DNA from: a virus | Lineage: Duplodnaviria; Caudoviricetes | DNA length: 64,000 nucleotides | Reading direction: 5' to 3' (one strand) | IMG/VR virus record: IMGVR_UViG_3300046543_000595 | Span: 1 to 64,000 of that record | Shown: positions 1-64,000 of the stretch, piece after piece | How the letters are laid out: every line of letters starts with the position of its first letter | Position numbering within the stretch: the stretch's first letter is position 1 | Translations under genes and position numbers: made by a program | Notes under the pieces: model-generated | Told to the model about the DNA's origin: nothing | What the model saw: the letters and a program-made list of their open reading frames with translations, nothing else | Databases searched by the model: none

Positions 1-32
1 CCGCAGCGCTCCGGATCTTTGCCGATACCTGG

Positions 33-284
33 ATGCAATACATGGCCATGATCGAGGCGGACACGTTCGATCCACGCACGCTCGACTTCATCATGGACGT
101 CGAGCAACAGATGCGCCGGCTCCTGCCGACGCCCGATGATTTCAAGTATATCCACGGCCGGCTGCTCCACAGTCCGGCCTGCCCGCGGCTGAAGGCGACG
201 CGCCTGGCGCTGGGCGAGGCCTTTCTCGATAACGGGATGTGGCCGATCAAAAACTATTTCACGACAGGGAGGAATGGAAAATGA
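33..284 (+). CDS. hypothetical protein (probably begins before the window)
   Basis: ORF track; stop overlaps the next ATG at 281. Confidence 0.5.
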   Translation: MQYMAMIEADTFDPRTLDFIMDVEQQMRRLLPTPDDFKYIHGRLLHSPACPRLKATRLALGEAFLDNGMWPIKNYFTTGRNGK

Positions 285-517
285 GTAACACCAATCTACG
301 ATTCAGCGAACGGAAATGCGAGAACTGCGGGAATAAATTCACCATCGACCGCTCGAATTCGGTCCAATCGCGGGACCGCTGGAAGTGTGACGCTTGCGTG
401 GCGAAGCCTGATGAGGATCAGACTCCGCTCGATATTTACAGGATCGGCAAACTCGCAACCACGAACCAGGTCGGAGCCCGCGGGATACGGTCGATGGTGC
501 GCCGAGGTGGCTCTTGA
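281..517 (+). CDS. small Zn-ribbon protein
   Basis: CENC...CDAC motifs; GGAGG SD upstream. Confidence 0.55.
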   Translation: MSNTNLRFSERKCENCGNKFTIDRSNSVQSRDRWKCDACVAKPDEDQTPLDIYRIGKLATTNQVGARGIRSMVRRGGS

Positions 518-878
518 CATGATGCCCATCCGGCAGAGGAGAGAATTGTGGGCGATGGACCTACTGCATTGGTCACTCAAGATCTGCCCGAAAGGGTTCC
601 GCCGCGACTTTCTTGAATACATGAAGCAGTACGCTGAGATGCATCAGAGGTGCGATGGGAATTCGGGGACGTAGCGGCCGTCGCCCGCAACGTTTCTGCG
701 GAAATGGCCACGACAAGCACGCCGCGCACGGTGTTTACGAGGACGGCCGCTGTGCCAACTGCCGGCGGGTTCAAAACGCAAAAGACTACCTGAAACGAAA
801 AAGGCGCGGTAAAAACCGCGCCAGAATCGTCCCAGGCAAACGTTCATAGGTCCGCCCGACCCATAACACCCCTCCTTT

Positions 879-1760
879 TTAGTTTACCGCCTCGTGCAGT
901 TCGGCACATGCCGCAACCTGCCCTTGATGATTGATGCAATAGGGAATTCCGGACTCCTGATCGTAGCGAACCACAATCGGTCCACCCTGCCGCTCGATGA
1001 ACGTCCCGTCCTCGATCACTCCCCAGATCGGATCGCTCCACGTCACGTCCGGGAGTTTCGGCGCCGGCCGTCCCTTGAGCGCGTACTTGATCGCGTTCGG
1101 ACTGACACCTAAAGCTTTCGCCGTCGCCCGGTAGCTCTTCGTCTTCGAGTAGACCGACTGCGCCCGCTTGATGTCGATGATGTTGGGCCGACCAATCGGT
1201 TTCCCGCTCCGGGTTCCCATGACGGCTGCCCGCTGCAGACCGGCCCTGGTGTTCTCGGAGATGCGGAGCCGCTGCTGCTTTGCCAGCGCCGCCATGATCG
1301 CGATAATCGCATCCTTGAAGAGGCCAGTGGAATCCAGGTACTGTTCGGTGTACGACTTCCAGTCCGCTCTGGCGTTGGTAATGTTGCGCAAATGCTGCAG
1401 CGTCTCGAAGACGCCCTCACGGCTCAGTCGATCGAGCGCCCAGAACCCGATTAGCACCCGCGGCGCTGTCTTCGGTCGCGCCCGCAGGTCGGTCATCATC
1501 TTGTTGAATTGCTCCCGGTCGCTGGTCTTGCCGCTCGCCCGGTCAACGTACTCGGCCACCACCTCGTGACCTAACCCGTGCATCCATTGCCGCAGGATGC
1601 GGATCTGATTCTGCGGGTCTTGCGACCGCTCAACCTTTTTACCGGTTTCGCCGCAGGCCGGGCACTCCGCTACATCGTCGGCGCTCAGGAACTTCTTCCC
1701 GCAGGCCGTGCATCCACACTTGGCCGTCGAAACTCGGGCATAAAGCCATGCCTTACTCAT
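879..1760 (-). CDS. serine recombinase (resolvase/invertase family) with Zn-ribbon insertion and C-terminal HTH
   Basis: YARVST catalytic motif, ASGKTSDREQF, LDRLSRE, ISENTRAGL, GKPIGRP, then YRATAKALGVS HTH. Confidence 0.9.
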   Translation of the reverse strand: MSKAWLYARVSTAKCGCTACGKKFLSADDVAECPACGETGKKVERSQDPQNQIRILRQWMHGLGHEVVAEYVDRASGKTSDREQFNKMMTDLRARPKTAPRVLIGFWALDRLSREGVFETLQHLRNITNARADWKSYTEQYLDSTGLFKDAIIAIMAALAKQQRLRISENTRAGLQRAAVMGTRSGKPIGRPNIIDIKRAQSVYSKTKSYRATAKALGVSPNAIKYALKGRPAPKLPDVTWSDPIWGVIEDGTFIERQGGPIVVRYDQESGIPYCINHQGQVAACAELHEAVN

Positions 1761-1820
1761 CTTCGGGTACCTCCAGAGTCGGCAGGGACAGTACCTGCCG
1801 CTTTCTGCCTTCCGGCGTCG

Positions 1821-2147
1821 TCAGTGGAGGGTCGGGTTCAACCGCACGTTGTGCCGGGCGAGGATCTCGTCGAACTCCGGTCCCATCCGGTGACGGATCT
1901 CGTCCAGAGCTCCGTCCGTCCGCATCAGCCCGTCGTTCGCCATCGCCCCGGCCGCAATCTGGGAAGCCGTCCAGAAATCGTTGCCGGCCGCTATCGCTCG
2001 CGACCGTGTCGCGTAGAAGACGTTGTAATCGTTCTGGAAGATCAGCCGCACGGTCGCGTAATCCCAGCCGACCGGCAAAGACGGCGCCTGCGCTTCCAGA
2101 CTGCCGGCGACCATCAACAATGCGTAGAGTGCCAGTTTCCGCTTCAT
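1821..2147 (-). CDS. hypothetical exported protein
   Basis: signal-peptide-like N-terminus MKRKLALYALLMVAGSLEA; GGAGG SD. Confidence 0.55.
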   Translation of the reverse strand: MKRKLALYALLMVAGSLEAQAPSLPVGWDYATVRLIFQNDYNVFYATRSRAIAAGNDFWTASQIAAGAMANDGLMRTDGALDEIRHRMGPEFDEILARHNVRLNPTLH

Positions 2148-2335
2148 GCTCGTACCTCCACTTTCCTTCCGACAATCGTTGGTGTTCTGGTGTCCGGCCC
2201 CACGGTCTCGATGATCCGGTTCGCTGCGTTGTGAAACTCAAACAAGTAATCCGCGATTCCCATTTTCCTTTTCTCCTTCTGCTGGTCTAAAGCCCCGCGC
2301 CGACTCTGACATCGGATCGCTTCGCGGGGTGCGGG

Positions 2336-2557
2336 CTATTCGTCCTCGGTCGGCTCCTCTCCTTCCGCCAGAAAATAGCCGTCTTCGCTCATGTCGTCCT
2401 GAAATAAATCCTGAATTGCGTCGCTGTCCATTTCTGGCGAGCGGGCGAGGGTTAGCGCGAAGTCCCGAAGCACTTCCGGGTCGTTTGTTTCGTTGAGCCG
2501 CTCCTCGAGCCACTCGAGCGGATATTCCCATTTGTACTTTTTCTCTGTGGTCGTCAT
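2336..2557 (-). CDS. small acidic hypothetical protein
   Basis: AGGAG SD before ATG at 2557. Confidence 0.6.
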   Translation of the reverse strand: MTTTEKKYKWEYPLEWLEERLNETNDPEVLRDFALTLARSPEMDSDAIQDLFQDDMSEDGYFLAEGEEPTEDE

Positions 2558-2644
2558 GGTCTCTACTCCTGTCGTTTGAATTGAGCGACTAATTGAAACT
2601 CCACCGCAATACCGCAAGGTACTGGCCTGTCTGTTGTTTCGCCA

Positions 2645-2899
2645 TTACGCACCCCCGATCATGCCGTGCAGTTCCATCAGTTCCATCGCGGCCGGCACGA
2701 CCGCAAGGAACTCCTCCGCGCTCATGCGCCCAAGTTTCGCGAACGCCCAGCCGTTTTTCGTACGGGTCTCGCGCTTCAGTTGCAACTTGTTCGGGCCGCC
2801 GTTATAGGCGGCAATCTGAACCAGCACCCGGGTACTCTCACCGGCGAGGACCTCACGGCTCTCCACGACCTTATCTTTGGACTCATCGAAAACTGACAT
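2645..2899 (-). CDS. PC4/YdbC-like putative ssDNA-binding protein
   Basis: VQIAAYNGGPNKLQLKRE...KLGRMSAEEF resembles the PC4-like pattern; AGGAG SD. Confidence 0.5.
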   Translation of the reverse strand: MSVFDESKDKVVESREVLAGESTRVLVQIAAYNGGPNKLQLKRETRTKNGWAFAKLGRMSAEEFLAVVPAAMELMELHGMIGGA

Positions 2900-2914
2900 A
2901 TGCTTTCCACTCCT

Positions 2915-2985
2915 GCGGTTGGATTAGAACGGGCTTAGGACCGCTCTGCCGCATTAGGTGGCGAGGATCGCCACCCCTTCTGCGT
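2915..2985 (-). ncRNA. twister ribozyme-like RNA, type-P5 permutation, copy 1
   Basis: minus strand GCAGAAGG-[GGUGGCGA/UCGCCACC]-UAAUGCGGC-[AGAGCGG UCCUAAGC CCGUUCU]; matches the twister core. Confidence 0.85.
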
Positions 2986-3049
2986 TAATTCCCGCAAACC
3001 CCCCAGAAAGCTCCCAAGATTTCTAATTCAGGTTTCATCGTTTCCAACC

Positions 3050-3184
3050 CTAATTCTCGTAGTCGAAAAACATGAAATCGCAGTTGGTGAAGAAGTCGCG
3101 GTAATCCAACTCCTGACAAATCTGAAGCGCGGTTTCAGGGAAAAGTGTGATGTGATTGTATTTCTCGTTTTCAGTCATTTCCAT
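3050..3184 (-). CDS. 44-aa hypothetical protein
   Basis: read by eye: MEMTENEKYNHITLFPETALQICQELDYRDFFTNCDFMFFDYEN; AAGGA SD; lies behind twister copy 2. Confidence 0.5.
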   Translation of the reverse strand: MEMTENEKYNHITLFPETALQICQELDYRDFFTNCDFMFFDYEN

Positions 3185-3197
3185 TCTGTCCTTTCGA

Positions 3198-3272
3198 GCG
3201 GTTGAGTTTGCCCCCGGGCTACCGACCGGGCTGCCGCATTAACGGGAGGACCGCCCTCCCGCCGGTCTGCGT
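3198..3272 (-). ncRNA. twister ribozyme-like RNA, copy 2
   Basis: GCAGACCG-[P1]-UAAUGCGGC-[CCCGG UCGGUAGC CCGGG]; CG/CG covariation of the pseudoknot. Confidence 0.8.
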
Positions 3273-3274
3273 GG

Positions 3275-3679
3275 TTACTCGCTGCCGTCCACGAAACATG
3301 GCACCGGCTCACGAAGGTCGGAGAGCCTCCGTATCGCGCCGGTAGCCACGAACACCTTCAGCGCCTCGCGGCACGCCTCACGGCCCTCCAGCCGGTAAAT
3401 TTCGGCAAACGTCGCCACGTGCGCGTCAAGCCGCGCCGCCTGGTCCGCTAACGGTCTGGGCGCGGACCATTTCAGCGGCAATGTGAGCGCCGCTGCGTGC
3501 GTCATCAGCACGCACGACTCGATCCCGTCTTCGATCTCCCACGGTTGCACCGTCACATAGATCCCCCGCTGACTCTCCGTCAACGTCTTCATGTAATGCA
3601 CGGTGACGCGTATCACCTTGCCGGCCGCTGCCGTCTGCCAGCGGAACTCGTCCCGCGTCTTCTGTTTGAGATTGTCCAT
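3275..3679 (-). CDS. hypothetical protein, paralog of 4231..4704
   Basis: shares GK-RVTV-YMKT...RGIYV-V-PWEIE with 4231..4704. Confidence 0.7.
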   Translation of the reverse strand: MDNLKQKTRDEFRWQTAAAGKVIRVTVHYMKTLTESQRGIYVTVQPWEIEDGIESCVLMTHAAALTLPLKWSAPRPLADQAARLDAHVATFAEIYRLEGREACREALKVFVATGAIRRLSDLREPVPCFVDGSE

Positions 3680-3696
3680 AGTCCATTCACTCCTAA

Positions 3697-3772
3697 GCGG
3701 TTTGATTTTGGCATCGGGTTTCGGACCGACCGCCGACCGCATTAGCGGGCATCGCTGCCCGCCCGTCTGCGT
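3697..3772 (-). ncRNA. twister ribozyme-like RNA, copy 3
   Basis: GCAGACGG-[GCGGGCA/UGCCCGC]-UAAUGCGGUC-[GUCGG UCCGAAAC CCGAU]; GU/AC covariation. Confidence 0.82.
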
Positions 3773-4234
3773 TTAACACCTCCGGCGTTTTGAAGTCTTC
3801 GGCCGAACCGTTTCAGCGGCAATGTGACCAACAATAGCTCGCTCAATGACCTCTAACCTCAGTTCAGCACTCTCAATCCGGCAGTCACAGTGTTTGGGAT
3901 AGCAGGTAAACCGTACACCCGTGTCCGTCACCTCGACGCGATCACATTCGGTTCGTTGTGGTTCCCCGAACACAAAGCTATCCGGAACCTCGAAGACATT
4001 CTCTTTGTCTGGATCGGCAACTTCTTCGATTTCCTCCGTCCATCCCAGCATGTCCGCCGAAGCATCCCAATACACCATCGTGTCCAGGCTCGTTTCGGCC
4101 TGTTTTAAGATCTTGAACTGTGTAATCCTGCGTTCCAGGATCGTCGCCAGTTCTGGCGTTAGATCCACGGCAGCATAGTCACAGTCCCCGTTGAAGTTCT
4201 CGTTGGTGGACCACGTTTTCAGTAGGAGTTTCAT
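3773..4234 (-). CDS. hypothetical protein
   Basis: ORF; ATGA overlap with the upstream gene. Confidence 0.65.
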   Translation of the reverse strand: MKLLLKTWSTNENFNGDCDYAAVDLTPELATILERRITQFKILKQAETSLDTMVYWDASADMLGWTEEIEEVADPDKENVFEVPDSFVFGEPQRTECDRVEVTDTGVRFTCYPKHCDCRIESAELRLEVIERAIVGHIAAETVRPKTSKRRRC

Positions 4235-4704
4235 AAGGACACCTGCGCTTCGATATCTTCCGGCGTGCACGTGCATTCGGTCGTCAAGTGGATGGTGCAG
4301 CGCAAAACGGCCGGTAGAACGGTCGGCATGACTCCCAATTCAAAGAGCGATACCAGCGCCGCCTGCGTCACATCCTTCCCGTGCGTCAAGAACATGGCGG
4401 CCAAGGCCGGCGCGTGAAGATCGACCTTCTGCGCGATCTCCTGCATTTTCCTGGGCGTCGCGCGTGCCAGGTGCTCGACAAACAATCCTTTCGTGCCGCT
4501 GCACAGCACCGTCGATTCGCCCGACCAGCCCCGTCCGTTGTCCGGCTCGATCTCCCACGGGTCCACGTTTACGTAGATACCTCGGCGTGACAGACTCATC
4601 GTCTTCATGTACTTCACCGTCACCCGGGCTATTTTGCCCACGGTTCCGCTGTCGTAGCGGTATTCGTCGTTCGATCTCAGTTTCAGGTTCACTAAATTAG
4701 CCAT
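4231..4704 (-). CDS. hypothetical protein, paralog of 3275..3679
   Basis: GGAGG SD; similarity visible by eye. Confidence 0.7.
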   Translation of the reverse strand: MANLVNLKLRSNDEYRYDSGTVGKIARVTVKYMKTMSLSRRGIYVNVDPWEIEPDNGRGWSGESTVLCSGTKGLFVEHLARATPRKMQEIAQKVDLHAPALAAMFLTHGKDVTQAALVSLFELGVMPTVLPAVLRCTIHLTTECTCTPEDIEAQVSL

Positions 4705-4719
4705 CAGGTCCTCCAAAGA

Positions 4720-4804
4720 GCGGTTTGATTTGGTGCGCGATTTGGGACGCGCCACCGACCGCATTCCGGACCGTCCTCGCCGAGAAACGGTCCGCCCTCT
4801 GCGT
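4720..4804 (-). ncRNA. twister ribozyme-like RNA, copy 4 (variant GAA at the cleavage site)
   Basis: GCAGAGGG-[CGGACCGU...ACGGUCCG]-GAAUGCGGUC-[GCGCG UCCCAAAU CGCGC]. Confidence 0.7.
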
Positions 4805-4805
4805 T

Positions 4806-5297
4806 TTATCCCTCGGTACCACCTCCTTCGTCCGTCGTTTCAGCATCGTAGTGCATCTGCGCCCGCGACAACGCCGTTTCGAAACTCCCGTATTCCTCCG
4901 ATTCCCTGTCGCATAGGTGCATCAGATCGGCCAGAAGATCGCAGATCGCGTCTCCGGCATCCACTCCCGTGGAGTCCATGAACACCTTCAAGGATTGCTC
5001 TGCCCATTCGGCCCGCTCCGGATTCATGTCGTCCGGGTCCGGCGGCAGCCCGGTTTCATCGTCAACTTCCCGGGTTTCCGGTCCTTCAACGGTCGTCGGT
5101 TCGTTTAGAAGACCGTAGCCTTCACTGATCCATTGCCCCATCGCGCCCACTCGATCCACGTACTCAGGCGCATCCGTGTAAACGTCCTGTGAGCCAAGGT
5201 TGACGATCTCTGCCAGGATCTCCCGCATTGAATACTTACGATTGGCTTCCGGGCGTGTCGGTGGAATGTAGTCGTCGTCATCCATTTCCTTATCCAC
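4806..5297 (-). CDS. acidic hypothetical phage protein
   Basis: ORF; C-terminal N-ERAEWAE...DLLADLMHLCD...A-MHYDAE motif. Confidence 0.65.
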   Translation of the reverse strand: MDKEMDDDDYIPPTRPEANRKYSMREILAEIVNLGSQDVYTDAPEYVDRVGAMGQWISEGYGLLNEPTTVEGPETREVDDETGLPPDPDDMNPERAEWAEQSLKVFMDSTGVDAGDAICDLLADLMHLCDRESEEYGSFETALSRAQMHYDAETTDEGGGTEG

Positions 5298-5538
5298 GAG
5301 GCACCCCCAGCGCGTTCAGCGCGTCGCAGACCGCCTGCGCCTGCACCACATGCTTCGATTTGGTATCCGATCCCGCACCTTCCCATCCGTCCTCGTTGTA
5401 CCAGACGGTCGCCATGACCTTGTTTGACGTCTCCGCCGATCCATCTTCCGGCAGCACCCGCACGATCTCGTACGCCGCCTGCACCCCATTGCCGTTTCGC
5501 GCTCCCCGACCGATGCGTACCACGTAGCGGCTATCCAC
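5290..5538 (-). CDS. hypothetical protein
   Basis: GAGG SD with GTG start; coupled to its neighbours. Confidence 0.5.
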   Translation of the reverse strand: MDSRYVVRIGRGARNGNGVQAAYEIVRVLPEDGSAETSNKVMATVWYNEDGWEGAGSDTKSKHVVQAQAVCDALNALGVPRG

Positions 5539-5836
5539 GGTCCACCTCGATCTCCTTCCGGCTCGCCCAATCGCCGCGACGTGGATCTCCCTCCCACACC
5601 CGCCCGTTGTACGACACGTAGGCGATACGCTTCCCCGCATCATCCAGGAGGACTCCCGCGTCGCCCGTCCAATTTCCCATCCCTAAATGATTGGTCGCGA
5701 TGTACTGCCGGACGATCCGGCTCGCATCTGCGTATGTCCGCACGTCCAGGCGCGTCTCGCGCCCGCTATGCACCGGCTTCTGCCAGTACCCACCCACGAT
5801 GTCCGGATTCTTTCGATGTCTCAATATGAGCTTCAT
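5531..5836 (-). CDS. hypothetical phage protein
   Basis: GMGNWTG...IAYVSYNGRVW motif; GGGAG SD; behind twister copy 5. Confidence 0.65.
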   Translation of the reverse strand: MKLILRHRKNPDIVGGYWQKPVHSGRETRLDVRTYADASRIVRQYIATNHLGMGNWTGDAGVLLDDAGKRIAYVSYNGRVWEGDPRRGDWASRKEIEVDRG

Positions 5837-5848
5837 TGCGAACTCCCA

Positions 5849-5918
5849 GCGGTATGATTGGACTCGGCTTTGGACGAGTCTGCCGCATTACGGGGCATCG
5901 CTGCCCCGCCATCTGCGT
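5849..5918 (-). ncRNA. twister ribozyme-like RNA, copy 5
   Basis: GCAGAUGG-[CGGGGCA/UGCCCCG]-UAAUGCGGC-[GACUCG UCCAAAGC CGAGUC]. Confidence 0.85.
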
Positions 5919-6009
5919 TATGCGAGATACCCACCGCTAGATCGTGCTTGCGCCACTTCTCGCCCCGCGCCGCGGGTGAGCGCGGTTGCGTGGTGCCGCG
6001 GGGTTGGGG

Positions 6010-6195
6010 TTAATCGTCAAGCGTCCTGATATCTGCAAACCAGTTCAACCCCTGCGATGCAAAAGTTGAGTTGAGCTCGTTTGAAATAGTCTCAGCCTGC
6101 TCCTTACTCAGTTTCGCGCGGATCTTTGTCACGACTCGCTGAGTCCGATCGTTTACACGTACTAAAACGGCGTGCTCGTTCTGCTTCGTCTTCAT
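6010..6195 (-). CDS. hypothetical protein
   Basis: AGGAGG SD. Confidence 0.55.
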   Translation of the reverse strand: MKTKQNEHAVLVRVNDRTQRVVTKIRAKLSKEQAETISNELNSTFASQGLNWFADIRTLDD

Positions 6196-6205
6196 ATCGT
6201 CCCTC

Positions 6206-6853
6206 CTACTTCTTCTTGAATAGAATCGTTTGGTTCATCCTGTACAGCTGCTGGTCATCCCAGCACAACCGGCAATTCACGCACGGTATCCCCTTTGTAT
6301 CGTGCGGACACTCCACAAACTTCGGTGCCCCCGGCAATCCGATCACCGACCGCACCAACTCACCATGCGACACCATCTCACTGTCGTACGTATACGCTGT
6401 CGCGTACCCACGAGCGCGAGCTTGCGCCATCTGGCCAACCGTATCGCACGAGGCCAGCACGCTCACCCCGGCCCACGACGACCGCTCCACCCGATCCCAC
6501 GAGTGTGTATACGTCCACGCTGGTGACCCAGCACGCTTCCTGTACGCCCTCGCCGCCGCCGATACAATCCGCGCCGCGCCATTCGTCCGGCAATCCCCCG
6601 ACACGTGCAGTCTCAACGGTCGCCAGCCGCTCAATCGTCGTATCCCTGCCGCCTCCGCCCGGGCAATCTCCACCGGGTTCCCGCCATCCAACCGCGCTGT
6701 CTGCGCCGCCACCATGCCTCGTTCCGCATAGCACCCATTCCCCATCAACGGGCAATCCATCGGACACGATTCCAGGTTGACGTACGTCGCGGATACCGGA
6801 CCAGTCTTCCGGTTATCCGAATTCTCGACCGCTATCGCCCGCTTCCGGATCAT
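6206..6853 (-). CDS. Cys-rich phage protein (DUF7227/Gp88-like)
   Basis: NRKTG, SCP-DCPL...GCYA, LRLHVSGD, WTYTH and C-terminal CP...CxxCxxC motifs. Confidence 0.65.
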   Translation of the reverse strand: MIRKRAIAVENSDNRKTGPVSATYVNLESCPMDCPLMGNGCYAERGMVAAQTARLDGGNPVEIARAEAAGIRRLSGWRPLRLHVSGDCRTNGAARIVSAAARAYRKRAGSPAWTYTHSWDRVERSSWAGVSVLASCDTVGQMAQARARGYATAYTYDSEMVSHGELVRSVIGLPGAPKFVECPHDTKGIPCVNCRLCWDDQQLYRMNQTILFKKK

Positions 6854-7245
6854 CGGCTTCTCCCGCCTTCGACCAATCCGCAATGCGCCAATAACCGCGC
6901 CCGCAGCGGTTTCAACTCTTCCACCAAGTACCCATAATCCACGTCTGCCGCGCCGACAATCGCCGACACGTCGTCTCGCGACAAACCCAGCATCATGCCC
7001 TCGTAGGCGAAACTGCCGGAACCTTCCACTCCCGCCACACAATTGATCGGGCAGGCATCGCCTTTCGTGTTTCGGATGAACCTGCCGAGTTTCAACGTCC
7101 AGCCCGTTTGGGGCAATCGGGCAAAGAAGTCATCCAGCGTCATCGCCCCTCGTTCTTTCCGCGTATGGCACGTGCACGCGCAATCGGGATCGACACAGCG
7201 GTCGTGATGGTAGGCTTCGCAGACGGTCGTGATGTTGAGTCTCAT
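6850..7245 (-). CDS. hypothetical protein
   Basis: ORF coupled to both neighbours; alternative start at 7143. Confidence 0.5.
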   Translation of the reverse strand: MRLNITTVCEAYHHDRCVDPDCACTCHTRKERGAMTLDDFFARLPQTGWTLKLGRFIRNTKGDACPINCVAGVEGSGSFAYEGMMLGLSRDDVSAIVGAADVDYGYLVEELKPLRARLLAHCGLVEGGRSR

Positions 7246-7886
7246 TAGAATGCCTCCACTTCTTCGTGCCGTTTCACGTCGATGACCAGCCCATGCGCCC
7301 GACCGACCGTGAAGTCGTTACGGTAGTCCGCGTCGGGCACGAGGAAGTACCTGTGCGCGACGTCTCCACGTTTTCCACCAAGGGTGCACGTTGAACCGAC
7401 AAACCCGGGAGGCACGTTCTTGTGCCAATCGCCAACATTCGCGATCGCCACCCATTTATCGGCAGTCTGCTCCTCAAATGCCTTTCGATCACGGATGTAC
7501 GATTCGCCGATCTGGATCGTCTCGCCCGTGAACCGCTCGTATTCGTCCGGGTTCCAGTTCTTCACCGTGCCCGCCACCGTTTCCAGGTTTACCGTCTCTT
7601 TGGTCTGAAACTCCGGCCAGAACACCAGATACGGCATGGCCCAATGACAATCTTCCTCGTACCAGCCACCCGCCTGCCGCATGTACGGCGGCATCTGCGC
7701 ATTCCGCTCTCTCGATAACTTCACGCCACCATGTGACGGCGTACCGACAAACCACGCGCCTGGAATTAACTCCTTTACGTGATCCGCGCGGCCCCACGGC
7801 GTGCTCATACCCTCCCGTGGTTCAGCCGATCTTTCCGCCTTTTCCGGACGAACAAACATGAACGGGACCATCTTGATTTCACTCAT
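7245..7886 (-). CDS. DUF7007-like protein
   Basis: TPWG-AD...TPSHGG-KLS-ERNA-MP...GGWYEEDC-WA motif. Confidence 0.7.
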   Translation of the reverse strand: MSEIKMVPFMFVRPEKAERSAEPREGMSTPWGRADHVKELIPGAWFVGTPSHGGVKLSRERNAQMPPYMRQAGGWYEEDCHWAMPYLVFWPEFQTKETVNLETVAGTVKNWNPDEYERFTGETIQIGESYIRDRKAFEEQTADKWVAIANVGDWHKNVPPGFVGSTCTLGGKRGDVAHRYFLVPDADYRNDFTVGRAHGLVIDVKRHEEVEAF

Positions 7887-7898
7887 CGAATACTCCCA

Positions 7899-7973
7899 GC
7901 GGTTGAATTTGGCGCAGGTTGTGGACTGCCGCCGACCGCATTAACGCACCCCATCGGGTGCGCCCATCTGCGT
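7899..7973 (-). ncRNA. twister ribozyme-like RNA, copy 6
   Basis: GCAGAUGG-[GCGCACCC/GGGUGCGU]-UAAUGCGGUC-[GCAG UCCACAAC CUGC]. Confidence 0.82.
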
Positions 7974-8089
7974 CTACGCGTTATCCGTCCAATTCGTGAC
8001 GTGACACGCACACTCGCAATTCTTCATCTTGATCTCCTTAGTCATGTTTGTTTGCCTCTGTCTAGACACAGGGAATTTTTCCCCCGTGT

Positions 8090-8317
8090 CTACCTGCTCT
8101 TCGCCGCGTCAAGCGACAGCAACGCCGTCACCGCCATCGCGACCGCCAATACAAGAAACGCCGTCTCCCCCTCGAATTGGCACCACACCAATGCCAAGCA
8201 CAGCGCACTCGTTAATGTCCCTATCCCTACTATCGTCAATCCCACGGCGCGTAACCGAAGCGCGGCATGCTCCCGGCGGGAGAGCACGATGAAAGTTTTC
8301 TGTGTTCTGTCCTTCAT
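8090..8317 (-). CDS. small membrane protein
   Basis: two hydrophobic segments; GGAGG SD. Confidence 0.5.
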   Translation of the reverse strand: MKDRTQKTFIVLSRREHAALRLRAVGLTIVGIGTLTSALCLALVWCQFEGETAFLVLAVAMAVTALLSLDAAKSR

Positions 8318-9078
8318 AAGAGAGTCCTCCGATTGAGAACTATATACCCACTTTAAGAACTTAAACGATTCGTGAGTTAGTGCGCGCATGGAAATGTGGA
8401 TAGGCTCATGTAATCATTGCATTTACATTGCTTCACTTTTTTTCTTCTCCCCCCTTGACAACGGTTTAAGCACACTGCGAAGCCGTTTCTAGGGTTTTCA
8501 ATGGGTTACGAGGTTTGTCGGAGAGGGATACAAAACGGTCGTTTTGTGCGCATGTTTGATTCGATCTAAGCCGGACGGTAGATCAACTAGTTAGGACGCG
8601 GGTTTGAGGCATATCGGCAGGTAGGTTTGTGCGCATGCCGGATTCGTCCCCGGGATCTCCTTCTTTACTTCCCGCCGACCAGCTGCCCGGGTTTCTGGAT
8701 CGGAAGCTCGCCGACCCGTGGCCTGGATCGCTGGATCTTCCTTCCTTCACGACTCCGGTTCCGATCCGCCGATCGGCCCCAGTGCTCGAAACCGCCGGCA
8801 CTCACCTGGCGATGCGACGGCCGCTGGATTCCTCAGCCGGAGCCGGAGTCCCCTCCCGAGGATTCAATCGCATCCTCATAGCCGTTGGGGATAAAAAAAA
8901 AATGGAAATACAGGCAGAGGGAGACGAGGCATAGGGAGTCTGGGATACAAAGGGAACGGTAAGTGCGCGGACAGGTGGAAAGTATTGGGGTTATCGGCAG
9001 GGAGTACAGGAAATTGGGAAAAACGCCCCTAGGTGTACAATGAGGATTTTCAGCGATGTGGCCGACCCTACTATCTTC

Positions 9079-9120
9079 TTTATATATATATATTATATAT
9101 AAGTATATATATATCATATA
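9079..9120. repeat. (TA)n-rich tract in the divergent intergenic region
   Basis: tatatatatatattatatataagtatatatatatcatata in a GC-rich genome. Confidence 0.85.
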
Positions 9121-9388
9121 GGTGTAGGTAGGCCTACCCGGAATGGGCGTTTGCCCAAAAGAAATACGAAGTACGTATTAGGACGGAGGCTACGTAGGCT
9201 GGCACAGGAGGGGGGTGGAGGGTGGGGGCAGACGTAGGCCCGTATATGGAAGTATAGGAAACGGGGGTATTACCGCTCATGTTGGTTTTGTACTGGTGTT
9301 ATAAATGGCATTGACTGAGTGGGGATATGATGATACGGTGCGTTTGGTGTTACAAGGAATCGAGTATAGACGGGCACAGGAGGCGAAA

Positions 9389-9979
9389 ATGGGTCGACGG
9401 ACGCTGGAGCAGAAGCAGAATGAGATGCATGGTCGATTGAGTGTGAAGATCAGGAACCAGAAGGCGCGGATGATGAGGAAACTGGAGGAGGGGCGCCGGG
9501 TGTTGGCGGAGTTGGATGCGCTGAGGGATCGGGTCCGGGAGCATATGAGGGAGACGCAGATCGATATTGGGGAGTACCGGGAGAGGCCGGAGTTGTTCTT
9601 TCCAGGGCCAGACGATCGGGAGGTGGTGAGGCGGCATCTGGAGGATTGGAAGATCGCGCCGAGCCGGTTCGCGCGGGAGATTGGGGTGTTGAGGCAGCAG
9701 GTGGTGAGGGTGATCTCGGAGCGGGAGTCGGTGCAGGTGTCGAAGCAGGCGTTTCTGAAGATGTTGAATGAGGCGCGGGTGGGGTTGCCGCCGAAGTCGC
9801 TGCGGGAGTTGCGGCGGGAAGGGAAGGGGCGGGTCGGTCGGTACGTGGCGGAGAAGGACCCTGGCGCGGTGGGCGTCGGGCAGTTTACGGTCGTCAACAC
9901 GGGATATCGAACACGGGAGGACGGAGTAAAGATGCATGGAGATCACACGGTGCGGGAATGCACGGGGGCATGCCGATGA
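9389..9979 (+). CDS. basic hypothetical protein, possible HTH
   Basis: AGGAGG SD; TTGACT promoter-like sequence at 9311. Confidence 0.6.
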   Translation: MGRRTLEQKQNEMHGRLSVKIRNQKARMMRKLEEGRRVLAELDALRDRVREHMRETQIDIGEYRERPELFFPGPDDREVVRRHLEDWKIAPSRFAREIGVLRQQVVRVISERESVQVSKQAFLKMLNEARVGLPPKSLRELRREGKGRVGRYVAEKDPGAVGVGQFTVVNTGYRTREDGVKMHGDHTVRECTGACR

Positions 9980-10440
9980 ACGGCGGGGTGGAAGAGCACG
10001 AGCACGAATTTGCCCCGTTCGGGGTGACGCAGGAGATATGCAGGTGCGGGGTCACGAGGACGCGGGTGGCGCCTGCGGTCCTGGGGGTGCGGCCGATCTC
10101 GGTCACCTCGGCGGATATCCAAGAGCTCCGGATGAAGACGATGGGGAAGAACGTCCGGGCGTTGCCGACCGGGGAGGGACTCGAGATCACAAACGAGCGG
10201 ATGCTGGCGGTCCGGGACGATTTGATGCAGTTCGTCAATAACCAGTTCCGGAATTTGGCGGTCGGCTTCCAGAACGAGATGAACCGGATGATTGGGGGAT
10301 TCCAGAAGGTCTTCGAGGAACAGGAGAAGCGGGCCGAGCGGACGGCGAAGTTGATGGAGGACCTCAGGGAGGAGGTGGCGGGGAAGCGGAGACCCCGCTG
10401 CGCGACGTGCCGCCGGCAGATCGCCCGGAAGAAGAAGTGA
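9976..10440 (+). CDS. hypothetical coiled-coil protein
   Basis: ORF with ATGA coupling. Confidence 0.55.
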   Translation: MNGGVEEHEHEFAPFGVTQEICRCGVTRTRVAPAVLGVRPISVTSADIQELRMKTMGKNVRALPTGEGLEITNERMLAVRDDLMQFVNNQFRNLAVGFQNEMNRMIGGFQKVFEEQEKRAERTAKLMEDLREEVAGKRRPRCATCRRQIARKKK

Positions 10441-10898
10441 GGCAGTTGTCGTTTCCAGGTCCGGTCTGGGTGCCGGTCAAGGACGGTGATGCGACGGCGC
10501 GCGCGATCTTCGATCGGCATTACTCCCGGATCCGGTATCGGGACGGCCGGGATCCGGTCCTGTTCGTCGGGCCGGGTGAGAAACTCGTCCTGCTGACGCC
10601 GGATGCCCTGGCACTCTTTGTGTGGCGGAAGTTCATCGACGACTCCGGACAGAAGGGGGTCAACTGCGCCGTCTTCCGGAACGAAGGGCCGGCGCTGTCG
10701 AGCGGATTGATCCTAGAGGCCGAGCGCTGGGCGGACGAGCGGTGGCCCGGGGAACGGTTGTATACGTACGTCAACCCGCGGAAGGTGCGGTCGTCGAACC
10801 CGGGGTATTGCTTCACCATGGCCGGGTGGCGGCCGTGCGGATATACGAAGAGGCGGGGCTACCGTATCCTCGAGAAGTGGCTTAAGAAATTAAATTGA
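10437..10898 (+). CDS. phage Mom/GNAT-like protein (putative DNA modification)
   Basis: DRHYS...CAVFRNEG...LYTYV...NPGYCF--AGW motif pattern. Confidence 0.5.
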   Translation: MRQLSFPGPVWVPVKDGDATARAIFDRHYSRIRYRDGRDPVLFVGPGEKLVLLTPDALALFVWRKFIDDSGQKGVNCAVFRNEGPALSSGLILEAERWADERWPGERLYTYVNPRKVRSSNPGYCFTMAGWRPCGYTKRRGYRILEKWLKKLN

Positions 10899-10923
10899 CG
10901 TGGGGCGTGTTCGGATTTAGGAT
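10882..10923 (+). promoter_or_regulatory. sigma70-like promoter with a conserved AT-rich upstream box
   Basis: TTAAGAAATTAAATTGACG...TAGGAT. Confidence 0.6.
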
Positions 10924-11042
10924 GCCTGCACGGAGGTCACTATGGAAGATTTGATTGCGATCGAAGAGTTGGAAACGAAGCGGGTCCCGAACGTTCCAGT
11001 CGTCACGCCTCAGAATTCGAGCGCGGGGTTCCTGGATTAACC

Positions 11043-11291
11043 ATGAACGGCACCACCGTCGAGCGGGTGCAGGGTGTGGCGAGGGATCAATTGCGCATAG
11101 GGGACGTGCCGGCGCCGGCGTCCAGGGTTTATGCGGATCTCGCGGCGGACTCACTGGACGGCGTCGAGTTGCTGCTCGCGCTCGAGGAAGAATTCAGGGT
11201 GGAGATCTCGGACGTGGAGTGGGAGTCGCTCGGGAAAGACCCGACGCTGACGGATATCGCCGCTCTGATCGATCGGTGTTTAACGGTTTAA
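11043..11291 (+). CDS. acpP: acyl carrier protein
   Basis: LAADSLDGVELLLALEEEFRVEISD phosphopantetheine motif. Confidence 0.88.
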   Translation: MNGTTVERVQGVARDQLRIGDVPAPASRVYADLAADSLDGVELLLALEEEFRVEISDVEWESLGKDPTLTDIAALIDRCLTV

Positions 11292-11500
11292 CGGAGGGGC
11301 GTATATGTGGGATGCGATCGCAACGGTGGGATGGATCGGATTGGCGGCGGCCGGCGTCACGGTGGTCGGGCTGGTGCTGCTGTACCGGTGGAGGGACCGG
11401 TCGTGAGCGAGGCGGAGATACAAACAGTTATGGTAGCCGCCAACTGGATCGCCCTGATCGTGGCGTTCATCGCGCTCGTGGTTGAACTGAGGAAGCGCAA

Positions 11501-11833
11501 ATGACCCCATCCGAGATTCGCGCCCTTGAAGAGTGGATATCGACGGCGTTGGATGTCGCCCGTAACCTTCACTGGGCCACCGACGAAGTACAAAACGCGG
11601 AACTGCTGGAGATGATGCGGAGGCCTCTGCTCGTTTCAGATTGGCCGGGATGTGAAGGCTGGCGCGTCGATATCGGCGTTGAGCCGTTGACGCCATTGAA
11701 AGGATTTCCGAATGCCGTTGGCGGAAGACCGCTCGGTCCAACAAATCTTGACCGTAAATTAGCCGTCTGTCTCGCCTGGCGTGTCTGGTGGGAGAGCCTG
11801 TCGGAGGAGAAGAGAGCATCGTGTCTGAAATGA
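11501..11833 (+). CDS. hypothetical protein
   Basis: ORF in a coupled operon. Confidence 0.5.
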   Translation: MTPSEIRALEEWISTALDVARNLHWATDEVQNAELLEMMRRPLLVSDWPGCEGWRVDIGVEPLTPLKGFPNAVGGRPLGPTNLDRKLAVCLAWRVWWESLSEEKRASCLK

Positions 11834-11991
11834 CAGACGAGAAGAAGAAGCCGCTACGACAATGTAACCGACACCAGGATTGCGACGCTGCTGAAGAGGA
11901 AGTAATGAAACGTCGAGGCATCCAGCGCCACGAGATTAGCTACTCTTTTCACTGCCACGACGAAGACTGTGAGGACTGCTTTGGCTGCTGA
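11830..11991 (+). CDS. small Cys/His-rich protein
   Basis: CNRHQDC...HCHDEDCEDCFGC. Confidence 0.5.
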   Translation: MTDEKKKPLRQCNRHQDCDAAEEEVMKRRGIQRHEISYSFHCHDEDCEDCFGC

Positions 11992-12060
11992 AATGACAGA
12001 CGAGAGGGCGGCGAAGTGCCGGGTACGGCTTGCCAAGGAAGCCCTGAAGGGCCAGGGCTG

Positions 12061-12504
12061 ATGACACCGGTATTCCAAACACGATACGGAATAGGTCGAG
12101 GCAACTGCCTGACAGCCTGCGTCGCTAGCGTCCTCGACCTGCCTATCGATGCACTCCCTGAGTTCTGCGACGCTGAGGGCGGTGGTTGGTTCGATCGACT
12201 CTATGACTATTGTCGCCGCAACGGACTGTTTCTGATTTACTGGAATCATTCCGAGGACGTGCCGATGATTGCGGTCGAGGCGTATCTGATCATGGAGCTT
12301 AAACTTGAGGGCGTCGAATCGGAACATCATTCAGTTGTCGGGCGATGTTACCGGACATCGACATATCTACAGCCGGACGGCAGTAAGCGATGGGAGTGGG
12401 CGACCGAAGTCGTTCACGATCCAAATGAGCACGGTCGCCCGGACACAGAGTCCGTACTTTCGTACATACTGATCGGGAAGCGAGGAGTGGAACTTAATGC
12501 CTGA
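12061..12504 (+). CDS. conserved phage hypothetical protein (possible papain-like fold)
   Basis: GNCLTACVASVLDLP...H-VV...VVHDP. Confidence 0.6.
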   Translation: MTPVFQTRYGIGRGNCLTACVASVLDLPIDALPEFCDAEGGGWFDRLYDYCRRNGLFLIYWNHSEDVPMIAVEAYLIMELKLEGVESEHHSVVGRCYRTSTYLQPDGSKRWEWATEVVHDPNEHGRPDTESVLSYILIGKRGVELNA

Positions 12505-13417
12505 GAACAAACCGAAGCCGGACATCCTGAAGGCGATCCTCGCGGACGCACTCGATATCTACCGCGCTATCCATACCGATACGATCCGCTACGACCGGGA
12601 ATTTAGCGAGGAGTGGGAAAAGAAGTTCGGCGTCTCGGTCGAAGCCGGCCTGATGCTGATCAACGGGCTGATCGAACAGCACCACGAAGATGGCCGACCA
12701 CAAGGTCCGTCATTGCTCGATGGGCTGGTGGACCAGATCTGCGATCGGGTGGAAGAGGCGATGATGGCGCGCACGGACATGCGGCTCGTGAGCGTATCCG
12801 ACGTCGGCTTCTGGCCGCGTTCCAGTTCTCCGCCTCCGCCCAACTGGCCACTCCCTGTGCCGCCGCCTGGTCCGCCGCCTGAAATGACCGCCGGTCCGGA
12901 GTCGACCGTCGATGAAGTCGTCGAAGAGTTTGCCCCGGCGATACAACTCGAGCCGGTAAAGATCGAACTACTGGCTGAGGCCATCATGGCCCAAGCCCCT
13001 CCGAAAGGTGAGCGCTCTGTTCCTCGCGGATCGCCGCGCTCGTTCTCGAGCCTTGCTAAGGAGATCCTGCGGGACAAGGGAACCCCGATGTCGGTCCAGG
13101 AGGTGGACGCGATCGTCCGGACGAAGTACAAGCGGACTCCGGCGCCGGCCACGATCGGGGTGGAGCTTTGCGCGATGGCGCGCAAGGATCCGTCGATTGT
13201 CCGGGTGCGTGAAGGCACGTTCGTGTACGTGTATCAGCCGCCGGAGCCAATGCCCCACGTCCCGACCGTGGAGTGCAATCATTGCCAGGAGCAGGTACCG
13301 ACGGCGCAGTTGTCACAACACAAGCGGGAGCAGCATCCGGTGACGGACAATCCGAACGGCCGCCGCGAAGAGCAGAGCGCTGGACTTGGGGGTACGCTCG
13401 GGCGTATTAATTTCTAA
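12497..13417 (+). CDS. putative DNA-binding protein (winged-HTH plus C2H2-like finger)
   Basis: LAKEILRDKGTPMSVQEV...IVRVREGTF; CNHC...H---H. Confidence 0.55.
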   Translation: MPENKPKPDILKAILADALDIYRAIHTDTIRYDREFSEEWEKKFGVSVEAGLMLINGLIEQHHEDGRPQGPSLLDGLVDQICDRVEEAMMARTDMRLVSVSDVGFWPRSSSPPPPNWPLPVPPPGPPPEMTAGPESTVDEVVEEFAPAIQLEPVKIELLAEAIMAQAPPKGERSVPRGSPRSFSSLAKEILRDKGTPMSVQEVDAIVRTKYKRTPAPATIGVELCAMARKDPSIVRVREGTFVYVYQPPEPMPHVPTVECNHCQEQVPTAQLSQHKREQHPVTDNPNGRREEQSAGLGGTLGRINF

Positions 13418-13623
13418 TGAAAGCGCGCGCCTGGTGGGGTGGACTCACCGATGAAGACTTTACATGCATGCCCGTGATCACGGATCCGACAATACCCATC
13501 GATCAGTTGGCTGTCGTGCCGACGGTGCTACCGGCGGACTGGGCGCAGATGTCCGAGCAAGAGCAGCACGAGTGGCTGGGCCGCCACGCCATCCTCGTGA
13601 AAAACATCAAGAGGGTCGAATGA
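13417..13623 (+). CDS. hypothetical protein
   Basis: coupled ORF. Confidence 0.5.
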   Translation: MKARAWWGGLTDEDFTCMPVITDPTIPIDQLAVVPTVLPADWAQMSEQEQHEWLGRHAILVKNIKRVE

Positions 13624-13973
13624 AGCGTTGGTTCCAGGGCGATGAATCCGAACGTAACGAAGTTATTCTCGAGTGTAAGCTCTGCCCGCCGTACAAGCCG
13701 GCAAAGTGGAGCGGCATGCTCACGAACGGACGGATCCTCGAGCAGCCGGCGGTCGGGCATCACACGTACAGCCTGCGGGTGCTGATCGCGCATTACGCGC
13801 ACTACCATCCGAGCACCATGGAAAACTTCGTCTCGATGCATCAGTTCCGCGAGCAGACCATCACATGGCTCTACGACTACTACAGGTTCCACGGCACAGA
13901 ACCATTCATCGTGTTGGGCGACGTCCACCGTAATGTGTATACCGGCGCTTTCGGCGCAAACATCACCTCGTAA
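13620..13973 (+). CDS. hypothetical protein
   Basis: ATGA-coupled ORF. Confidence 0.5.
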   Translation: MKRWFQGDESERNEVILECKLCPPYKPAKWSGMLTNGRILEQPAVGHHTYSLRVLIAHYAHYHPSTMENFVSMHQFREQTITWLYDYYRFHGTEPFIVLGDVHRNVYTGAFGANITS

Positions 13974-13976
13974 CCG

Positions 13977-14019
13977 TTTAAAAAATTAAATTGACAGGCG
14001 TTTCGCCGGGTGCCAATAT
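13977..14019 (+). promoter_or_regulatory. sigma70-like promoter with the same AT-rich box
   Basis: TTTAAAAAATTAAATTGACA-17-CAATAT. Confidence 0.6.
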
Positions 14020-14033
14020 GCCTCGCGGAGGCA

Positions 14034-14390
14034 ATGAATATGGGCGACGTCGATAAGATGCTGGAAGAGACCAACCGGCAAATGGAGCAGTCCAAGAAAC
14101 TACTGCAGGATCTCGCGAACGAGGTTGTCAATCTTGGCGAAGTGATACAGCCGGCGCTGGAACGGCAGATCGGAGTGCTGCGATCGGCGAGGATGTCCAC
14201 GATCTCGGAGATCTCGCAGAGCCTGACCGCCTTTCGAGACCTGCGTCAGTTCTTCCTCGCCGATGAACATGAACACGAGATGGCGCGGCTGAAAGAATTC
14301 GTGGATGTTTGCGAACGACTGCTTACGCTGAAAAACAGCGGGATGCTTGATGCGCTGGCCGACACGATCTTGAAACTCGGTGGGCTGTGA
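14034..14390 (+). CDS. hypothetical coiled-coil protein
   Basis: GGAGG SD. Confidence 0.6.
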   Translation: MNMGDVDKMLEETNRQMEQSKKLLQDLANEVVNLGEVIQPALERQIGVLRSARMSTISEISQSLTAFRDLRQFFLADEHEHEMARLKEFVDVCERLLTLKNSGMLDALADTILKLGGL

Positions 14391-15238
14391 CAAAGAAGTA
14401 CGCGCGGGACTATGAAATGGACGAGAAATTCGAAGAGTTCATGGAGGCGTATGGCGTAGGGTCCCCGAGGGCGGCCGCCGAGGCCTATGGCCGGCTACTG
14501 AGGGCGCAGCGGACGCTCGTGCATCTTCAGGTGCTGATGGGTCGCGTGAAGTTGTCGCTGATTTCACACATCGTGAACCAGACGAGGATCGCCTCCATTC
14601 TCGGCCTCGAGACACACAGGACGGACGCGCTGATGCGGAGGATTTCCAATGCGGACTAAGTGGACGAAAGAGCTCGTAGCGCTCGAGGCCACCCGCCAGA
14701 TGTGGGGCGACGCGACGGTCCGGGCAGTTGCGGAGGCGGCTCGTACCGTGACGCACACACGGATGCTCGTGTACTCGCTGCATCAGGCCATGGCGGTCCA
14801 CCTGGCGATTACTGGCCATATCGGCTACGTCATGGATCCAACCTTCGGCGGCTTGCCGGCCGTTAAGGCGATAGTCGAACGATTCAAGGGAATGACGCCA
14901 TGAAAAAAGTTCTAAATAAAGAGCAGGCAGAATGGAATGACGCTCTCCGTGAGGCGTTGACTCGGCTTGGGCGGGATGTAGACATGGAGTCCGCTAAGGC
15001 GTTTTTCCGGGCCGGTCGGACGCTTAGCAAACTCCGGGAACTAATGGACGTGCTCGCACGCCAATTGATCTGCGCCGCGTTCGACGAAACTGGAATTGGG
15101 GCCGCAGTTCATCCGTTGGAGTCTGAGGTCGGTCGTCAGATACGGAGGCGACATAGTGAGCATGTGGACAGTCTGCATGCTCGATGGAAGAGTTACATGG
15201 CCGAATCGGATACAGCAAGAAACGGAAACTGGAGGTAA
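14387..15238 (+). other. three coupled small hypothetical ORFs (14387-14659, 14649-14903, 14900-15238)
   Basis: overlapping start and stop codons. Confidence 0.55.
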
Positions 15239-15241
15239 TCG

Positions 15242-16000
15242 ATGTCTGGAAACAAAGCAATGCGTCGCGCGCTGGAAACCGGCGACGCCATCCGAGTGAA
15301 CGCCGATCTTCCGCTGATCACCGACCGGACGGAGATGATCACGCCGGAGATCGCGCAGGAGATGTTGAAGCATAATCGAAAGAACCGCCCGATCAACTGG
15401 CGGAAAGTGGAGGAATACGCGGAGATCATGCGCGCGGGCCACTGGAAGCTCCACGCGCAGGGTATCGTGCTGGATCGAGACGGGAACATCCTGACCGGAC
15501 AGAAACGCCTCTGGGCGGTCATCAAGTCGGGAATAGCGGTCTATTTCCGGGTGAGCCGCGGCAACCTTCCGGAGACGGCCACGCTGCTGGACAGAGGCAC
15601 GCCACAGACTGCCCGTGATCTGGCTGCCCGTGAGACCGAACGCCGGCACTCGCCGACGGAATCGAGCATTGCCCGGGCGATCTCCGTGATGACCGGAGTA
15701 CCGCGCCCCTCGGTCGACGATCTGGCGTTGATCATGACGACATACGCCAGCGTCGTGCAGGAATTACTGAACCAGGCGCACCGGACGAAGAAATCGCGCG
15801 GCGTATTGATGATCCTCGCCGCCATCGCTTACGATCACGGTGACCTCGACCGCAGCAAACTCCTGCCGCAGGTAGCCGATCTCGCCGTACGATTGGACGA
15901 GCAGTTGGCGCCGCATACGGCGGAACAGTGTTGGGGCCGCGGCGCGGCGTTCGGTCTGGCGATGGCCCGCGCGCGGGAGATCGTGAAGGCGGTGAAGTAA
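15242..16000 (+). CDS. ParB/Srx-like N-terminal domain protein
   Basis: ITPEIAQEML--N--NRPI...G-W...GNILTGQKRL-AVIKSG. Confidence 0.75.
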   Translation: MSGNKAMRRALETGDAIRVNADLPLITDRTEMITPEIAQEMLKHNRKNRPINWRKVEEYAEIMRAGHWKLHAQGIVLDRDGNILTGQKRLWAVIKSGIAVYFRVSRGNLPETATLLDRGTPQTARDLAARETERRHSPTESSIARAISVMTGVPRPSVDDLALIMTTYASVVQELLNQAHRTKKSRGVLMILAAIAYDHGDLDRSKLLPQVADLAVRLDEQLAPHTAEQCWGRGAAFGLAMARAREIVKAVK

Positions 16001-16001
16001 G

Positions 16002-16379
16002 ATGGACAAGACAACTTTTATTAGAATTCCAAACGTGCCGCGCCGTGTCCGGTATATCCGCGACCATCCGGACTTCAATGTCCATTCGATCGCGAGTTTC
16101 TGGTGCGGTGTTGCTTCGGCGGACGAGGAGATCCATCTTTCGACGGTCATGGCGCTGGTTGGGGCTACGAAGGAAAATCCTCTCGCATTTACAACTCGGC
16201 ACAATGGTATCGAGGTCGAGTTCGCTCGATATCCGAACTGTCTTCCGCTCTCGATCGCTAAAGCCGTCATGCAGACGGTAGAGATCGCGTCCGGAGTGAG
16301 CAATCTATTTGCGATGATGCGCGGCCACATGGATGCCATGGTGTCGATCTCGGAGACCGTGTCAAGAGGGAGACTTTGA
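16002..16379 (+). CDS. hypothetical protein
   Basis: ORF in operon. Confidence 0.5.
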   Translation: MDKTTFIRIPNVPRRVRYIRDHPDFNVHSIASFWCGVASADEEIHLSTVMALVGATKENPLAFTTRHNGIEVEFARYPNCLPLSIAKAVMQTVEIASGVSNLFAMMRGHMDAMVSISETVSRGRL

Positions 16380-16380
16380 A

Positions 16381-16755
16381 ATGTTTGGTTGGTTCACGCA
16401 TGCGGTGTTGGAGCTCTGGGCGTTCGAGCGGAAGCGCCCGCGCGCCCGGCAACCCCGCGTCTCGCAGCGCCGGCTGAAGCAGCGGCTCTACTGGCGCGAC
16501 AACGGCATGTGCCGCTACTGCGGTGACAAGGTCTCGTTTGAGAAGGCGACGATCGACGAGGTTGTACCGCGGGTCCATGGTGGGCAGCGCAGGCTTCAGA
16601 ACTGTGTGCTGGCATGCTGGTTCTGCAATCAGGCCAAGGGACCACTCCTGCTCGAGGATCCCGACGATCTGACTGTCGATGGGTTGCGTGCGCGCTGGGC
16701 GTCGCTGGATCGCGTCCGCCAGGCCGAGAGGGATCCGGAAAGGTTGCCACGATGA
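16381..16755 (+). CDS. HNH endonuclease-like protein (catalytic His replaced)
   Basis: RDNGMCRYCG...TIDEVVPRVHGG...NCVLACWFCNQAKG. Confidence 0.8.
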   Translation: MFGWFTHAVLELWAFERKRPRARQPRVSQRRLKQRLYWRDNGMCRYCGDKVSFEKATIDEVVPRVHGGQRRLQNCVLACWFCNQAKGPLLLEDPDDLTVDGLRARWASLDRVRQAERDPERLPR

Positions 16756-17192
16756 TTCAATTGGGAAACAGAGGAACGGTCGTCCGTGAGGTCGTCGTCA
16801 ACGGCGGCGAGGGTAAGTTCGCGTACTACATCGGGTTCACCTCGAACGGCCTGCCGGAGGTTGGCCTCGAGGAGGAACTAAGAGTAGGGAGCCCACGATT
16901 GGCTGGATACCACTTCAATCACGCCGATCGCGACTGGGTTATCGTTTATGGCGTACCGGCCGCGCCGGCCGCAGAGGAGTTGGCTGCACTCGACACGTTC
17001 TTATATGTCGATCAGTTGAAGGACTTCTTTTGTCCGGAGTGCGGTATCCGATATCAGATGCATTCCAAGGAGATCTTCTATCGCGAGGCCGACGGACAGA
17101 AGACCTATGAACTCTGGTGTCGTGTATGCCAAGAACAGAATGACGGCACCGCCGCCGACAAGTTCAGGCTCAGGCGATTGAGAAAGCCGTGA
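16752..17192 (+). CDS. hypothetical Zn-finger protein
   Basis: CPEC...CRVC. Confidence 0.5.
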   Translation: MIQLGNRGTVVREVVVNGGEGKFAYYIGFTSNGLPEVGLEEELRVGSPRLAGYHFNHADRDWVIVYGVPAAPAAEELAALDTFLYVDQLKDFFCPECGIRYQMHSKEIFYREADGQKTYELWCRVCQEQNDGTAADKFRLRRLRKP

Positions 17193-17728
17193 TCTTCTAC
17201 TTCACCGACGACGAGATGCGATGGGTTCGCCGATGGGCCGAGGAGCGCCACGGCAGCCACCGCCCGGAGGATGAACGTAAGTTCACCAAGAAATACACAG
17301 GCATCCAAATCCACACTCTTGGCATCAAGGCGGAGTTTGCGATCTATCAGACGATCGGCGGCAAATGGCTACGCTACGATGAGTCAAAGACAGATCCTGG
17401 CTGGGAAATTGTCGATCCGTTCGGGCTGAAGATCCAGGTGAAGGGGAGCTTCACGCCACGCGCCGATTTCTATCCGCGCAACGGGGAAGCTAAAAAGTGG
17501 GATATTGGCGTCGGTGTGTCGGCCATCCGGGACGTCGAGCACATGACGATCAATGGATTCATCAGGCTTGATAAGTTCAAAAAACTGGCGAGGGATAAGA
17601 GGTTCGGCAAGGAATCGGACGGATATAACGTCGTCAAGACCGTCGGCGCCGAGCATCTAACGCCGATTCAGGAGTTGCATCCCGGCGAGTCGAGATTACC
17701 ACCAAACATTTGGGAATTACATACTTAA
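17189..17728 (+). CDS. PD-(D/E)xK-like nuclease-fold protein
   Basis: G--AEFA...D-GW...KIQVKG pattern. Confidence 0.5.
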   Translation: MIFYFTDDEMRWVRRWAEERHGSHRPEDERKFTKKYTGIQIHTLGIKAEFAIYQTIGGKWLRYDESKTDPGWEIVDPFGLKIQVKGSFTPRADFYPRNGEAKKWDIGVGVSAIRDVEHMTINGFIRLDKFKKLARDKRFGKESDGYNVVKTVGAEHLTPIQELHPGESRLPPNIWELHT

Positions 17729-17746
17729 CTCCTGAGGAGAAAACAA

Positions 17747-18190
17747 ATGAACGAAGTTGATGCAGTTCCGGATCTTTATCGATTGGCCTATATGCCGGGC
17801 CAGTTTCGTTGCCCCATTTGCAAGTTCCAGCTTTCAAAACAGACGATGTTTGTTCAATCCGGATCGATTGGTGTCAGTGAGACTGATCTGGAATCTGAGG
17901 AATGCCCGAATGACGGAACGCCAATGATTCACGTCACCTACAGAGAGCAAATATCGGCCTATGATGATCGACTCAAGGAAGAATTCGACCGCGTTGACCG
18001 GATAAAAGCCGCAGCTGAAGCGCTTCTACTGGCAATGGAAACCTGTCACATCTGTAAGGGTATTCTCTTGTTTCCCGAAGTAGCTCCACACTGCGAGGAC
18101 TGTTCTTGGGACTGCGAAGATCACGAGGAACCAAGCTGTAATCCCATCCAGTCTCTGAGTCAGGCACTTAGAAATGCAATCGGGAATTAA
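17747..18190 (+). CDS. Cys-rich hypothetical protein
   Basis: GAGGAG SD; several CxxC motifs. Confidence 0.55.
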   Translation: MNEVDAVPDLYRLAYMPGQFRCPICKFQLSKQTMFVQSGSIGVSETDLESEECPNDGTPMIHVTYREQISAYDDRLKEEFDRVDRIKAAAEALLLAMETCHICKGILLFPEVAPHCEDCSWDCEDHEEPSCNPIQSLSQALRNAIGN

Positions 18191-18262
18191 GTATATAAAT
18201 CCCAAACATTTACCTGCACGATTATCTGATGCCGTGTAGTGTCCCATTTCGAGAGGAGCCTT

Positions 18263-18589
18263 ATGTGGAAAGTGGACCCATCCGACAAGTATCCGGAACC
18301 GAGCAAAGAGCACTTAATCAACCGCCGCCAGATCAAGTTCGCGACGATCCCGAATGAATACGCCTGTGGCATCCTCTCTGGTCGCACGCGAATCATCAAC
18401 CTGCCGGAGGACGCGGAGATCGCCGGCTACTTCCATGACTGGCTCCGTGACGGCCTTGGTGTCTATATCTACTCGTCGACATATCCCCGTGTCGAACCAT
18501 GCCTCGAGATCGGCCGGGTGGAACTCATTTACCAGCGCGTTGACAACCCGGCGCCGGCAGTGGTAGATTCTGGGTCGGCGGGTGGGTGA
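18263..18589 (+). CDS. hypothetical protein
   Basis: GAGGAG SD; 3' end overlaps a promoter and the tRNA. Confidence 0.55.
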   Translation: MWKVDPSDKYPEPSKEHLINRRQIKFATIPNEYACGILSGRTRIINLPEDAEIAGYFHDWLRDGLGVYIYSSTYPRVEPCLEIGRVELIYQRVDNPAPAVVDSGSAGG

Positions 18590-18651
18590 AGCGGTTTCCA
18601 CGATGGTCTCATAAGCCATAGATACTGAGGTTCGATTCCTCAGATCCGCCA
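18577..18651 (+). tRNA. tRNA with CAT anticodon (Met or Ile2)
   Basis: cloverleaf; ATGGT-CTCATAA-GCCAT; GTTCGATTC; TTGACA-17-TAGATT promoter at 18540. Confidence 0.88.
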
Positions 18652-18718
18652 TATAGACTTACCCTATACAACGACGAAGGCGCACCAGACCGACAGTTCT
18701 CGAGAGTCGGTAAGCAGA

Positions 18719-18758
18719 CCCCCCGGAGCACCATGGAATTCCGGGGGTTTCGCTTTTT
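18719..18758. terminator. intrinsic terminator between convergent units
   Basis: CCCCCGGA...TCCGGGGG stem followed by a T-rich tail. Confidence 0.6.
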
Positions 18759-19581
18759 ATAGCCAGTTGCGCGCGGCACCGCAATTGCCACAGAACTTCG
18801 ATCGTGACTTGTTGACGTGGCCGCAGACCGTACATTTCGGTTTGTACTTCACGGTCACGGCCTTCGCCGCCAGCACCCGGCCAACCTGCCCGCGCAATCG
18901 CAACACGATCACTCGAGACTGGAACTCAAGCGGGAAGCCGGACACCGTATGGAATGTTTGACTACTCTCACTGCCGGGCACGGTGATACCGGCATCACAA
19001 CTATCCTGACTGATCTGTGCGCCGACGTTAAAATTGGCCGATCGTAGGACTCCGGTTTTGCCGCTATTGCCGGTATGTGCGCCATACGATGCTGTGTTAT
19101 TGCACCACGGCTGCGTATCCCACGGCCACTGCTGTACCGGGATGAACTGGATGACCGGAGGCTGACCATGCCAGTACGGGATCGGCCGCTCGTAATAGCG
19201 AATGATCGGTACATCGAGCACCGGTTGAACGCGTTCCGCCCATGCCTCAACGCGAATCAGCCCATCATCGACCTTAGCGCCGCGGTGAGTTTCGATCTGA
19301 TCGGTCCGCTCAATAAACTTGAAGCGATTGCCGGCGAGCAGATTCCCGTTGCGGATGAACCGCTCGAGTTCAATGTCGGAGTTCGGCGCGATCACGAGGT
19401 GCGTGCTCTCGGTCGCGTCTATACCGTCGACCGACACTTTCACTTGCGCGCGGACGGAATTCAGATTCTTGATCAGGATGGAATATTCGGAACCGAAGGG
19501 AAGGGTGACCGTGCTGTCGATCTCGCGAAGCACCTTGCCGCCGCATTTGACGACGACGACGAAATTTTCCTTAAACGTCAT
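18757..19581 (-). CDS. hypothetical protein with C-terminal double Zn-ribbon
   Basis: LPFGSEYSI-IKN...LERF...RFKF; CTVCG...FCGNCG. Confidence 0.75.
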   Translation of the reverse strand: MTFKENFVVVVKCGGKVLREIDSTVTLPFGSEYSILIKNLNSVRAQVKVSVDGIDATESTHLVIAPNSDIELERFIRNGNLLAGNRFKFIERTDQIETHRGAKVDDGLIRVEAWAERVQPVLDVPIIRYYERPIPYWHGQPPVIQFIPVQQWPWDTQPWCNNTASYGAHTGNSGKTGVLRSANFNVGAQISQDSCDAGITVPGSESSQTFHTVSGFPLEFQSRVIVLRLRGQVGRVLAAKAVTVKYKPKCTVCGHVNKSRSKFCGNCGAARNWL

Positions 19582-19677
19582 ACTTTTCCTTTCAACAGCG
19601 CACCGGCTAAGCGCTCGAGTGTTTAAAGCCGGTTGAATTTGCAGACGCCATGAACTATAACGTGTACGGAGGTTGAA

Positions 19678-20335
19678 ATGATAGTTGAAATCCGAGCCGC
19701 CGAGGGCGGCGATGACGCCAAATTACTCGTCCTGGATCAGTGCCGCATCTACGCGAAACGATGTCTCAGGAACGGTCTTTGACTTTGCGATCGTCGATCA
19801 ACGGCCAGGTATTATCGTTACGATTATTCGTGGCGCGAAAGAACACATCTTCCAATCTGAATCCGGTGGCCATCGCTGGCAGCGGATCCCACCGACCGAA
19901 AAGCGCGGCCGCGTTCAAACCAGCACCATCACGGTAGCCGTCTTACCCGAACCCACTGCCGTCGAAGATCCATTGAAATTACACGATCTGGACTGGATGA
20001 CTTGTCGCTCTGGCGGTAAGGGCGGCCAGAACGTGAACAAAGTCGAATCGGCGGTGCAGATCCGTCATCGTCCCACCGGTCTGATTGTGCGGTGTGAATC
20101 GGAACGCTCGCAGCTGCTGAACAAACAGTCGGCGCTGGAGATCATGCGGGCAAAGCTCTGGGATGCGGCACGTACGCAGCAGAGTAACGCGATAGCCAGT
20201 GATCGTAAACAGCAGGTCGGCGCCGGCATGCGTGGCGACAAGCGACGGACGATCCGGGTGAGGGATGGGGCGGTCGTCGACCACGTGACGGGACAGCGCT
20301 GGAAATTCGATGACTACATTGCGGGACGATGGTAA
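19678..20335 (+). CDS. short class-I peptide chain release factor (RF1-like PxT), expressed through a +1 programmed frameshift at CTT-TGA-C (19777-19783)
   Basis: GGAGG SD and ATG 19678 give MIVEIRAAEGGDDA...NGL*; the +1 frame continues to ESGGHRWQRIPPTEKRGRVQTS and SGGKGGQNVNKVESAV. Confidence 0.9.
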
Positions 20336-20363
20336 TTGACATCGTCCACAGAACGTGGATAAT
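20336..20363 (+). promoter_or_regulatory. sigma70-like promoter of tRNA operon 1
   Basis: TTGACA-16-GATAAT. Confidence 0.7.
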
Positions 20364-20369
20364 CGAACC

Positions 20370-20447
20370 GTGAACATCACGTACATCATGGACGCACGAG
20401 CCGCCGCGAGACCGTGGCCACCCGTGTGTCTGGGAGGCGGTATGTAG
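20370..20447 (+). CDS. leader peptide 1 (MNITYIMDARAAARPWPPVCLGGGM)
   Basis: GTG sits at the predicted +1 (leaderless); its Ala/Arg/Pro/Trp run matches the downstream tRNAs. Confidence 0.65.
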   Translation: MNITYIMDARAAARPWPPVCLGGGM

Positions 20448-20475
20448 CGCGCGAACTACAAATTCCACTCCTCTC

Positions 20476-20507
20476 AGGCTGACAGCAATGTCAGCCTTTT
20501 TTGTTTT
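20476..20507 (+). terminator. intrinsic terminator (attenuator) before tRNA-Pro
   Basis: AGGCTGACA-GCAA-TGTCAGCCT-TTTTTGTTTT. Confidence 0.85.
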
Positions 20508-20508
20508 C

Positions 20509-20580
20509 CGGGATGTAGGAAAGTGGGTATCCACTCCGTTTGGGGCGGAGGAATCGCCAGTTCGAATCTGGTCATCCCGA
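20509..20580 (+). tRNA. tRNA-Pro(TGG)
   Basis: cloverleaf; CTCCG-TTTGGGG-CGGAG. Confidence 0.9.
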
Positions 20581-20589
20581 CTTGTTTAT

Positions 20590-20660
20590 GGGCCGGTAGC
20601 TCAACGGGAGAGCGTCTCACTTGCAATGAGAAAGATGGGGTTCGATTCCCCCCGTGTCCA
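20590..20660 (+). tRNA. tRNA-Ala(TGC)
   Basis: TCTCA-CTTGCAA-TGAGA; G3:U70 pair. Confidence 0.85.
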
Positions 20661-20664
20661 CTTT

Positions 20665-20753
20665 ACGGACGTGGCCGAGTGGTTGAAGGCTCCGGATTCC
20701 AGACCCGGATGACCGTAATGGTCGCATCGTTGGTTCGAATCCAACCGTCCGTG
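20665..20753 (+). tRNA. tRNA with CCA (Trp) anticodon and long variable arm
   Basis: loop TTCCAGA; variable stem GACC-GTAAT-GGTC; A1-U72 and G73. Confidence 0.75.
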
Positions 20754-20760
20754 CTTCAGA

Positions 20761-20860
20761 TTGGCGGTCCCTGTGCAACCAAGCACGAGGCGCTCCTCTG
20801 GTCGAGGGTGGGGCTGGGTTTCGAATCTCCGGCCCGGCGCTGTTGGGACGGGGCCGCCAA
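20761..20860 (+). ncRNA. structured non-tRNA RNA within the tRNA array
   Basis: closing stem TTGGCGGTCC/GGGCCGCCAA; internal hairpins, one with a TTCGAAT loop. Confidence 0.45.
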
Positions 20861-20867
20861 TGTCTTT

Positions 20868-20941
20868 CGGGATGTAGGAAAGCCTGGAAATCCGTCTGCC
20901 TCGGGCGCAGAAGATCGCCGGTTCAAATCCGGCCATCCCGA
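20868..20941 (+). tRNA. tRNA-Pro(CGG)
   Basis: TCTGC-CTCGGGC-GCAGA. Confidence 0.9.
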
Positions 20942-20945
20942 CTTT

Positions 20946-21020
20946 GCCCGCGTAGCTCAGCCTGGATAGAGCGACGAGCTTCTAACTCGAGGGCCGCAGG
21001 TCCGAATCCTGCCGCGGGTA
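20946..21020 (+). tRNA. tRNA-Arg(TCT)
   Basis: CGAG-CTTCTAA-CTCG. Confidence 0.9.
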
Positions 21021-21035
21021 CTATATACTGGCCGC

Positions 21036-21191
21036 ATGTGGCTAATCATCGAAACCGATTCCACGGTCGAGATCGTCCCCGACTTCGGTCGGCAGCATGT
21101 GCTGGTCGGAGATAACGATGGACCGTGCTGGTGCGTGCCTCGAATCGAAGAGAACGATCGCGATCTCGTCATCCACGAAGCGGACAACTGA
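21036..21191 (+). CDS. 51-aa hypothetical protein
   Basis: read by eye: MWLIIETDSTVEIVPDFGRQHVLVGDNDGPCWCVPRIEENDRDLVIHEADN. Confidence 0.5.
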   Translation: MWLIIETDSTVEIVPDFGRQHVLVGDNDGPCWCVPRIEENDRDLVIHEADN

Positions 21192-21192
21192 C

Positions 21193-21220
21193 TTGACAAC
21201 CGATCGGCAGTGTGCATAAT
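21193..21220 (+). promoter_or_regulatory. sigma70-like promoter of tRNA operon 2
   Basis: TTGACA-16-CATAAT. Confidence 0.7.
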
Positions 21221-21319
21221 CGGATCTGAACTTGATAGGGTTTGCGAATCGTCCAGTTTCACTCATTACCTCTCTGGGAACGGCAGTCGAGCAATCGCTG
21301 CCGACCCGGCACTTATAAA

Positions 21320-21409
21320 ATGCGATTTATAAAACAACACGAACACATCCAGACACGCGGTAGGAATACCGTCGGAATGGATACGTTCGTGCCGGAGGTC
21401 ACCGGGTAA
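21320..21409 (+). CDS. leader peptide 2 (MRFIKQHEHIQTRGRNTVGMDTFVPEVTG)
   Basis: amino-acid set equals that of the 21 downstream tRNAs plus one Pro; followed by an attenuator. Confidence 0.7.
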   Translation: MRFIKQHEHIQTRGRNTVGMDTFVPEVTG

Positions 21410-21434
21410 AGAACCAAAACCCGAATGACCGACC

Positions 21435-21470
21435 GGCCGGAGACACAAGGTTCTCCGGCCTTTCTGTTTT
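21435..21470 (+). terminator. intrinsic terminator (attenuator) before tRNA operon 2
   Basis: GGCCGGAGA-CACAAGGT-TCTCCGGCC-TTTCTGTTTT. Confidence 0.85.
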
Positions 21471-21471
21471 C

Positions 21472-21543
21472 TGCCCCGTGGCGCAGTGGTAGCGCGGCGC
21501 TCTCATAAGGCGACGGTCGGGAGTCCGAATCTCCCCGGGGCGA
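21472..21543 (+). tRNA. tRNA with CAT anticodon (Met or Ile2)
   Basis: loop CTCATAA; cloverleaf. Confidence 0.85.
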
Positions 21544-21616
21544 TGGGATGGTGGGACAATAGGAAAATGCCTTGTTTCCCGAGGAAAATGCCTAACGTGC
21601 AGCCATCCTAGCTTTT

Positions 21617-21689
21617 GCCGCGGTAGCACAGTTGGTAGTGCAGCTGACCCGTAATCAGCAGGTCGTGAGTCCGAATCTCACCCGTGGCT
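21617..21689 (+). tRNA. tRNA-Thr(CGT)
   Basis: GCTGA-CCCGTAA-TCAGC (C33). Confidence 0.85.
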
Positions 21690-21690
21690 T

Positions 21691-21765
21691 AGGTCTGTCG
21701 TTAAGCGGGGCGGTAACGTTCCGGGTTGACCGGCTCGCACACACTTCCGTAAAGCGATAGACCTT
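21691..21765 (+). ncRNA. structured non-tRNA RNA
   Basis: closing stem AGGTCTGTCG/CGATAGACCT; internal CCGG-GTTGA-CCGG. Confidence 0.4.
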
Positions 21766-21767
21766 TC

Positions 21768-21839
21768 GCCGCAGTAGCCGAGGGGTAAGGCGCCGAGTTG
21801 GTATCTCGGAGATCGTGGGATCATTCCCCACCTGTGGCT
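21768..21839 (+). tRNA. tRNA-Thr(GGT)
   Basis: CCGAG-TTGGTAT-CTCGG. Confidence 0.85.
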
Positions 21840-21841
21840 TT

Positions 21842-21902
21842 GGCCCGGCACCATGTACTGATGGAGCGCCCGTTCCGGGTAGTCATCGGAGACGGCTGGG
21901 CC
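21842..21902 (+). ncRNA. small multibranch non-tRNA RNA
   Basis: closing stem GGCCCGGC/GCTGGGCC with short internal hairpins. Confidence 0.35.
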
Positions 21903-21905
21903 TTC

Positions 21906-21978
21906 GCTCGCGTAGCACAATTGGCGGTGCGCCACCCTTGTAGCGTGGAGGTTGCCGGATCGTTGCCGGCCGCGAGCT
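21906..21978 (+). tRNA. tRNA-Thr(TGT)
   Basis: loop CTTGTAG; cloverleaf. Confidence 0.8.
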
Positions 21979-21985
21979 TTTGTTT

Positions 21986-22059
21986 GGGCGGTTAGTTCAG
22001 CCTGGAAGAACGCGGAGCTTACATCTCCGATGCCGCGGGTTCAAATCCTGCACCGCCTA
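21986..22059 (+). tRNA. tRNA-Val(TAC)
   Basis: CGGAG-CTTACAT-CTCCG. Confidence 0.9.
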
Positions 22060-22061
22060 TC

Positions 22062-22135
22062 GCTGTCGTAGCTCAACTGGCAGAAGCATCCGGCTCTTAA
22101 CCGGAAGGTTGTGGGATCGTTGCCCACCGACAGCA
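22062..22135 (+). tRNA. tRNA-Lys(CTT)
   Basis: TCCGG-CTCTTAA-CCGGA. Confidence 0.88.
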
Positions 22136-22208
22136 TGGGGCATAGCTCAACTGGCAGAGCGCTGGATTCTGAATCCAGAGGTTTAAGGTTCGAAGCCTTA
22201 TGCCCTAG
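22136..22208 (+). tRNA. tRNA-Gln(CTG)
   Basis: CTGGA-TTCTGAA-TCCAG. Confidence 0.9.
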
Positions 22209-22212
22209 TCGT

Positions 22213-22288
22213 AGCTCGGTAGCACAACTGGCGGTGCGCGCGCCTTTGGAGCGCGAGGCTGCAGGTTCGAAGCCTGCCCGGGCTGCCA
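22213..22288 (+). tRNA. tRNA-Gln(TTG)
   Basis: CGCGC-CTTTGGA-GCGCG; encoded CCA. Confidence 0.9.
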
Positions 22289-22290
22289 TT

Positions 22291-22364
22291 CGGCTCGTAG
22301 TTCAGCGGACTAGAACATCGGTCTCCGAAACCGAAAGTCAGGAGTTCGAATCTCCTCGAGTCGA
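22291..22364 (+). tRNA. tRNA-Arg(CCG)
   Basis: TCGGT-CTCCGAA-ACCGA. Confidence 0.88.
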
Positions 22365-22369
22365 CTTGT

Positions 22370-22448
22370 TGACAGGTGGCAGACATTTGGTAATGCGCGC
22401 GGCTGTTAACCGCGGTCGATTTGGGTTCGAAACCCAACCTGTCAGCCA
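22370..22448 (+). tRNA. tRNA-Asn(GTT)
   Basis: CGCGG-CTGTTAA-CCGCG; encoded CCA. Confidence 0.85.
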
Positions 22449-22452
22449 AAAT

Positions 22453-22525
22453 GCCCGCGTGGTCTAATGGAAGGGCCCTTGACTACGAATCAAGTGACAT
22501 GCAGGTCCGAGTCCTGCCGCGGGTA
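22453..22525 (+). tRNA. tRNA-Arg(ACG)
   Basis: CTTGA-CTACGAA-TCAAG. Confidence 0.88.
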
Positions 22526-22529
22526 CTCT

Positions 22530-22600
22530 GCCTCGGTCGGTTAGTGGTAAACCATCTGGCTTCCAACCAGAAACTGCGGGTCCGATTCCCGCTCGGGGCA
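22530..22600 (+). tRNA. tRNA-Gly(TCC)
   Basis: TCTGG-CTTCCAA-CCAGA. Confidence 0.88.
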
Positions 22601-22601
22601 T

Positions 22602-22687
22602 TGGGCGCGAAGGAGCTAAAGCAGGGTATAGGTTTGACTCGACCCACGATGAGTGATGAATCGGGTACCTGCCAGGCGTCGCGTCCA
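22602..22687 (+). ncRNA. structured non-tRNA RNA
   Basis: outer stem TGGGCGCGA/TCGCGTCCA; inner stem GCAGG/CCTGC; two short hairpins. Confidence 0.45.
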
Positions 22688-22691
22688 CTTT

Positions 22692-22763
22692 GTGGTCGTC
22701 GTCCAATTGGCAGGATGGGACGTTGCCAACGTCCAGACGCCGGATCATTCCCGGTCGACCACT
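22692..22763 (+). tRNA. tRNA-Gly(GCC)
   Basis: GGACG-TTGCCAA-CGTCC. Confidence 0.85.
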
Positions 22764-22766
22764 CTT

Positions 22767-22840
22767 GGGACCGGCGCATAACGGCTGGTGCGCTCCGCTG
22801 TCTACGGATGCTTTAGGGGGTTCAACTCCCCTCGGTCCCG
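22767..22840 (+). tRNA. tRNA-Asp(GTC)
   Basis: TCCG-CTGTCTA-CGGA. Confidence 0.82.
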
Positions 22841-22843
22841 TCT

Positions 22844-22914
22844 GGCCCCGTCTTCCAAGGGTAGGAACGCGGATTTTCACTCCGCGAATTGGAGCTCGAC
22901 TCTCCACGGGGCTA
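22844..22914 (+). tRNA. tRNA-Glu(TTC)
   Basis: GCGGA-TTTTCAC-TCCGC. Confidence 0.85.
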
Positions 22915-22917
22915 TCT

Positions 22918-22989
22918 GTCGCGTTCGGCTAGAGGCTAGGCCGTCGCCCTCTCGAGACGAAGACGCCGGTTCGACTCCGGCACGCGACG
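22918..22989 (+). tRNA. tRNA-Glu(CTC)
   Basis: loop CTCTCGA; GGTTCGACTCC. Confidence 0.85.
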
Positions 22990-22991
22990 TC

Positions 22992-23066
22992 GCTCGAGTA
23001 ACTCAGTGGTTTCAGAGATCGCGTCTGATAAGCGCGAGGTCGGGAGTTCGATTCTCCCCTCGAGCA
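22992..23066 (+). tRNA. tRNA-Ile(GAT)
   Basis: CGCGT-CTGATAA-GCGCG. Confidence 0.88.
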
Positions 23067-23070
23067 CTTT

Positions 23071-23143
23071 GCCGCGGTAGCTCAGACGGTAGAGCGCGGC
23101 CCTGAAAAGGCCGGCGTCGGGAGTCCGACTCTCCCCCGTGGCA
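23071..23143 (+). tRNA. tRNA-Phe(GAA)
   Basis: CGGCC-CTGAAAA-GGCCG. Confidence 0.9.
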
Positions 23144-23178
23144 CTATGGAAACACATAAACGTCTGGTGATTCACTTC

Positions 23179-23252
23179 GCCAGCCTAACTCAAACGGATA
23201 GAGTATCGGTCTTTTAAACCGAAGGTTGTGGGATCATACCCCACGGCTGGCA
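23179..23252 (+). tRNA. tRNA-Lys(TTT)
   Basis: TCGGT-CTTTTAA-ACCGA. Confidence 0.85.
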
Positions 23253-23255
23253 TAC

Positions 23256-23326
23256 GCCGAGTTCGTCCAGCGGAAGGACGTCTGATTGTGGATCAGAAGA
23301 CTGGGGTTCGAGCCCCCAACTCGGTA
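23256..23326 (+). tRNA. tRNA-His(GTG)
   Basis: TCTGA-TTGTGGA-TCAGA; A73, no encoded G-1. Confidence 0.88.
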
Positions 23327-23328
23327 TC

Positions 23329-23403
23329 GGACCTGTAGCTCAGATGGACAGAGCGCTTGTTTCCTAAACAAGGCTGCCGCGAGTTCGAATCTCGCCAGGT
23401 CCA
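23329..23403 (+). tRNA. tRNA-Arg(CCT)
   Basis: CTTGT-TTCCTAA-ACAAG. Confidence 0.9.
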
Positions 23404-23404
23404 C

Positions 23405-23434
23405 TTGACAGAACCAAACCCGATCGTCTAGGAT
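23405..23434 (+). promoter_or_regulatory. sigma70-like promoter of tRNA operon 3
   Basis: TTGACA-18-TAGGAT. Confidence 0.65.
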
Positions 23435-23442
23435 GACCCATC

Positions 23443-23541
23443 ATGAAAGTGCAAATCTTTCGCCACGTGATCGCTGCTTTAGCCAGTTCTTCCCGCTTGC
23501 GCCTCTCCTCGTTACGACTCAGTTATTGTTCATCTCTGTAA
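23443..23541 (+). CDS. leader peptide 3 (MKVQIFRHVIAALASSSRLRLSSLRLSYCSSL)
   Basis: ATG near the predicted +1; 16 of the last 20 codons are Ser, Leu, Tyr or Cys, matching the downstream tRNAs. Confidence 0.7.
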   Translation: MKVQIFRHVIAALASSSRLRLSSLRLSYCSSL

Positions 23542-23556
23542 ACCAAAACTAAACTC

Positions 23557-23630
23557 GCCCCTGTACGCAAACTGGCAAAGCGATCCCGCTCAAAACGGGC
23601 TGTTTGTGGGTCCGACTCCCACCGGGGGTA
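23557..23630 (+). tRNA. tRNA-Leu(CAA), short variable arm
   Basis: CCCG-CTCAAAA-CGGG. Confidence 0.82.
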
Positions 23631-23632
23631 TT

Positions 23633-23717
23633 GGCGATGTAGACGTGTACGGCGCACGGGCGCTCTGTAAAAGCGTTTTGGGCAACTGACCACTGAGTTC
23701 GATTCTCAGCATCGCCA
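23633..23717 (+). tRNA. tRNA-Tyr(GTA)
   Basis: GCGCT-CTGTAAA-AGCGT; long variable arm. Confidence 0.82.
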
Positions 23718-23720
23718 CTT

Positions 23721-23811
23721 GGAAGCGTGGTCGAGCGGTTTATGACACCGGCCCCGAAACCCGGCGGGTAGTTGAAAGGCTATCTCGTGAGTTCGAATCT
23801 CACCGCTTCCT
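23721..23811 (+). tRNA. tRNA-Ser(CGA)
   Basis: loop CCCGAAA (C33); long variable arm. Confidence 0.82.
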
Positions 23812-23814
23812 CTT

Positions 23815-23895
23815 GGCCCCTTGGTGAAACGGCATACACGCCGGTCTTAGGAACCGGTTCCTTCGGGAGTGAGAGTTCAAGTCTCTCAGGGGCTA
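23815..23895 (+). tRNA. tRNA-Leu(TAG)
   Basis: CCGGT-CTTAGGA-ACCGG. Confidence 0.9.
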
Positions 23896-23898
23896 TTC

Positions 23899-23971
23899 GG
23901 ACGTCTGCCGGAATGGTTAACGGGCTGGGCTGCAAACCCAGTTTTTAGGAGTTCGATCCTCCTGGCGTCCT
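23899..23971 (+). tRNA. tRNA-Cys(GCA)
   Basis: CTGGG-CTGCAAA-CCCAG; U73. Confidence 0.88.
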
Positions 23972-23974
23972 CTT

Positions 23975-24061
23975 GGAGAGATGGCCGAGTCTGGCTGAAG
24001 GCACCGGTTTGCTAAACCGGCAGGCAGTGATGTCTCGCGGGTTCAAATCCCGCTCTCTCCG
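23975..24061 (+). tRNA. tRNA-Ser(GCT)
   Basis: CCGGT-TTGCTAA-ACCGG; long variable arm. Confidence 0.92.
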
Positions 24062-24062
24062 C

Positions 24063-24443
24063 TTATTTGGGCCGCGGTGGCATCGGATCGCCGGTGCGCG
24101 TGGCGACAAGGCAGTCGCCTACCCATGCGGTCAGTTCGGTGTTTTTGCACATGTCGTGCTTGAGGTCGGCAAAGCGGGTGTCGTCTTTCAAATCGTGCTG
24201 CACCACGCGCTGATCGAGCAGCGCCACGGATTGGCCAAGCGCGGCATTCTTCGCGATTTGCGCGTCGTAGGTCTTCATCCTATCCCTTATAAAAAAACCT
24301 ACGATCGTTCCGAGCGTCATCATAATGCTCACCAGAACCGTAAGAACGATATCGATTTCACTATAGTGACTAACGGCTGCGGTGTCCAGTTGCACATGCT
24401 CCTCCTGATCACAGGTCTCAGACCTCTGCGTGTGGACGGACAT
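24063..24443 (-). CDS. single-TM membrane protein (holin-like?)
   Basis: IDIVLTVLVSIMMTLGTIVGFFI followed by a helical segment. Confidence 0.5.
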   Translation of the reverse strand: MSVHTQRSETCDQEEHVQLDTAAVSHYSEIDIVLTVLVSIMMTLGTIVGFFIRDRMKTYDAQIAKNAALGQSVALLDQRVVQHDLKDDTRFADLKHDMCKNTELTAWVGDCLVATRTGDPMPPRPK

Positions 24444-24604
24444 TCATCTGTTGGGTTTATTGTAGGTTAGACGTCAACGCTGCTCGAATGGAGCGGAGAT
24501 TCGGCCGGCGCGCCCGGCAGACCGCGCAATACATCATGCGGACGGCGCCAGCGATGAATTCATAGATCGTGCGGCGGAGATCGCAGCCGGGGCAGACTTC
24601 TGTC

Positions 24605-25567
24605 TTAACGGACGCTTCGTTCATGGATCCTCCAGGTGGCGACGATTTCGTCAAGCATCTCCCGGATGTCGTATCGCGGGCGCCACCCGATCAGCCGGTC
24701 GATTTTAGCGAGATCGGGTTGCCGGCGCTCGATATCGTGGAACTTCGCGCCGAGCGCGGTAGCGCGCGGGACGTATTCAATACTGGACGTGGACTGCGTG
24801 ATTTCCTTGATCAGATCAGCAAGATCGCGGATCTCGATGAAATTCGGAGCTCCGATGTTCACGATCTCACCGAAGGCTTCTGGTGTTCGGGAGAGACGCT
24901 CGAGGGCGTCGACGGTATCGCCGACCCATGTGAACGCGCGCTCCTGCCGGCCGTCCCCGTAGACCGTGATCGGATGTCCGGCGAGCGCCTGGCTGAGCAT
25001 CGTGGGCACGACGGATCCGAGTTCTGGCCGCTGGCGCGGACCGATCGTATTGAACAGCCGGGTAATCACGACCGGGACTTCTTTTGTGGCGAAGCGGGCG
25101 AGTGCGATGAACTCCTCGACGAGCTTGGCCGCCGCATAACCCCAGCGTCCGTTCGGCGAGATTCGGAGATCGTCGGACTCGGAGAGCAGGATCTCTTCGG
25201 AGCGCCCGTAGACTTCGGAACTCGACGTGAGGACCGTCGGTACGCCGCGACTGGCCGCGCAGTGTAGCACGCAGGCCGTGGCCTGCACGTTCTGCTCAAC
25301 GGTCTCGAGCGGCATCTCGAGCACCCGCTTCACTCCGACGATGGCGGCGAGGTGGAAGATGACATCGGCTCGCTTGACCAGAGGCGTTAGGATCGGCGGA
25401 TACTGGGCGGAGCCGAAATGCAGGAGGACGCGCGGAGATTCCTGCAGGTTTACCCGTAGTCCGGTTGATAGGTTGTCGAGGATGTCGACGTCGTAGCCGA
25501 GGCTGACGAGATGGTCGACGAGTGTTGAACCGATAAAGCCGGCACCGCCGGTAACGAGCGCTCTCAT
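24605..25567 (-). CDS. NAD-dependent nucleotide-sugar epimerase/dehydratase
   Basis: VTGGAGFIGS, SSSEVYG, YAAAK, RLFNTIGPRQ. Confidence 0.92.
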   Translation of the reverse strand: MRALVTGGAGFIGSTLVDHLVSLGYDVDILDNLSTGLRVNLQESPRVLLHFGSAQYPPILTPLVKRADVIFHLAAIVGVKRVLEMPLETVEQNVQATACVLHCAASRGVPTVLTSSSEVYGRSEEILLSESDDLRISPNGRWGYAAAKLVEEFIALARFATKEVPVVITRLFNTIGPRQRPELGSVVPTMLSQALAGHPITVYGDGRQERAFTWVGDTVDALERLSRTPEAFGEIVNIGAPNFIEIRDLADLIKEITQSTSSIEYVPRATALGAKFHDIERRQPDLAKIDRLIGWRPRYDIREMLDEIVATWRIHERSVR

Positions 25568-25571
25568 ATGG

Positions 25572-26114
25572 TTAACCTACCAGACCGGTCAATTTTTTCA
25601 GCGCCACGTACTTGCCGGGCAGTCCGCAGCTTTTCAAGAGCAGCGCATTATACGCGCCATAGGCGATCAGAACGGACGGACCGCCGGCATTATGGATGGG
25701 CCGTTGTCCGTCAGGACGGATAAACGCCAGTCGGCCTTTAAAGAAAAATAGAGCATGAGCGATCGGGAAAACGTACGTCTGAAACCAGACGGTGTCGCTC
25801 CGTAGATAGACCAGCGCTATGCCGTTCCCGTGCTCGGAAAGCCGGCGCATCCATTCAGAGGTGTGTTTACCATAGGGTGGATTCAGCCAGACGCGGCCAA
25901 ACCACTGTCGTAGAAAACCCTGATCGGTGATCGTCCACATCGTTCTGGCGGTCCGATGGATCTGATGGAGCGAGGCACTGGGATCCAGGTCAAACCGACC
26001 AAGCGGTTCAATGATCTCCGGGGGTGTCTGCCAGTCGTCCGTCCAGTCGGAATTACGTGGTGCTGGCCCGCGCTGCCGGTAGTTGGTGGCGATACTTGTC
26101 ATTTCAATCGGCAT
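25572..26114 (-). CDS. phage DNA N6-adenine methyltransferase (Dam-like)
   Basis: DDWQTPPE...FDLDP...VWLNPPYG...FFKGRL-F; start uncertain. Confidence 0.85.
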   Translation of the reverse strand: MPIEMTSIATNYRQRGPAPRNSDWTDDWQTPPEIIEPLGRFDLDPSASLHQIHRTARTMWTITDQGFLRQWFGRVWLNPPYGKHTSEWMRRLSEHGNGIALVYLRSDTVWFQTYVFPIAHALFFFKGRLAFIRPDGQRPIHNAGGPSVLIAYGAYNALLLKSCGLPGKYVALKKLTGLVG

Positions 26115-26688
26115 ACGCAAACGGCACGGGCCGCAGTAGGGAACTGAGATATAGGGGATGGCTGGGGTGGCCAGACTTCGTGACCTGCAACGCGTGCAGA
26201 TCAGGAATCTCTTTCGCGATGTCTCGCCCGCGGTAGATATGCCGCCAGCCACGCTCGGTGATGTGCGCGCCCCAGCAGGCGATAACGAACGTGCCGTCGC
26301 ACATATCGTGCAGGAACTCGAGCGTATTCTCCGGGCCGACCGGATCCTCGGCGCGGAAGAGCGCCTTGTAGTCGGTCGATCGGAGCGCGAAGCAGTTCAG
26401 CATTTGGAAGCTCCCGCACTCGAAACTGCGGGCAAACGCTTTGCACCGCTTGAGTGTCGCATCGTCTTTGAGGTGATCAGCGGTGGAAGGGTTGAGGCCA
26501 ATGGCGGTAAGCGTGGGTTGGCTTGGGTTCCAGCAAATCGTCAGGCTGTACCGGTACTTCAGATCCTCGGAGAAGGCGGCTTCCCGCCGCTCTCCGTCCA
26601 CCTCTGCTTCTTTGTAGATCACTGCCGACCTCGCATGACGCGCTACATTACGCGCCCGATTTAAAAAATTCAATAGCAAAAACGGCAA
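26104..26688 (-). CDS. DUF1643 family protein
   Basis: YRYSL...IGLNPSTAD...D-TL-RC...N-FALRST...ACWG...G-PSHPLY. Confidence 0.85.
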   Translation of the reverse strand: MPFLLLNFLNRARNVARHARSAVIYKEAEVDGERREAAFSEDLKYRYSLTICWNPSQPTLTAIGLNPSTADHLKDDATLKRCKAFARSFECGSFQMLNCFALRSTDYKALFRAEDPVGPENTLEFLHDMCDGTFVIACWGAHITERGWRHIYRGRDIAKEIPDLHALQVTKSGHPSHPLYLSSLLRPVPFAYAD

Positions 26689-26869
26689 AGTTCATCGATA
26701 ATGCCGCGCATGGCGTTGACGAATGAGCGAATAGCGGTCGAGGCGCTGATCCGAATCATGCGAGATCCAGGGCTACTGGACGAAATCATGAAGCAGCAGA
26801 AGGAGTGGAACGATCTCCTGAATGCGCGGCTCGACAGCATCCGTCTCCGTCCGACGAAGAAGGAAGACG

Positions 26870-27139
26870 ATGGCAATTGAGAACGACCAGGAGTTTGAGG
26901 AGAAATTCGCGCAACTCGGCAGGTACTATCGCGCGCTCGGCACACTGTGGCAGAAAACCAATCCGCAGTCGCAAGAGCAGATCGCGCAATGGATCATCGA
27001 TGGCGGTAAGATTCTCGAGGCGCTTAGCGTCAATCTTGGAGAAATCGAAGAGTACACCGGCACGGCCGATCTCCGAATCATGATCAACGAGATGGCGACG
27101 ATTCGGGCAGAGCGGCAGGCCAAAGAAAGGAGCATATAG
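26870..27139 (+). CDS. hypothetical protein
   Basis: AAGGAAG SD. Confidence 0.55.
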   Translation: MAIENDQEFEEKFAQLGRYYRALGTLWQKTNPQSQEQIAQWIIDGGKILEALSVNLGEIEEYTGTADLRIMINEMATIRAERQAKERSI

Positions 27140-27399
27140 TGCAGCAGGTATTCATTGGTAATTTGCAGTTCGATGCCACGGAGGACGATCTCCGTGAGGC
27201 GTTTGAGAGCGAGGGGCTGGAGGTACAGTCTGCTCGGATCGTCCGCGATGTGAACAATCACAACAAGTCAAAGGGGTTCGGATTTGTCACGCTGGCCGAC
27301 GGCTGTTCAACTGAGGACGCGATCGACCGGATGAACGACTATGCCGTTCTTGGTCGTAAGATCCGCGTGGATAACGTCCGCGCCAAGGCGCGGGCCTAG
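27139..27399 (+). CDS. RNA-binding protein (RRM)
   Basis: RNP2 VFIGNL, RNP1 KGFGFVTL. Confidence 0.92.
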   Translation: MQQVFIGNLQFDATEDDLREAFESEGLEVQSARIVRDVNNHNKSKGFGFVTLADGCSTEDAIDRMNDYAVLGRKIRVDNVRAKARA

Positions 27400-27408
27400 A
27401 GGTGGGGG

Positions 27409-27945
27409 GTGCGGCAGAAACGGGACGCCTTCAATCCGGAGCATATGGCGGAGGAGACGCTCCTGTCGCCGAACCGGCTGCTAACTTTCCAGCAGGCCGG
27501 CGCGCATTTGGGTGTGGGGGCGGAGTCCGTTAGGATACTGGCGAGGAATGGCGCCATCCCGTACGTCGAGGTCAAGGCTGATGGACCGAGGACTAAGCGT
27601 ATGATCCGGGTCCGGATCGGCGATATCGATGACTACATCCGGAAACAGACGCGGCGAATTAATGTCTGGCATGAAGACGCTGAGATCTGGCCGGTCCGGG
27701 TGGCGCTCCGCATTCTCAATATCTCCCGGAAAGAGTATTACCGGCTGAGAGATGAAGGGCTGTTCATCCGTTGCACTCCGGACGAGATCCGCCATGCGGC
27801 GGAAGTGCTGTATCATCGTGGCGCGGTGAAGGTTATCATGGCTGAAGTTGCAACGATTATGCGGATGAAGCCGAAATGTCCGGTATGTCGTCGCCCCCGC
27901 ACGTATCCCGGCAAATTTCACCCCACTGAAAAACAATGGCAATGA
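27409..27945 (+). CDS. excisionase-like HTH DNA-binding protein
   Basis: LLTFQQAGAHLGV...VRIL--NG-IP...IRVRIGDIDDYI. Confidence 0.7.
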   Translation: MRQKRDAFNPEHMAEETLLSPNRLLTFQQAGAHLGVGAESVRILARNGAIPYVEVKADGPRTKRMIRVRIGDIDDYIRKQTRRINVWHEDAEIWPVRVALRILNISRKEYYRLRDEGLFIRCTPDEIRHAAEVLYHRGAVKVIMAEVATIMRMKPKCPVCRRPRTYPGKFHPTEKQWQ

Positions 27946-28562
27946 ACGCAGTTGATCGCGCCGACCGTAAACTCCGCGACCTTGACCGGTATATGCAACT
28001 CCGGTCTGGGGCGACCACCGTCCACCGCCTCGCCGACCTCGAGGGCATCGATCCGATCGAGATCGAACAGAGCGTCCAGCGCGGCGCCCGTCAGTACGAG
28101 GCGCAGCAGCAGATGTTTCTCCGGGACGCGAAGTACCGCGGCGCGATCGAGAACGAACAGATCCGGTCGAGCCTCCGAACGCTCGCGGGCAAAATGCAGG
28201 AGGCGATCTTGCTCCTGCTGAGCGGCAAACGTTCGGTCGTCGAAACCGACAAGGTGACCGGTAAGGTTACGGTCATCGATGTCGTCGATCCGGACGTGAT
28301 CGTCCGTGGCGTCGAGGCCTTCCGCAAGGCGATTTCGCTGGAGGAGAAGGCCGGGCCGAACACGCTCATCAATGTACAGCAGAATAACGCTGAAGGTGGC
28401 GGAGAGATCCGTGTCGGGATGACGTACGAGGAACGCCTCGACGAGATCCAGAAAGCGCAAAGCCGGCAAGCGCTTCCAGCCAGTCGGCAGATTATCGAGG
28501 CGGAGGTTGTCCAGCCCGTGGTTGCCGATGCCGCCGTTGCGGACACGGAGGAATTGTTTTGA
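27936..28562 (+). CDS. hypothetical protein (terminase small subunit candidate)
   Basis: N-terminal HTH-like segment and INVQQNN tail; upstream of TerL. Confidence 0.45.
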   Translation: MAMNAVDRADRKLRDLDRYMQLRSGATTVHRLADLEGIDPIEIEQSVQRGARQYEAQQQMFLRDAKYRGAIENEQIRSSLRTLAGKMQEAILLLLSGKRSVVETDKVTGKVTVIDVVDPDVIVRGVEAFRKAISLEEKAGPNTLINVQQNNAEGGGEIRVGMTYEERLDEIQKAQSRQALPASRQIIEAEVVQPVVADAAVADTEELF

Positions 28563-28810
28563 ATAACACGTACCGGTTAGAGGTCCAGTTCGCATGCCCT
28601 GTTCATGACGGGCAGATCGATATCTACGATGTGACGATTACTAGTCCGGTGATGATCCCAGTGGAAGAAATCATGGAGTTCTTCGCCAAATACCGTAAGG
28701 AGAGGATCTATCAGGAAGTACTTGCGATCGGTGCCGCTACCGCACTCGGCGCGCACGTGAAGATCGTCGGTACCCACTCCTGCGTCCTCGTAACAAGCGA
28801 GGCGCCGTGA
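28559..28810 (+). CDS. short QueF/T-fold-like protein
   Basis: FACP...D-Y-VTI...VEEI--F---Y----IYQE-LA pattern. Confidence 0.5.
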   Translation: MNNTYRLEVQFACPVHDGQIDIYDVTITSPVMIPVEEIMEFFAKYRKERIYQEVLAIGAATALGAHVKIVGTHSCVLVTSEAP

Positions 28811-29526
28811 CCGTCCATTACCATGGAACGCCGATCACTCCGCGCCCCGTCCTCCAGTCTCTCGCCGGTCGTCACTTCTGCGTAAGTTTCGCCGCAGACC
28901 AGGACCTGCAGGAATGTCACCGGATTGGGCAGGGTGTCATGCTCGACAATGGGGCGTACAGTCTCTGGCGGTTGAACCCGAAGGCATTCACCTATGTGTG
29001 GGACGCCTTCTACGGCTGGGCGCGTCCGTGGCTGGACTATCGAACGACATGGGTCGTCATCCCCGATGTCATCGGCGGAACTGAACTCGAGAACGATAAA
29101 CTGATTGGGCAATGGTTCCAGCGTTTCGGCTCTTACCGGCAGGCTGCTCCGGTGTGGCATCTTCACGAATCGTTTACAAGACTAGAGCGCCTGGTTACGG
29201 GGTTCGATCAGGTGTGCTTCGGATCTAGTGGCGACTACGCCACGATCGGTAGCGACCGCTGGAACAATCGGATGAACGAGGTCTTCAACTTCATCTGCAA
29301 GGGGTCCGGGGCGCCGCCATGCTGGATCCATATGCTACGCGGGATGTCGCTGGCCGGCTCGATCTACCCGTTCGCCTCAGTCGATTCGACGGACGTCGGA
29401 CGCAATCATAGCCGCCCGCAAAACACGGCTGACGGGATGGTCGCCCGATGGGACGGAATGCAGTGTCCAGCACGCTGGCAGGTTCAGCCCGTGCAACAAG
29501 TACTGGAGGCCGTCCATGCCGGATGA
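28807..29526 (+). CDS. TGT/DpdA-like transglycosylase-family protein
   Basis: MLDNGAYS, IPDVIGG, PVWH, IHMLRG, PFASVDST. Confidence 0.65.
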   Translation: MTVHYHGTPITPRPVLQSLAGRHFCVSFAADQDLQECHRIGQGVMLDNGAYSLWRLNPKAFTYVWDAFYGWARPWLDYRTTWVVIPDVIGGTELENDKLIGQWFQRFGSYRQAAPVWHLHESFTRLERLVTGFDQVCFGSSGDYATIGSDRWNNRMNEVFNFICKGSGAPPCWIHMLRGMSLAGSIYPFASVDSTDVGRNHSRPQNTADGMVARWDGMQCPARWQVQPVQQVLEAVHAG

Positions 29527-30055
29527 GCGCCCGTTTGCCAGAGCGGCCGGCCTCGTGTCCGGGCTGCTCTACCGTGGGATCGCCAGCCTTGGCCGCGCCG
29601 TTGGGCCGTATCTCCGGATCGCACTCATGGTTCTCGCGATTGTGCTGTCTTTGCCGTCGATTGCCGAATACTGGCTCCGGCATGTGCGCTTGCCCGACGT
29701 TCCGGTCAGCGCGATCGTGCTGCTGCTCGTCGCCTCGTTTTTCATCCTCTCATTCGCCGTTTTGCTCTATACCGCCTCGTCGGTGCTGCTGACCATCCAG
29801 AGCGCCGAGACGACGAACCGGACGATCCAGGCGCGCAAGAGGCGGCAGTTCCAGGCTACGGACGGATCGTTCAGTGCAGCCACCGACGAGAAGGCATGGC
29901 AGAGCGAGACCATCGAGGATCTCAGAAAGCAGGGAATCCGGGTGGACGGCATCGACCTGCTGGCCAAGAACGGGGTGTTGAAACCAGAGGACCAAGAGGC
30001 CATCGAGGATATGGCTCGAGCCGCACAGTTGCGGCATCGAGGGAGAACAGAGTAG
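29516..30055 (+). CDS. membrane protein
   Basis: two hydrophobic helices. Confidence 0.6.
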   Translation: MPDERPFARAAGLVSGLLYRGIASLGRAVGPYLRIALMVLAIVLSLPSIAEYWLRHVRLPDVPVSAIVLLLVASFFILSFAVLLYTASSVLLTIQSAETTNRTIQARKRRQFQATDGSFSAATDEKAWQSETIEDLRKQGIRVDGIDLLAKNGVLKPEDQEAIEDMARAAQLRHRGRTE

Positions 30056-30156
30056 TAAACGCCCGTTGCCGCGGGCATAACTGGAGCAATCGAACGGATT
30101 AGACAATCCAAAGACTTCCACGGAGAAACGAATACGTTAACGATCTCGTAGAGGCC

Positions 30157-32109
30157 ATGGACGTCCGTCTGGCTGAGGCCAAGGGCGACCAGAAGGCGTG
30201 CTACGCCCGCTTATCGACCACAGAGCAGCGGCTGATCGATGCGGAGATCGCGCGCGTTTTACCGAAGACTCCAGAAGCTCGCCGCGCGTTCCTCGAGGAC
30301 TACTTCGTCATCAACACCAAGGGTGAGGAGTGGCAGGCGCAACGCCTGCAAACCGTCTGGCCGTTCACCGAAACCCAAGAGATCCTCTGGTTGGAATTCT
30401 GCCGTGATTGGATCGCCAATAAGCCGCTCCGCCTGCTGATGCTGAAGGCCCGCCAGATTCGCTGGTCGACGCTCTGCCAGGGCGTCATCTTCCAACTGAT
30501 GATCTCGACGAAGTTGACGAACACGCTAGTCATCGCCGATCAGCAGGACCGGTCGACGCAGATCTTCGGCATGGCCAGTTTGGCCTATCGGTATCTGCCG
30601 TGGTGGATGCGGCCGGAACTGGAACTCGACAACCGCGGCGAGGGTATCTTCAGGTTCGACCGTAAGGATAAACTGGATAAGATCAACAACCCGGGCCTGA
30701 ACTCCACCTACTTCATCGACGCGGCAAATAAACTGAACGGCTCTTCCCGCGGCTTCACGCTCCACAACGTCCACGCAACCGAGTTCGGCCTCTGGCTGCG
30801 TGCGAGGATCCTGACGTCGGACATCATCCCGGCCGTTCCGTACAAGAACCCGAACGTCATGTTCTTTGTCGAAGGTACGGCGAAGGGTGCCGGCGAAATG
30901 AACGCGTTCTTGAAGATGTGGAAACTGGCATCGGACGGCAAGGGACTGTTCCGTCCGGTGTTCGCCGCATGGTGGAGAGAGCGCACGTATTGCAAGCCGT
31001 TCCCGTCGGCCCTCGAGGAGAGTCAGTTCGATTTCACAAAGGAAGAAAAAGAACTGTCCGATAAGGTGGTCGACGAATTCGGATACCAGATCACGAAGGA
31101 ACAGATGTCATGGCGCCGGGAACAGGCCGAGCAGGTAGAGGCTACCGAAGGCGACGCCGAAATGGTGGAGCAGGAGTACCCCTCGTACCCGCGTTCGGCT
31201 TTTCGCTCAGGCGGCCGCTGTCGGTTCAACCTGAAGACGCTGGCAAAGATCGAGGTGCGCGACGTCCGGTTGCCGATCTGGGCCGGCGATATCGAGCACC
31301 GCCGGGATCCTACCGATCCGGAGAAGGACCGCCCGGTGCTGATCCGCTACTTCCAGCATTCGCCGTATTCGACGGTCCCACTGTCGCCGACCGAGAAATC
31401 GATGCTCAATGCGGCGCCGATCTGGGTCTGGGAATGGCCGAACAGTAAGGACCTGTATTACGGCGCATCGGACCCGGGCCGCGGCATGGTCGGCAAGGAC
31501 TGCAGCGCGGCCCAGATCTTCCGGGTTCCCCGCCGGCATGGCCAGCGGATCCGACAATGTTTCGAGTACCGCGGCTATGCTGACGCGAAAGAACTCTCGA
31601 AGATCGTGAACACGGTTGGCCGCATGTACAACACATGCGAGTGGGCACCGGAATGCAACACGCTGACCGAGCACATCGGCAACCTGATCACCATCCATAA
31701 GTATCCTAAGATCTACCGTTGGCGCCGTCGTGATAAGACGCACAACGCGACGACCTGGTTCTTCGGCTGGGAAACCAACAGCAAGAGCCGGGAAGATCTT
31801 CAGACACGATTCGATTCCCATTTGAAGGACGATTCGATCGAGATCAAGTCGGTCCGACTGTTGACCGAGTGTCAGAACTTTATCGAACTCGATGAAGGTG
31901 GCCGATTCGAGGCCGCGCCCGGCGAGAAAGACGACACGCTATTCGCCGGCATGATTTGCGTATTTTGCCTACTGGAACTGGATCCACGCCTGTTCGAACT
32001 CGTCGAGACCGAGCAGGTCCCGGATCCGACAAGGGGGCTACACAACACCGATCACTCGCTGTTTGACGACGCCGAGAGACCGGGAATACCGGATTACAAC
32101 ATGCTTTAG
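30157..32109 (+). CDS. terL: terminase large subunit
   Basis: LKARQIRWST Walker A, VHATEFG, VEGTAKG, ASDPGRG, DDTLFA nuclease motifs. Confidence 0.92.
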   Translation: MDVRLAEAKGDQKACYARLSTTEQRLIDAEIARVLPKTPEARRAFLEDYFVINTKGEEWQAQRLQTVWPFTETQEILWLEFCRDWIANKPLRLLMLKARQIRWSTLCQGVIFQLMISTKLTNTLVIADQQDRSTQIFGMASLAYRYLPWWMRPELELDNRGEGIFRFDRKDKLDKINNPGLNSTYFIDAANKLNGSSRGFTLHNVHATEFGLWLRARILTSDIIPAVPYKNPNVMFFVEGTAKGAGEMNAFLKMWKLASDGKGLFRPVFAAWWRERTYCKPFPSALEESQFDFTKEEKELSDKVVDEFGYQITKEQMSWRREQAEQVEATEGDAEMVEQEYPSYPRSAFRSGGRCRFNLKTLAKIEVRDVRLPIWAGDIEHRRDPTDPEKDRPVLIRYFQHSPYSTVPLSPTEKSMLNAAPIWVWEWPNSKDLYYGASDPGRGMVGKDCSAAQIFRVPRRHGQRIRQCFEYRGYADAKELSKIVNTVGRMYNTCEWAPECNTLTEHIGNLITIHKYPKIYRWRRRDKTHNATTWFFGWETNSKSREDLQTRFDSHLKDDSIEIKSVRLLTECQNFIELDEGGRFEAAPGEKDDTLFAGMICVFCLLELDPRLFELVETEQVPDPTRGLHNTDHSLFDDAERPGIPDYNML

Positions 32110-32118
32110 GAGGACCAT

Positions 32119-32715
32119 ATGACCGCAAGAAAAGAGACAAAAGGAACACTGACCGTACCGCCGCTCGAGGAAGAAGGCCTCGCCGGCACACCAAAGACCG
32201 AGGCCGGACCGGACGACATCGGTCTGTTCGCTGCTGGAGATACCGCGTCGGAGCCGAAGGCCGAGATAGTACAAGAGCAGGCCTTCAAGGTTGCAGGCGG
32301 AGAATATCGGGTGGGCGAATCACTTCCGATATACAAGGAAGTCGAACTGTCAGAGGCGAGGATCCAGCGGGAGAATCTCGAGGCCTGGCAAAAAGGCAAG
32401 ATGGCCGAGGAGGAAAACCCAGTAATCCGGCGGCGCGATCTGCAGGATGCGCTTGCCGCGATGCGGGCCGAACTCGCCGGCCAACCGCAAAGGGACGGTG
32501 TCAACGCCTCCGCCCCGGGCGGCATTTTCGCATGCCCGATCTGCGGGTTGCCGATCTCCGGACCGTCGCTGACAAGCCAGAAGGGCGGACTCTACGAACA
32601 CGGGTTCGGCGAGAGCGTCAAACTGCCGGGTGGCCAACGCTGCCAATACCAGGGCCGGAAGTTCCGACCGCCCATGGTGTTTCTTGAAGTCGTGCCATTG
32701 ACAGCGAAGAAATAA
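32119..32715 (+). CDS. hypothetical protein
   Basis: AGGAGG SD. Confidence 0.65.
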   Translation: MTARKETKGTLTVPPLEEEGLAGTPKTEAGPDDIGLFAAGDTASEPKAEIVQEQAFKVAGGEYRVGESLPIYKEVELSEARIQRENLEAWQKGKMAEEENPVIRRRDLQDALAAMRAELAGQPQRDGVNASAPGGIFACPICGLPISGPSLTSQKGGLYEHGFGESVKLPGGQRCQYQGRKFRPPMVFLEVVPLTAKK

Positions 32716-32731
32716 TCGAAGGGAGAACGCG

Positions 32732-33343
32732 ATGCCGAACAATGAAGTCATGTCAGGCGAGCCGTGCCCACTCTGCCTGCTGCAAAAAGGGCAAATCACG
32801 CCGATGGTCAACCGCCCGGGTCAACACTACGCCCAGTGCGGTACCGGGCAGCACAAGTTCGAAGACACCGAAGAACTCCGAACCTATCAGAAGCAGGCGC
32901 GCGCCAAATTTCCGGCGGTCTATACGCCAGCCGCGAAGACCAACGAGCCGGATATGGCGCAGTTCGCCAATCAGGATCTCGTGATTACTGCCGAGATCAA
33001 GAAGACGATGGAAGATGCGGCCGGCGTCGCGTTCACCGGCGCCGCCGATATGAAGGGCGTCTTCCTCGCTTTCGCTCAGGACAACAAGGACCAGGAGACC
33101 GAAATCAAGCGGCTCCGCGCTCAGATCGGAGCGATGAGCCGCCGGAACGGTGGAACGCAGGTGGCAGCCGGCGTGGAGCTCGGACTCGGCCAGTACATCA
33201 TCACCGTGCCGGAATGGGCCATGGAGGGCGGTATCGCTGCGGCTGCCGAGCACGACGGCATGACAGAGCAGGATTGGATCCAGAACGAGATGAATGCCTA
33301 TCTGGAGAATTACTTCAATCCGCAGATGCAGCAGAGGAGATAG
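32732..33343 (+). CDS. hypothetical protein
   Basis: GGGAG SD; N-terminal CxxC. Confidence 0.65.
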   Translation: MPNNEVMSGEPCPLCLLQKGQITPMVNRPGQHYAQCGTGQHKFEDTEELRTYQKQARAKFPAVYTPAAKTNEPDMAQFANQDLVITAEIKKTMEDAAGVAFTGAADMKGVFLAFAQDNKDQETEIKRLRAQIGAMSRRNGGTQVAAGVELGLGQYIITVPEWAMEGGIAAAAEHDGMTEQDWIQNEMNAYLENYFNPQMQQRR

Positions 33344-33345
33344 CC

Positions 33346-33702
33346 ATGGCGGTTACCTACGATTTCGTTTGCGACGACGATGACTGCGGGCACGTTGTCG
33401 TGGACGTGCTCTGTTCGGACGGTCGCCCGGTCGGAGATCACCCGAAGCACTGTGGTCGCCCGATGCAGATGAGCTACAAGAACCTCGTGCAATCGGTTCA
33501 GGAGTTCGTCCCGTTCACGACCCGCAACATCCACCCGGACGGGAAAGAGTTGCTCGTGCGCAATAAGGGCGACCTTCAACGGTACTACAAGGAATACGGG
33601 GTCGTTCACTACGACGACCCGAACCTTGTCGCGCAGGGCGGCGAGATCGTCCGGAAGACGCCAAAGATGGGCAAGGTCTTCGACATGGGACATCGGCGAT
33701 GA
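33346..33702 (+). CDS. FmdB-like Zn-ribbon protein
   Basis: MAVTYDFVC---CGH...HCGRPM. Confidence 0.65.
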   Translation: MAVTYDFVCDDDDCGHVVVDVLCSDGRPVGDHPKHCGRPMQMSYKNLVQSVQEFVPFTTRNIHPDGKELLVRNKGDLQRYYKEYGVVHYDDPNLVAQGGEIVRKTPKMGKVFDMGHRR

Positions 33703-34694
33703 GAACCGCACTCATTACCGGTGTGACCGGTCAGGACGGCTCCTATCTGAGCGAACGGCTATTGGAGCAGGGGTACCACGTCGGAGGCCTCGTCGTCGGT
33801 ATCGAGGACCGATCGAACATCCGGCACCTCGAGTCGCATCCGAACTTCGATCTGATCGAAGGCGAGTTAATGGATCAGGCTTTCCTGAGTGAGACGCTCA
33901 GGACGATCCGCCCGGCTCGCCTGTTCAACCTTGCTGGACAGTCGTTCGTGCCGCTCTCATGGAAGCAGCCGGTGTTCACTGCAGACTTCAACGGTCTCTC
34001 GGTCGCCAGGCTGCTCGAGGCGATTCGTCTGGAATCGCCAGATACGCACTTCTATCAGGCGTCCTCGAGCGAGATGTTCGGGAACTCGGACGACGTGATG
34101 ATCAGTGAGGATACGATCCTCGCGCCGTGCTCGCCCTACGCGGCCGCCAAAGCGTTCGGCCATCACATCACACAGGTCTACCGGGAGAGCTACGGACTGT
34201 TCGCCTGCTCAGGAATCCTGTTCAATCACGAGAGTCCGCGCCGCGGCGAAGAGTTCGTCACGCAGAAGATTGCCCGATCGGTCGCCAGGATCGCTAGAGG
34301 TGACCGGGAGCACCGGCTGCAGTTGGGCGATCCGGAATCGCGCCGGGATTGGGGATATGCCGGGGATTATGTTCGGGCGATGATCATGATGCTGGATGCG
34401 GACGAGGCGGATGATTACGTGATCGCGACCGGCTGGAATCATTCGGTTCGCGACTTCTGCAGGATGGCTTTTGAGTATGCCGGCATTGCGAGTTGGGAAC
34501 AGTATGTCGAATTCAACTGCCACGGCCTCCAGCGCCCTAAAGACGTGCGGTCTCTCTGTGGAAACGCGACGAAGGCCCGCGTGGCCCTCGGATGGGTCCC
34601 GCTGATGACGTTCAAGATGCTCGTTGAGGTCATGGTCGATGCTGCCATCCGCCGTCTTGCCAACGAGGAATTACCGGAAGCGAGGTTGGTATGA
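33699..34694 (+). CDS. gmd: GDP-mannose 4,6-dehydratase
   Basis: ALITGVTGQDGSYL, YQASSSEMFG, SPYAAAK, GILFNHESPRRG, RDWGYAGDYV. Confidence 0.95.
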   Translation: MRTALITGVTGQDGSYLSERLLEQGYHVGGLVVGIEDRSNIRHLESHPNFDLIEGELMDQAFLSETLRTIRPARLFNLAGQSFVPLSWKQPVFTADFNGLSVARLLEAIRLESPDTHFYQASSSEMFGNSDDVMISEDTILAPCSPYAAAKAFGHHITQVYRESYGLFACSGILFNHESPRRGEEFVTQKIARSVARIARGDREHRLQLGDPESRRDWGYAGDYVRAMIMMLDADEADDYVIATGWNHSVRDFCRMAFEYAGIASWEQYVEFNCHGLQRPKDVRSLCGNATKARVALGWVPLMTFKMLVEVMVDAAIRRLANEELPEARLV

Positions 34695-35053
34695 GTGCGA
34701 TCGTCCTGCAGACCACGGCCATCAAAGTCACGAACAAGGGCGGCGGTATTAAGCAGACCGTCGACAAGAGCAATAACGTCTTCTGGTCCGACGATACAGG
34801 ATCGGATTACGTGACGTTCGTCTGTCCCCACCCGAAATGCGGCCATCGCAACAAGCAGTCGATGTACGAGGCCGAGAACTACCACGACCCGGCGAACGAT
34901 CGCATCCCGTTCAAATGCCGGAAGTGTCGTAGCGTCATTGAAGTTACGCGGCCAGCCTCCGTGCGTCCGCTGATCATTGTCCCGGGAGCCGAAGTGCGCC
35001 GGTCCCAGCCAGGAGGCATCATTGTCAACGGTACAGAGTTGGGACGGACCTAG
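34691..35053 (+). CDS. Zn-binding hypothetical protein
   Basis: CPHPKC...CRKC. Confidence 0.55.
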   Translation: MSAIVLQTTAIKVTNKGGGIKQTVDKSNNVFWSDDTGSDYVTFVCPHPKCGHRNKQSMYEAENYHDPANDRIPFKCRKCRSVIEVTRPASVRPLIIVPGAEVRRSQPGGIIVNGTELGRT

Positions 35054-36926
35054 CCCTTCAGGCCATCCGTACGAGTTCCTCGATTACAAGCCAGAATTGA
35101 GTCCGGAGCAGTTGAGCAAGCGCCGGCGCGACTGGCTCGGTGCCGCGCTCGACGAAGCCGATTCATTCCAGAGGGACAGCCGGGAACTGCAGGATCTGCC
35201 GCGGGACATCCTCTACCTCATGGGAGACCAGTGGCCGACGCGCCGTCCGAGCTACAAGGCGTCTCCGGTCAACAACCGGTTGCTCCGATCGATGGAGGCG
35301 ACGGTCGCGATTCTGACTGACATCAGCCCGGATTACGAGGTCAAGGCCAACGACGATACGTTCGACGATCAGGCCAAACTCCTCACGAAGACGATCAAAT
35401 ACTGGTGGAAAAAAAACGACGTCGACTTCCAGCTGGCCATGGCCGTGATCTACGCCTACCTGACGACCGGGTTCCTGCGGATCGTCTGGAACCGTCTGGC
35501 CGCGAACGGCAAAGGCGATTTCCAGGTCTTTCCGCTCAGCCCGTACGACCTGAAACCGATCGGGCCGGCGCACAATTTCCAGGACTGGGAGGGCTGTATC
35601 TACGAAGCCATACGCCCGGTCGCCTGGTTTCGCCGGAACTTCCCTGGGCCCGGCAGCCTCGTTACGCCAGATCTCAATCTGACCCGTTACGCGAAGCCCC
35701 TGCAGCGTCCGCGCGCCAACATGGGAATGTCGCAGTTCGAGATGCTCAGCCCGCAGGCTCAGCGCTGGATCGGTCAGCCGCGGGAATTCGGAGAGAGCGC
35801 TCTGGCGCAGTCCTGGTACCGGGAATTCTGGGTTCGCGATTACTCGATTAACACGTCTGGCAACATCGTTAAGATGGGCACGCCCGGTTCGAACTGGTAC
35901 TACGAGGTCAAGCCGAACGGGCCGCTCTATCCGCGCGGGCGCCTGATCATTACCGGCGGCGCGGACCTGACGGTCATGTACGACGGCCCGAATTACTTCT
36001 GGCACGGCCGCTTCCCGTTTATCCCGATCCGCCTGAAGCCAGTCCCGTGGCAGTTCTACGGGCTATCCGAGCTTCGGACCAAGATCCCACTCCAGGACAT
36101 CGTGAACACGATTCTGGCTGGCGTTCTCGACATGATCAAAAAGGCGGTGAATCCGCCCTTGCTCTTCCCGGACAACGCATTCTCGGACGCGGTTAAGAAC
36201 CAGTTGGATCCGAGCATGCCGAACGCGAAGATCGGTTACAACCCGATGGCGGCAAGCCCGCCGGAATACGGCAACCCGCCGATCGTGCCAAGCTACGTGC
36301 AGAATACCCTGATGTACACGCAGAACGAGCAAGACGACGATTCCGGCCTGCTGGACCTTGGTGGCCTTGCGCGCAAGAAAGTGACGCCGGCTGGCGATAC
36401 CCTGCAGGGACTGAAGGAAAGCCAGCAGACGATCATGCGGCTGCGCGGTCGCTACATCACGTTGGCTATCCGCGATCTCGGCGAACAGATGACGCCGAAC
36501 ATTATCCAGTTCTATCCGCTCGGGCGCCGCATGTGGCTGTTCGGCCGTCACGGTGTCACCTATCAGGACGTCTGGGATTCGTCGAAGGCGACGATGATCC
36601 CGGTTGGACGGAATCCGTCCGACCACGCGGCGAGCTTCCCATTCGAGATCATGGACAGTTCGCTGTTAAACTTGAACAAGAACGACGATCAGATGCTCGC
36701 CATGGCGCTCCGCCGGCAGGGAGACATGGACCGGGAGACGTTATTCCAGAAACTGGATCTCTCTCAGATTTACGAACAGGTCGAGCGGAATCTCGAGAAA
36801 GAGCACGCGCAGATGGCCAAGGATGCTGCTGCCGCGCAGGCCGGAGCGGCACCTCCAGGAGCGATGCCGGCGCATAGGGGCGTGGGCGGTGACAACCCGT
36901 TACAGAATCTCATAGGACCGTCATAA
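34977..36926 (+). CDS. portal protein (P22-like)
   Basis: about 640 aa after TerL; YLMGDQW, HGRFPFIP, QFYGLSEL...LQDIVN; start uncertain. Confidence 0.85.
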   Translation: MSREPKCAGPSQEASLSTVQSWDGPSPSGHPYEFLDYKPELSPEQLSKRRRDWLGAALDEADSFQRDSRELQDLPRDILYLMGDQWPTRRPSYKASPVNNRLLRSMEATVAILTDISPDYEVKANDDTFDDQAKLLTKTIKYWWKKNDVDFQLAMAVIYAYLTTGFLRIVWNRLAANGKGDFQVFPLSPYDLKPIGPAHNFQDWEGCIYEAIRPVAWFRRNFPGPGSLVTPDLNLTRYAKPLQRPRANMGMSQFEMLSPQAQRWIGQPREFGESALAQSWYREFWVRDYSINTSGNIVKMGTPGSNWYYEVKPNGPLYPRGRLIITGGADLTVMYDGPNYFWHGRFPFIPIRLKPVPWQFYGLSELRTKIPLQDIVNTILAGVLDMIKKAVNPPLLFPDNAFSDAVKNQLDPSMPNAKIGYNPMAASPPEYGNPPIVPSYVQNTLMYTQNEQDDDSGLLDLGGLARKKVTPAGDTLQGLKESQQTIMRLRGRYITLAIRDLGEQMTPNIIQFYPLGRRMWLFGRHGVTYQDVWDSSKATMIPVGRNPSDHAASFPFEIMDSSLLNLNKNDDQMLAMALRRQGDMDRETLFQKLDLSQIYEQVERNLEKEHAQMAKDAAAAQAGAAPPGAMPAHRGVGGDNPLQNLIGPS

Positions 36927-36927
36927 T

Positions 36928-37278
36928 ATGGAGATACACGAGACCTACCGTGGTTACAAGATCTACTGGACTGGGTTTAAAGAGCACGTCGACATTACGC
37001 GGGAGAATTTCCCGCGTATCGGCGACAGCCTCATCGGGCAATGGATCGGCATCATGGTGGATGCTGCCGGGAAAGCGCAGCACAATCTGTACGTATCGGT
37101 CCCTGGTAAAGAGGGAGAATTCCAGCGTGGGGCATCGTTCGACGTCGATCCCCAACCCGGACAGGTCGAGATTACGGACAGTACTCACCTCAACATCAAG
37201 ATCCAGGAGTGCCTGAAAGGTCTGACCCGCATGCACGTCCTGATCGATCAAATCGGTAAATACGATAAGGCGGCATAG
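36928..37278 (+). CDS. hypothetical protein
   Basis: ORF in the late operon. Confidence 0.55.
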   Translation: MEIHETYRGYKIYWTGFKEHVDITRENFPRIGDSLIGQWIGIMVDAAGKAQHNLYVSVPGKEGEFQRGASFDVDPQPGQVEITDSTHLNIKIQECLKGLTRMHVLIDQIGKYDKAA

Positions 37279-38109
37279 ATGGCCCTCAACTTGAAAGACC
37301 TCAACCTCGTGACGCTCAATCACGTGCTCCACGACGAGGAATCGATCCAGCAGGCCGTCCGCGCCACCGGTGGTCACCCCGCCTCACTGCGGATGATCAT
37401 CGAGCGTTGCCAGGAACTCGGCCTCGAGCCGGCTGAGCAACTCCAAAAGGCGATCGATTACGAAGGTCCGATCTTCAAACGCTTGACGCACAGGATAGTC
37501 TAGTGGCTGATAGGAGATACGCATGGCAAAGTCGAAAGAGGTAGCCAGTCCGATGATGGACCCAGACCACGACGAGTATCAGACGCGTGATGACGTCAAC
37601 ACGTTAATGCGCGCCGATGAAGTCCATGCGGATCCCAAACGCCACAAGCGAGCGCTCAGTCGACTGTCCGGAACCCTGCAGCGAATGACCGGCAAGAAGC
37701 CCGGTCGCTCCAGCGGTCGCTCCAGCGGTCGGTCCGGGCGATAGGAGTCACGATGGCCAAAATTGATATGCCGCCGATGAAGGACGCGAAATCCGTCAAG
37801 ATCAAGGTGAAATTTGACGGGAAGAAAAGCGACAAGAACGCCCGCAAGGCGGAAAAGAAATCGGACCGCTCCGGCGGCCGGTAGTTCTGGTTCACTGAAG
37901 CAGATTTCATTTTAAGGAGAATGATCATGGCACTGGCAAAAGACACAGGCGGATTTCCCGGTCACGATGAAGGATCCAACGGATCGCCGGTGAAGGACGT
38001 TTTCATCAGTTCCGGCGGAACATACGCCCCGATGGATCAGGGCGTGGCCGGCGGCACGACGAACAAGAACAGTCTGGGTTCGACCGGTAAGGCCGAAGGC
38101 CAGGACTAA
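37279..38109 (+). other. four small late ORFs (37279-37503, 37523-37744, 37753-37884, 37921-38109)
   Basis: AGGAG SDs on the last three; two have basic GRSS/RSGG tails. Confidence 0.55.
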
Positions 38110-38112
38110 TCG

Positions 38113-38748
38113 ATGGCGATGCCAGATATCGGCGTCGGTCCTCCGCCGCCCCCTGACGTCTCCGCTCAAATGCGGCCGACGTCATCGGTTTCCAGCAACG
38201 GAGGTCCGGATCTGGGTGCCCTGATGGCCCAGTTGGCCGGCGGTCAAATGCCGACCGGTCCCGATATCACGCCGAAGGTTCTGGACGTCCAGCCCCTCTT
38301 ATCCCAGATCGCCCGACAGGTGCCGAGTCTGGGACCGGACGTCGATCGGTTGAACGTCGAGTTGAAAGCACATATGGCCGGTCTCCCGAACGCGATTGCG
38401 CAAATGGGAGCCGGCTCCGGTGGTCCAGCGCCAGGTGCCAGCGGCGCCCCGGGTCCTCCAGCCCAAGCCGCGGCCCCGCAGGGGGCGGCTTCCACTCCGG
38501 CCGCCCAGCCTGCCCCTCCTGCCCTTACCAGTCAGATGGGGGCCATGGACACCGCTATGCAACTCGAAGTGAAGCTCCCGTCGATCGGTAAAGACGATCC
38601 GACGTTGATGCCGTACATCCAGGGTTTTATCGCGAGGATGCGCGATGAGGTTCCGAAGGTTGTACAGGGAGATACCGAGGCAATCAGTCCGCCGCCACAA
38701 CCGGCGCCAACGGACGCGATGCTCTCGAAGATTCCTGTCTCCTTCTGA
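38113..38748 (+). CDS. Pro/Ala-rich hypothetical protein
   Basis: ORF between portal and scaffold. Confidence 0.6.
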   Translation: MAMPDIGVGPPPPPDVSAQMRPTSSVSSNGGPDLGALMAQLAGGQMPTGPDITPKVLDVQPLLSQIARQVPSLGPDVDRLNVELKAHMAGLPNAIAQMGAGSGGPAPGASGAPGPPAQAAAPQGAASTPAAQPAPPALTSQMGAMDTAMQLEVKLPSIGKDDPTLMPYIQGFIARMRDEVPKVVQGDTEAISPPPQPAPTDAMLSKIPVSF

Positions 38749-38828
38749 AAAAAAACGGCCAGCCTTGCCGGGCCAGCCGTTTTAGTTGGAGTACCGCTCG
38801 GGGAGAGCGGTTGAAGGACTAGACACTT
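38747..38828 (-). ncRNA. candidate small RNA with its own promoter and terminator
   Basis: minus-strand TTAAGAAATTAAATTGACC...TAGGCT promoter; ACCGCTC-TCCCC-GAGCGGT hairpin; CGGCTGGCC/GGCTGGCCG-T8 terminator. Confidence 0.55.
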
Positions 38829-38947
38829 TCAGCCTATCTCATTTTATCCCGATCGGTCAATTTAATTTCTTAAACCAAGCGTAGCCGCTAGCCCGTAGCG
38901 CTTAGCCCCACTGGGGCCGCGAAGGGCCCGGAAGCAAGGAGAACAAG

Positions 38948-39835
38948 ATGCCGATCAATCCGAAATTGAAAGCAATCATCGAGGCTGACGCCACGATGAC
39001 GAACGACTACAAGCAGCGCCTCATCGAGACGATGGACAATGCGCCGGCGGATTTCCAGAACAACTGGATGGCGCGCGAGGACTACACGCGGCAGGCGAAT
39101 CAACTGAAACTCGATCGCGAGGCCATGGAGACGAAGAACCGCGACTTCTACCGGCAGTCGGAGACGAATATCGGGCTGTGGAAAGATGAGATCAAGCGGG
39201 CGAACGACATGGTTGCCGAGAGAGAGGCGCGGATCGCCGAATTGACCGCTGCCCGTGGCGGCACCGGTCTTGAAGGCAACGACGCGATCACAAAAGAGAT
39301 CAACCGCCTCAACGCCACGATCACCGCACTACAGACCGGTATCGACGAGAAGATCAAGGGCGTCGTCACGGCGCAGGACCTCGAGAAGACCGGTGCCCAG
39401 TGGGCTGGCTACATCGGCGCGCAGGTCCTTGAACTGAACGAACTGTCCTGGAAGCACCAGCAGACGTTCGGCACCCGCCTTGGTAAGGCGGATAACGAAG
39501 CACTCATCACGTACGCCAACGAACAGAGTGCGAAGTTGAAGCGCTCGATCGGCCTCGAAGAGGCCTACAACATGAAATACGGTACCGAGATCGCCACGAA
39601 GCACGACGAGGAAGTCGCCCGTGCGGCGGTCGAGAAGTACAAGACACAGTCCGAAGTCCCCGGCGGAGGACCTGTCGGTCCAGGCGCCGGCGCCCCAGAA
39701 CGGGGACCGCTGCAGATTCGCATGCAACAAGAGCAACTGCTGCGCGACGGTAAAGGAACCGAAGGCGTGCCACGCAACCTGGAAGAAGCGATCCGCATGG
39801 CCGCCGACGAACTTGTCAAGGAAGGCAAGGGCTAG
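38948..39835 (+). CDS. capsid scaffolding protein
   Basis: coiled-coil, directly upstream of the MCP; REDYTR motif. Confidence 0.7.
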   Translation: MPINPKLKAIIEADATMTNDYKQRLIETMDNAPADFQNNWMAREDYTRQANQLKLDREAMETKNRDFYRQSETNIGLWKDEIKRANDMVAEREARIAELTAARGGTGLEGNDAITKEINRLNATITALQTGIDEKIKGVVTAQDLEKTGAQWAGYIGAQVLELNELSWKHQQTFGTRLGKADNEALITYANEQSAKLKRSIGLEEAYNMKYGTEIATKHDEEVARAAVEKYKTQSEVPGGGPVGPGAGAPERGPLQIRMQQEQLLRDGKGTEGVPRNLEEAIRMAADELVKEGKG

Positions 39836-40021
39836 ATTTTACGAGGGCCACGACGGCCCGCCCAGATCCCACAGAATCCGACTTAGCTTCAGCCGTAGCC
39901 GCAGCCGGCCAGCCGCGGAAGGTACGAGCCGTCGAATGACCTGTCCGGAGATGGTTTGTTGCAGTAGCGACGCGCTGAGCGCGTCAGACCGAAAACCATT
40001 TTCTAGTTAAGGAGAAATTCA

Positions 40022-41008
40022 ATGGCATTGACGTGGGGAGACCTGAACGGCAAAGTTCACGATAAGATCATTCCCACGGTCGCAGACGTTATCTACAAGA
40101 GCTCTCCTGTCTTCATCCGGATCCGGACGCAGAACGCGCAGCAGTTCGATGGTGGCGTGAAAATTCGCCAGAACATCGGCTATGCCGAACTGAACGGCGG
40201 ACCGTTTGGACGCGGGCAGAGCTTCGATACAGCATATGTTCCGACGGATACGGCCTTCGAGGTCAATCCGAAGTTCTACTACGTGAACATTTCGCTGTAT
40301 GGCACGGATGATGTTCTCGCCCGTGGCGCACAACAGGCAGTTCCGTTCGTTGGCTCGAAGATCGCGAACGCGGCCGGCAAGATGGCCAAGTTGATCGCGA
40401 CCGACCTGTACCTCGACGGACTCGGCACCGGCAGTTCGACGCTGTCGATCGATGGATTCAATCAGTGGTTCGATAACGGGAACACGTTTACGTCGGTCGG
40501 CGGCATCACGCGCACGGACGTTGGCGTGTCGAACGGCACGAACTCGCAGGGAGTCAACGGCTACGTCGCATCCTTGTCCTCGGGCTTCACGCTCAAGGCC
40601 GTGGAAATCGCGATGGGGTCAGCCTGGTTCGGTCGCGAGCACGTGGACCTGCTCGTTTCCGATCAGAACTCCTGGAACTGGTTCTTCAACAAACTGCAGC
40701 CAATGCAGCGCTTCAACGAGGAGAGTTCGGACGTTGCCAAGTCCGGGTTCCGCTCGTTCCAGTTCGTCGGCGCGCAGGTGGTCGTGGATCAGTACGCACC
40801 GACCGGTTCCATGTACGGAATCAACTCGAAGTCGGAGAACCTGGCGTTCTACTCGAGCACGCTGAAGCGGTACCAGTTCGGCTTCACGGGGTTCAAGGAA
40901 ATCTACAATTCGGATGACCGAAGTGGTCAGTATCTCTGGGCTGGCAATATGATTGTGTCGAATCCTCGATACAACTTCCGGCTGACCAACATCCCAACGC
41001 TGAGCTAA
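40022..41008 (+). CDS. major capsid protein
   Basis: 328 aa; ADVIYKSSPVF...FDGG-KI...YLDG-G...VGGI-R...GF-SFQF-GA-VVVD. Confidence 0.88.
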   Translation: MALTWGDLNGKVHDKIIPTVADVIYKSSPVFIRIRTQNAQQFDGGVKIRQNIGYAELNGGPFGRGQSFDTAYVPTDTAFEVNPKFYYVNISLYGTDDVLARGAQQAVPFVGSKIANAAGKMAKLIATDLYLDGLGTGSSTLSIDGFNQWFDNGNTFTSVGGITRTDVGVSNGTNSQGVNGYVASLSSGFTLKAVEIAMGSAWFGREHVDLLVSDQNSWNWFFNKLQPMQRFNEESSDVAKSGFRSFQFVGAQVVVDQYAPTGSMYGINSKSENLAFYSSTLKRYQFGFTGFKEIYNSDDRSGQYLWAGNMIVSNPRYNFRLTNIPTLS

Positions 41009-41019
41009 GGAGGAGAGAC

Positions 41020-41577
41020 ATGGTAGCACAAGTTTTGAATCCTGGCACAGGCTACGGGTTCATCCAGATCGCGCAGCCGCAGATCTCGCCGAACGGGTGG
41101 TTCAACCAGTTCGACACGGTGGCGCAGAACCCGATCGGCGGAAAGACGCGATGGGGCAACGTTGTTCTTCGTTATGTGAAGATCGACGTCACCGTCGTTC
41201 CCGTGATCGGAGCGCCGCTGTACGCCTTGGCCTTCACGCCTGGCGGTACGTCGACGGCCGTCCCGGCCTTGACGGTCGGTGCGGACTACGACGGTTCCGG
41301 CGCCACGCTGGGACTGCAGGTCATGGGCGTTCTCGGTCCGTTCACGTTGACGCTGCCGACCGCGGCGTACTTCGGGTGGATCCAGATCGGTGGCGTGGCG
41401 CAGGTGGTGTCAACCGGCATCACGGCAACCAGCAACGTCCTGATCGGGTCGACGACGGACAACCAGTTCGCCGTCATCGCGGATGGTTCGAACCTCACGA
41501 ACATCCCGGCGGCCCGTGTCATGGGCGCGTCGGTCGCCGGTCTCGCGCCGGCGCTGTTGATGAACATGGATTGGTAG
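41020..41577 (+). CDS. capsid decoration/cement-like protein
   Basis: follows the MCP; RYVK...YFGWIQIGG motif. Confidence 0.65.
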   Translation: MVAQVLNPGTGYGFIQIAQPQISPNGWFNQFDTVAQNPIGGKTRWGNVVLRYVKIDVTVVPVIGAPLYALAFTPGGTSTAVPALTVGADYDGSGATLGLQVMGVLGPFTLTLPTAAYFGWIQIGGVAQVVSTGITATSNVLIGSTTDNQFAVIADGSNLTNIPAARVMGASVAGLAPALLMNMDW

Positions 41578-41637
41578 AGTCCACGGCCGGCCTTCGGGCC
41601 GGTCGCCTCTAACTCTCAAAGGAAAGGAGAACAATTC

Positions 41638-41883
41638 ATGCCAGCAGCAGTAGAGAATGCAACACGGTATACGGACTATTGGGGCCGGACCGCCACGGAG
41701 ATCTGCAACATCACGTGGAACAACAACGATACGTTCGTGAGCCAGTTCGCGGCGATCATTGCCGCGGATTTCACTCCGACAACGAATGCGAGCTTCGGAT
41801 TAACGGTTTCGGGCAAGACGGTAACACTCGTCAGCGGAGGATCGCTGACGGGGATCATCCAGATCGCCGCGGACAACTCGTAA
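41638..41883 (+). CDS. small virion protein
   Basis: strong SD; beta-rich composition. Confidence 0.55.
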   Translation: MPAAVENATRYTDYWGRTATEICNITWNNNDTFVSQFAAIIAADFTPTTNASFGLTVSGKTVTLVSGGSLTGIIQIAADNS

Positions 41884-41906
41884 GACGGATCGTTCGATAA
41901 CCATCG

Positions 41907-41946
41907 AACCTCACGGTGACGGTATACGCCGCCGTGAGGTTTTCTT
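41907..41946 (+). terminator. intrinsic terminator of the head operon
   Basis: AACCTCACGG...CCGTGAGGTT followed by TTTCTT. Confidence 0.75.
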
Positions 41947-42040
41947 CGTCCGTCAATACTCACCTTAAAAAATTAAATTGACATGCTCGTCCGGTTCACG
42001 TAAAACGGGACGGCATGACGCGGAGTTGGCAGTCACTCTA

Positions 42041-42964
42041 ATGGCGATTTTCCTCTACTACGGCGAATTCGCGCACTACGGCTATTGCGAGAACTGGATT
42101 GCCGCAGCGCTCGACCGGAACGGGCACAACTGCCTCCGGATTTCCAGGGCAAAATGGTTCGATCCCGAGCGGCTAATCCAGATCATCGAAACTAACCGCG
42201 TTCAAATCCTACTGATCTCGAAAGCCCCGGAGATCGCGCCGTCCGATCTGGAACTCGTCAGGCGCCGGACGAACGTGCGGATCATCTGGTGGACGTTCGA
42301 CTGGATGCGCCATCCTGAGAACTGGGCATGGTACAAGCCGCTGGCTCAAGTATCGGATCTGTGCTTCCAGACTGACGGCACGGACGAGGAGGGCTTCTAC
42401 GCCAGCCACAACATCGCGCGCATCGAATTGCATCAGGGCTGTGTGCCGCAACTCCATGACGTACCGCGAGAATCCAATATCTATCTCGGATCGGCAAATG
42501 GGCTAGAGGTCGTCTTTATCGGATCGAACTATACGGACCGCCGGCATCGGTTGATGGCTGAGTTGAGCCAGTACGACTTTCAAAAGTGGGGAGAGCCGGC
42601 AAAGCAGGTCTGGGGAAATCAGTTCGCCCAGGCCTGCTATTTCTCAAAGATCGTGATCGGCGACAACTTCGTCAACGACGTGCCGGGCTACTGGTCCGAC
42701 CGGGTATACCTCGCGCTCGCCTGCGGGGCATTCTTCCTGACGGCCTACGTGCCGGGAATCGAGAAGGTCTTCCGGAACGAATGGAACCTCGTCTGGTACC
42801 ACGATTTTGACGAGATGCACGAGTTGATCAGACGCTTCCTGCCGATGGAGGCCGTGCGCCGGTCGATCGCGCTGAACGGGTACCGGTTGGTCCATGCGCA
42901 ACACACGTACGATCGCCGGATCCAGGCGATATCACACGAAATCGAAAGGAGGCTGCAATGGTAA
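42041..42964 (+). CDS. glycosyltransferase (CgeB/Glyco_trans_1_2-like)
   Basis: VVFIGS...SKIVIG...YWSDRVYLALACGAFFLT...HTYDRRI. Confidence 0.85.
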   Translation: MAIFLYYGEFAHYGYCENWIAAALDRNGHNCLRISRAKWFDPERLIQIIETNRVQILLISKAPEIAPSDLELVRRRTNVRIIWWTFDWMRHPENWAWYKPLAQVSDLCFQTDGTDEEGFYASHNIARIELHQGCVPQLHDVPRESNIYLGSANGLEVVFIGSNYTDRRHRLMAELSQYDFQKWGEPAKQVWGNQFAQACYFSKIVIGDNFVNDVPGYWSDRVYLALACGAFFLTAYVPGIEKVFRNEWNLVWYHDFDEMHELIRRFLPMEAVRRSIALNGYRLVHAQHTYDRRIQAISHEIERRLQW

Positions 42965-43912
42965 TCAAACCGAGTGAGCCGCTGCCGACATTGGTCGCCC
43001 TCCATGAATGGCTATCCAAGCAGGGGTGGCCGGAAGAGATATTGGTATCAGGAGACGACTACACGCGGCTCTTGAACAAGTTCTCCGGTCTGGCGCGTAA
43101 TCCACGATTTATGCATATCGGGCCGACGATCATCCGTCCGAAGATGACGCCAAAAATAGATCTCAGCGGAGTGAGGGTATTGGAATGAGAACAGGATTTC
43201 TACAGGGCCAGTACTGCAATGTCCGGCATCCGGGGACGCGGGAGACGCACGTCGACACGATTAAGAAACTTCGGCGCGAGGTTGAATCTCTGACAGGTAA
43301 GTCTGAGTCTCGAGAGCGCCGGTTCGAGAGGATTGCGCAGATCATTCGCGATGTCGAACAGCGCGCCGCCGCCAACCCAGATCACCCCACCATCGCCGAC
43401 GAAGTCACGCTCGAGGAGATGCTAGCGATCTACAGCGCGGCCACGCGTACCGGGCAAGGTCGCCCTCCTAAGAAAAGGGCATGATCTTCACCGAGCAGCA
43501 GATCGGTCGGGCGATGGAGCGGGCGATGGACGTGTTTCACGGCCACGCGCAGAAGTTCGGAGCCGCGCCTGAACAGATCATCTCCGGCACAATGATGGCC
43601 GCCCTGCTGCTGACCGAACTTGGACTCAAGAATGGCGAGGAGGGTATCCGCCCGGCGCTGGACCGCCTTCACGGCGAACCTAAACCGTACGACTTCCTCA
43701 ACGAGACGCACCGGCAGGCCGTGGCGCTCATGCTGCAGCAAATGTTCGAACCGCTCGGCGTCTTCCGGATCTTTCTGATTGCCCTGACGCCCGAGCATAA
43801 AACGTTCATCACGGACATCGCGAGGGATGGCGTGGAGAATCTGTCGATCGAGCAGATGCGCGGATTACTGCTGGCTGTGGCCGAAGATGACGATGCGGAG
43901 TGGATGTTATGA
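42958..43912 (+). other. three hypothetical ORFs (42958-43188, 43185-43484, 43481-43912)
   Basis: translationally coupled ORFs. Confidence 0.55.
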
Positions 43913-44898
43913 GGTGGGTAGCGACAAGTGTCCGGTTGACGAACGCCAGTATCGATCAGATGTGTGCGCCAAACTGCAACGATCAGATCGCCGCCCGGGC
44001 GTTCGGCGCGATCTGTCACTATTCCCCGCTGGAGATCGCGAAGTACGCTGACGAGTGCGATGCCGTGTTCGCCACGATGTGGAAGGTGCGCGCCGACTTT
44101 GAGCCGCGCTGGATGGACGCGCTGCATACGCTGGCGGGTCTCGGCAAGAAAGTGGTGCTCTTTCAGGAGGCCGAGACGGGATGGCCGCTGACGCGCTCGT
44201 GGGAGGAAATGAAGAGCTTTATCGAACTGCTCGGCAAGGTCGATCTCTTCCTGACGCACAATACCCGCGATACCCACTACTGGGGGCGACTGGCCAGCAA
44301 GTCTTATCGCTGGAGGACATGCCTCGATCTATCGCCGATCTGGAGATATACCATGGATCCGGACCGGAAGGCAGATCGGCCGATCCTCTTCGGATCGAGC
44401 TACGACGACCGGGCAAATGGGCTTGCCGGTCTGCTTGCGGTGAAAGATCTCGGCCATCCGCTCTGGCATCAGAACCGATCGACGGGCTACATGGATCGCA
44501 ATAAGGAACTACCGGAGGTACTCGGTGTCAAGATCGACAAGGAGATTCCGCACGATAGTTGGTCGGATTGGCTGCGGGAAGTCTCCGGGGCGTATCTTGC
44601 GGTCCACCCGATGCCAGCGGCGGCTGCCGGCCGCGACCAGATCGCATTCGCGGCGCTAGGAATCCCATGTATCGGGAATGGGGAACTCGAGATACAGCGA
44701 GAACTCTTCGGCAACCTACAGATTAGCGACATCTACAATCCGAAACAGATCGAGGATGCCGTCCATTGGATACTGAACGCGCCCAGGGATTACGCGACGA
44801 TCCGAGAGTACGCGATACATAAAGTCAGGCAGGAGTATGGGCTAGCGGCGGCTGACTATCAGGCCGCAGAGATCAAGCGAAAGATGGGGTGGCTATGA
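43909..44898 (+). CDS. putative GT-B glycosyltransferase
   Basis: AYLAVHP...GRDQIAFAALGIPCIG C-terminal GT-B-like motif. Confidence 0.6.
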   Translation: MRWVATSVRLTNASIDQMCAPNCNDQIAARAFGAICHYSPLEIAKYADECDAVFATMWKVRADFEPRWMDALHTLAGLGKKVVLFQEAETGWPLTRSWEEMKSFIELLGKVDLFLTHNTRDTHYWGRLASKSYRWRTCLDLSPIWRYTMDPDRKADRPILFGSSYDDRANGLAGLLAVKDLGHPLWHQNRSTGYMDRNKELPEVLGVKIDKEIPHDSWSDWLREVSGAYLAVHPMPAAAAGRDQIAFAALGIPCIGNGELEIQRELFGNLQISDIYNPKQIEDAVHWILNAPRDYATIREYAIHKVRQEYGLAAADYQAAEIKRKMGWL

Positions 44899-45482
44899 AA
44901 CGATTCGAATTTCCAGTGCAGATGCTGCGGTATACCGAGGATGCGAACGATGGCGTCTGGACCGACAAGTCGCACTATCTGATCCTTTACGCGATGACGC
45001 ACCTTGTGCGGCCGGAGAATGCGATAGAAATCGGATCGCGCCGCGGCGGATCAGCCATGTGGATTGCGAAGGCGATGGAAGAGATCGGCTTCGGGAAGCT
45101 CTACTGCATCGATCCGTTCATTGCGGCCCATGGCGGTGCTCCAGGATTCCTTGCGCATTTCGCGCACAACCTTGAAGAACTCGGATTGGACAATAGGGTC
45201 GAATTGCTCGAGATGCGTTCGGACGACCCGGACGTCTCGCCGATACTGCCTGACGAAATCGAACTGCTGTTCATCGACGGTGACCATTCTTATCAAGGCG
45301 CAAAGGAAGATTTGGAACGGTATGTCCCACACGTGAAGTCCGGCGGGTGCGTCATGATCCACGATAGCCTCTGCGAGGTCGGGGTCAAGGCCGCCATCGA
45401 GACGTCGCAGGAACTGCTGTCACCGTACGTCCATTTCACGATGGAGAACCGGAACGGGATGTGGATCGGGGTCAAGATATGA
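44895..45482 (+). CDS. class I SAM methyltransferase (Methyltransf_24-like)
   Basis: IEIGSRRGGS, LLFIDGDHSY, GGCVMIHD. Confidence 0.88.
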   Translation: MKRFEFPVQMLRYTEDANDGVWTDKSHYLILYAMTHLVRPENAIEIGSRRGGSAMWIAKAMEEIGFGKLYCIDPFIAAHGGAPGFLAHFAHNLEELGLDNRVELLEMRSDDPDVSPILPDEIELLFIDGDHSYQGAKEDLERYVPHVKSGGCVMIHDSLCEVGVKAAIETSQELLSPYVHFTMENRNGMWIGVKI

Positions 45483-45943
45483 AGCGACGAGACCTGTACA
45501 TGGGCACGACTAATATCGATCCTGTCCGGACGATTTCCGAGATCCAGGCCTACCTCGTCCGGATGGGCGCCACGCGAATTATGAATACGTACGAACACGG
45601 GGAAGCGGTCGCCCTGCATTTCGTGTTGAAGGTCAACAACGAAGAAATTCCGTTCGAACTGCCGGCGCGCGTCGATCCGATCTATCGGATTATCCGCGGC
45701 GATGGACGCGGACGTACACCGCAGCGCGATCTGGAGCAGGCGAAACGGACGGCGTGGCGGCAGATCTACCGATGGATTCAAGCGCAGTTGGCGCTCGTGG
45801 AGACCGGTATGGCGAAGGCGGATGAAGTCTTCATGCCGTATATGCAGGTCGCGGACGCCCAAGGTAAACCGACAACGCTCTACCAGCGAGCGGTAACTGG
45901 AGGTCTCGGGCGGCTGGCGCTGGCCGAGCGGAGTGAAGCATGA
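45479..45943 (+). CDS. conserved phage hypothetical protein
   Basis: TISEIQ--L---GA...QAKRTAWR----WI-AQLA...EVFMPY. Confidence 0.7.
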   Translation: MKRRDLYMGTTNIDPVRTISEIQAYLVRMGATRIMNTYEHGEAVALHFVLKVNNEEIPFELPARVDPIYRIIRGDGRGRTPQRDLEQAKRTAWRQIYRWIQAQLALVETGMAKADEVFMPYMQVADAQGKPTTLYQRAVTGGLGRLALAERSEA

Positions 45944-46173
45944 AGCACACGATGGTCATCAACGGGACGGTTACCTACGAGTTGGAACCGGAGAAGGAGA
46001 ACGAGGACGACCGCCACATTATCGAGATCATGAAGACCAAGGGCAAGGTCACGATGCGGCAGAGTTCCAAGGGTGGCGTCATCTTCGAACTGGAGCGTGT
46101 AGTGCCGGAGAAGGTAGAGCAGGAATCGCCGAAGGACCTGAGCGCGATCCCGGCAAAGAAGGTGGAGAAATGA
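45940..46173 (+). CDS. hypothetical protein
   Basis: coupled ORF. Confidence 0.5.
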   Translation: MKHTMVINGTVTYELEPEKENEDDRHIIEIMKTKGKVTMRQSSKGGVIFELERVVPEKVEQESPKDLSAIPAKKVEK

Positions 46174-47567
46174 GGCCGATCCCGGTTCTCCTCGTCACGT
46201 ACAACCGTCTGGGATACACCAAGCAGGCTTTGGAGTCGATCTGCCTGAGCCCGGGGTTACCGATCGAACTCTACGTCTGGGATAACGGTTCTACCGATGG
46301 GACAGCGGAGTGGCTATCCGGCCAACGACAGCGCCAGCATCGGAACACGGCGAACTTCAACGTCTTTTTTTCGGAACGTAATGTCGGTCTTGCTCCAGCG
46401 ATGAACTGGTTTTTCCGAATGAATTCTGCTTGGCCGTTTGTCGCGAAGGTCGACAACGACACCGTACTGCCGGACAACTGGCTTGCTGACTTGCACGGCG
46501 TGCTCACGGAGAATGCTAAATTCAAGCGGCCAAGGCTAGGTGCCGTTAGCGGCACGTGCCTGCGGCCTCCGGGGCTAACCGCTGCGGACTGGTACGGCAA
46601 CATGCCAAACTTTCCGTTCCAGGACGGGCGTCTTTATATAAATCCTGCCTGCCTCGGCACCGGCGTTCTGATCAATATGGACATGATCCGCGAGCGCGGA
46701 CTGTTATTCGAGAAGTTCCCGCGCGCTCCCGGCGCCGGGCCGGACGACCCGTGTCTGATCTCCGGATGGGGCGCGTACATTCAGGAAGCCAGTGCGTACT
46801 CAAACTGGCGGTTCGCGATGTACTCCAAGGTACCGGTCCAACTGCTGAACCTGAAGGAGGACCAGGTTCTCTCGAACGACTACCCGGAATACGACGCCGA
46901 GATCGCCGAGGTGCGCAACCAGGGCAACGCGTGGTGGGAGTCGGTCGGCGGCATCGAAGGCGTGCGGAAATATGTTCAGGAGCACGGCGGTCTAGAGCCG
47001 TTGCCGGGCTACAAGCCGATCCGCGACCCGGTCGGATACAAGCGGGACAACGAACCGACAGTACTGCTGACCGGCGCCGACGATCTCGAGTATAGATCGA
47101 CATCGGAATTCTGGACTGAGCGGATCGCCGCCTACGGCACGACGCGCTCGACGTTCCTGCAGACCCCGCAAGCCCGGATCAACGAATTCACGGCCCAGCA
47201 TATGCAGGTGCTGAAGCGGTATGCGGTCGGCAAGGACGTGCTCGATGTCGGCTGCGGTTGGGGGCGGATGAGTCAGTCCGTCGCGCAGTTGGCGAAAAGT
47301 TATATCGGCGTCGACTTCATGCCGGCGCTAATCGATAAGGCCCGCGAATCGCTGCCAGATCTCGACTTCAGGGTAGCCAGTGCGACGGCGCTTCCGTTCG
47401 AGGACGCGTCGTTCGATCTTGTGATTGCCGTGACGTGCCTGTCGAGTTTCGCGGCCATTTTCAATCAGGTCCAGAAGGAACTCGGGCGGGTAGTGCGGCC
47501 CGGTAGCTACATCATCTACCTCGAGGAAGACTTTGTGCGTGTCGGATGGAAACTGGAGAACTTATGA
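46170..47567 (+). CDS. GT2 glycosyltransferase fused to a SAM methyltransferase
   Basis: VTYNR...WDNGSTDG...KVDND; VLDVGCGWG...LPFEDASFDLV. Confidence 0.88.
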   Translation: MRPIPVLLVTYNRLGYTKQALESICLSPGLPIELYVWDNGSTDGTAEWLSGQRQRQHRNTANFNVFFSERNVGLAPAMNWFFRMNSAWPFVAKVDNDTVLPDNWLADLHGVLTENAKFKRPRLGAVSGTCLRPPGLTAADWYGNMPNFPFQDGRLYINPACLGTGVLINMDMIRERGLLFEKFPRAPGAGPDDPCLISGWGAYIQEASAYSNWRFAMYSKVPVQLLNLKEDQVLSNDYPEYDAEIAEVRNQGNAWWESVGGIEGVRKYVQEHGGLEPLPGYKPIRDPVGYKRDNEPTVLLTGADDLEYRSTSEFWTERIAAYGTTRSTFLQTPQARINEFTAQHMQVLKRYAVGKDVLDVGCGWGRMSQSVAQLAKSYIGVDFMPALIDKARESLPDLDFRVASATALPFEDASFDLVIAVTCLSSFAAIFNQVQKELGRVVRPGSYIIYLEEDFVRVGWKLENL

Positions 47568-47604
47568 ACGATCAGGCGAACACAACATCGAGGATGGTGC
47601 AACC

Positions 47605-48105
47605 GTGAAGACTGGACTGAACATTGGTTGCGGGACTAAGTACCTCAAGAGCACGCCAGAAATGCGCTGGATCAACGTCGATATGGATCCGCATCACGCT
47701 GCGGATACCCACGTGGACGTGGTGGCGCTCGGCCCGTGGTCGCTCGACACGCTGGTTGACGAGATCCTCGCCGAGGACATCCTTGAGCACATTCCCTGCA
47801 CCCAGAACAATCCGACAGAGTGGAAGATCGTGCTGGGACAGTGGGCCAAATGCCTGCGGCCCGGTGGCCGGATCCGGATTCAGGTTCCGTCGCTCGATGC
47901 GATCTATCGGGCGCTGTCCGATGGCGACATCGATGAAGATACGGCGAATCGCGTGATTTACGGAGAATGCACGACAGCGCTCGACCGGCACTATCAACTC
48001 TTTTCGAAAGATAAGCTCGGACTCGCGCTGGCAGCGATGGGCATGCAGGTCGTCGAAACGTTCTACCTGCACGTCAATATTGTCGTGATTGCGGAGCGGC
48101 CATGA
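47605..48105 (+). CDS. SAM methyltransferase-like protein
   Basis: LNIGCG...INVD...DILEHI...LRPGG-I-IQVP. Confidence 0.82.
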   Translation: MKTGLNIGCGTKYLKSTPEMRWINVDMDPHHAADTHVDVVALGPWSLDTLVDEILAEDILEHIPCTQNNPTEWKIVLGQWAKCLRPGGRIRIQVPSLDAIYRALSDGDIDEDTANRVIYGECTTALDRHYQLFSKDKLGLALAAMGMQVVETFYLHVNIVVIAERP

Positions 48106-48584
48106 TCGGGCGCGAACTCGGCTCGATGATGATCGAAGATCGCGTGATCCAGGTGATCGAAACCGAGGCGACCAAGACGGTCGATAACCGGGCGGATTTC
48201 TTAGCGACGGTCGCCGGGGCCGATTTCAGTGCGTTTATCGGATCAGTGATTGTGACGGAATGGTGGGCGCTCGTCGGGGCTGAGAAACAGCCGATCGCAT
48301 ACGCCAGCCTAGTGGCGGCCGACGCGGATTCTCCGGAGGTTTCCCTCCTCGTGATCGTCCATCCCGATTTTCGCGGACGCGGGGTTGGTAAATTCATGAC
48401 GCGCTTCGCCACGGACCAGGCGATCCGATTCCGCAAGCGCAGCATCGTCTGCAAAGTCGAACCTAGTTCACCGATCGTCAGAACGCTCATGGACGAGGAA
48501 TTCGATCCTGATCCTAGCCGGCGCGCGTTCCGTAAAGTTCTCAAATGGAGGGAAGAGCATGGAAGAGTCACAGGCGACCTTTAA
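48102..48584 (+). CDS. GNAT acetyltransferase
   Basis: VHPDFRGRGVGK motif A. Confidence 0.82.
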   Translation: MIGRELGSMMIEDRVIQVIETEATKTVDNRADFLATVAGADFSAFIGSVIVTEWWALVGAEKQPIAYASLVAADADSPEVSLLVIVHPDFRGRGVGKFMTRFATDQAIRFRKRSIVCKVEPSSPIVRTLMDEEFDPDPSRRAFRKVLKWREEHGRVTGDL

Positions 48585-49101
48585 AGGCTGGGCGCTCGTT
48601 GAAGTCTACGGACATTCTCGAGCCGCCGGCTACGTCACAACCGAATATTTCGGCAATGCCTGCATGTTCCGTGTCGATACGCCATCACTGCCGGAGCGTG
48701 AATGGGTGCTGGCCGAGCCGGAATATACAGACCATGGCTGGACTCAGGCCGGCGCGACGGTGAAGCGCGATGAATCGCCAGCACGGTCCACACTGCTCGG
48801 TCCGGGTGCGATCTTCCGGATGACGCCGTGCGACGAGGCGGCGGCGCGCCGTGCCATCGACGAGATCTATAAGCGTCCGGTAATCGTGCTCAAGATGCCT
48901 GACCGCCCGGCAATTGCGCAGAAGGCGGAGGCACTGCCGATCGATCCGGTATGCGGCAGCGAAGTCGGAGCGGAGTCGGCGTACAAGGCTGAACACGCAG
49001 GGACGGTATTCTTTTTTTGCAGTAGCGACTGCCGCAGTGAATTTGGCAGTGATCCAGAAGCGTATCTCCCGGAGCCGCAAACGCCGGAGTTGGAACTCTA
49101 A
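48559..49101 (+). CDS. hypothetical protein with C-terminal YHS domain
   Basis: WALVEVYGH---AG; IDPVCG...FFFCSSDCRSEF--DPEAY. Confidence 0.75.
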   Translation: MEESQATFKGWALVEVYGHSRAAGYVTTEYFGNACMFRVDTPSLPEREWVLAEPEYTDHGWTQAGATVKRDESPARSTLLGPGAIFRMTPCDEAAARRAIDEIYKRPVIVLKMPDRPAIAQKAEALPIDPVCGSEVGAESAYKAEHAGTVFFFCSSDCRSEFGSDPEAYLPEPQTPELEL

Positions 49102-50153
49102 TGGCCGAAACCGATATCGAATGGGCCGATCGTGTCTGGAACTTCCTCCGCGGCTGTACGATGATTTCGCCCGGGTGTCAGCATTGCTATGCGATGCAGC
49201 AGGCGCACCGGTTCAATTACGCTGGCGGCGCCTATGAAGGCCTGACCGAGATGGGGCCGGAGGGTCCGCGATGGAACGGAACTGTTCGATTCATCAAGGA
49301 TAAACTAAGGGAACCGCTCACGGTTAAAGCACCGAAACGTTGGTTCGTCAACTCGATGTCGGATCTCTTTCATAAAGATGTTGAATTCGACCAGATCGAT
49401 CAGGCGTTCGCGATCATGGCGCAGACACCTCACCACACGTACCAGATTCTGACGAAGCGTTCGGAGACGATGCGGATTTATTCGAATTCGGTCGAAGCGC
49501 TGAGTCCGGTGGAACGGTCCATGCGCATGCTACGCGCTCAATACAAGGGGCACCCGGCGGAGCATGTCGTGCTGTCCGGCATCGATCCGGCTAATGTCGG
49601 ACCGTTTCCGTGGCCACTACCGAATGTATGGCTAGGGGTCTCTGTTGAAGATCAGGTGCAGGCGAATAGGCGGGTACAGGCCCTGCTGGACACTCCAGCC
49701 GCAGTTCGGTGGGTCAGTTACGAGCCAGCACTCGAACTGGTCGATCTGACGAATCTGTCAGTGATAGGGCACTCGCTCGATGCGCTGGAAGGCGAGTGGT
49801 ATTCGAGTAACACCGGCTGCGCAGTTTCAGATAAGACGGATAACCGGCTGGACTGGATCGTGGTTGGAGGAGAATCCGGCCCTCACGCCAGACCGTTCAA
49901 TATCAACTGGGCGCGCTTCGTCGTCAGGCAGTGCAAGACCGCCGGAGTCGCATGTTTTGTGAAGCAGGTTGGCGCGAAGCCATACGCCTGCCGCGAATCG
50001 ACAAAAGGAAGATTCCGTGATCATGTCACCTGCATCGACGAAGGGTTTGAAGATATCCGAGATCCGAAGGGCGGCGACATGTCCGAATGGCCAGAGGATC
50101 TCAGAGTTAGGGAATTCCCACGACATCCGCCTTCGGGCGAATCCGTAGCGTAG
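49101..50153 (+). CDS. DUF5131 (phage Gp37/Gp68) family protein
   Basis: TDIEWAD-VWN--GC--ISPGC-HCYA, FVNSMSDLFH, QILTKR, WIVVGGESG. Confidence 0.92.
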   Translation: MAETDIEWADRVWNFLRGCTMISPGCQHCYAMQQAHRFNYAGGAYEGLTEMGPEGPRWNGTVRFIKDKLREPLTVKAPKRWFVNSMSDLFHKDVEFDQIDQAFAIMAQTPHHTYQILTKRSETMRIYSNSVEALSPVERSMRMLRAQYKGHPAEHVVLSGIDPANVGPFPWPLPNVWLGVSVEDQVQANRRVQALLDTPAAVRWVSYEPALELVDLTNLSVIGHSLDALEGEWYSSNTGCAVSDKTDNRLDWIVVGGESGPHARPFNINWARFVVRQCKTAGVACFVKQVGAKPYACRESTKGRFRDHVTCIDEGFEDIRDPKGGDMSEWPEDLRVREFPRHPPSGESVA

Positions 50154-50188
50154 AACGGTGCTCTGCGCATGTGTAGCACAACTCGTTC

Positions 50189-50225
50189 AGCGGCTCGTTC
50201 TTAGTCAGTTCGAGCCGCCTTTTTA
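50189..50225 (+). terminator. intrinsic terminator
   Basis: GCGGCTCG...CGAGCCGC followed by CTTTTTT. Confidence 0.6.
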
Positions 50226-50229
50226 AGGA

Positions 50230-50457
50230 GTGGATATGGAGCAGAAACCAAGCGTCGGAAGAATCGTGATCTACCATCATCCCGGCAGCGCGGATGGCAA
50301 GTATCCGCCGCAGATCTCACCCGCGATTATTCGAGCAGTGGATCCGAGCGCGGAAAATCGGTGCCAGATTTTTGTTTTCGGTCCTCTTGGCCAACATCAA
50401 GACTGGGCAGAATACGGCACGGGCCCGTCACAGTGGTCGTGGCCTGAGCGCGTATGA
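50230..50457 (+). CDS. hypothetical phage protein
   Basis: KPSVGRIVIY...PAII...WSWPERV. Confidence 0.7.
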   Translation: MDMEQKPSVGRIVIYHHPGSADGKYPPQISPAIIRAVDPSAENRCQIFVFGPLGQHQDWAEYGTGPSQWSWPERV

Positions 50458-50792
50458 CCCACACGTACGCGCTGCTGGAGGTCTCGCCGTGGGCATACGA
50501 TGAGATTAAGGGGAAACTGCTCGATGCGGGATACCAGCACGCGATCCATGAGATCGGTAAGATCGGTGAGATCGGTGAGATCGGTGAGATCGACATGCAC
50601 GGTATCGCTCTCGTTAAGCGCACCGAGACCATGTGTCCTTTCTACGCTCAGAGTCCTAGCCAGGAAGAGAAGTATTTCTGTTCTGAGCCTTACGGGCACA
50701 CCACGATCCATCTTGACCATCGCCGCGATCCTCACAAGCCGAAGCACTGGACTCGGATGACAGACGGTGAACTATTAGACCTGGAGGGTTAA
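50454..50792 (+). CDS. hypothetical protein with EIG repeats
   Basis: THTYALLEVS...IDMHGIAL. Confidence 0.6.
   Translation: MTHTYALLEVSPWAYDEIKGKLLDAGYQHAIHEIGKIGEIGEIGEIDMHGIALVKRTETMCPFYAQSPSQEEKYFCSEPYGHTTIHLDHRRDPHKPKHWTRMTDGELLDLEG
50550..50593 (+). repeat. 9-bp tandem repeat RAGATCGGT, about 5 copies
   Basis: direct reading. Confidence 0.85.
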
Positions 50793-51820
50793 TGACCACT
50801 GGAATCATTTCGTATCTATCGCAGCGCGGCCTCGGCACGATGTGCCACGACCTGCGGGAACATCTCGGAATCACTCGGCAGTTGGTCATCCCCGACATCG
50901 GGTGGCCGATGCACCTCGAGTGGGCCAACGGCGAGGAGTTCTACCTGCACCAGTGGGAGGTTCAGAAAGATGATCTCTCCGCCTGGCAATCGACCGACGG
51001 CATCGATACCGTGATCTCGATCGAGACCGGCTTCGGGGATCACACGTTCCGCTACGCGAAAGAACTCGGGATGCGCACGATCCTGATCGTGATGTGGGAG
51101 TCGTTCAACCCGCACCTGCCGGCCTATCAGAGCGTCGACCTCTACATCTGCCCGAGCTTCAAGGCGTATCAGGAGGTTCCGTTCGACAACAAGGTCTTCC
51201 TGCCGTATCCGGTCGACACCAATCTGTTCAAGTTTCGGCAACGGTCCGGGCCGGCGCGCCAATTCATTCACAACGCCGGGTCTGGAGGCATGAACGGACG
51301 TAAGGGCACGCGTGAGACTGTCGAGGCCTTTCTGAAGGCCGATCCTGGAACATGGGACGCGACATTGCGGATTAATTCGCAGGTCGATCAGCCGTGGTTT
51401 GGCGAGATCCGTTCGCCGTACGTTACGTTCAACATCGGCGGGTTCATGAACCGCGAGGATCTCTATACTCAAGGCGACGTGCTGATCTACCCGTCGAAGT
51501 ACGACGGCCACGCGCTCGTGACGCTCGAGGCGATGGCTTCCGGGATGCCCGTCCTGACGACCGACGCCGAGCCGATGAACGAATACTGGCCGGCGGGACA
51601 CAAAATGCTGACCGGGGTCAGAAAGCAGGAGCCGGCCGGCATGATCAACCCTCACTGTCTGGCCAGCCACGTCGATACATACCATCTGGCCGAGCAGATC
51701 CGCTGGGCCGGAGGGACCGATATGGAGCGCTACTCGACGGAAAATCGCCAGATTGCGGAAGTCCGGCATTCCTGGTCCGCCCTCCGGGACCGGTGGATGT
51801 ACAGATTGGAGAAGCGATGA
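50792..51820 (+). CDS. GT4-like glycosyltransferase
   Basis: DVLIYPSKYDGHALVTLEAMASGMPVLTTD. Confidence 0.88.
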   Translation: MTTGIISYLSQRGLGTMCHDLREHLGITRQLVIPDIGWPMHLEWANGEEFYLHQWEVQKDDLSAWQSTDGIDTVISIETGFGDHTFRYAKELGMRTILIVMWESFNPHLPAYQSVDLYICPSFKAYQEVPFDNKVFLPYPVDTNLFKFRQRSGPARQFIHNAGSGGMNGRKGTRETVEAFLKADPGTWDATLRINSQVDQPWFGEIRSPYVTFNIGGFMNREDLYTQGDVLIYPSKYDGHALVTLEAMASGMPVLTTDAEPMNEYWPAGHKMLTGVRKQEPAGMINPHCLASHVDTYHLAEQIRWAGGTDMERYSTENRQIAEVRHSWSALRDRWMYRLEKR

Positions 51821-52866
51821 AGACGCGAATACCGATCGCCAGCCCGGACCTCCGGCTCGAGGAAATGGATAATCTGCGGATTGCAATGGCGGACAGTTGG
51901 ATCTCGCAGGGACAGTTCGTGGAGCGGGCGCAGGTGTTGCTCTGTAAAATAACCGGTCGCCGGTACGCGCTCTGCTGTTCGTCCGGCACGACGGCCCTCG
52001 TTGTCGCGCTGATGGCGACAAGCGGCGGTGGCCCGGTCCGCACCATTGCGACTCCTGCGCTAACGTTCGCAGCCGTCCATAATGCTGTCCGGCTGGCGGG
52101 TGCGAGACTGCAATGCCTCGATGCTGACATGCTGACGTGGCAGCCGCTCAACCACGATTATCGTGGCGTGACATGGGACACCGTTATATCTGCGCCATGC
52201 TACGGATCCGTTCACCTGCCGGAGTCGCTACCGCACGCGACGAGGACGTTCATCGAGGACGCCAGTGAGTCGTTCGGTGGCCATGTTGGCGACGTCTGGG
52301 CAGGCGGCGACAAACGGGCGCGGATCTCGACCTTATCCTTCTACGCAAACAAGATCGTGACGGCAGGCGAGGGCGGCGCGATCCTGACCGACGACGAGGA
52401 GTTGTACAAGGAATGCCGGCTGATCATCAACCATGGGATCGCCGACAAGAGTTACGTGCCGCTCCGGACTGGGATCAACGGGCGGATGACCGACCTGCAG
52501 GCGGCGGTGCTCTGCGCGCAACTCTCCCGGTTTAGCGAGATGCTGGCCCGCCGGTACGAGATCATGCAGTATTACGAGGCTGCAAGCCGTGTGGAGGAGT
52601 GGAACCTGCCTGGCATCGCCAGTGACGAGATGCCAGCGCCTTGGGTATTTGCGGGTGTCGTTAAGGGTGGCGTTCCAGCACGGCAGCGGATCATTCAGGA
52701 CTGCGAGCAGGAGAATATCGAGTGGCGTCCGTTTTTCCCGATCCCGCCGGAGGGCGAGCACTGCGGGAGCGCCAGATTCTTGAGCGGCATGGGCCTCTGC
52801 CTGCCGCTCTCGAGCGCGATGACGGACGCGGAAGTCGAGCGAGTTGCGGAGGTGATCCGTGGATAA
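51817..52866 (+). CDS. DegT/DnrJ/EryC1/StrS aminotransferase (perosamine synthase-like)
   Basis: SSGTTAL, IEDASES-G, SFYANKIVTAGEGG, RMTDLQAA, LCLP. Confidence 0.92.
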   Translation: MKTRIPIASPDLRLEEMDNLRIAMADSWISQGQFVERAQVLLCKITGRRYALCCSSGTTALVVALMATSGGGPVRTIATPALTFAAVHNAVRLAGARLQCLDADMLTWQPLNHDYRGVTWDTVISAPCYGSVHLPESLPHATRTFIEDASESFGGHVGDVWAGGDKRARISTLSFYANKIVTAGEGGAILTDDEELYKECRLIINHGIADKSYVPLRTGINGRMTDLQAAVLCAQLSRFSEMLARRYEIMQYYEAASRVEEWNLPGIASDEMPAPWVFAGVVKGGVPARQRIIQDCEQENIEWRPFFPIPPEGEHCGSARFLSGMGLCLPLSSAMTDAEVERVAEVIRG

Positions 52867-53185
52867 GATTGATGACTTAATCAAACAGCCGGGTTGGCAT
52901 TGGCTGAAACTGTTAGGACCTGGCGTCGACGAATATGGCCATACCATGGAGGACGGAACTTACTATCCTCCGACGTTCAAGCGCTCTTTTCAGATATGCG
53001 CGCTGCGTTCTGACGGCACGTATTTCTCAATCAATGTCATCTTTGAGCCAGACGTAGACCGTGATCTTCTCAAGAAAATAGGTACTCAGTTCAAGAACAG
53101 CCTAGAGACTCTTGAAACATTCAGGACCTGCGAATGCCTCCTCGGCAAGACCTGTGAAAAACATGGAGGATCCGCTGATGTATAG
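52859..53185 (+). CDS. hypothetical protein
   Basis: coupled ORF. Confidence 0.5.
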   Translation: MDKIDDLIKQPGWHWLKLLGPGVDEYGHTMEDGTYYPPTFKRSFQICALRSDGTYFSINVIFEPDVDRDLLKKIGTQFKNSLETLETFRTCECLLGKTCEKHGGSADV

Positions 53186-53879
53186 AGTCCTTGTTGCCGA
53201 GCCGGTCTACCACGGGCTACCGCCAATCGTCTACCACAACCGAATCCGATTCTGGATGGAGGCGACGACGGTCGGCCTGACACTCCTTCCGCCGAAAGAG
53301 AACGGCCCGCCGCTGGACATCATGGCAATGGCTCGTATCCAGGCGCCATTGTACAAGGCCCGCCCGTACACGATCGGACCGCGGGAGAACATTCGCATGG
53401 GGCGCGATCGGGCAATTTGCGAGGCCATGGGGGAAGGCGCAACTCACGTCCTGTTCATGGACGACGACATGCTCGTGCCGCCGGATATTCTTCAGCGGCT
53501 CCTCGAGGTCGACAAACCGATCGTCGGAGGTCTCACCCACCGTGATAACGGAGATCCGCTGGTCTGGCGGGCGATAACCGAAGGCGACGACTCTGCGGCC
53601 CTCAGTATCTACGCCGGCTATGATGTCGAGGAGGTATCGTGGAAGGATCATCCGAAGACCGAAGCGTTTGAATGCGCAGCGATTGCGGCCGGCTGCATGC
53701 TGATCCAGGTCGACGTTTTTAAGGAGTTGAAGAAGGCTGAGCCTCTCCGCTGGCTCTTCAACTACGATGAAACCAGTCGCTCGATGGACGTCAATTTCTG
53801 CCGATCCGCGCGTGCTGCTGGATTTACCGTTTGGTGCTGGCCGGGCCGCCCGTGTATCCAAATTAAACACTATGACTGA
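53178..53879 (+). CDS. GT2-like glycosyltransferase
   Basis: THVLFMDDDM...GCMLIQVDVF...DVNFC--AR-AGF-VW. Confidence 0.78.
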   Translation: MYRVLVAEPVYHGLPPIVYHNRIRFWMEATTVGLTLLPPKENGPPLDIMAMARIQAPLYKARPYTIGPRENIRMGRDRAICEAMGEGATHVLFMDDDMLVPPDILQRLLEVDKPIVGGLTHRDNGDPLVWRAITEGDDSAALSIYAGYDVEEVSWKDHPKTEAFECAAIAAGCMLIQVDVFKELKKAEPLRWLFNYDETSRSMDVNFCRSARAAGFTVWCWPGRPCIQIKHYD

Positions 53880-54522
53880 CAAAGAGCGCATCCTGATGCA
53901 CGTCGTCCGTGGATTATCATCGGCATCCGTCCTATGCCGGGCGACGAACTCCGATGGCTACAGGAGCGGGTCTGAGGCCTTCCGAGACCGCAACGGTGGG
54001 TTCTATGTCCATTTCGCGCCATGGGACAAGCCGAAGCCTGGCGACCTCGTTATGGGGGAGAGCGGCAGAGTCTGCGATTGGCTAATCGCATGGTATGTCG
54101 AGCCTCCAAAAGAAGAGTACGGGTATCACGTTGTCCGCGAAATCGGAACCGGGCAACTCTGCAACTACGGAAACGAGCGATTCTCTCCCATCCGAGGTCT
54201 GACGGAGACACAACTGCTGGAAGGCGAGCAGTACAAATTCTACATCAAGGTACTTCGGGCGTTCGGCGGGGGCGACGAATATCTTTATCGGTTCGGCGGT
54301 CTACGCTTCGATGGGCAGACTGCGTATGTTGCCGTCCGGGAGGCCTTCGGTGGCTTTGCCGCCAAGTCTATCCCGTTCGAAGTCGAAGTGCCTTTCAACA
54401 AAAAGATCTCAGTCAAAGCCATCCTTGCGGCGATGCGCGCGCAAGGATACGGGACGAGGAAGTTCGAACACGAGCCGCAAGCAGGCCCTCCGAAACCCAC
54501 TACCGTCATCGCATTCCTTTAA
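53872..54522 (+). CDS. hypothetical protein
   Basis: coupled ORF. Confidence 0.6.
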   Translation: MTDKERILMHVVRGLSSASVLCRATNSDGYRSGSEAFRDRNGGFYVHFAPWDKPKPGDLVMGESGRVCDWLIAWYVEPPKEEYGYHVVREIGTGQLCNYGNERFSPIRGLTETQLLEGEQYKFYIKVLRAFGGGDEYLYRFGGLRFDGQTAYVAVREAFGGFAAKSIPFEVEVPFNKKISVKAILAAMRAQGYGTRKFEHEPQAGPPKPTTVIAFL

Positions 54523-54557
54523 GCCGCTCTTTACAGGCATCTTAGAATCATCGTGAG

Positions 54558-55718
54558 ATGCCGACTCCACAACAACAGAACTTCAGGGGTATGGTCGATG
54601 CCGTCCTGAAGAAGTTTCCGAGCTACGATAAGACGCTCTGCGAGCAGGACATAAACGACAGCATCCGCATGCTGATGGGGCGCCGTAACTGGAGCGGATT
54701 GGTCGTTTATGGGATCCTCAGCGTCCCCGCCCAATACGCGACAGGGACCGTCACGGTCACCCAGAATTCGAACGTCGTGACCGGAGTGGGAACCGTCTGG
54801 CCATTCAACGACGTGGTCAATACGACGCTGCTCACGGCAACGATCGAGGCCGGCATTATCGACTTCCAGCCGACGGCGCTGACCGGAATCGTGCCAGGGA
54901 TCTGGGTCACGATCGATGGCGGAAACGCTGGCGAGGAAGCCGTCTTCGTCATGTCCGTCAACGCTGCGGCCGCCACGTTCCAGGCGGCTTGCACCAAGAC
55001 CCATACTTCTGGCGTCACGATCACCAGCGGATCCATGGCGGGCCGGCAGTTCCGGATCAACTCCAATTCGCCATTCGTCACAGCGGTCGGATTCACGAGC
55101 GCGACCCGCATGCTGATCAACCAAGGCTGGCCGTACCTGAGCCTGGCGACCCAAAGTTACGAGATCACGATGGTCTACGCCAGTCTCGGACAGGATGTCA
55201 AAGAGGTCCTGACGATGGTGAACCCGGACCGGCAGTACCAGTTCATCGTCAATGCCGCCAAGGTGCAGTTGGACGCCGACGACCCCCGCCGCGCCATCAG
55301 CCAGATGCCGTACAAACTGGCATTCCATACGACCGATCCAGCTGGAGCTCCACTCTGGGAAATGTGGCCGCGCCCGACCTCGGTGGCGGCATACCCGTTT
55401 TTCTACATCAAGGCCACCACGCCGCTGATCTCGGAGAACGACATCCTGCCGAACGGGATCCGGTCCGACGTGGTCGTGAAGCTCGCCAAGGCCGAGGCCG
55501 CGCGTTGGCCCGGACACAAGGTGATTGACGGCGGGATCTATTACGACCCGCGGCTTGCCGATTCGCTGGTGGCCGAGGCCGAACGGGACATCGGCTACAT
55601 GAAGAACGAGGACGATTCGACGGCCATCATGCAACTGGTTTATCAGTACCGGAAGTGGAGGTATGGTGGCCCCGGCCCGGATTACTTCCAGAACGATTAC
55701 GAGAGCAACTTCGTATGA
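54558..55718 (+). CDS. head-tail adaptor-like virion protein
   Basis: position; YATGTVTVT--SNVVTG-GT-W insertion; EMWPRP motif. Confidence 0.65.
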   Translation: MPTPQQQNFRGMVDAVLKKFPSYDKTLCEQDINDSIRMLMGRRNWSGLVVYGILSVPAQYATGTVTVTQNSNVVTGVGTVWPFNDVVNTTLLTATIEAGIIDFQPTALTGIVPGIWVTIDGGNAGEEAVFVMSVNAAAATFQAACTKTHTSGVTITSGSMAGRQFRINSNSPFVTAVGFTSATRMLINQGWPYLSLATQSYEITMVYASLGQDVKEVLTMVNPDRQYQFIVNAAKVQLDADDPRRAISQMPYKLAFHTTDPAGAPLWEMWPRPTSVAAYPFFYIKATTPLISENDILPNGIRSDVVVKLAKAEAARWPGHKVIDGGIYYDPRLADSLVAEAERDIGYMKNEDDSTAIMQLVYQYRKWRYGGPGPDYFQNDYESNFV

Positions 55719-56374
55719 GCACGACGGCCGGACAGATTCTGGATCAGGTGCTGGACCGCCTCGAGGAGTCGCGCACGAATCCCATATGGGTCAGCCGGGC
55801 CGAGTTGCTGGTCCATCTCAACGATGCGTTCCTCGAGTACACGCTGATTGCCGGACAGATGACCAGCGAGCGGACGTACGCTCTGATCGGCGCGAAACTC
55901 CAGTCGGTCCCGCAGGGCGCCATCGCGATCATCCACGTCTCGTACGCTAACAAGCGGATCCGGAAATCCTCGATTGAAAACTTCGATCGGGAGAATCCGA
56001 AGTGGGACGGGCTGGCGGGGCTACTGACGAAGTGGGGGCCGGCAGGATTAGATCGCTGGGCCATCGATCGACATCCGACTGCGGCAGGCACGAACGTTAC
56101 TTTAGTAACACTTGACGATCCGCCGCAGTTGACCGAAGCGAGCGTGATCGATCTGGCGCAGGAGTACATCGACGGGCTGACCGAGTACACGTTCCACTTT
56201 GGCCGGTTCAAGGAAGGCGGCGCTGAGTTCGTACAAGCGATGCCGAATTACGACCTGTTCCTCGAAAAGTCTGGTCACCAGGCACAGCGCACGTTCTCGC
56301 AGCAGTTCACCAGTTTCTCGCGGGATCCGAACGCGGATACCGGCGAAGGCTATTCCACCATCGATCGGAGTTAG
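55715..56374 (+). CDS. adaptor-like virion protein
   Basis: ILDQV--RL...W---ELL-HLNDA...DRENPKW. Confidence 0.6.
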   Translation: MSTTAGQILDQVLDRLEESRTNPIWVSRAELLVHLNDAFLEYTLIAGQMTSERTYALIGAKLQSVPQGAIAIIHVSYANKRIRKSSIENFDRENPKWDGLAGLLTKWGPAGLDRWAIDRHPTAAGTNVTLVTLDDPPQLTEASVIDLAQEYIDGLTEYTFHFGRFKEGGAEFVQAMPNYDLFLEKSGHQAQRTFSQQFTSFSRDPNADTGEGYSTIDRS

Positions 56375-57454
56375 ATGAGCACGACGGTAGCGACACTGAT
56401 CTCGCAGTTGTCAGTCCTCGTTCAGGAGAACGGGAGTGTGTCTGGCGGCTACGACTGGTCGACCGGGTTCTGGTCCATCACTGAAATCATCGAGTATATC
56501 AACGTCATCTCCAAGGATTTCGTGCTCAGGTCTCAGATCATGAAACTGATCGGAGCCGTGCAGGCGGTCGCGGGCACCCGTCAGTACAGCGAAATGCCGT
56601 ACACGATGCAGATCGATCGGATTGCGTTCAACAACAATCCGACCTACCGCACGACAAAGGTCAATCTGGACCGCGAGAATCCGAACTGGCGCACGCTATC
56701 CGGAGTCCCCCGGAAGTATCACCAGGACATGCTGCCGACGAAGCAGTTCGAGATGGACCGGGCACCGACGTCCGGCATGGTCGGCAGCGGATACTTTCCC
56801 GTCGGGCTGCTGGGAACGGTCCGGTTCATGTCTTCGGGCGGACGTCAGGTCTCCGATGCCGGGATCGTGGCGACGCAGGCAACGCTGACCTCGGCGACGG
56901 CGGCATTCACGGTTGGCGATGTTGGGACCCTCGTGGCGATTGCTGGCGCCGGTCCGGCCAAAGGGCCGCTGATGACGACGATCGCGACGTTCCTATCGGG
57001 GACGCAGGTCCTGCTGAATCTGAACGCGAGTTTCACGGTGACGAACACAGCGTGCTCGATCGGTGGAACCCCGTACACCCCGACCGGGCTGCTTGGCGTG
57101 CCGCGGTACTTCTTCGGACAGCGCGCGCGGAACGGGATTCTGCCGCACGGTGATCCGTATGCCGGCACGATCCGCCAGTTGCTCAGCGGGAATACGAACT
57201 TCGAGGTGCTCGCGACACGACTGATGGACAACGTCAGCGGGACAACTGACCTGCTCCGCGTGCCCGACTTCTGCGTGCTGTACATCAAGATCGGCGTGCT
57301 CGCCAAGATGCTCCGCAAGGAAGGCGAGGGGCAGGATCTGGACCGCGCCAAGTATTGCGAGATGCGTTACGAGCAGGGCGTGAAACTGTTCCTGCGGCTG
57401 ATGACTGCCGCGAATCTTCCAGTGGCCCAGCCGCAGGGAGCGACGAATGGCTGA
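56375..57454 (+). CDS. adaptor-like virion protein
   Basis: WS-TEIIEYIN...LDRENPNWR---G-P...RAKYCEMRY. Confidence 0.6.
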   Translation: MSTTVATLISQLSVLVQENGSVSGGYDWSTGFWSITEIIEYINVISKDFVLRSQIMKLIGAVQAVAGTRQYSEMPYTMQIDRIAFNNNPTYRTTKVNLDRENPNWRTLSGVPRKYHQDMLPTKQFEMDRAPTSGMVGSGYFPVGLLGTVRFMSSGGRQVSDAGIVATQATLTSATAAFTVGDVGTLVAIAGAGPAKGPLMTTIATFLSGTQVLLNLNASFTVTNTACSIGGTPYTPTGLLGVPRYFFGQRARNGILPHGDPYAGTIRQLLSGNTNFEVLATRLMDNVSGTTDLLRVPDFCVLYIKIGVLAKMLRKEGEGQDLDRAKYCEMRYEQGVKLFLRLMTAANLPVAQPQGATNG

Positions 57455-59162
57455 CACGATCGTCTTCGGTCCGATCTTTCTGGAAGATCTACAGGTCGGT
57501 AACGGCACGGTGGCCGACATCACGCTGCCGGACAATTCCCAGCAGACGCTCACAAAGATCGGCATCCAGAGTTTCCTCGGAACCGCGTACGTCAACGCGT
57601 CTGATTTTACAGGCTCCGATATCGGGGCGAAAATTAACACGGCCGTAGCGGCCCTCCCAGCAGCGGGCGGCGTGATCGACTGCCGCGGCCTGACCGGCGC
57701 GCAATCGGCCGCTGCGACGATCACACTCAGCAAGCAGATCGCACTTCTACTGCCGATGGGTTCGATCCAACTGCTCGCCAATCCTGGGATACTAATCACG
57801 AGCGGAGGATGTCAGATACTCGGACAGGGGCAGAACGCAACGGTCCTGCAGTACAGCCCGTCCACTACCGCATCGGCTATCAAATGCCAGGCGCTCACTG
57901 CGGTTGCGATCGCCCAGATCAAACTGTCCGGATTCACCATGGATGCGACAGGAAATTCCCAGGTGAAGACGGCCTTCCAGATCATCGACTCAGAAGAGAT
58001 GGAAGTCAGCAACATCGCGATCTCGAATTGGAGCGATGGAACCAAATCGTCGGTCGGCCTTGAAATCAACGGTCGGCAGGCGTTTATCGGTGATCGACTG
58101 ACGTTCAACTGCGATCTCCCGTGCCATATCAAGACGGATCCGAATACCTCCGTCGTGGCCGCCGACCACTTTCATTTCTCGAATATCTACTTCATTGCGG
58201 ACGCGTCCCAACCATGCTGGTTGGTGGATAGTGGCGTCTGGCTGACGAACTGCACATGGGACGGATACCAGGCATGGGTTGGCGGGTCTCACGGGATCCA
58301 GTGGACCGGCTATAACGGCTCGACCCCGGCATACAACATCGCCTTCCATAACGTTCGGGCCGAACAGGGAGCCGGCGCTGGCGGCGGCAACTACGTGTTC
58401 CATCTGAACCCGACGCAGCAGATGTTCTCCGTGCTGATCAGTAACTGCACCAGCGACAGCACCCGCAACTTCATCTTCATGCGGACGGCGCGAAACTACC
58501 TGCTGGAGATAAATTTTTACGATGGGCTTGGCGTCGCGCTCAATCTCGATTCTTCCTGCAGCGGAGACGAGGAAGCGAACTTCTGGAACATTAATGCTGG
58601 CGCTTCCCTGTCGGTTGTTGGCGCGCTGCGGACCGCAATGGGATTCGACGAGACCGGCGTTGGCTATTCCAAACCCGTCCTTGATCTCGTCGATGGTACC
58701 GGCAACATCGCCCAGTACCGGATCAACGGTGGCCAGATCGGCGCGACTACGTCGGCGCATGGATCCGGTACGGCCTACACGATCACGACGACTCCGGCGG
58801 CCGTGGCATTCGGAACGACCAGTCCGAGCATCGTACTGAGCAAAATCGGGACCTACCTACTCTTCAGTCGTGTCGTTGTCGAGTATGTAGGAGCGACGTT
58901 CGCCGGTCATCAAACCGTAACGGTAAAACTGCGCCGGACGAACAACACTGCATCGGACCTCACCAACGGTACGACGTTTCTGGCGCTCGATATCGTGACG
59001 ACGAAGACAGCGGATGCGATGGTCATCGAACTACCGACAGTCCCTTACGGCACGCTCAACACGACCGACGCGATCACCCTGTTCGCATCGGTCGACGTTG
59101 GTCCGTCCGCCGGATCGATTGTGATCCGCGAGGCGGAAATACTGGCACTGAGGATTTCGTAG
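57447..59162 (+). CDS. tailspike/receptor-binding protein 1 (beta-helix-like)
   Basis: INTAVAALPAAGGVI..., GQGQNATVL; Asn/Gly/Thr-rich. Confidence 0.75.
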   Translation: MADTIVFGPIFLEDLQVGNGTVADITLPDNSQQTLTKIGIQSFLGTAYVNASDFTGSDIGAKINTAVAALPAAGGVIDCRGLTGAQSAAATITLSKQIALLLPMGSIQLLANPGILITSGGCQILGQGQNATVLQYSPSTTASAIKCQALTAVAIAQIKLSGFTMDATGNSQVKTAFQIIDSEEMEVSNIAISNWSDGTKSSVGLEINGRQAFIGDRLTFNCDLPCHIKTDPNTSVVAADHFHFSNIYFIADASQPCWLVDSGVWLTNCTWDGYQAWVGGSHGIQWTGYNGSTPAYNIAFHNVRAEQGAGAGGGNYVFHLNPTQQMFSVLISNCTSDSTRNFIFMRTARNYLLEINFYDGLGVALNLDSSCSGDEEANFWNINAGASLSVVGALRTAMGFDETGVGYSKPVLDLVDGTGNIAQYRINGGQIGATTSAHGSGTAYTITTTPAAVAFGTTSPSIVLSKIGTYLLFSRVVVEYVGATFAGHQTVTVKLRRTNNTASDLTNGTTFLALDIVTTKTADAMVIELPTVPYGTLNTTDAITLFASVDVGPSAGSIVIREAEILALRIS

Positions 59163-59165
59163 AGC

Positions 59166-60860
59166 ATGGAAAACATCGTATTCGGACCCATCTTCGAAGA
59201 GGACCTAGCGATAGGAGACGGCGCGGTTGCCGTCGGGTTGCCGGACGGCTCGACGCAGACCCTCCACAAGATCGGGATGCATACGTTCACTGGCATCTTA
59301 AACGTCAAAGAGTTTGGTGCCATGGGGGACGGCATCACTGACGACTATGCGGCAATCATCGCCGCCTACAACGCCGTTAGCCCAGGCGGGACACTGTACT
59401 TTCCTGGAAACTCGACATACAGAATCTCGCAGCCTTGGACATTGACACGCAGCAATGTCAAAATTCTCGCCGCAGATCCAACGGCTATCCTGCAGTACGT
59501 CGGCGGCGTCACGACTTACGTGGTAGGGGACGACGGCACTTCAAGCGTTCTCTACTTCAACAACGAGATCTCGAACCTGACCATTCGCGGTAACGCGAAC
59601 GTCCAGAACGGACTGCAGATCACCTCGCAGCACCACTCGAAGTTTCTGAACTTGCGTATCCAGAACGTCGCATCGACCGGCATGCTCGTCAAGTTCGCTG
59701 TCGGCAATCAATATGATGTGCGGGTCTCAAACAACGATTGTCCAGGTAATAACTACACGGTCCAGCCAGCGGTTGGTATAGATTTTGCTGGATTGGATGT
59801 TAACCACGCGGCTACTGGATCTGAAGCCTATCTAATTGTGGAAAGCGTATCTGGTTCTGGAATTAAAATGGGGTTCACGGATTTCATGACGTTGCGCGGG
59901 TTCTCTGAATCTAACAACCGTGGACTGGAAATCTACCAGCAGACATTTAACCTGAGCGTCATCAGCATGGACTTTGAGTCCAACGCGACTGAAGACGTGC
60001 TGTTGAACGGTATTGGCTATTCTCAATTCATTGGGATCAATTCAACCAACAAGTTCAATTTCAATCAGGGTCGAGGCATTGCTCTGATTGGCGGGCAATT
60101 TAAGGATATCGTCATCGGGGTCCTTGGCTTGAATGCGTACCTTACCGGGCAGTTGATCTACATTGGAACGATTACAGATAACCAGCCGGATTTGACGGTT
60201 AGATCACCTCTCATTCGTTTTACTCCTGGACCTGATACCTTTAGTTACGAGAATCGTTTTTACGGAGATTCTGTAGATGTCAACAACCGGCTGAATGCTC
60301 CAACGCTGCTTCGAGTACGAGCGTCGGCCGCACAGGCAGGCGCTGCTGTTTTCAAGGTTACAGATGATATCGCATCGACTGAATTCGCTAAGATCTTTCC
60401 TTCCGGGGCTATTCAATCGGGGCAGGATGCCGTAGCGAGAACGATTCTGCAGCCAGGAAGTCCCGGTTTGATGGGTGCAGTTGACTTCTATCTCGGTGGC
60501 ACGCACTATGCAAGCCTCGGTGGTGGAGCAGCGGGCAATTTTCCTCTCACACTGTTCAATGGCGCTAAGTTTGGTATCGGCCTCGGCCTCACTGGTGAAT
60601 GGTCGAATACGATAGCATACATAGCTTCATGGAATCCGGCTAATGTTGTGAATGGATCTCAAATCACGGCCACGTTTAACGTCCCCAATGTCGTGCTTGG
60701 AGATACTGTTACTCCATCATTCGACCTTGATTTACAGGGGATGCAACTCACTGGATATGTCAGTTCTCCAGGTGTCGTAACGGTCGTGCTGAGAAACGGC
60801 ACTGGAGGCGACATTGATCTAGCTATTGGTAATTTACGCCTCGACATCTGGCAGCATTAA
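59166..60860 (+). CDS. tailspike protein 2 (pectate-lyase-like)
   Basis: LNVKEFGAMGDGITDDYAAI-AA...GGTLYFP. Confidence 0.85.
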   Translation: MENIVFGPIFEEDLAIGDGAVAVGLPDGSTQTLHKIGMHTFTGILNVKEFGAMGDGITDDYAAIIAAYNAVSPGGTLYFPGNSTYRISQPWTLTRSNVKILAADPTAILQYVGGVTTYVVGDDGTSSVLYFNNEISNLTIRGNANVQNGLQITSQHHSKFLNLRIQNVASTGMLVKFAVGNQYDVRVSNNDCPGNNYTVQPAVGIDFAGLDVNHAATGSEAYLIVESVSGSGIKMGFTDFMTLRGFSESNNRGLEIYQQTFNLSVISMDFESNATEDVLLNGIGYSQFIGINSTNKFNFNQGRGIALIGGQFKDIVIGVLGLNAYLTGQLIYIGTITDNQPDLTVRSPLIRFTPGPDTFSYENRFYGDSVDVNNRLNAPTLLRVRASAAQAGAAVFKVTDDIASTEFAKIFPSGAIQSGQDAVARTILQPGSPGLMGAVDFYLGGTHYASLGGGAAGNFPLTLFNGAKFGIGLGLTGEWSNTIAYIASWNPANVVNGSQITATFNVPNVVLGDTVTPSFDLDLQGMQLTGYVSSPGVVTVVLRNGTGGDIDLAIGNLRLDIWQH

Positions 60861-60875
60861 TGAGCACTAAAAACA

Positions 60876-63800
60876 ATGGCTGACGTTCAATCACTGACGA
60901 TTAATCTCGAGAACCGTGGGCTGATGATCTCCCGCCCCGGCGACGTGTTGCCGGAAGGCTACCTGACATCGTCCCTGAACCTCACCTCGAATAAGACCGG
61001 ATCGATCCAGTCCCGCGGCGGTAGCGCAAGGGTGAACGTGATCAACCTCGGTGGACCGGTCCACTCGCAGGGCCGCATCATCACAGGCTCCGGGGCCGCT
61101 TATCGATACCAGGGAGCCGGCACCTCGCTCTACCGGGAGTGGACGCAGATCGCGACCGGACTATCCGGTAATCAGTTGACATTCCGCGAGGGCGGCCCCG
61201 ACGAATCGATCCTGCCGCAGGAGATCGTGTTCGATTCGAACGCCAGGTATAAGGACAACGGCGCGCTCACGACCGGCTTCGGCATTGCCGGTCCGATGGC
61301 TGCGGCTTCGGCGGTAGCGGCTGCCGCCACAACGAAGACGATCGATCTGTTTGAGTACGCCACCAACCTCGCGATCCAGAACGCGTGGACCGCCGCGACG
61401 GCCACGGTCACGACATCATCGACAAACCCGGCACAAGGATCGTTCGCCGGCAACATTGCGATTGCCGCCGGAGCGACCGGAACGATCACGGCCAGCGCGG
61501 CCAGCGTCACGCCGTTCGCGCCGATCAACCTGAACCAGTTTGCGATCGCTGGCGACTCGGATGACAACGATTGGATCGTTCTCTACGTTCGCGTCGACAA
61601 GCCGCAGTACATCATCGAGGTCCGGGTGATGTTCGACGTCGACCCGGCCACGAACGACTTCACCCAGAATTTCTACTGGAAGGCCTTCACGGCGAACATC
61701 CTCGCTCCGGCTGCCACCAGCACATCTACGGCGTCGACGGCCACGCAGGACCTCGCCTCGAACGTGCCAGTACGACTGTCCGGCGTCGACAATCAGGACC
61801 CAAGGTTCCAGCAGATTCCACCCGACGAACTTGCGACCGGGGCGAATCAGTGGCTGCAACTCTTCGTCAAGAAGAACGAATTCACTCGCGTCGGCACCCA
61901 CGTCAACAACTGGGGCAACGTCGCTGCGGTACGGATACAGGTCACGGCCGGCGCCGGTAGCGGAGTCAACGTCGGAGTCGACGGATTGATCATGCAGGGG
62001 TCCACGACGGGTCGGCTCGACGGCACGGACTACCTGTGGATCTACCGTTACGAGAACGAGAACACGGGCACGACCAGTCCGTTCTCGCCAGACATGGTGC
62101 CGGCGGCGAACACGACCGGCACGACGATCCAGGCGACGAAGGCGACCGTGACGGTGCGCAATCCGCGTGATACGCAGGCAACGCACATTCAACTCTACCG
62201 GTTCGGCGGCGCGAACACGGCCTACCTGTTGTCGATACGCCAGGCGGTTACCGCGTGGACCGGTACGACGACCATCACCGACGGCGTCCCGGATCAGGAT
62301 CTTGGCGACGTGGCCGACTTCACGCAGATCGAACTGGCGAACTTGCTGCAGACGCCAAGCCAGACCTGCACGTCATGCGGAAAGACAGTCAACAACGGCG
62401 GCGCGTTCACCGATTACACCGCGAACGTCAGCGATGATAACGGTGGAACTTACGCCGATCTTTCGTCGCTCGGCACGCTGAACAACAACTGGCTCGTCAT
62501 CGGGGCCGATCAGCAGTTCCGGCAGATCCTCATCGCGATGGACGGGAACGTCAACACGAACGCCTCCGTGCTCACCGTGCAATATTGGGACGGCGCGGTC
62601 TGGCGCGCGGTGATCAATCAGATCGATGGCACGGCGGTCAGCGGAAAGACGCTAGCGCAGCCCGGAACGATTCAGTTCGAATTGCCGCAGAATTGGGCGA
62701 CGAACACGGCGAACGGCCTGTCGGCATTCTACATTCGGCTGACGTTCGGCTCCGCACTGTCGGGAGCGGTTCATATCACCGAGGTGCGGCTTAGCGCCAA
62801 CGCGTTCAACCCGACAACCTGCGAAGTCCATGCCGGCCGCGTCTGGACCGACGATACGCAGCACACCGATCGGATCTGGTACTCGAACCGGTTTGCGATC
62901 GAGACGTTTGCGGATACGAACTTCATCGTCGCGTCGACCGGCGGCGATCCGGTGGTCAAACCGTACGGCCTCGACGATCAACTGTTCGCGTTCACACGCA
63001 AAACCGTGAACCGGATCATCGGCTCAACGGCGCAGTCGTTCGATCAAATTCCGACAGGCAGCGAAGAAGGGCTGTTCGGCGAGGCCATCTGCCGCGGGCG
63101 TGGCCGAATCTTCTACCGGGCATACGGTGGCATCTATGCCCTGCCGGCCAGCGGATACGCCACAAAGGTCTCGATGCAGATCGATGGACTCTTCCACGGG
63201 TTTGGCAGCGAGGATGGCTCTATGGCGCCGATCGATCAGACGAAGGCGGCGACCGAGACGATGGAGTTCTTCGACGCCAAGGTGTGGTTCAACTACACCG
63301 ATATCAACGGTACCCGTCTGGAAATCACGCTCGATCTCGATACCGAACGATGGGAGCCGACCGACCGTCCCTCGACGTCCTACCTCCGGTTGGACGATGT
63401 CAGCCAGTTCTATTCCGGAGCGAGCGATGGCCTCGTGTACCAGCGCTACACCAGCAATCAGGACCAGGGCGTCAACATCGCGCTCCGGTTGGGTACCTCG
63501 TACGTCGACTTCGGGAACGCGACGGAGACCAAGCAACTCGTGGCAGTCCAAATCGACGGCGACACGCAGGGCGCGGCGATGACGTTCCAGGTCCAGGGGG
63601 ACAACGGGCAGGGCTTCTTCCAGACCAGGCAGTTGAGTAGCGCTGGACGGAACATTATGTCGTTCAACTTCGACGATGAGACCTTCGCTCGAAATGTCAG
63701 GGTATTGCTCAACAGTCAGAACGCCGGTGCTCTCGTCAAGTTTTACAAGATCACGTTCTTCTATATTCCGCTCGTCTCGCCACTGACGAAACTCGTGACG

Positions 63801-64000
63801 GACTGGGACGATCTCGGTTATCCGGGGGATAAGCGGCTCCGGCAGATGCAACTCGAGATCGACACGATCGACACGCCGGCCACCATCCTCGTCCAGACGA
63901 ACGATCCGACTAACAACCAGATCATAACGGCCCAGACACTGACGGTACAGGCGGCGACGCGGCAGATTGTCCCGTTCTCGCTCGCCGCCGATCTACTGGC
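60876..64000 (+). CDS. large tail/DNA-stabilisation protein (P22 gp10-like), runs off the window
   Basis: absent from the ORF track because no stop falls in the window; begins MADVQSLTINLENRGL; beta-propeller-like HAGRVW...RIWYSN segments. Confidence 0.7.
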   Translation, partial: MADVQSLTINLENRGLMISRPGDVLPEGYLTSSLNLTSNKTGSIQSRGGSARVNVINLGGPVHSQGRIITGSGAAYRYQGAGTSLYREWTQIATGLSGNQLTFREGGPDESILPQEIVFDSNARYKDNGALTTGFGIAGPMAAASAVAAAATTKTIDLFEYATNLAIQNAWTAATATVTTSSTNPAQGSFAGNIAIAAGATGTITASAASVTPFAPINLNQFAIAGDSDDNDWIVLYVRVDKPQYIIEVRVMFDVDPATNDFTQNFYWKAFTANILAPAATSTSTASTATQDLASNVPVRLSGVDNQDPRFQQIPPDELATGANQWLQLFVKKNEFTRVGTHVNNWGNVAAVRIQVTAGAGSGVNVGVDGLIMQGSTTGRLDGTDYLWIYRYENENTGTTSPFSPDMVPAANTTGTTIQATKATVTVRNPRDTQATHIQLYRFGGANTAYLLSIRQAVTAWTGTTTITDGVPDQDLGDVADFTQIELANLLQTPSQTCTSCGKTVNNGGAFTDYTANVSDDNGGTYADLSSLGTLNNNWLVIGADQQFRQILIAMDGNVNTNASVLTVQYWDGAVWRAVINQIDGTAVSGKTLAQPGTIQFELPQNWATNTANGLSAFYIRLTFGSALSGAVHITEVRLSANAFNPTTCEVHAGRVWTDDTQHTDRIWYSNRFAIETFADTNFIVASTGGDPVVKPYGLDDQLFAFTRKTVNRIIGSTAQSFDQIPTGSEEGLFGEAICRGRGRIFYRAYGGIYALPASGYATKVSMQIDGLFHGFGSEDGSMAPIDQTKAATETMEFFDAKVWFNYTDINGTRLEITLDLDTERWEPTDRPSTSYLRLDDVSQFYSGASDGLVYQRYTSNQDQGVNIALRLGTSYVDFGNATETKQLVAVQIDGDTQGAAMTFQVQGDNGQGFFQTRQLSSAGRNIMSFNFDDETFARNVRVLLNSQNAGALVKFYKITFFYIPLVSPLTKLVTDWDDLGYPGDKRLRQMQLEIDTIDTPATILVQTNDPTNNQIITAQTLTVQAATRQIVPFSLAADLL

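What the first reader, a model, noticed from the sequence alone, without database searches (positions are those of the whole stretch)
2915..7973. Six permuted twister-like ribozymes punctuate the early leftward operon, each just upstream of a ribosome binding site
All six copies read ACGCAGANNG-[P1 hairpin]-(U/G)AAUGCGG(C/U)-[P4 with 8-nt loop UCNNNA(G/A)(C/U)]. The stems differ in sequence but stay paired, and both pseudoknots covary (GG:CC to CG:CG; GC:GC to GU:AC). This matches the established twister core in the type-P5 permutation. Inference: self-cleavage cuts the polycistronic mRNA into gene-sized units with 5'-OH ends, an RNase-independent analogue of T7 RNase III processing. The repeats might also promote shuffling of gene cassettes.
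Basis: partly seen in the sequence, partly recalled or inferred. Interest (0 to 1): 0.88.

Follow-up and report, generated by a model that had tools for sequence, protein, structure and literature searches.

The report
Six twister ribozymes in a phage operon
Six copies of a known self-cutting RNA (the type-P5 twister ribozyme) sit between gene blocks of one operon in a 107-kb soil phage and probably chop its long messenger RNA into seven pieces; this is a clean example of something already seen in phages, not a new kind of element.

Summary
Five of the six copies pass the Rfam Twister-P5 gathering score (45.4-55.7 bits against 37.6). The sixth, at 4804-4735, is missed by Rfam. A model built without it finds it at 24.8 bits, E 8.8e-5, and the next best hit in the window scores 10.8 bits. 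The 107,420-base genome holds no other copy.

Across the six copies 97.2% of pair cells are paired, against 74.8% in shuffles. Eleven of 18 pairs show compensatory changes, and both pseudoknots are included.

Each ribozyme fills an 85-173 nt gap between genes on the minus strand. In 5 of 6 it starts 0-3 nt after a stop codon, and a Shine-Dalgarno site and start codon follow it. The cuts would give seven pieces of 1-4 genes, not single genes.

The kind is known. The same motif occurs in at least 36 viral contigs, five of them with arrays of 3-6, and in diverse bacteria. Hammerhead arrays in prophages were described in 2011.

Cleavage, its purpose and "early" timing are untested. One extra feature is an invariant ACCGC tail that may refold the new 5' end.

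The parts
7913..7973 (-). Twister-P5 ribozyme, copy c7972 (subtype A). Predicted cut U7943^A7942. T1 UGG:CCA, T2 GU:AC.
   Evidence: Rfam 45.4 bits; R1 44.0 bits; fold and cut site
5862..5918 (-). Twister-P5 ribozyme, copy c5917 (subtype B). Predicted cut U5890^A5889. T1 UGG:CCA, T2 GC:GC. It is preceded by a 92-nt structured non-coding stretch.
   Evidence: Rfam 55.7 bits; R1 62.4 bits
4735..4804 (-). Twister-P5-like ribozyme, copy c4803 (subtype A). P1 is lengthened by a 12-nt extra hairpin tip, and G replaces U 5' of the cut. Predicted cut G4766^A4765. T1 GGG:CCC, T2 GU:AU.
   Evidence: No Rfam hit at E<=1; R1 24.8 bits, E 8.8e-5 in 64 kb, from a model built without it
3713..3772 (-). Twister-P5 ribozyme, copy c3771 (subtype A). 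Predicted cut U3744^A3743. T1 CGG:CCG, T2 GU:AC.
   Evidence: Rfam 45.8 bits; R1 55.0 bits
3213..3272 (-). Twister-P5 ribozyme, copy c3271 (subtype B). Predicted cut U3241^A3240. T1 CCG:CGG, T2 GC:GC.
   Evidence: Rfam 49.3 bits; R1 58.4 bits
2928..2985 (-). Twister-P5 ribozyme, copy c2984 (subtype B). Predicted cut U2956^A2955. T1 AGG:CCU, T2 GC:GC.
   Evidence: Rfam 47.8 bits; R1 58.1 bits
7887..7912 (-). 3' tail of c7972: A-rich linker, invariant ACCGC (7903-7899), Shine-Dalgarno GGGAG, then ATG at 7886.
   Evidence: Sequence; alignment invariants; GCGG:CCGC helix P=0.96 in the 3' product
5837..5861 (-). 3' tail of c5917: linker, ACCGC (5853-5849), Shine-Dalgarno GGGAG, then ATG at 5836.
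   Evidence: helix is in the MFE, P=0.25
4705..4734 (-). 3' tail of c4803: linker, ACCGC (4724-4720), Shine-Dalgarno GGAGG, then ATG at 4704.
   Evidence: helix P=0.2, not in the MFE
3680..3712 (-). 3' tail of c3771: linker, ACCGC (3701-3697), Shine-Dalgarno AGGAG, then ATG at 3679.
   Evidence: helix P=0.75
3185..3212 (-). 3' tail of c3271: linker, ACCGC (3202-3198), Shine-Dalgarno AAGGA, then ATG at 3184.
   Evidence: helix P=0.84
2900..2927 (-). 3' tail of c2984: linker, ACCGC (2919-2915), Shine-Dalgarno AGGAG, then ATG at 2899.
   Evidence: helix P=0.07, not in the MFE
803..8045 (-). Leftward gene string of about 17 ORFs. It runs from a Cys-rich 17-23-aa leader ORF (8045/8027-7974) to a resolvase gene (1760-879) and a terminator-like hairpin (822-803). 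Most genes have no known function. Exceptions: DUF7007 at 7886-7245 and DUF7227 at 6853-6206.
   Evidence: ORFs; Pfam and PHROGs; terminator scan; GC-skew sign change near 8.8 kb

Best explanation
The six elements are genuine type-P5 twister self-cleaving ribozymes, transcribed as part of one leftward multi-gene mRNA of an uncultivated 107-kb soil phage.

How each one would act (inferred):
- Each ribozyme folds as soon as its P4 loop has been made, which is before the downstream ribosome binding site emerges.
- It cuts itself between N-1 and A of (U/G)^AAUGCGG.
- Six cuts turn the transcript into seven pieces: a leader, then blocks of 4, 3, 2, 1, 2 and 4 genes.

Why the P5 permutation matters (inferred):
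- P1 is a closed hairpin lying 5' of the cut, so every upstream piece ends in a stable GC-rich hairpin (-14 to -18 kcal/mol) plus one nucleotide carrying a 2',3'-cyclic phosphate.
- Every downstream piece starts with 5'-OH-AAUGCGG, then the P4 hairpin, a short conserved tail and the Shine-Dalgarno site.
- The likely effect is to uncouple the stability and translation of the gene blocks, with structured ends on both products.

Shown here: family identity, structure, covariation, placement, and recurrence in other phages. Inferred: cleavage in vivo, co-transcription as one unit, and the benefit.
For: Family match and copy number:
- Rfam RF02684 is above gathering for 5 of 6 copies.
- The sixth copy is found by a model that never saw it: 24.8 bits against a 10.8-bit background.
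- There are exactly 6 copies in the genome, all on the gene strand.

Structure:
- Across the six copies 97.2% of pair cells are paired, against 74.8 +/- 3.1% in shuffles.
- 11 of 18 pairs carry compensatory changes, 0 of 500 shuffles reach this, and T1 and T2 are 100% paired.
- The same holds for 58 hits in the window plus viral contigs: 92.3% against 73.2%, and 15 of 18 pairs.
- The RNAfold MFE of each full element is the P2/P1/P4 fold in 6 of 6.

Core residues and placement:
- The invariant residues CGCA-GA, the A 3' of the cut, and the loop U and A are kept in all six.
- Ribozymes occupy 6 junctions of 85-173 nt. Seven other junctions overlap or are at most 11 nt.
- P1 hairpins fold at -14.0 to -17.6 kcal/mol.

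Generality:
- 54 of 57 distinct hits have a Shine-Dalgarno site plus start codon within 60 nt, at a median of 27 nt after P4.
- A stop codon lies 0-2 nt before CGCA in 25 of 59 hits.
- Arrays of 3-6 occur in 5 of 36 viral loci, with units of 420-3480 nt.

Literature (passages read):
- The U 5' of the cut is 'less conserved'; T1 has three pairs; T2 uses a conserved GC (PMC5408937).
- Clustered hammerheads flank genes in prophages and cleave in vitro (PMC3088659).
- An engineered twister-between-cistrons system needed a stem-loop just upstream of the cut to keep the released mRNAs expressed (PMC9872166).
Against: - There is no RNA evidence. None of the 6 listed runs is on record as RNA, and the phage is uncultivated, so cleavage in vivo is not shown.
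- Copy c4803 fails the Rfam threshold. It has G at N-1, whereas only 1 of the 58 other hits has a non-U there.
- The three subtype-A copies have C instead of the usually conserved A after T2, and GU instead of GC in T2, though the latter is compensated.
- No promoter was identified. Only 3 sigma-70-like sites were found in 10 kb, against 3.7 expected. A single transcript is therefore inferred from gene orientation and GC skew alone.
- Three distal junctions of 60-188 nt have no ribozyme, so processing is not a rule for every gap.
- Stop codons abut the ribozyme's 5' strand, so terminating ribosomes could interfere with folding.
Confidence: 0.8

Rival explanations
1. The ribozymes are active, but their main role is regulatory or defensive rather than simple mRNA maturation. 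Cleavage could be gated by ribosomes: the upstream stop codon abuts the 5' strand, and the conserved tail next to the Shine-Dalgarno site competes for the P2 strand. Alternatively, the 5'-OH and cyclic-phosphate ends could serve to evade or engage host RNA repair and decay enzymes.
For: - A stop codon lies 0-3 nt from CGCAGA in 5 of 6 copies here, and 0-2 nt in 25 of 59 hits overall.
- The invariant ACCGC tail is complementary to GCGG of the P2 and T2 strand.
- The helix is predicted to switch from P2 in the full RNA to GCGG:CCGC in the 3' product in 4 of 6 copies.
Against: - Nothing here shows any dependence on a ligand or on ribosomes.
- Tail complementarity is not general: 19 of 57 distinct hits have 5 nt or more, and the mean longest match is 3.61 nt against 2.99 in shuffles.
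- The phage encodes no RtcB or RNase III domain.
Confidence: 0.12
2. The repeats act mainly at the DNA level, as short homologies that let ribozyme-plus-gene cassettes duplicate or be exchanged. Ribozyme activity would be secondary.
For: - Genes 4704-4231 and 3679-3275 are paralogues (36% identity, E 5e-25).
- Each follows a subtype-A ribozyme, and these two share a 12-nt tail stretch.
- A resolvase gene closes the operon.
Against: - Stems differ between copies while staying paired. This shows selection on RNA structure, not on DNA identity.
- Mean column identity across the elements is only 62%, and shared exact runs are about 15 nt at most.
- No operon protein has a homologue in the 119 loci then held, i.e. 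the viral pattern matches, of which R1 later confirmed a twister in 36 of the 99 it was run on.
- Close-relative searches in viral contigs with two of the proteins found nothing.
Confidence: 0.05
3. The elements are inactive relics, or merely structured spacers such as stabilising hairpins, that still resemble twister.
For: - Activity is untested.
- c4803 and the subtype-A copies depart from the consensus.
- In the literature, many computationally predicted ribozyme candidates did not cleave when tested (PMC8782182, passage).
Against: Relics would not keep two pseudoknots paired through compensatory changes in all six copies while P1 and P4 sequences diverge completely. All core residues are retained.
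Confidence: 0.03

Closest known systems
Type-P5 twister ribozyme (Rfam RF02684). The class was described by Roth et al. 2014, a paper I recall but could not read.
   Same: The order of elements is the same: P2 5' strand, GA, T1 strand, closed P1 hairpin, N^AA, P2 3' strand, T2 dinucleotide, then P4 with the 8-nt loop. The conserved core letters and both pseudoknots match. Five of six copies score above gathering.
   Different: - One copy has G at N-1 and a lengthened P1, and falls below the Rfam score.
- Three copies (subtype A) use GU:AC or GU:AU for T2, have C in place of the A after T2, and have a P4 extended by 3 pairs across a bulged G.
- All six carry an extra invariant ACCGC tail that is not in the Rfam model.
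Clustered hammerhead ribozymes flanking genes in prophages (Perreault et al. 2011, PMC3088659; passages read, supplementary figures not seen)
   Same: Several self-cleaving ribozymes lie close together and flank single genes or short gene blocks in phage DNA. The authors proposed processing of long phage transcripts into operon-length or gene-length mRNAs. Three such arrays cleaved in vitro.
   Different: The ribozyme class differs: twister, not hammerhead. Here there are six copies in one operon of a complete phage genome, and none of the genes is ardA-like.
pRAP, an engineered twister-assisted polycistronic expression system (PMC9872166; passages read)
   Same: A twister sits between cistrons in front of each RBS. 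Co-transcriptional cutting gives separate mRNAs, and a stem-loop just 5' of the cut was needed for expression of the released cistrons.
   Different: pRAP is man-made. It uses a twister that cuts at its own 5' end, plus an added hairpin. In the phage the P5 permutation supplies that hairpin (P1) itself.
RNase III processing of the T7 early polycistronic mRNA (recalled textbook knowledge, not checked here)
   Same: An operon-length phage transcript is cut at intercistronic structured sites, leaving hairpins at the new ends.
   Different: T7 relies on a host protein enzyme acting on double-stranded stems. Here the RNA would cut itself, giving 5'-OH and 2',3'-cyclic phosphate ends. No RNase III domain is encoded by this phage.

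Membership tests
Twister-P5 (RF02684) | Covariance-model score at or above the curated gathering score (37.6 bits) | tested here: met
   Met by 5 of 6 copies: 55.7, 49.3, 47.8, 45.8 and 45.4 bits. Not met by the copy at 4804-4735, which gave no match at E<=1. That copy scores 24.8 bits, E 8.8e-5, with my own model built without it.
Twister-P5 (RF02684) | Stems P1, P2 and P4 present and supported by covariation | tested here: met
   P1 outer 4 pairs are 100% paired, and all 4 show changes on both sides. P4's 3 pairs are 100% paired, 2 with compensatory changes. P2 is invariant and 100% paired, so it says nothing either way.
Twister-P5 (RF02684) | Two pseudoknots: T1 (three Watson-Crick pairs between L1 and the P4 loop) and T2 (a GC dinucleotide with the P4 loop), as described in PMC5408937 | tested here: met
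   T1 is 100% paired in 6 of 6 copies, with 2 of 3 pairs compensatory. T2 is 100% paired: CG three times and UA three times at one pair; GC five times and GU once at the other. In 56 distinct hits from phage contigs, T1 is 98.8% paired.
Twister-P5 (RF02684) | Strongly conserved nucleotides of L1 and L4, including the A 3' of the scissile bond | tested here: met
   These are invariant in all six copies: A-CGCAGA, the G of NNG, AAUGCGG, G-UC of the loop start, and the loop A. The residue 5' of the cut is U in 5 copies and G in 1, and the literature calls this position less conserved. The A after T2 is C in 3 copies.
Twister-P5 (RF02684) | P5-type circular permutation: P1 closed by a loop, with the chain ends between P4 and the P2 5' strand | tested here: met
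   The order of elements in the Rfam and R1 alignments shows this. No consistent P5 pairing of the flanks was seen by eye; GCGG occurs upstream in only 2 of 6 copies.
Twister-P5 (RF02684) | Site-specific self-cleavage giving 2',3'-cyclic phosphate and 5'-OH ends | not testable with these tools
   No RNA run holds this phage. This needs an in vitro transcription and cleavage assay.

The most novel reading that the evidence does not exclude
The invariant tail after P4 (A-rich linker, then ACCGC, then the Shine-Dalgarno site) may be a built-in stand-in for the ribozyme's own 5' strand.

Once the cut releases the 5' strand and P1 with the upstream piece, the tail pairs with GCGG at the new 5' end. 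In 4 of 6 copies the next three letters also fit the P4-loop T1 site. The fresh 5'-OH end would then be locked into a compact, catalytically dead twister-like fold right next to the ribosome binding site.

Together with the P1 hairpin left on the upstream piece, the P5 permutation would be a self-contained 'cut and cap both ends' module for phage operons.
Probability: 0.2. Interest if true: 0.6.

Novelty: new member of a known kind. Interest (0 to 1): 0.4.

Why it matters
What bacterial and phage twister ribozymes are for is still called largely elusive in the literature (PMC6765202, section 13 read).

This phage offers a compact test case:
- Six diverged but intact copies lie in one operon.
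- Each is wedged between a stop codon and a ribosome binding site.
- The P5 permutation leaves a hairpin on both new RNA ends.
- The same layout recurs in other viral contigs.

It therefore supports, but does not prove, the long-standing idea that phages use self-cleaving RNAs to break operon transcripts into separately handled messages. It also gives natural parts that parallel engineered ribozyme insulators. It does not reveal a new class of element.

Tried and rejected
Expression data:
- No RNA holder is listed among the 6 runs that hold the stretch.
- Laying the contigs of 4 DNA runs showed identical sequence over all six ribozymes, so there were no natural variants to test.

Relatives of the phage:
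- blastn 'distant' of 2600-8400 against 50,697 phage records found no match.
- The search for related loci with the 157-aa and 213-aa proteins found no relative in viral contigs.
- tblastn of 18 operon ORFs against 119 loci gave no hit at E<=1e-3. One of these queries, the small leader ORF, was entered out of frame by my mistake and does not count.

Other ribozymes or extra copies:
- The Rfam E-value scan of 2500-8500 found only the five twisters.
- Rfam gathering on 64001-107420 gave 0 matches.
- R1 with filters off found nothing better than 10.8 bits elsewhere.
- The ribozyme-free gaps (6009-5919, 2644-2558, 2335-2148, 1820-1761) fold, but I did not see a ribozyme-like fold in their MFE structures, and for 2500-8500 Rfam found only the twisters.

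Ideas tested and not upheld:
- P5 stem between the flanks. I found no consistent pairing: GCGG occurs upstream in 2 of 6 copies.
- Tail complementarity as a family-wide feature. It occurs in a subgroup only (the window, L010, L055, L026, L031): 19 of 57 distinct hits have 5 nt or more. In bacterial genomes my narrow regex parsed 64 matches in 120 loci, and only 2 had a similar tail.
- Tail mimicry of T1. The letter before GG matches T1 in 3 of 5 copies, and UCG fits the odd CGG loop in the sixth. I judge this suggestive, not significant.
- T1 diversity as a way to avoid cross-pairing of neighbouring copies. This is not general, since L031 uses GUG:CAC in 5 of 6 copies.
- Phage-encoded RtcB or RNase III. 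Neither is present.

Papers and tools not available:
- Roth 2014, Weinberg 2015 and Felletti 2017 are not held. What I say of them is recalled or taken from the review.
- Supplementary files were not opened. Figures S1-S3 of PMC3088659 may bear on how like these arrays are.

Full report
WHAT IS THERE

The window is the first 64 kb of a 107,420-base virus record rated complete. Its two ends repeat exactly for 127 bases, and its GC content is 58.8%.

On the minus strand between 7973 and 2915 lie six copies of one element. Each reads A-CGCAGA-NNG, then a closed GC-rich hairpin, then (U/G)AAUGCGG(C/U), then a second hairpin with an 8-nt loop UCNNNA(A/G)(C/U). After that comes an A-rich linker, an invariant ACCGC, a Shine-Dalgarno-like run and a start codon.

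A regex for the core finds 6 matches on the minus strand, none on the plus strand, and none elsewhere in the genome.

IS IT A TWISTER RIBOZYME?

- Rfam's Twister-P5 model (RF02684, gathering 37.6 bits) matches five copies at 45.4-55.7 bits over its full length. The same search rang in 0 of 14 control genomes.
- The copy at 4804-4735 gave no Rfam match even at E<=1. Its first hairpin carries a 12-nt extra tip, and the residue 5' of the cut is G, not U.
- I built a model (R1) from five window copies and 17 viral-contig copies, leaving this copy out. With filters off over the whole window it scored 24.8 bits (E 8.8e-5), while the best unrelated hit scored 10.8 bits.
- A review of twister structure states that the U 5' of the scissile bond is 'less conserved' or 'nonconserved' (PMC5408937, passages). 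Among 58 other hits, 57 have U and one has C.
- I therefore count the sixth copy as a probable, slightly atypical member.

STRUCTURE AND COVARIATION

On the six copies aligned to R1, with both pseudoknots written in:
- 97.2% of 108 pair cells are standard pairs, against 74.8 +/- 3.1% in shuffles and 27-42% when partners are slid by 1-3 columns.
- 11 of 18 pairs show changes on both sides, and 0 of 500 shuffles reach any measure.
- T1 is three pairs and changes in step: UGG:CCA twice, then GGG:CCC, CGG:CCG, CCG:CGG and AGG:CCU.
- T2 is GC:GC three times, GU:AC twice and GU:AU once.
- P2 (CGCA:UGCG) never varies, so it says nothing either way.

RNAfold gives the P2/P1/P4 fold as the minimum-energy structure for all six full elements.

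Two subtypes are visible. Subtype A (7973, 4804, 3772) has GU for T2, a C after it, and a P4 lengthened by three pairs across a bulged G. Subtype B (5918, 3272, 2985) is closer to the consensus (by eye).

SETTING

All genes from about 8045 down to 879 run leftward. GC skew changes sign near 8.8 kb, and a strong terminator-like hairpin follows the last gene at 822-803.

By my own gene calls (ORFs plus Shine-Dalgarno sites) there are about 17 ORFs and 16 junctions:
- Six junctions of 85-173 nt are filled by the ribozyme elements.
- Seven overlap or are at most 11 nt apart.
- Three distal ones (60, 87 and 188 nt) have no ribozyme.

Predicted cuts fall at U7943^A7942, U5890^A5889, G4766^A4765, U3744^A3743, U3241^A3240 and U2956^A2955. 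They would give a leader piece, internal pieces of about 2053, 1124, 1022, 503 and 285 nt, and a last piece of about 2150 nt. These carry 4, 3, 2, 1, 2 and 4 ORFs. The units are therefore gene blocks, not single genes.

In 5 of 6 copies a stop codon ends 0-3 nt before CGCAGA. Two of those ORFs are only 17-23 aa long and may not be real.

Gene functions are mostly unknown. The exceptions are DUF7007, DUF7227 and a resolvase. I found no promoter, and nothing I ran speaks to 'early' timing.

HOW IT MOST LIKELY WORKS (INFERENCE)

In this permutation the whole catalytic fold is complete once the P4 loop is transcribed, which is ahead of the downstream ribosome binding site.

The cut leaves the upstream RNA ending in the P1 hairpin (-14.0 to -17.6 kcal/mol) plus one nucleotide. 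It leaves the downstream RNA starting 5'-OH-AAUGCGG, followed by P4.

An engineered system that put twister between cistrons in E. coli found that released cistrons were poorly expressed until a stem-loop was placed just upstream of the cut (PMC9872166, passages). The P5 permutation supplies that hairpin by itself.

I therefore read the array as a natural self-processing operon that uncouples the fate of its gene blocks.

ACCGC, 8-10 nt after P4, is invariant in all six copies, although P1 and P4 have diverged completely.

It is complementary to GCGG, which is the P2 3' strand shifted by one base. In the uncut RNA the P2 helix dominates (pair probabilities 0.46-1.0), and the GCGG:CCGC helix is at most 0.04. 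In the 3' product the GCGG:CCGC helix is in the minimum-energy fold in 4 of 6 copies, with probabilities 0.96, 0.25, 0.75 and 0.84. In the other two it is 0.2 and 0.07.

Similar tails occur in some GC-rich viral contigs (L010, L055, L026, L031), but not family-wide. Of 57 distinct hits, 19 have 5 nt or more of complementarity, and the mean longest match is 3.61 nt against 2.99 in shuffles. This is a lead, not a result.

HOW KNOWN IS THIS?

R1 confirmed 53 ribozymes in 36 of the 99 loci searched, and the other 63 loci were chance pattern matches.
- Arrays occur in L031 (6 copies), L059 (5), L032 (4), L055 (3) and L022 (3), with two copies in L010. Units are 420-3480 nt and usually hold one or two ORFs.
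- 54 of 57 distinct hits are followed by a Shine-Dalgarno site and start codon, at a median of 27 nt after P4.
- A stricter pattern also hit its limit at 120 stretches in bacterial genomes of many phyla, one of them with four copies.
- The literature I could read says three things. Hammerhead ribozymes cluster around genes in prophages, cleave in vitro, and may process long phage transcripts (PMC3088659). Twister and other classes occur in similar phage-like contexts (PMC8782182). Processing of polycistronic transcripts by hammerhead and twister has been suggested but not established (PMC6765202).
- My searches for twister with phage, polycistronic, Shine-Dalgarno or intergenic turned up no paper describing twister-P5 arrays in a phage operon. 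However, the founding twister papers are not held, so I cannot say it is unreported.

VERDICT

The function is plausible and in line with earlier proposals, and it is untested. This is a new member of a known kind.

Noticed in passing
window 18577-24061, + strand: Rfam reports a cluster of 28 tRNA genes. That is a large set for a 107-kb phage.
   Followed up: no
window 4231-4704 and 3275-3679, - strand: These two genes are paralogues (36% identity over 121 aa, E 5e-25). Each is directly preceded by a subtype-A ribozyme, and the two tails share a 12-nt stretch. This looks like duplication of a ribozyme-plus-gene unit. No Pfam or PHROG family matched.
   Followed up: partly
genome ends (window 1-127 and genome 107294-107420): The terminal repeat is exactly 127 bases. 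From memory, this equals a common largest assembler word size. The record may therefore be a circular or permuted assembly rather than one with physical repeats, and 'left end' may be arbitrary.
   Followed up: no
window 8085-8057 and 8045-7974, - strand: A 13-bp perfect hairpin sits just upstream of a Cys-rich 17-23-aa ORF (MKNCECACHVTNWTDNA from the second ATG). The ORF's stop codon lies 1 nt before the first ribozyme. This could be a leader or regulatory region of the operon.
   Followed up: no
window 3065-3172: In runs X1 and X2 a second contig (3848 and 11614 bases) matches only this part of the 44-aa gene, with 11 differences, and diverges on both sides. A relative of this small gene therefore sits in a different context in the same samples.
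   Followed up: no
L031:2680-5406 (+); L059:531-4439 (-); L032:2617-4671 (-): Other viral contigs carry arrays of 6, 5 and 4 twister-P5 copies at 100-1400 nt spacing. L059's copies are followed by a different conserved tail: a CCCAC...GUGGG hairpin overlapping the ribosome binding site. In 3 of L031's 6 copies CGCAUU, the complement of the new 5' end AAUGCG, is displayed in a hairpin loop; two more carry CCGCAU(U) unstructured.
   Followed up: partly
L004, L012, L016 and about 40 other viral loci: A near-identical stretch (CGCAGAAAGCTCTCTGG...) matched my first pattern in many contigs but is not a twister. None of these loci (among the 99 searched) was hit by model R1 at E<=0.001. It is a chance match in a widely sampled prophage.
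   Followed up: yes
window 803-822, - strand: A strong terminator-like hairpin (8 pairs, 7 of them G-C, followed by a T run) lies right after the resolvase gene. It probably marks the end of the leftward transcription unit.
   Followed up: no

What the first reader, a model, noticed from the sequence alone, without database searches (positions are those of the whole stretch)
20336..24061. Three tRNA operons, each headed by a leader peptide whose codons match its own tRNA set: candidate codon-sensing attenuation of tRNA supply
Seen: 32 tRNAs are split into three blocks, each with a TTGACA/-10 promoter and a 25-32 codon ORF. Block 1 is Pro, Ala, Trp, Pro, Arg and its leader contains ARAAARPWPP. 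Block 2 covers M/I,T,V,K,Q,R,N,G,D,E,F,H and its leader uses exactly those residues plus one Pro. Block 3 is Leu, Tyr, Ser, Leu, Cys, Ser and its leader ends LASSSRLRLSSLRLSYCSSL. Established: ribosome-mediated attenuation of amino-acid operons (trp, his, thr), and phage tRNAs compensating for host anticodon nucleases. Inference: ribosome stalling on a depleted or cleaved tRNA switches on the operon that replaces it. I do not know of this arrangement being described for phage tRNA arrays.
Basis: partly seen in the sequence, partly recalled or inferred. Interest (0 to 1): 0.95.

Follow-up and report, generated by a model that had tools for sequence, protein, structure and literature searches.

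The report
Leader-peptide attenuators controlling phage tRNA operons
A soil phage puts in front of its tRNA gene clusters a tiny translated "test track" built from the codons those tRNAs read, in two of three cases followed by a transcription stop signal, so it probably makes more tRNA only when ribosomes run short; the same device occurs in many other phages and I found no description of it.

Summary
The window is part of a 107-kb phage genome with 32 tRNA genes in three blocks. Each block follows a strong sigma-70-like promoter and exactly one short ATG ORF. Each ORF is enriched in its own block's amino acids (shuffles reaching the observed value: 7, 0 and 7 of 5000). The leaders sample 5 of 5, 19 of 21 and 6 of 6 of their blocks' anticodons. 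Blocks 1 and 2 have a canonical intrinsic terminator 11 nt or less before the first tRNA. The 5' arm of that terminator can instead pair with the 3' end of the ORF. Block 3 has no terminator. A relative (portal 67% identical) keeps all three leaders, promoters and both terminators, and a Gln tRNA that moved between blocks is tracked by the leader codons. Distant huge phages carry analogous leaders (permutation test 1 of 200,000). A composition-blind motif search then found 15 further short ORF, terminator and tRNA-array units, several with leaders holding all 20 amino acids and with covarying antiterminator and terminator helices. The best reading is trp/his-type ribosome-mediated attenuation applied to tRNA operons. 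Nine literature searches and Rfam found no prior description. There is no expression evidence.

The parts
20336..20363 (+). Promoter P1 (perfect -35 hexamer, 16-nt spacer, -10 with 5 of 6 matches)
   Evidence: 11 of 12. It is one of 7 such sites in the genome. The -10 is identical in relative G004.
20388..20447 (+). Leader ORF L1. It has 19 codons from the ATG; the frame is also open from GTG 20370, which lies 6 nt after the -10 and would make it leaderless, 25 codons.
   Evidence: 10 of 18 residues belong to P, A, W, R. All 5 block-1 anticodons are sampled. The core is conserved in G004.
20428..20479 (+). Predicted antiterminator of block 1. Positions 20428-20437 (ORF 3' end) pair with 20470-20479, which overlaps the first 4 nt of the terminator 5' arm.
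   Evidence: Nascent-transcript MFE. Ribosome-mask partition function.
20476..20507 (+). Intrinsic terminator T1 (9-bp stem 20476-20497 plus T tract). It ends 1 nt before the first tRNA.
   Evidence: G004 has a terminator at the same place with a different stem.
20509..21021 (+). tRNA block 1: Pro, Ala, Trp, Pro, Arg
21193..21220 (+). Promoter P2
   Evidence: (11 of 12). Both hexamers are conserved in G004.
21320..21409 (+). Leader ORF L2 (29 codons)
   Evidence: 27 of 28 residues after Met1 belong to the 13 amino acids of block 2, and all 13 are present. 19 of 21 anticodons are sampled; 3 of 23,303 open windows reach this. The homologous leader in G004 again holds all 13.
21389..21438 (+). 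Predicted antiterminator of block 2. The ORF 3' end (21389-21406) pairs in three tiers with 21420-21438, which overlaps the first 4 nt of the terminator 5' arm.
21435..21470 (+). Intrinsic terminator T2 (9-bp stem 21435-21460 plus T tract). It ends 1 nt before the first tRNA.
   Evidence: It is conserved in place with a different stem in G004.
21472..23404 (+). tRNA block 2: 21 tRNAs, including tRNA-Asp at 22766-22842
23405..23434 (+). Promoter P3. It abuts the last tRNA of block 2.
   Evidence: 10 of 12. The -35 hexamer is conserved in G004.
23443..23541 (+). Leader ORF L3 (32 codons). Its ATG lies 8 nt after the -10, so it is probably leaderless. There is no terminator, and the stop codon lies 15 nt before the first tRNA.
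   Evidence: 16 of 31 residues are L, Y, S or C, and 6 of 6 anticodons are sampled. The 3' half is conserved in G004, with 5 of 8 changed codons synonymous (counted by eye).
23557..24062 (+). tRNA block 3: Leu, Tyr, Ser, Leu, Cys, Ser

Best explanation
These are ribosome-mediated transcription attenuators of the trp/his type, placed in front of tRNA operons rather than biosynthetic genes.

Host RNA polymerase starts at a strong sigma-70-type promoter and transcribes a short leader ORF. The sense codons of that ORF sample nearly every tRNA encoded downstream. If all those aminoacyl-tRNAs are plentiful, the ribosome runs to the end of the ORF. There it covers the last codons (region 2), which frees the terminator 5' arm (region 3) to pair with its 3' arm. 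Transcription then stops 1 nt before the first tRNA. If any sampled tRNA is scarce or uncharged, the ribosome stalls upstream. Region 2 pairs with region 3 as it emerges, the base of the terminator stem cannot form, and the polymerase reads into the tRNA genes. The result is demand-driven negative feedback on phage tRNA supply, split here into three amino-acid groups.

Shown by computation: the anatomy, the codon-to-tRNA correspondence, its conservation, and the alternative pairings. Inferred: translation of the leaders, stalling, the kinetic choice between structures, and the physiological trigger. Block 3 has the promoter and the matched leader but no terminator. Its control step, if any, is unknown. 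It could be Rho-dependent termination on a C-rich, G-poor leader or an effect on processing.
For: 1. Anatomy. For blocks 1 and 2 the order is promoter, single short ATG ORF, canonical hairpin plus T tract, first tRNA. The terminator ends 1 nt before the tRNA, so the tRNAs can only be made by reading through it.

2. Composition. Own-set residues number 10 of 18, 27 of 28 and 16 of 31. Shuffles reaching the observed value number 7, 0 and 7 of 5000. Each leader scored against the other two sets gives p of 0.9 or more.

3. Codon level. Own-block anticodons sampled number 5 of 5, 19 of 21 and 6 of 6. Open windows of equal length reaching this number 568 of 28,470, 3 of 23,303 and 159 of 22,009.

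4. Close relative. G004 is a 109,586-bp contig with a portal 67% identical. It keeps the three blocks, the promoters, both terminators (with different stems) and homologous leaders. Its L2 has diverged in order but again holds all 13 block-2 amino acids (22 of 24 residues, p 5e-4). The tRNA-Gln that reads CAA sits in block 2 in the window and in block 3 in G004. Correspondingly, G004 L2 has only CAG and G004 L3 has gained CAA.

5. Distant huge phages (G001-G003). These have leaders matched to Val/Ala/Gly/Asp/Glu/Cys, Ile/Thr/Gln, Trp/Gln/His/Arg/Asn/Lys, Tyr/Leu and Pro groups. All 16 of 16 leaders contain every amino acid of their block. The own set has the top z-score in 8 of 9 leader types. 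1 of 200,000 permutations reaches the observed diagonal sum.

6. Composition-blind search. A search for a shared C-terminal motif gave 30 stretches. 17 of them are the end of a short ORF followed by tRNAs within 1.5 kb, and 15 of those are new. One search analysed 11 distinct complete leaders. Each is followed by a hairpin plus U run, and 5 of the 11 hold all 20 amino acids, against 133 of 7535 48-residue windows of long ORFs.

7. Structure. In nascent transcripts the ORF 3' end pairs with the terminator 5' arm. The sequences differ between phages while the pairing is kept (read by eye). With a ribosome mask, this pre-pairing is higher on own-set codons than on the last six sense codons in 10 of 11 leaders: 0.97 against 0.44 for WIN1 and 0.85 against 0.34 for WIN2.
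Against: 1. There is no expression, TSS, Ribo-seq or Term-seq evidence. No RNA run is listed for this sequence.

2. None of the window leaders has a Shine-Dalgarno sequence, although many long ORFs of the phage do (29 of 69 have a GGAG, GAGG or AGGA type match). L1 and L3 would have to be translated as leaderless mRNAs. L2 would have to start from an AU-rich context about 95 nt from the predicted start. G004 has an upstream in-frame ATG that would add about 19 residues outside the set.

3. Block 3 has no terminator. Its enrichment is partly compositional: the other two frames give 12 of 29 and 11 of 32 set-3 residues, against 16 of 32 in frame.

4. Under strict wobble only 6 of 18 (L1) and 7 of 31 (L3) codons are read by the block's own tRNAs.

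5. G004 L1 is not enriched over its whole length (9 of 26, p 0.39).

6. At equilibrium the full-length RNA forms the terminator whatever the ribosome position (WIN1 0.90-0.98). The overlap between antiterminator and terminator is only 4 nt in both window leaders.

7. For several huge-phage leaders the predicted OFF state at the stop codon depends on the footprint assumed, and G1_Tyr shows no switch.

8. Not every tRNA block in relatives has a leader, and phage T5 has none.

9. I picked the huge-phage leaders after seeing ORF lists, so the permutation test is not fully blind.
Confidence: 0.7

Rival explanations
1. This is the same attenuator hardware with a different signal. The leaders report general translation capacity or amino-acid starvation (any slow codon, or ribosome shortage) rather than the level of particular tRNAs. 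The match to the tRNA set merely ensures broad coverage.
For: 5 of the 11 distinct leaders analysed hold all 20 amino acids and 3 more hold 19. Many L1 and L3 codons are not read by the block's own tRNAs. Classical attenuators respond to charging, not to tRNA amount (recalled).
Against: In the window and in the huge phages the amino acids are partitioned leader by leader exactly as the tRNAs are partitioned. A general sensor does not need that partition. The moved Gln tRNA is tracked by codon choice.
Confidence: 0.15
2. The short ORFs and terminators are separate small transcription units (small proteins or small RNAs). The tRNAs are expressed by constitutive leak-through or by a phage antitermination factor, and the ORF composition has another cause.
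For: There is no SD and no expression evidence. The terminators are strong at equilibrium. T5 tRNA regions hold unrelated small CDSs.
Against: It does not explain the block-by-block match of codons to tRNAs. It does not explain why composition is kept while sequence diverges. It does not explain the covarying pairing of the ORF 3' end with the terminator 5' arm.
Confidence: 0.07
3. The switch is ribosome-independent. The leader RNA displays codon-like triplets that bind tRNAs directly, in the manner of a T-box.
For: Codons for the downstream tRNAs are present in the leader RNA.
Against: There is no T-box or other Rfam match at E up to 1 in 19500-24800 or at gathering threshold in 7 related loci. 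An ATG, an open frame and a stop at a fixed distance from the terminator are kept in every case. Up to 28 different codons are involved. Changed codons between the window and G004 are often synonymous: 11 of 23, counted by eye.
Confidence: 0.04
4. For block 3 only, the leader controls Rho-dependent termination (or 5' processing of the first tRNA) rather than an intrinsic terminator. A ribosome stalled on the C-rich, unstructured leader would block Rho loading.
For: No terminator is present. The L3 region has C at 30-31% and G at 16% in both phages and folds weakly, at -10.7 kcal/mol over 116 nt. The stop codon lies 11-15 nt before the tRNA in both.
Against: The C-rich composition follows from Leu, Ser, Tyr and Cys codons anyway. 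No rut or Rho evidence can be obtained here. Block 3 may simply be co-transcribed from block 2, which has no terminator at its end.
Confidence: 0.3
5. The whole pattern is a chance coincidence that the first reader found after the fact.
For: Short ORFs are common. Leader 1 alone is only nominally significant (p 0.03).
Against: The three empirical tests are jointly very improbable. The pattern is conserved in G004. It recurs in unrelated sequences found by a composition-blind search.
Confidence: 0.01

Closest known systems
Leader-peptide transcription attenuators of amino-acid biosynthetic operons (trp, his, leu, thr, ilv, pheA) in enteric bacteria (recalled from established knowledge)
   Same: A promoter, a short translated leader rich in sensor codons, an intrinsic terminator, and a mutually exclusive antiterminator. 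Region 2 of the antiterminator lies at the end of the leader ORF. A stalled ribosome gives read-through.
   Different: The controlled genes are tRNAs, not enzymes. The leaders sample 4 to 20 different amino acids, roughly one codon per downstream anticodon, instead of runs of one or two. They occur in phages, and two of the three window leaders look leaderless. No Rfam leader family matches.
pheST attenuator (pheM leader), where attenuation controls a translation-apparatus gene (recalled)
   Same: Ribosome-sensed attenuation feeds back on a component of the decoding machinery.
   Different: Its target is a synthetase and it senses a single amino acid. Here the target is the tRNAs themselves.
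T-box riboswitches
   Same: They sense tRNA status and gate a terminator through an antiterminator.
   Different: A T-box binds one uncharged tRNA directly, has no ORF, and controls synthetase or biosynthesis genes. There is no T-box match here.
Leader-peptide control of Rho-dependent termination (tnaC, mgtL and mgtP) (recalled)
   Same: This is a possible model for block 3: a translated leader with sensor codons and no intrinsic terminator.
   Different: There is no evidence of Rho involvement here. The only support is C-rich, G-poor composition.
Phage tRNA arrays as compensation for codon usage or for host tRNA cleavage, for example T5 tRNA against PARIS (PMC11464382; I saw only the search listing and abstract start)
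   Same: Large phage tRNA sets that back up the host pool.
   Different: Those reports concern what the tRNAs do, not how their transcription is regulated. The T5 tRNA region shows no matched leaders.

Membership tests
Ribosome-mediated (leader-peptide) transcription attenuator | Promoter followed by a short ORF with start and stop codons upstream of the regulated genes | tested here: met
   there is one ATG ORF of 19-32 codons per leader region. It is conserved in G004.
Ribosome-mediated (leader-peptide) transcription attenuator | Leader enriched in codons for the regulating amino acid(s) | tested here: met
   It is met in an extended form: the amino acids and anticodons of the downstream tRNAs.
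Ribosome-mediated (leader-peptide) transcription attenuator | Intrinsic terminator between the leader ORF and the first regulated gene | tested here: met
   20476-20507 and 21435-21470. This feature is not met for block 3, which has no hairpin plus T tract.
Ribosome-mediated (leader-peptide) transcription attenuator | Antiterminator that shares bases with the terminator 5' arm and involves the ORF 3' end | tested here: met
   The overlap is 4 nt in both window leaders and much larger in relatives, where the pairing is kept with different sequences (read by eye). This is prediction only.
Ribosome-mediated (leader-peptide) transcription attenuator | Leader is translated, and read-through rises when the ribosome stalls at sensor codons | not testable with these tools
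   No RNA holder is listed. Indirect support comes from kept frames and stops and from 11 of 23 changed codons being synonymous (counted by eye).
Ribosome-mediated (leader-peptide) transcription attenuator | Regulated genes are amino-acid biosynthesis or transport genes (as in all curated Rfam leader families) | tested here: not met
   The regulated genes are tRNAs. No Rfam leader family matches at E up to 1.
T-box riboswitch | Match to the T-box covariance model (specifier loop plus T-box sequence) | tested here: not met
   Searches (E up to 1, 19500-24800; 7 related loci, gathering threshold): no match.
Rho-dependent leader-peptide control (block 3 only) | C-rich, G-poor, unstructured RNA ahead of the regulated genes | tested here: inconclusive
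   C is 30% and G 16% in both phages, with weak folding. The composition also follows from the codons used.

The most novel reading that the evidence does not exclude
Phage tRNA arrays are commonly placed under a previously undescribed class of attenuators. Their leader peptides act as codon test tracks, with one leader per tRNA group or a single leader holding all 20 amino acids. Through them the phage measures in real time whether the host's decoding capacity is failing, whether from late-gene demand, host shut-off or anticodon-nuclease defence, and switches on exactly the tRNA set that is short. On this reading tRNA genes can be regulated by the ribosome's own reading of their codons.
Probability: 0.55. 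Interest if true: 0.92.

Novelty: new variant of a known kind. Interest (0 to 1): 0.9.

Why it matters
tRNA genes are usually regarded as controlled at promoters (growth rate, stringent response) and by processing. A feedback in which the ribosome's speed on a sampler ORF sets tRNA transcription would be a new regulatory logic for the decoding apparatus. It would explain how phages with large tRNA sets avoid wasteful expression. It would also link tRNA arrays mechanistically to host tRNA depletion, including tRNA-cleaving defence systems.

The leaders are also ready-made, modular codon sensors. Their content predicts which tRNAs a phage treats as limiting. The design is easy to test in vitro because every part lies within about 170 nt. 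Its recurrence in many uncultured phages means a simple search (short ORF, terminator, tRNA array) could annotate a widespread element that gene callers and Rfam currently miss.

Tried and rejected
Equilibrium folding of full-length leaders with a ribosome mask. The terminator forms whatever the ribosome position in WIN1 (0.90-0.98), G1_Tyr and G2_ITQ, so this test cannot discriminate. I replaced it with folding of the nascent transcript.

Pairing between leader 3 and the first tRNA of block 3 as a substitute for a terminator. I rejected it because 261 of 300 shuffled leaders reach the observed duplex energy and the complementarity is absent in G004.

Search for more close relatives. The leader-3 pattern found only G004 and G005. 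The leader-1 pattern gave 29 stretches, of which 27 have no tRNA nearby and are chance matches. A conserved neighbouring protein found only G004, G005 and one distant locus. Both metagenome scans found nothing. G005 is identical to G004 over 10,956 nt, so it adds nothing.

Phage collection blastn gave only tRNA-level hits. In phage T5 the small CDSs between tRNAs do not match the tRNAs.

Expression: no RNA holder is listed. Contigs of four DNA runs carry the stretch without differences in the phage's own contigs, so they give no polymorphism information.

Literature: nine searches and passages of PMC7412058, PMC3082878 and PMC4810235 gave nothing on leader-peptide attenuation of tRNA genes. 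Subscription-only papers, including older work on T5 tRNA regions, are outside the library. Supplements were not consulted.

Full report
WHAT IS THERE. The window is the first 64 kb of a 107,420-bp phage genome. It has 58.8% G+C and a 127-bp overlap of its ends. The portal is P22/SU10-like. ARAGORN finds 31 tRNA genes, all on the + strand between 20509 and 24062, and Rfam confirms them. A 32nd, tRNA-Asp at 22766-22842, appears at a relaxed threshold and as a weak tRNA-clan hit. All 20 amino acids are then covered. Block 1 (20509-21021) is Pro, Ala, Trp, Pro, Arg. Block 2 (21472-23404) is 21 tRNAs for M, T, V, K, Q, R, N, G, D, E, I, F, H. Block 3 (23557-24062) is Leu, Tyr, Ser, Leu, Cys, Ser. 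Only Arg is shared between blocks.

PROMOTERS AND ORFS. A promoter-like site with a perfect -35 hexamer starts at 20336, 21193 and 23405, scoring 11, 11 and 10 of 12. A scan of the whole genome on both strands finds only seven sites with 10 of 12 or better, and these are three of them. Between each promoter and its first tRNA there is exactly one ATG ORF of 15 or more codons: 20388-20447, 21320-21409 and 23443-23541. The frame is also open from GTG 20370, 6 nt after the -10.

IS THE MATCH MORE THAN CHANCE? After the initiator Met, 10 of 18, 27 of 28 and 16 of 31 residues belong to the amino acids of the leader's own block. Six-frame background frequencies of the three sets are 0.32, 0.60 and 0.22. 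Binomial p is 0.034, 1.2e-5 and 2.7e-4, and scored against the other two sets each leader gives p of 0.9 or more.

- Dinucleotide-preserving shuffles of each leader region reach the observed value in 7, 0 and 7 of 5000 cases. An ATG ORF of 15 or more codons arises in 1298, 2868 and 682 of those shuffles.
- Among the 519 ATG ORFs of 15-45 codons in the genome, 21, 1 and 2 reach the observed values, with the leaders included in the count.
- Every amino acid of each block occurs in its leader.
- At codon level with strict wobble, the leaders sample 5 of 5, 19 of 21 and 6 of 6 of their block's anticodons. Open windows of equal length anywhere in the genome do so in 568 of 28,470, 3 of 23,303 and 159 of 22,009 cases.

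Two weaker points should be noted. The other two reading frames of leader 3 also give 12 of 29 and 11 of 32 set-3 residues, so part of its signal is pyrimidine-rich composition. Only 6 of 18 (L1) and 7 of 31 (L3) codons are read by the block's own tRNAs.

Blocks 1 and 2 have a canonical intrinsic terminator directly before the first tRNA. These are 9-bp G+C-rich stems at 20476-20497 and 21435-21460, each followed by a T tract that ends 1 nt before the tRNA. No promoter fits in that space, so the tRNAs can be made only by reading through the terminator. Block 3 has none. Its ORF stops 15 nt before the first tRNA.

ALTERNATIVE STRUCTURE. Folding the full-length leaders gives the terminator whatever else is assumed. 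That is also true of classical attenuators, where the choice is kinetic (recalled). I therefore folded the nascent transcript, up to the terminator loop and before the 3' arm exists.

- In block 1 the ORF 3' end (20428-20437) pairs with 20470-20479, taking the first 4 nt of the terminator 5' arm.
- In block 2 the ORF 3' end (21389-21406) pairs in three tiers with 21420-21438, taking the first 4 nt of the arm.

I then forced 28 nt single-stranded to mimic a ribosome and computed the probability that the base of the terminator arm is already paired upstream. For WIN1 it is 0.97 with the A site on own-set codons, 0.44 on the last six sense codons, 0.24 at the stop and 0.22 without a ribosome. For WIN2 the values are 0.85, 0.34, 0.33 and 0.64. 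The sensor codons thus sit where a stalled ribosome leaves region 2 free, and the ORF end sits where a ribosome that finishes covers it. This is prediction, not measurement.

A CLOSE RELATIVE. A portal search found a 109,586-bp viral contig (G004, portal 67% identical) with 33 tRNAs. A second contig is identical over the region.

- G004 has the same three blocks, each with a homologous leader.
- The promoters are kept, with identical -10 hexamers in blocks 1 and 2 and the -35 hexamer in blocks 2 and 3.
- The terminators of blocks 1 and 2 are kept in place but with different stems.
- Leader 1 keeps the nine-residue own-set core. Over its whole 27 codons, however, it is not enriched (9 of 26, p 0.39).
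- Leader 2 has diverged in order and length, yet 22 of 24 residues are from set 2 (p 5e-4) and all 13 amino acids are again present.
- Leader 3 keeps its 3' half and gives 13 of 30 (p 0.03).
- Counting by eye on the codons printed, 11 of 23 changed codons in the conserved parts are synonymous, and 6 of the 12 replacements stay within the leader's own set.
- The start codons of L1 and L3 lie 6-10 nt after the -10 in both phages. This fits leaderless translation and the absence of a Shine-Dalgarno sequence.

The Gln tRNA that reads CAA is in block 2 in the window and at the end of block 3 in G004. The window L2 has both CAA and CAG. G004 L2 has only CAG, and G004 L3 has gained CAA in its sensor part. 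Two other differences are not tracked: an extra Pro tRNA in the window and an extra Leu tRNA in G004. The window L3 also has one CAA near its start.

DISTANT PHAGES. The gene upstream of block 1 (19685-20335) encodes an RF-1/PCRF-domain protein. Its relatives (50-58% identity) lie inside the tRNA regions of very large viral contigs (G001 at 455 kb, G002 at 332 kb, G003 at 170 kb). In these contigs the tRNAs are grouped by amino acid. After fetching their tRNA regions, I found short ATG ORFs ahead of several groups whose residues match the group. The groups are Val/Ala/Gly/Asp/Glu/Cys (three phages), Ile/Thr/Gln, Trp/Gln/His/Arg/Asn/Lys, Tyr/Leu (two phages), Pro (three) and Phe (three).

- Seven of these leaders, plus the two of the window, share one anatomy. 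The ORF ends 20-35 nt before a hairpin plus T tract, which lies 30 nt or less before a tRNA.
- Own-set enrichment reaches p below 0.05 in 7 of these 9, and in 11 of all 16 leaders tabulated. The three Phe leaders and two others do not reach it.
- All 16 contain every amino acid of their block.
- In a matrix of 9 leader types against 9 tRNA sets, the own set scores highest in 8 rows. 1 of 200,000 permutations reaches the observed diagonal sum.
- I chose these ORFs after seeing the lists, so this test is not fully blind.
- Not every block has a leader. In G001 the Ile/Thr/Gln and Ser blocks follow protein genes.

A COMPOSITION-BLIND TEST. Three huge-phage leaders share a five-residue C-terminus. 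A degenerate DNA pattern for that tail plus the stop codon says nothing about the rest of the ORF. It matched 30 stretches of the viral collection. Seventeen are the end of a short ORF followed by tRNAs within 1.5 kb. Two of these were already known, two are cut by the locus end, and some are duplicates. Thirteen have no tRNA nearby and mostly lie inside long ORFs.

- analysed 11 distinct complete leaders of 18 to 57 codons, from contigs of very different G+C content. Each is followed by a hairpin and U run, and most are preceded by a recognisable promoter.
- The two shortest are built almost entirely from the amino acids of the ten or eight tRNAs that follow (10 of 12 and 16 of 22 residues).
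- Of the other nine, which head large arrays, five hold all 20 amino acids, three hold 19 and one holds 18.
- In long ORFs of the same loci, 133 of 7535 windows of 48 residues hold all 20.
- In nascent-transcript folds the ORF 3' end pairs with the terminator 5' arm, often with the whole arm. The paired sequences differ from phage to phage while the pairing is kept. I read this covariation by eye and did not run a formal covariation test.
- Across the 11 terminator-class leaders of the window, G004 and the huge phages, the ribosome-mask calculation shows a drop between own-set codons and the last six codons in 10. One (G1_Tyr) shows none. For several huge-phage leaders the value at the stop codon itself depends on the footprint assumed.

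HOW IT MOST LIKELY WORKS. The parts are those of a trp/his-type attenuator, so I commit to that mechanism for blocks 1 and 2. Plentiful aminoacyl-tRNA lets the ribosome finish the leader, region 2 is covered, the terminator forms and no tRNA is made. A shortage of any sampled tRNA stalls the ribosome, the antiterminator forms and the tRNA operon is transcribed. The anatomy, statistics, conservation and alternative pairings come from computation. Translation, stalling, the kinetic choice and the trigger are inferred.

For block 3 the matched, conserved leader exists but the regulated step is unknown. A pairing of leader 3 with the first tRNA was tested and rejected. The region is C-rich, G-poor and weakly folded in both phages. 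That would suit Rho-dependent control, but the composition also follows from the codons used.

COMPARISON WITH WHAT IS KNOWN. No Rfam family other than tRNA matches the region at E up to 1. In seven related loci only tRNA, tmRNA and GOLLD match. Nine full-text searches and passages of three papers gave no description of leader-peptide attenuation of tRNA genes, in phages or elsewhere. The library lacks most subscription journals, so older work could have been missed. Phage T5, the classical phage with many tRNAs, shows no such leaders. The mechanism is a known kind. Three things appear new: its target (tRNA operons), its multi-amino-acid sampler leaders of up to all 20, and its spread among uncultured phages.

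LIMITS. There is no expression evidence. The stretch is held only by DNA runs from soil, rhizosphere and root metagenomes. The window leaders lack Shine-Dalgarno sequences although many genes of the phage have them. The start of L2 is ambiguous.

Noticed in passing
window 19685-20335 (+): A 216-aa protein with RF-1 and partial PCRF domains (peptide chain release factor-like) ends at the base before promoter P1. Relatives at 50-58% identity sit inside the tRNA regions of huge phages. It may belong to the same translation-maintenance module.
   Followed up: partly
window 20665-20754 (+): tRNA-Trp is 90 nt long and has a 5-bp extra arm, which is unusual for a class I tRNA. The G004 copy is 92 nt.
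   Followed up: partly
window 22766-22842 (+): tRNA-Asp is missed by ARAGORN at the default threshold. It is found at a relaxed threshold and as a weak Rfam tRNA-clan hit.
   Followed up: yes
window 20755-20867, 21544-21616, 21690-21767, 21840-21905, 22602-22691: Spacers of 66-113 nt between tRNAs carry no tRNA call. In G004 the first three tRNAs of block 2 abut each other instead. Their nature is unknown; they could be decayed tRNAs or small RNAs.
   Followed up: no
window 21036-21191 (+): A 51-codon ATG ORF lies between block 1 and promoter P2. Its function is unknown.
   Followed up: no
window 16333-16755 (+): An HNH-like small protein is 74% identical to one next to the tRNA array of G004.
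   Followed up: partly
L029, L032, L034 (G001, G002): The huge phages carry tRNAs with a CUA anticodon (two per phage) and one with a UUA anticodon, next to the release-factor-like gene. This hints at stop-codon reassignment or suppression.
   Followed up: no
L097 752-1213 and 4698-5126 (-): A GOLLD RNA (226.9 bits) and a tmRNA lie in the same locus as a leader-headed tRNA array.
   Followed up: no
genome ends (window 1-127 and genome 107294-107420): The first 127 bases recur at the end of the contig, so the assembly closes on itself.
   Followed up: no

Follow-up and report, generated by a model that had tools for sequence, protein, structure and literature searches.

How the expression of phage tRNA genes is set, and why phages carry such genes at all, is a long-standing question. 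In the 64,000-nucleotide stretch of phage DNA analysed here (the window), positions 20336 to 20507 raise it in a concrete form. A promoter, a short open frame and an intrinsic terminator follow one another directly in front of the first of three tRNA clusters, and the frame contains at least one codon for each of the tRNAs behind it. Does translation of this frame decide how far transcription proceeds? We propose that the leader, L1, acts as a translation-sensing transcription attenuator gating the first of the three tRNA clusters of a 107-kb soil phage, a reading to which we assign a probability of roughly 0.45.

Results

The phage, its relatives and its tRNA genes

The window covers the opening 64 kb of a virus record that is complete at 107,420 bp and carries direct terminal repeats, and the portal protein of the phage is P22/SU10-like. 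The contigs that carry the stretch with L1 and with L2, the leader of the second cluster, originate from soil, rhizosphere and root metagenomes. Contigs of four runs over positions 20300-21480 contained no variants in either of these two leaders. A portal-protein search led to one full-genome relative, G001 (109,586 bp, portal identity 67%), and to a 57-kb fragment, G002, whose leader is identical to that of G001; we count two independent leader sequences, those of the window and of G001. Portal-protein searches with single and with aligned queries gave four loci each and no full-length genome beyond G001. Pattern scans of viral contigs returned eight stretches, two of them real (G001 and G002) and six unrelated by context, and a second pattern recovered two, again G001 and G002. 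A scan of genome contigs for relatives of L1 returned none. In a metagenome scan, which gave at least 120 stretches, ATGTAG followed the match in none among the matches listed, and the rows inspected among them were high-GC coding sequence.

ARAGORN called 31 tRNA genes on the plus strand between 20509 and 24062, and Rfam added one at 18577-18651. Cluster 1 (20509-21021, plus strand) consists of Pro(tgg), Ala(tgc), a 90-nt tRNA with anticodon CCA, Pro(cgg) and Arg(tct). Cluster 2, also on the plus strand, runs from tRNA-Met at 21472 to tRNA-Arg(cct) at 23404 and enters the coverage test below with 21 tRNAs, and cluster 3 (23557-24062, plus strand) holds Leu, Tyr, Ser, Leu, Cys and Ser. The 32 tRNA genes of G001 keep this cluster order, the first cluster there comprising Pro(tgg), Ala(tgc), Arg(tct) and an anticodon-CCA tRNA.

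Several features of the tRNA region are recorded here in their own right. A tRNA-Asp(gtc) at 22766-22842 was called only at a lowered ARAGORN threshold; its neighbours are tRNA-Gly(gcc) and tRNA-Glu(ttc), an arrangement shared by G001. The anticodon-CCA tRNA (20665-20754; also in L038, 4916-5007, minus strand) is 90-92 nt long. Its long variable arm and its D arm resemble those of Ser-, Leu- and Tyr-type tRNAs, which is unusual for a tRNA-Trp. The 113-nt gap that follows (20755-20867) contains a T-arm-like stretch but drew no tRNA call, even at the lowered ARAGORN threshold, and may be a decayed tRNA. A single anticodon-CAT tRNA, found by Rfam only, lies in a unit of its own (18540-18758) with a promoter-like site, TTGACA-18-TAGATT; it is followed at 18720-18758 by an 8-pair hairpin with a T-rich tail, and the unit also occurs in G001. 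The minus strand (2929-7972) has five Twister-P5 ribozyme matches within 5 kb, all of which, at 45-56 bits, exceed the Rfam gathering score.

Directly upstream of the L1 leader is a release-factor-like gene (19685-20335, 216 aa; RF-1 domain E = 1.1e-27), a truncated class-I form made up of the end of the PCRF domain and an RF-1 domain with GGQ. Its closest relatives, at 50-58% identity, sit among the tRNA genes of jumbo phages. The initial annotation had suggested that the TAG stop codon of the L1 frame could sense RF1. TAG does end the L1 frame in both phages (the frames of L2 and of L3, the leader of cluster 3, end in TAA), yet the release-factor-like gene is found in neither G001 nor G002 (0/2) and nothing links the two, which leaves the suggestion unsupported.

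A promoter and a mini-frame ahead of the first cluster

The L1 promoter (20336-20363, plus strand) is of the sigma-70 type, with TTGACA at 20336-20341, a 16-nt spacer and GATAAT at 20358-20363, and agrees with the consensus at 11 of 12 positions. Only seven sites in the 107,420-bp genome reach at least 10 of 12 positions, and four of these (18540, 20336, 21193 and 23405) face tRNA units. G001 has TTGCAC-16-GATAAT at the aligned place.

The mini-frame (20370-20447, plus strand) begins with a GTG at the expected transcription start and runs for 25 codons to a TAG at 20445-20447. As originally described, this GTG lies 7 nt past the -10 box, its G at 20370 being the seventh base. The ORF list begins the frame at an in-frame GTG at 20355; we analysed it from 20370. 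Because of the position of the start codon, with no Shine-Dalgarno motif found upstream of it, we infer leaderless initiation. Some bacteria initiate poorly at leaderless GUG codons, which counts against the attenuator reading. A Shine-Dalgarno-like 4-mer occurs at about 42% of crude gene starts against a background of 16%, so that the host makes only partial use of such sites, which leaves room for leaderless or Shine-Dalgarno-less starts without showing them. In both phages the start codons of L1 and L3 lie 7-11 nt past the -10 box. The L1 frame of G001 is open over 27 codons, with an ATG 10 nt past the -10 box and the same ATG TAG end.

Within the window frame, GCA (20394-20396) is the exact Watson-Crick cognate of Ala(tgc). 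The four codons of the run AGA CCG TGG CCA (20409-20420, plus strand) match the anticodons of Arg(tct), Pro(cgg), Trp(cca) and Pro(tgg) exactly by Watson-Crick pairing. These are four of the five tRNAs of cluster 1, and this match, which had been noticed at the outset, was confirmed against the five tRNA calls. Runs of at least four strict cognates of the five cluster-1 tRNAs occur 32 times in the six frames of the genome, a rate equivalent to an expectation of 0.021 for each 140-nt leader, and are reached by 0.5% of 20,000 dinucleotide shuffles of 20370-20475, the run statistic being post hoc.

A 17-nt block with GCC GCG AGA CCG TGG is identical in the L1 leaders of the window and of G001. 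The two leaders also have in common the block GGGAGGCG.TATGTAG and CTACAAA, and are otherwise about 76% alike. At the peptide level, the core AAARPWP.V..GG.M is kept between the phages, and the N-terminal halves of the mini-frame peptides vary. Because PWPP in the window is PWPT in G001, this motif is not conserved, which speaks against the proposal that it could sense EF-P status.

Sister leaders and codon coverage

The second cluster is headed by the L2 module (21193-21471, plus strand), with a promoter at 21193-21220 (11/12), a mini-frame at 21320-21409, a terminator at 21435-21460 and then tRNA-Met at 21472. The L2 leader is 250 nt long and structured (z = -4.3), and its 29-codon frame contains no Leu, Ser or Ala codons. 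All of its parts are present in G001, where the frame aligns with two 6-nt gaps and has the same end. The L3 module (23405-23556, plus strand) has a promoter at 23405-23434, a near-leaderless mini-frame at 23443-23541 and no terminator before tRNA-Leu at 23557. Its frame of 32 codons, rich in Leu, Ser, Tyr and Cys, starts 9 nt past the -10 box and ends 15 nt before tRNA-Leu. The homologous frame in G001 has its ATG 8 nt past the -10 box and one 3-nt indel; over the last 14 codons the two phages show four synonymous differences, and the peptide core LRL..SLRLSYC.SL is kept. Differences between the phages in L2 and L3 are 3- or 6-nt indels together with synonymous changes, for example AGG/CGA for Arg.

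The three leaders differ in composition. The L3 leader is unstructured (z = +1.5), C-rich and G-poor in both phages (C/G 1.9-2.0, rising to 2.6 in the 3' half), and by its sequence would resemble a Rho loading site. L1, with a C/G of 1.13 and a high degree of structure, lacks the unstructured, C-rich and G-poor stretch that tnaC-type, Rho-dependent leader-peptide control has at or after the end of its frame. No common motif was found between the L1 and L2 leaders.

We defined coverage as the number of tRNAs in a cluster for which the leader frame holds at least one readable codon under standard wobble, and compared it with 20,000 equal-length in-frame windows drawn from the phage's 40 ORFs of at least 300 aa. 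In the window, L1 covers 5/5 tRNAs of its own cluster (p = 0.014), L2 19/21 (p = 0.0003) and L3 6/6 (p = 0.003). The corresponding values in G001 are 4/4 (p = 0.022), 16/20 (p = 0.003) and 7/8 (p = 0.02), which depend on its kinship with the window phage and are not an independent sample. The statistic was picked after L2 had been viewed, and for this reason L1, L3 and G001 are the fair tests. Coverage of the other clusters is average or depleted (L2 against cluster 3, 0/6; L3 against cluster 1, 0/5, and against cluster 2, 7/21). Read in frame +1, the same DNA covers 4/5, 11/21 and 4/6 tRNAs, and in frame +2 1/5, 12/21 and 4/6. With alternative start choices, p stayed at or below 0.03.

When codons were permuted among the three frames, the diagonal count was 36 against a mean of 21.6, and none of 20,000 permutations was as high in either phage; the same permutation in frames +1 and +2 gave p = 0.04 to 0.68, the values 0.04 and 0.25 among them. 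With three leaders, a permutation of labels alone cannot yield a p below 1/6. Enrichment of single codons is modest, at 6/24 in L1 against 2.8 expected (p = 0.05) and 7/31 in L3 against 3.7. Together, the results support a match between the codons of the frame and the tRNAs behind it, and this match generalises to three clusters and two phages.

Structure of the L1 leader and its terminator

The L1 leader has a folding z of -4.60, with 0/200 shuffles as good. Hairpin P2 (20390-20431, plus strand), present in both the minimum-energy and the centroid fold, is composed of an outer helix (20390-20398/20423-20431) and an inner helix (20403-20408/20413-20418) with the loop AGAC. The outer helix has an energy of -14.4 kcal/mol, which 0.5% of shuffles match. 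Helix P3 (20430-20477, plus strand) joins CTGGGAGG at 20430-20437 to CCTCTCAG at 20470-20477, with a core of 20432-20437/20470-20475. This pairing had been described as overlapping the 5' foot of the terminator, and it holds up: the segments are complementary, and the last two bases of P3 (AG, 20476-20477) are shared with the terminator stem. The minimum-energy fold contains six of the eight pairs of P3 (GGGAGG:CCUCUC) and uses the AG in the terminator. P3 encloses a further hairpin (20443-20447/20456-20460) that holds the stop codon. The block of its 5' strand, GGGAGGCG.TATGTAG, has one base different in G001; the 3' partner differs there yet pairs.

The L1 intrinsic terminator (20476-20507, plus strand) has a 9-pair stem at 20476-20497 with a GCAA loop, followed by TTTTTTGTTTT, and reaches -14.8 kcal/mol alone. 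It lies 28 nt past the stop codon and about 1-3 nt before tRNA-Pro (20509). By a strict rule, only four strong terminator-like sites were found in the genome, and two of them are those of L1 and L2 (21435-21460). The L1 terminator of G001 is in the same place with a different sequence and ends 12 nt before tRNA-Pro; most positions in the arms differ between the phages, and the pairing is kept. Four leaders, L1 and L2 of both phages, bear a terminator; in each of them the stop codon precedes the terminator stem by 24-28 nt and a helix leads from the last frame codons to bases that abut or overlap the terminator foot. The competing antiterminator of the initial annotation is thus borne out in its architecture across these four leaders, but in the window the helix coexists with the terminator.

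Searches of the window with Rfam gave no match to the leader at the gathering score. The T-box covariance model was unmatched at the gathering score in the window, and up to E = 10 in 20330-20515. The best sub-threshold Rfam match to the leader, sroB (28.5 bits against the 44 needed), was driven by the terminator and was rejected.

Models of ribosome position

To model a ribosome, we kept 28 nucleotides (A site -15 to +12) unpaired at each codon in turn. In the window L1 leader, the mean pair probability of the terminator was 0.96 without a ribosome, 0.88-0.97 with one at every codon in turn and 0.97 with one at the stop codon, and shorter footprints left the result unchanged. The terminated state was 7-11 kcal/mol better than the best terminator-free state. 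Within the full leader, four pairs at the terminator foot fell from 0.93-0.95 to 0.75-0.79 with the ribosome at codons 5-6, 9, 13-14 or 17. In the window, and in equilibrium models only, the terminator therefore dominates regardless of translation, an outcome named in advance as speaking against attenuation. In the trp attenuator, too, the terminator outweighs the antiterminator in stability, and kinetic control may therefore operate despite dominance at equilibrium. The barrier for the window terminator is small, however, since its upper five pairs can form without touching P3.

Transcripts cut after the terminator loop behaved as follows in the models. A ribosome at codons 5-17 opened P2, and P3 extended 4-6 pairs into the 5' strand of the terminator; the extension was absent without a ribosome or with one at codons 18-26. 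As modelled, this pattern is classical attenuator logic. The claim that stalling frees P3 agrees with the models of cut transcripts that have the ribosome at codons 5-17, but in the full leader terminator probability never drops below 0.88. The models suggest that any attenuation effect in the window phage would be modest.

The two phages distribute their pairing strength differently. In the window, the pairing of the post-sensor segment with the terminator 5' strand (2:3) has an energy of -4.3 kcal/mol, and 63% of shuffles are as good. In G001 it has -12.2 kcal/mol (0.9% of shuffles as good), and the 1:2 pairing -6.3 kcal/mol (32%). The window thus has a strong 1:2 (-14.4 kcal/mol) and a weak 2:3 pairing, and G001 a weak 1:2 and a strong 2:3. 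Between the two independent L1 sequences covariation is absent, because partners swapped across the two equal or outdo the cognate ones in pairing. The antiterminator pairing is accordingly strong in G001, but weak in the window and free of covariation. The L1 of G001 behaves otherwise in the model: it is antiterminated in the absence of a ribosome (P = 0.03) and becomes terminated when a ribosome occupies the sensor codons. For L2 the ribosome model gave no clear switch in either phage.

Leaders of jumbo-phage tRNA-Pro clusters

The relatives of the release-factor-like gene lie on jumbo-phage contigs of 171-456 kb, on which the tRNA genes are sorted by amino acid. Three of them (L003, 3802-4111; L004, 2240-2468; L006, 2750-3006) have a conserved frame of 23-25 codons, with the core MRP..FRP[CY].P, in the region from a promoter-like site to the tRNA-Pro cluster; the tRNA list of L005 is that of L004. 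In each frame, all three Pro isoacceptors of the following cluster find Pro codons. After the frame come a conserved GC-rich hairpin, with a poor U tract and no terminator call, and then tRNA-Pro(tgg). The ORF lists showed no mini-frame before the Phe pair in L004 or the Leu cluster in L003.

In the consensus fold of these leaders, one hairpin lies within the frame and a second downstream of it, and a further segment is able to pair with the 5' strand of the second. Under the ribosome model used for L1, P for the downstream hairpin is 0.91-0.99 when no ribosome is present and 0.82-0.99 when one stands at the frame end; it drops to 0.00-0.33 with the A site at the Phe-Arg-(Pro)-Cys/Tyr codons, which is a clean two-state switch in the model. 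Because the model detects this switch, its weak answer for the window L1 is meaningful. Homology between L1 and the jumbo-phage leaders was considered and rejected: local alignments gave p = 0.09-0.46, and MAFFT left the motifs unaligned.

Discussion

At the head of the first tRNA cluster, a promoter, a frame with a codon match, a terminator and the helices between them are laid out in the DNA and conserved in one relative. The most economical reading of this order of promoter, frame, helix, terminator and tRNA genes is, at slightly less than even odds, that translation of the frame controls the terminator. That the L1 frame is translated, in which direction the effect runs and how large it is we infer.

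Under the attenuator reading, host RNA polymerase would initiate at the near-consensus L1 promoter, and the transcript would start with the start codon or only a few bases away from it. The 25-codon frame, which offers at least one codon to each of the five tRNAs directly downstream, would be read as a leaderless message. When decoding is fast, ribosomes would reach the last codons and open P3, leaving the terminator unopposed, and most transcripts would end there. Slow decoding of any of the cognate codons would stall the ribosome upstream, with P2 opened and P3 intact. The intact P3 would extend into the terminator foot and allow more read-through into the tRNA genes. The outcome would be a feedback of decoding capacity on phage tRNA synthesis.

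A wider form of this proposal, which we regard as doubtful and put forward tentatively, is that each of the three units is headed by a mini-frame serving as its "table of contents", and that slow decoding raises exactly the unit that relieves it. The 32-33 tRNA genes would then fall into three transcription units, with intrinsic terminators for L1 and L2 and an unstructured, C-rich leader of the Rho-dependent type for L3. Slow decoding could arise from a mismatch with host codon usage, from host shut-off or from defensive anticodon nucleases. In the portions of the literature available to us, we found no description of leader-peptide control, or of unit-specific demand sensing, of tRNA genes.

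Among the alternatives, the one that survives best is a fixed leaky valve or insulator, in which the terminator ends most transcription from the very strong promoter, a set fraction passes to the tRNAs and the frame is not sensed. Such a terminator would also block all read-through from the upstream release-factor-like gene, and the leader would be a stable structured by-product. This account, which we consider unlikely though worth weighing closely, agrees with the models, where no position of the ribosome prevents the terminator from forming in the window L1 or in either L2 leader. The high degree of structure in the L1 and L2 leaders (z = -4.6 and -4.3) also fits it, and no conserved strong antiterminator was found. 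It leaves unexplained why own-cluster coverage of 5/5, 19/21 and 6/6 in the window goes with low coverage of the other clusters and is confined to the open frame, in both phages, why start codons lie at the expected transcription start and why the indels in L2 and L3 are multiples of three.

Processive antitermination, mediated by a factor or by RNA, is improbable in our judgement. Here the conserved leader hairpins, P3 and the invariant GCCGCG-AGAC-CGTGGC hairpin, would modify RNA polymerase in the manner of HK022 put RNA or be bound by a phage protein as in the lambda N and Q systems, and polymerases from the L1 promoter would ignore the terminator. The lambda late operon likewise has a constitutive promoter with a terminator close behind it, which counts for this explanation, as does the identity of the 17-nt hairpin block and of the P3 5' strand in leaders that elsewhere agree at about 76%. 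A codon-specific sensor, however, also predicts such nucleotide identity, and the codon match is left unexplained. The Q-antiterminator families PF06530 and PF03589 gave 0 matches in the complete genome, with E. coli controls positive, there were no Rfam matches, and L1 and L2 are without a common motif. Slightly less probable still, the idea that the frames encode small functional peptides, or are translated only as a shield against Rho or RNases, with the terminator as the end of a small gene and the tRNAs made by read-through, would fit the peptide cores conserved between phages in L1 and L3 and the synonymous differences, but it does not account for the match of each frame to the tRNAs behind it, and the N-terminal halves are unconserved.

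If the attenuator reading is true, the phage gauges how well codons are being decoded and sets its tRNA supply accordingly, and leader-peptide attenuation extends from metabolic operons to tRNA genes. The three-way match between codons and clusters provides a simple criterion for any phage tRNA array.

Leader-peptide attenuators are familiar from amino-acid operons, as in trpL, hisL, pheL and leuL and the multivalent thrL and ilvL. Like these, L1 has a short promoter-adjacent frame whose putative regulatory codons are cognate to what the operon supplies, a hairpin over the sensor codons, a helix from the frame end to the terminator and an intrinsic terminator before the regulated genes. Unlike them, the phage element would regulate tRNA genes and not enzymes, and its start is probably leaderless. 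Its frame samples each cluster tRNA once, whereas the trpL class repeats one codon, and the window antiterminator overlaps the terminator foot only and coexists with the terminator in the models. The pheST attenuator with its pheM leader peptide, which contains runs of Phe codons, controls a component of the translation machinery, a synthetase, encoded by a cellular gene. Both pheST and, as proposed, L1 would thus represent leader-peptide attenuation of translation machinery, pheST on the side of the synthetase.

Other systems share parts of the design. T-boxes, as L1 is proposed to do, couple the state of a specific tRNA to terminator read-through; unlike L1, they need no translation, since the uncharged tRNA itself is bound, and the genes under their control are those for synthetases or amino acids. 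In lambda PR'-tR' with Q and in the HK022 put RNA, as in L1, a strong promoter is followed within 100-250 nt by a terminator to be overcome, but the phage studied here has no gene of the two Q families searched and no known put-like family, and has a codon-matched frame instead. The jumbo-phage leaders differ from L1 in that their similarity to it in sequence is insignificant, their modelled switch is clean and their hairpin is not a called terminator, yet they share with it the succession of a promoter, a short codon-matched frame, a hairpin and tRNA-Pro(tgg).
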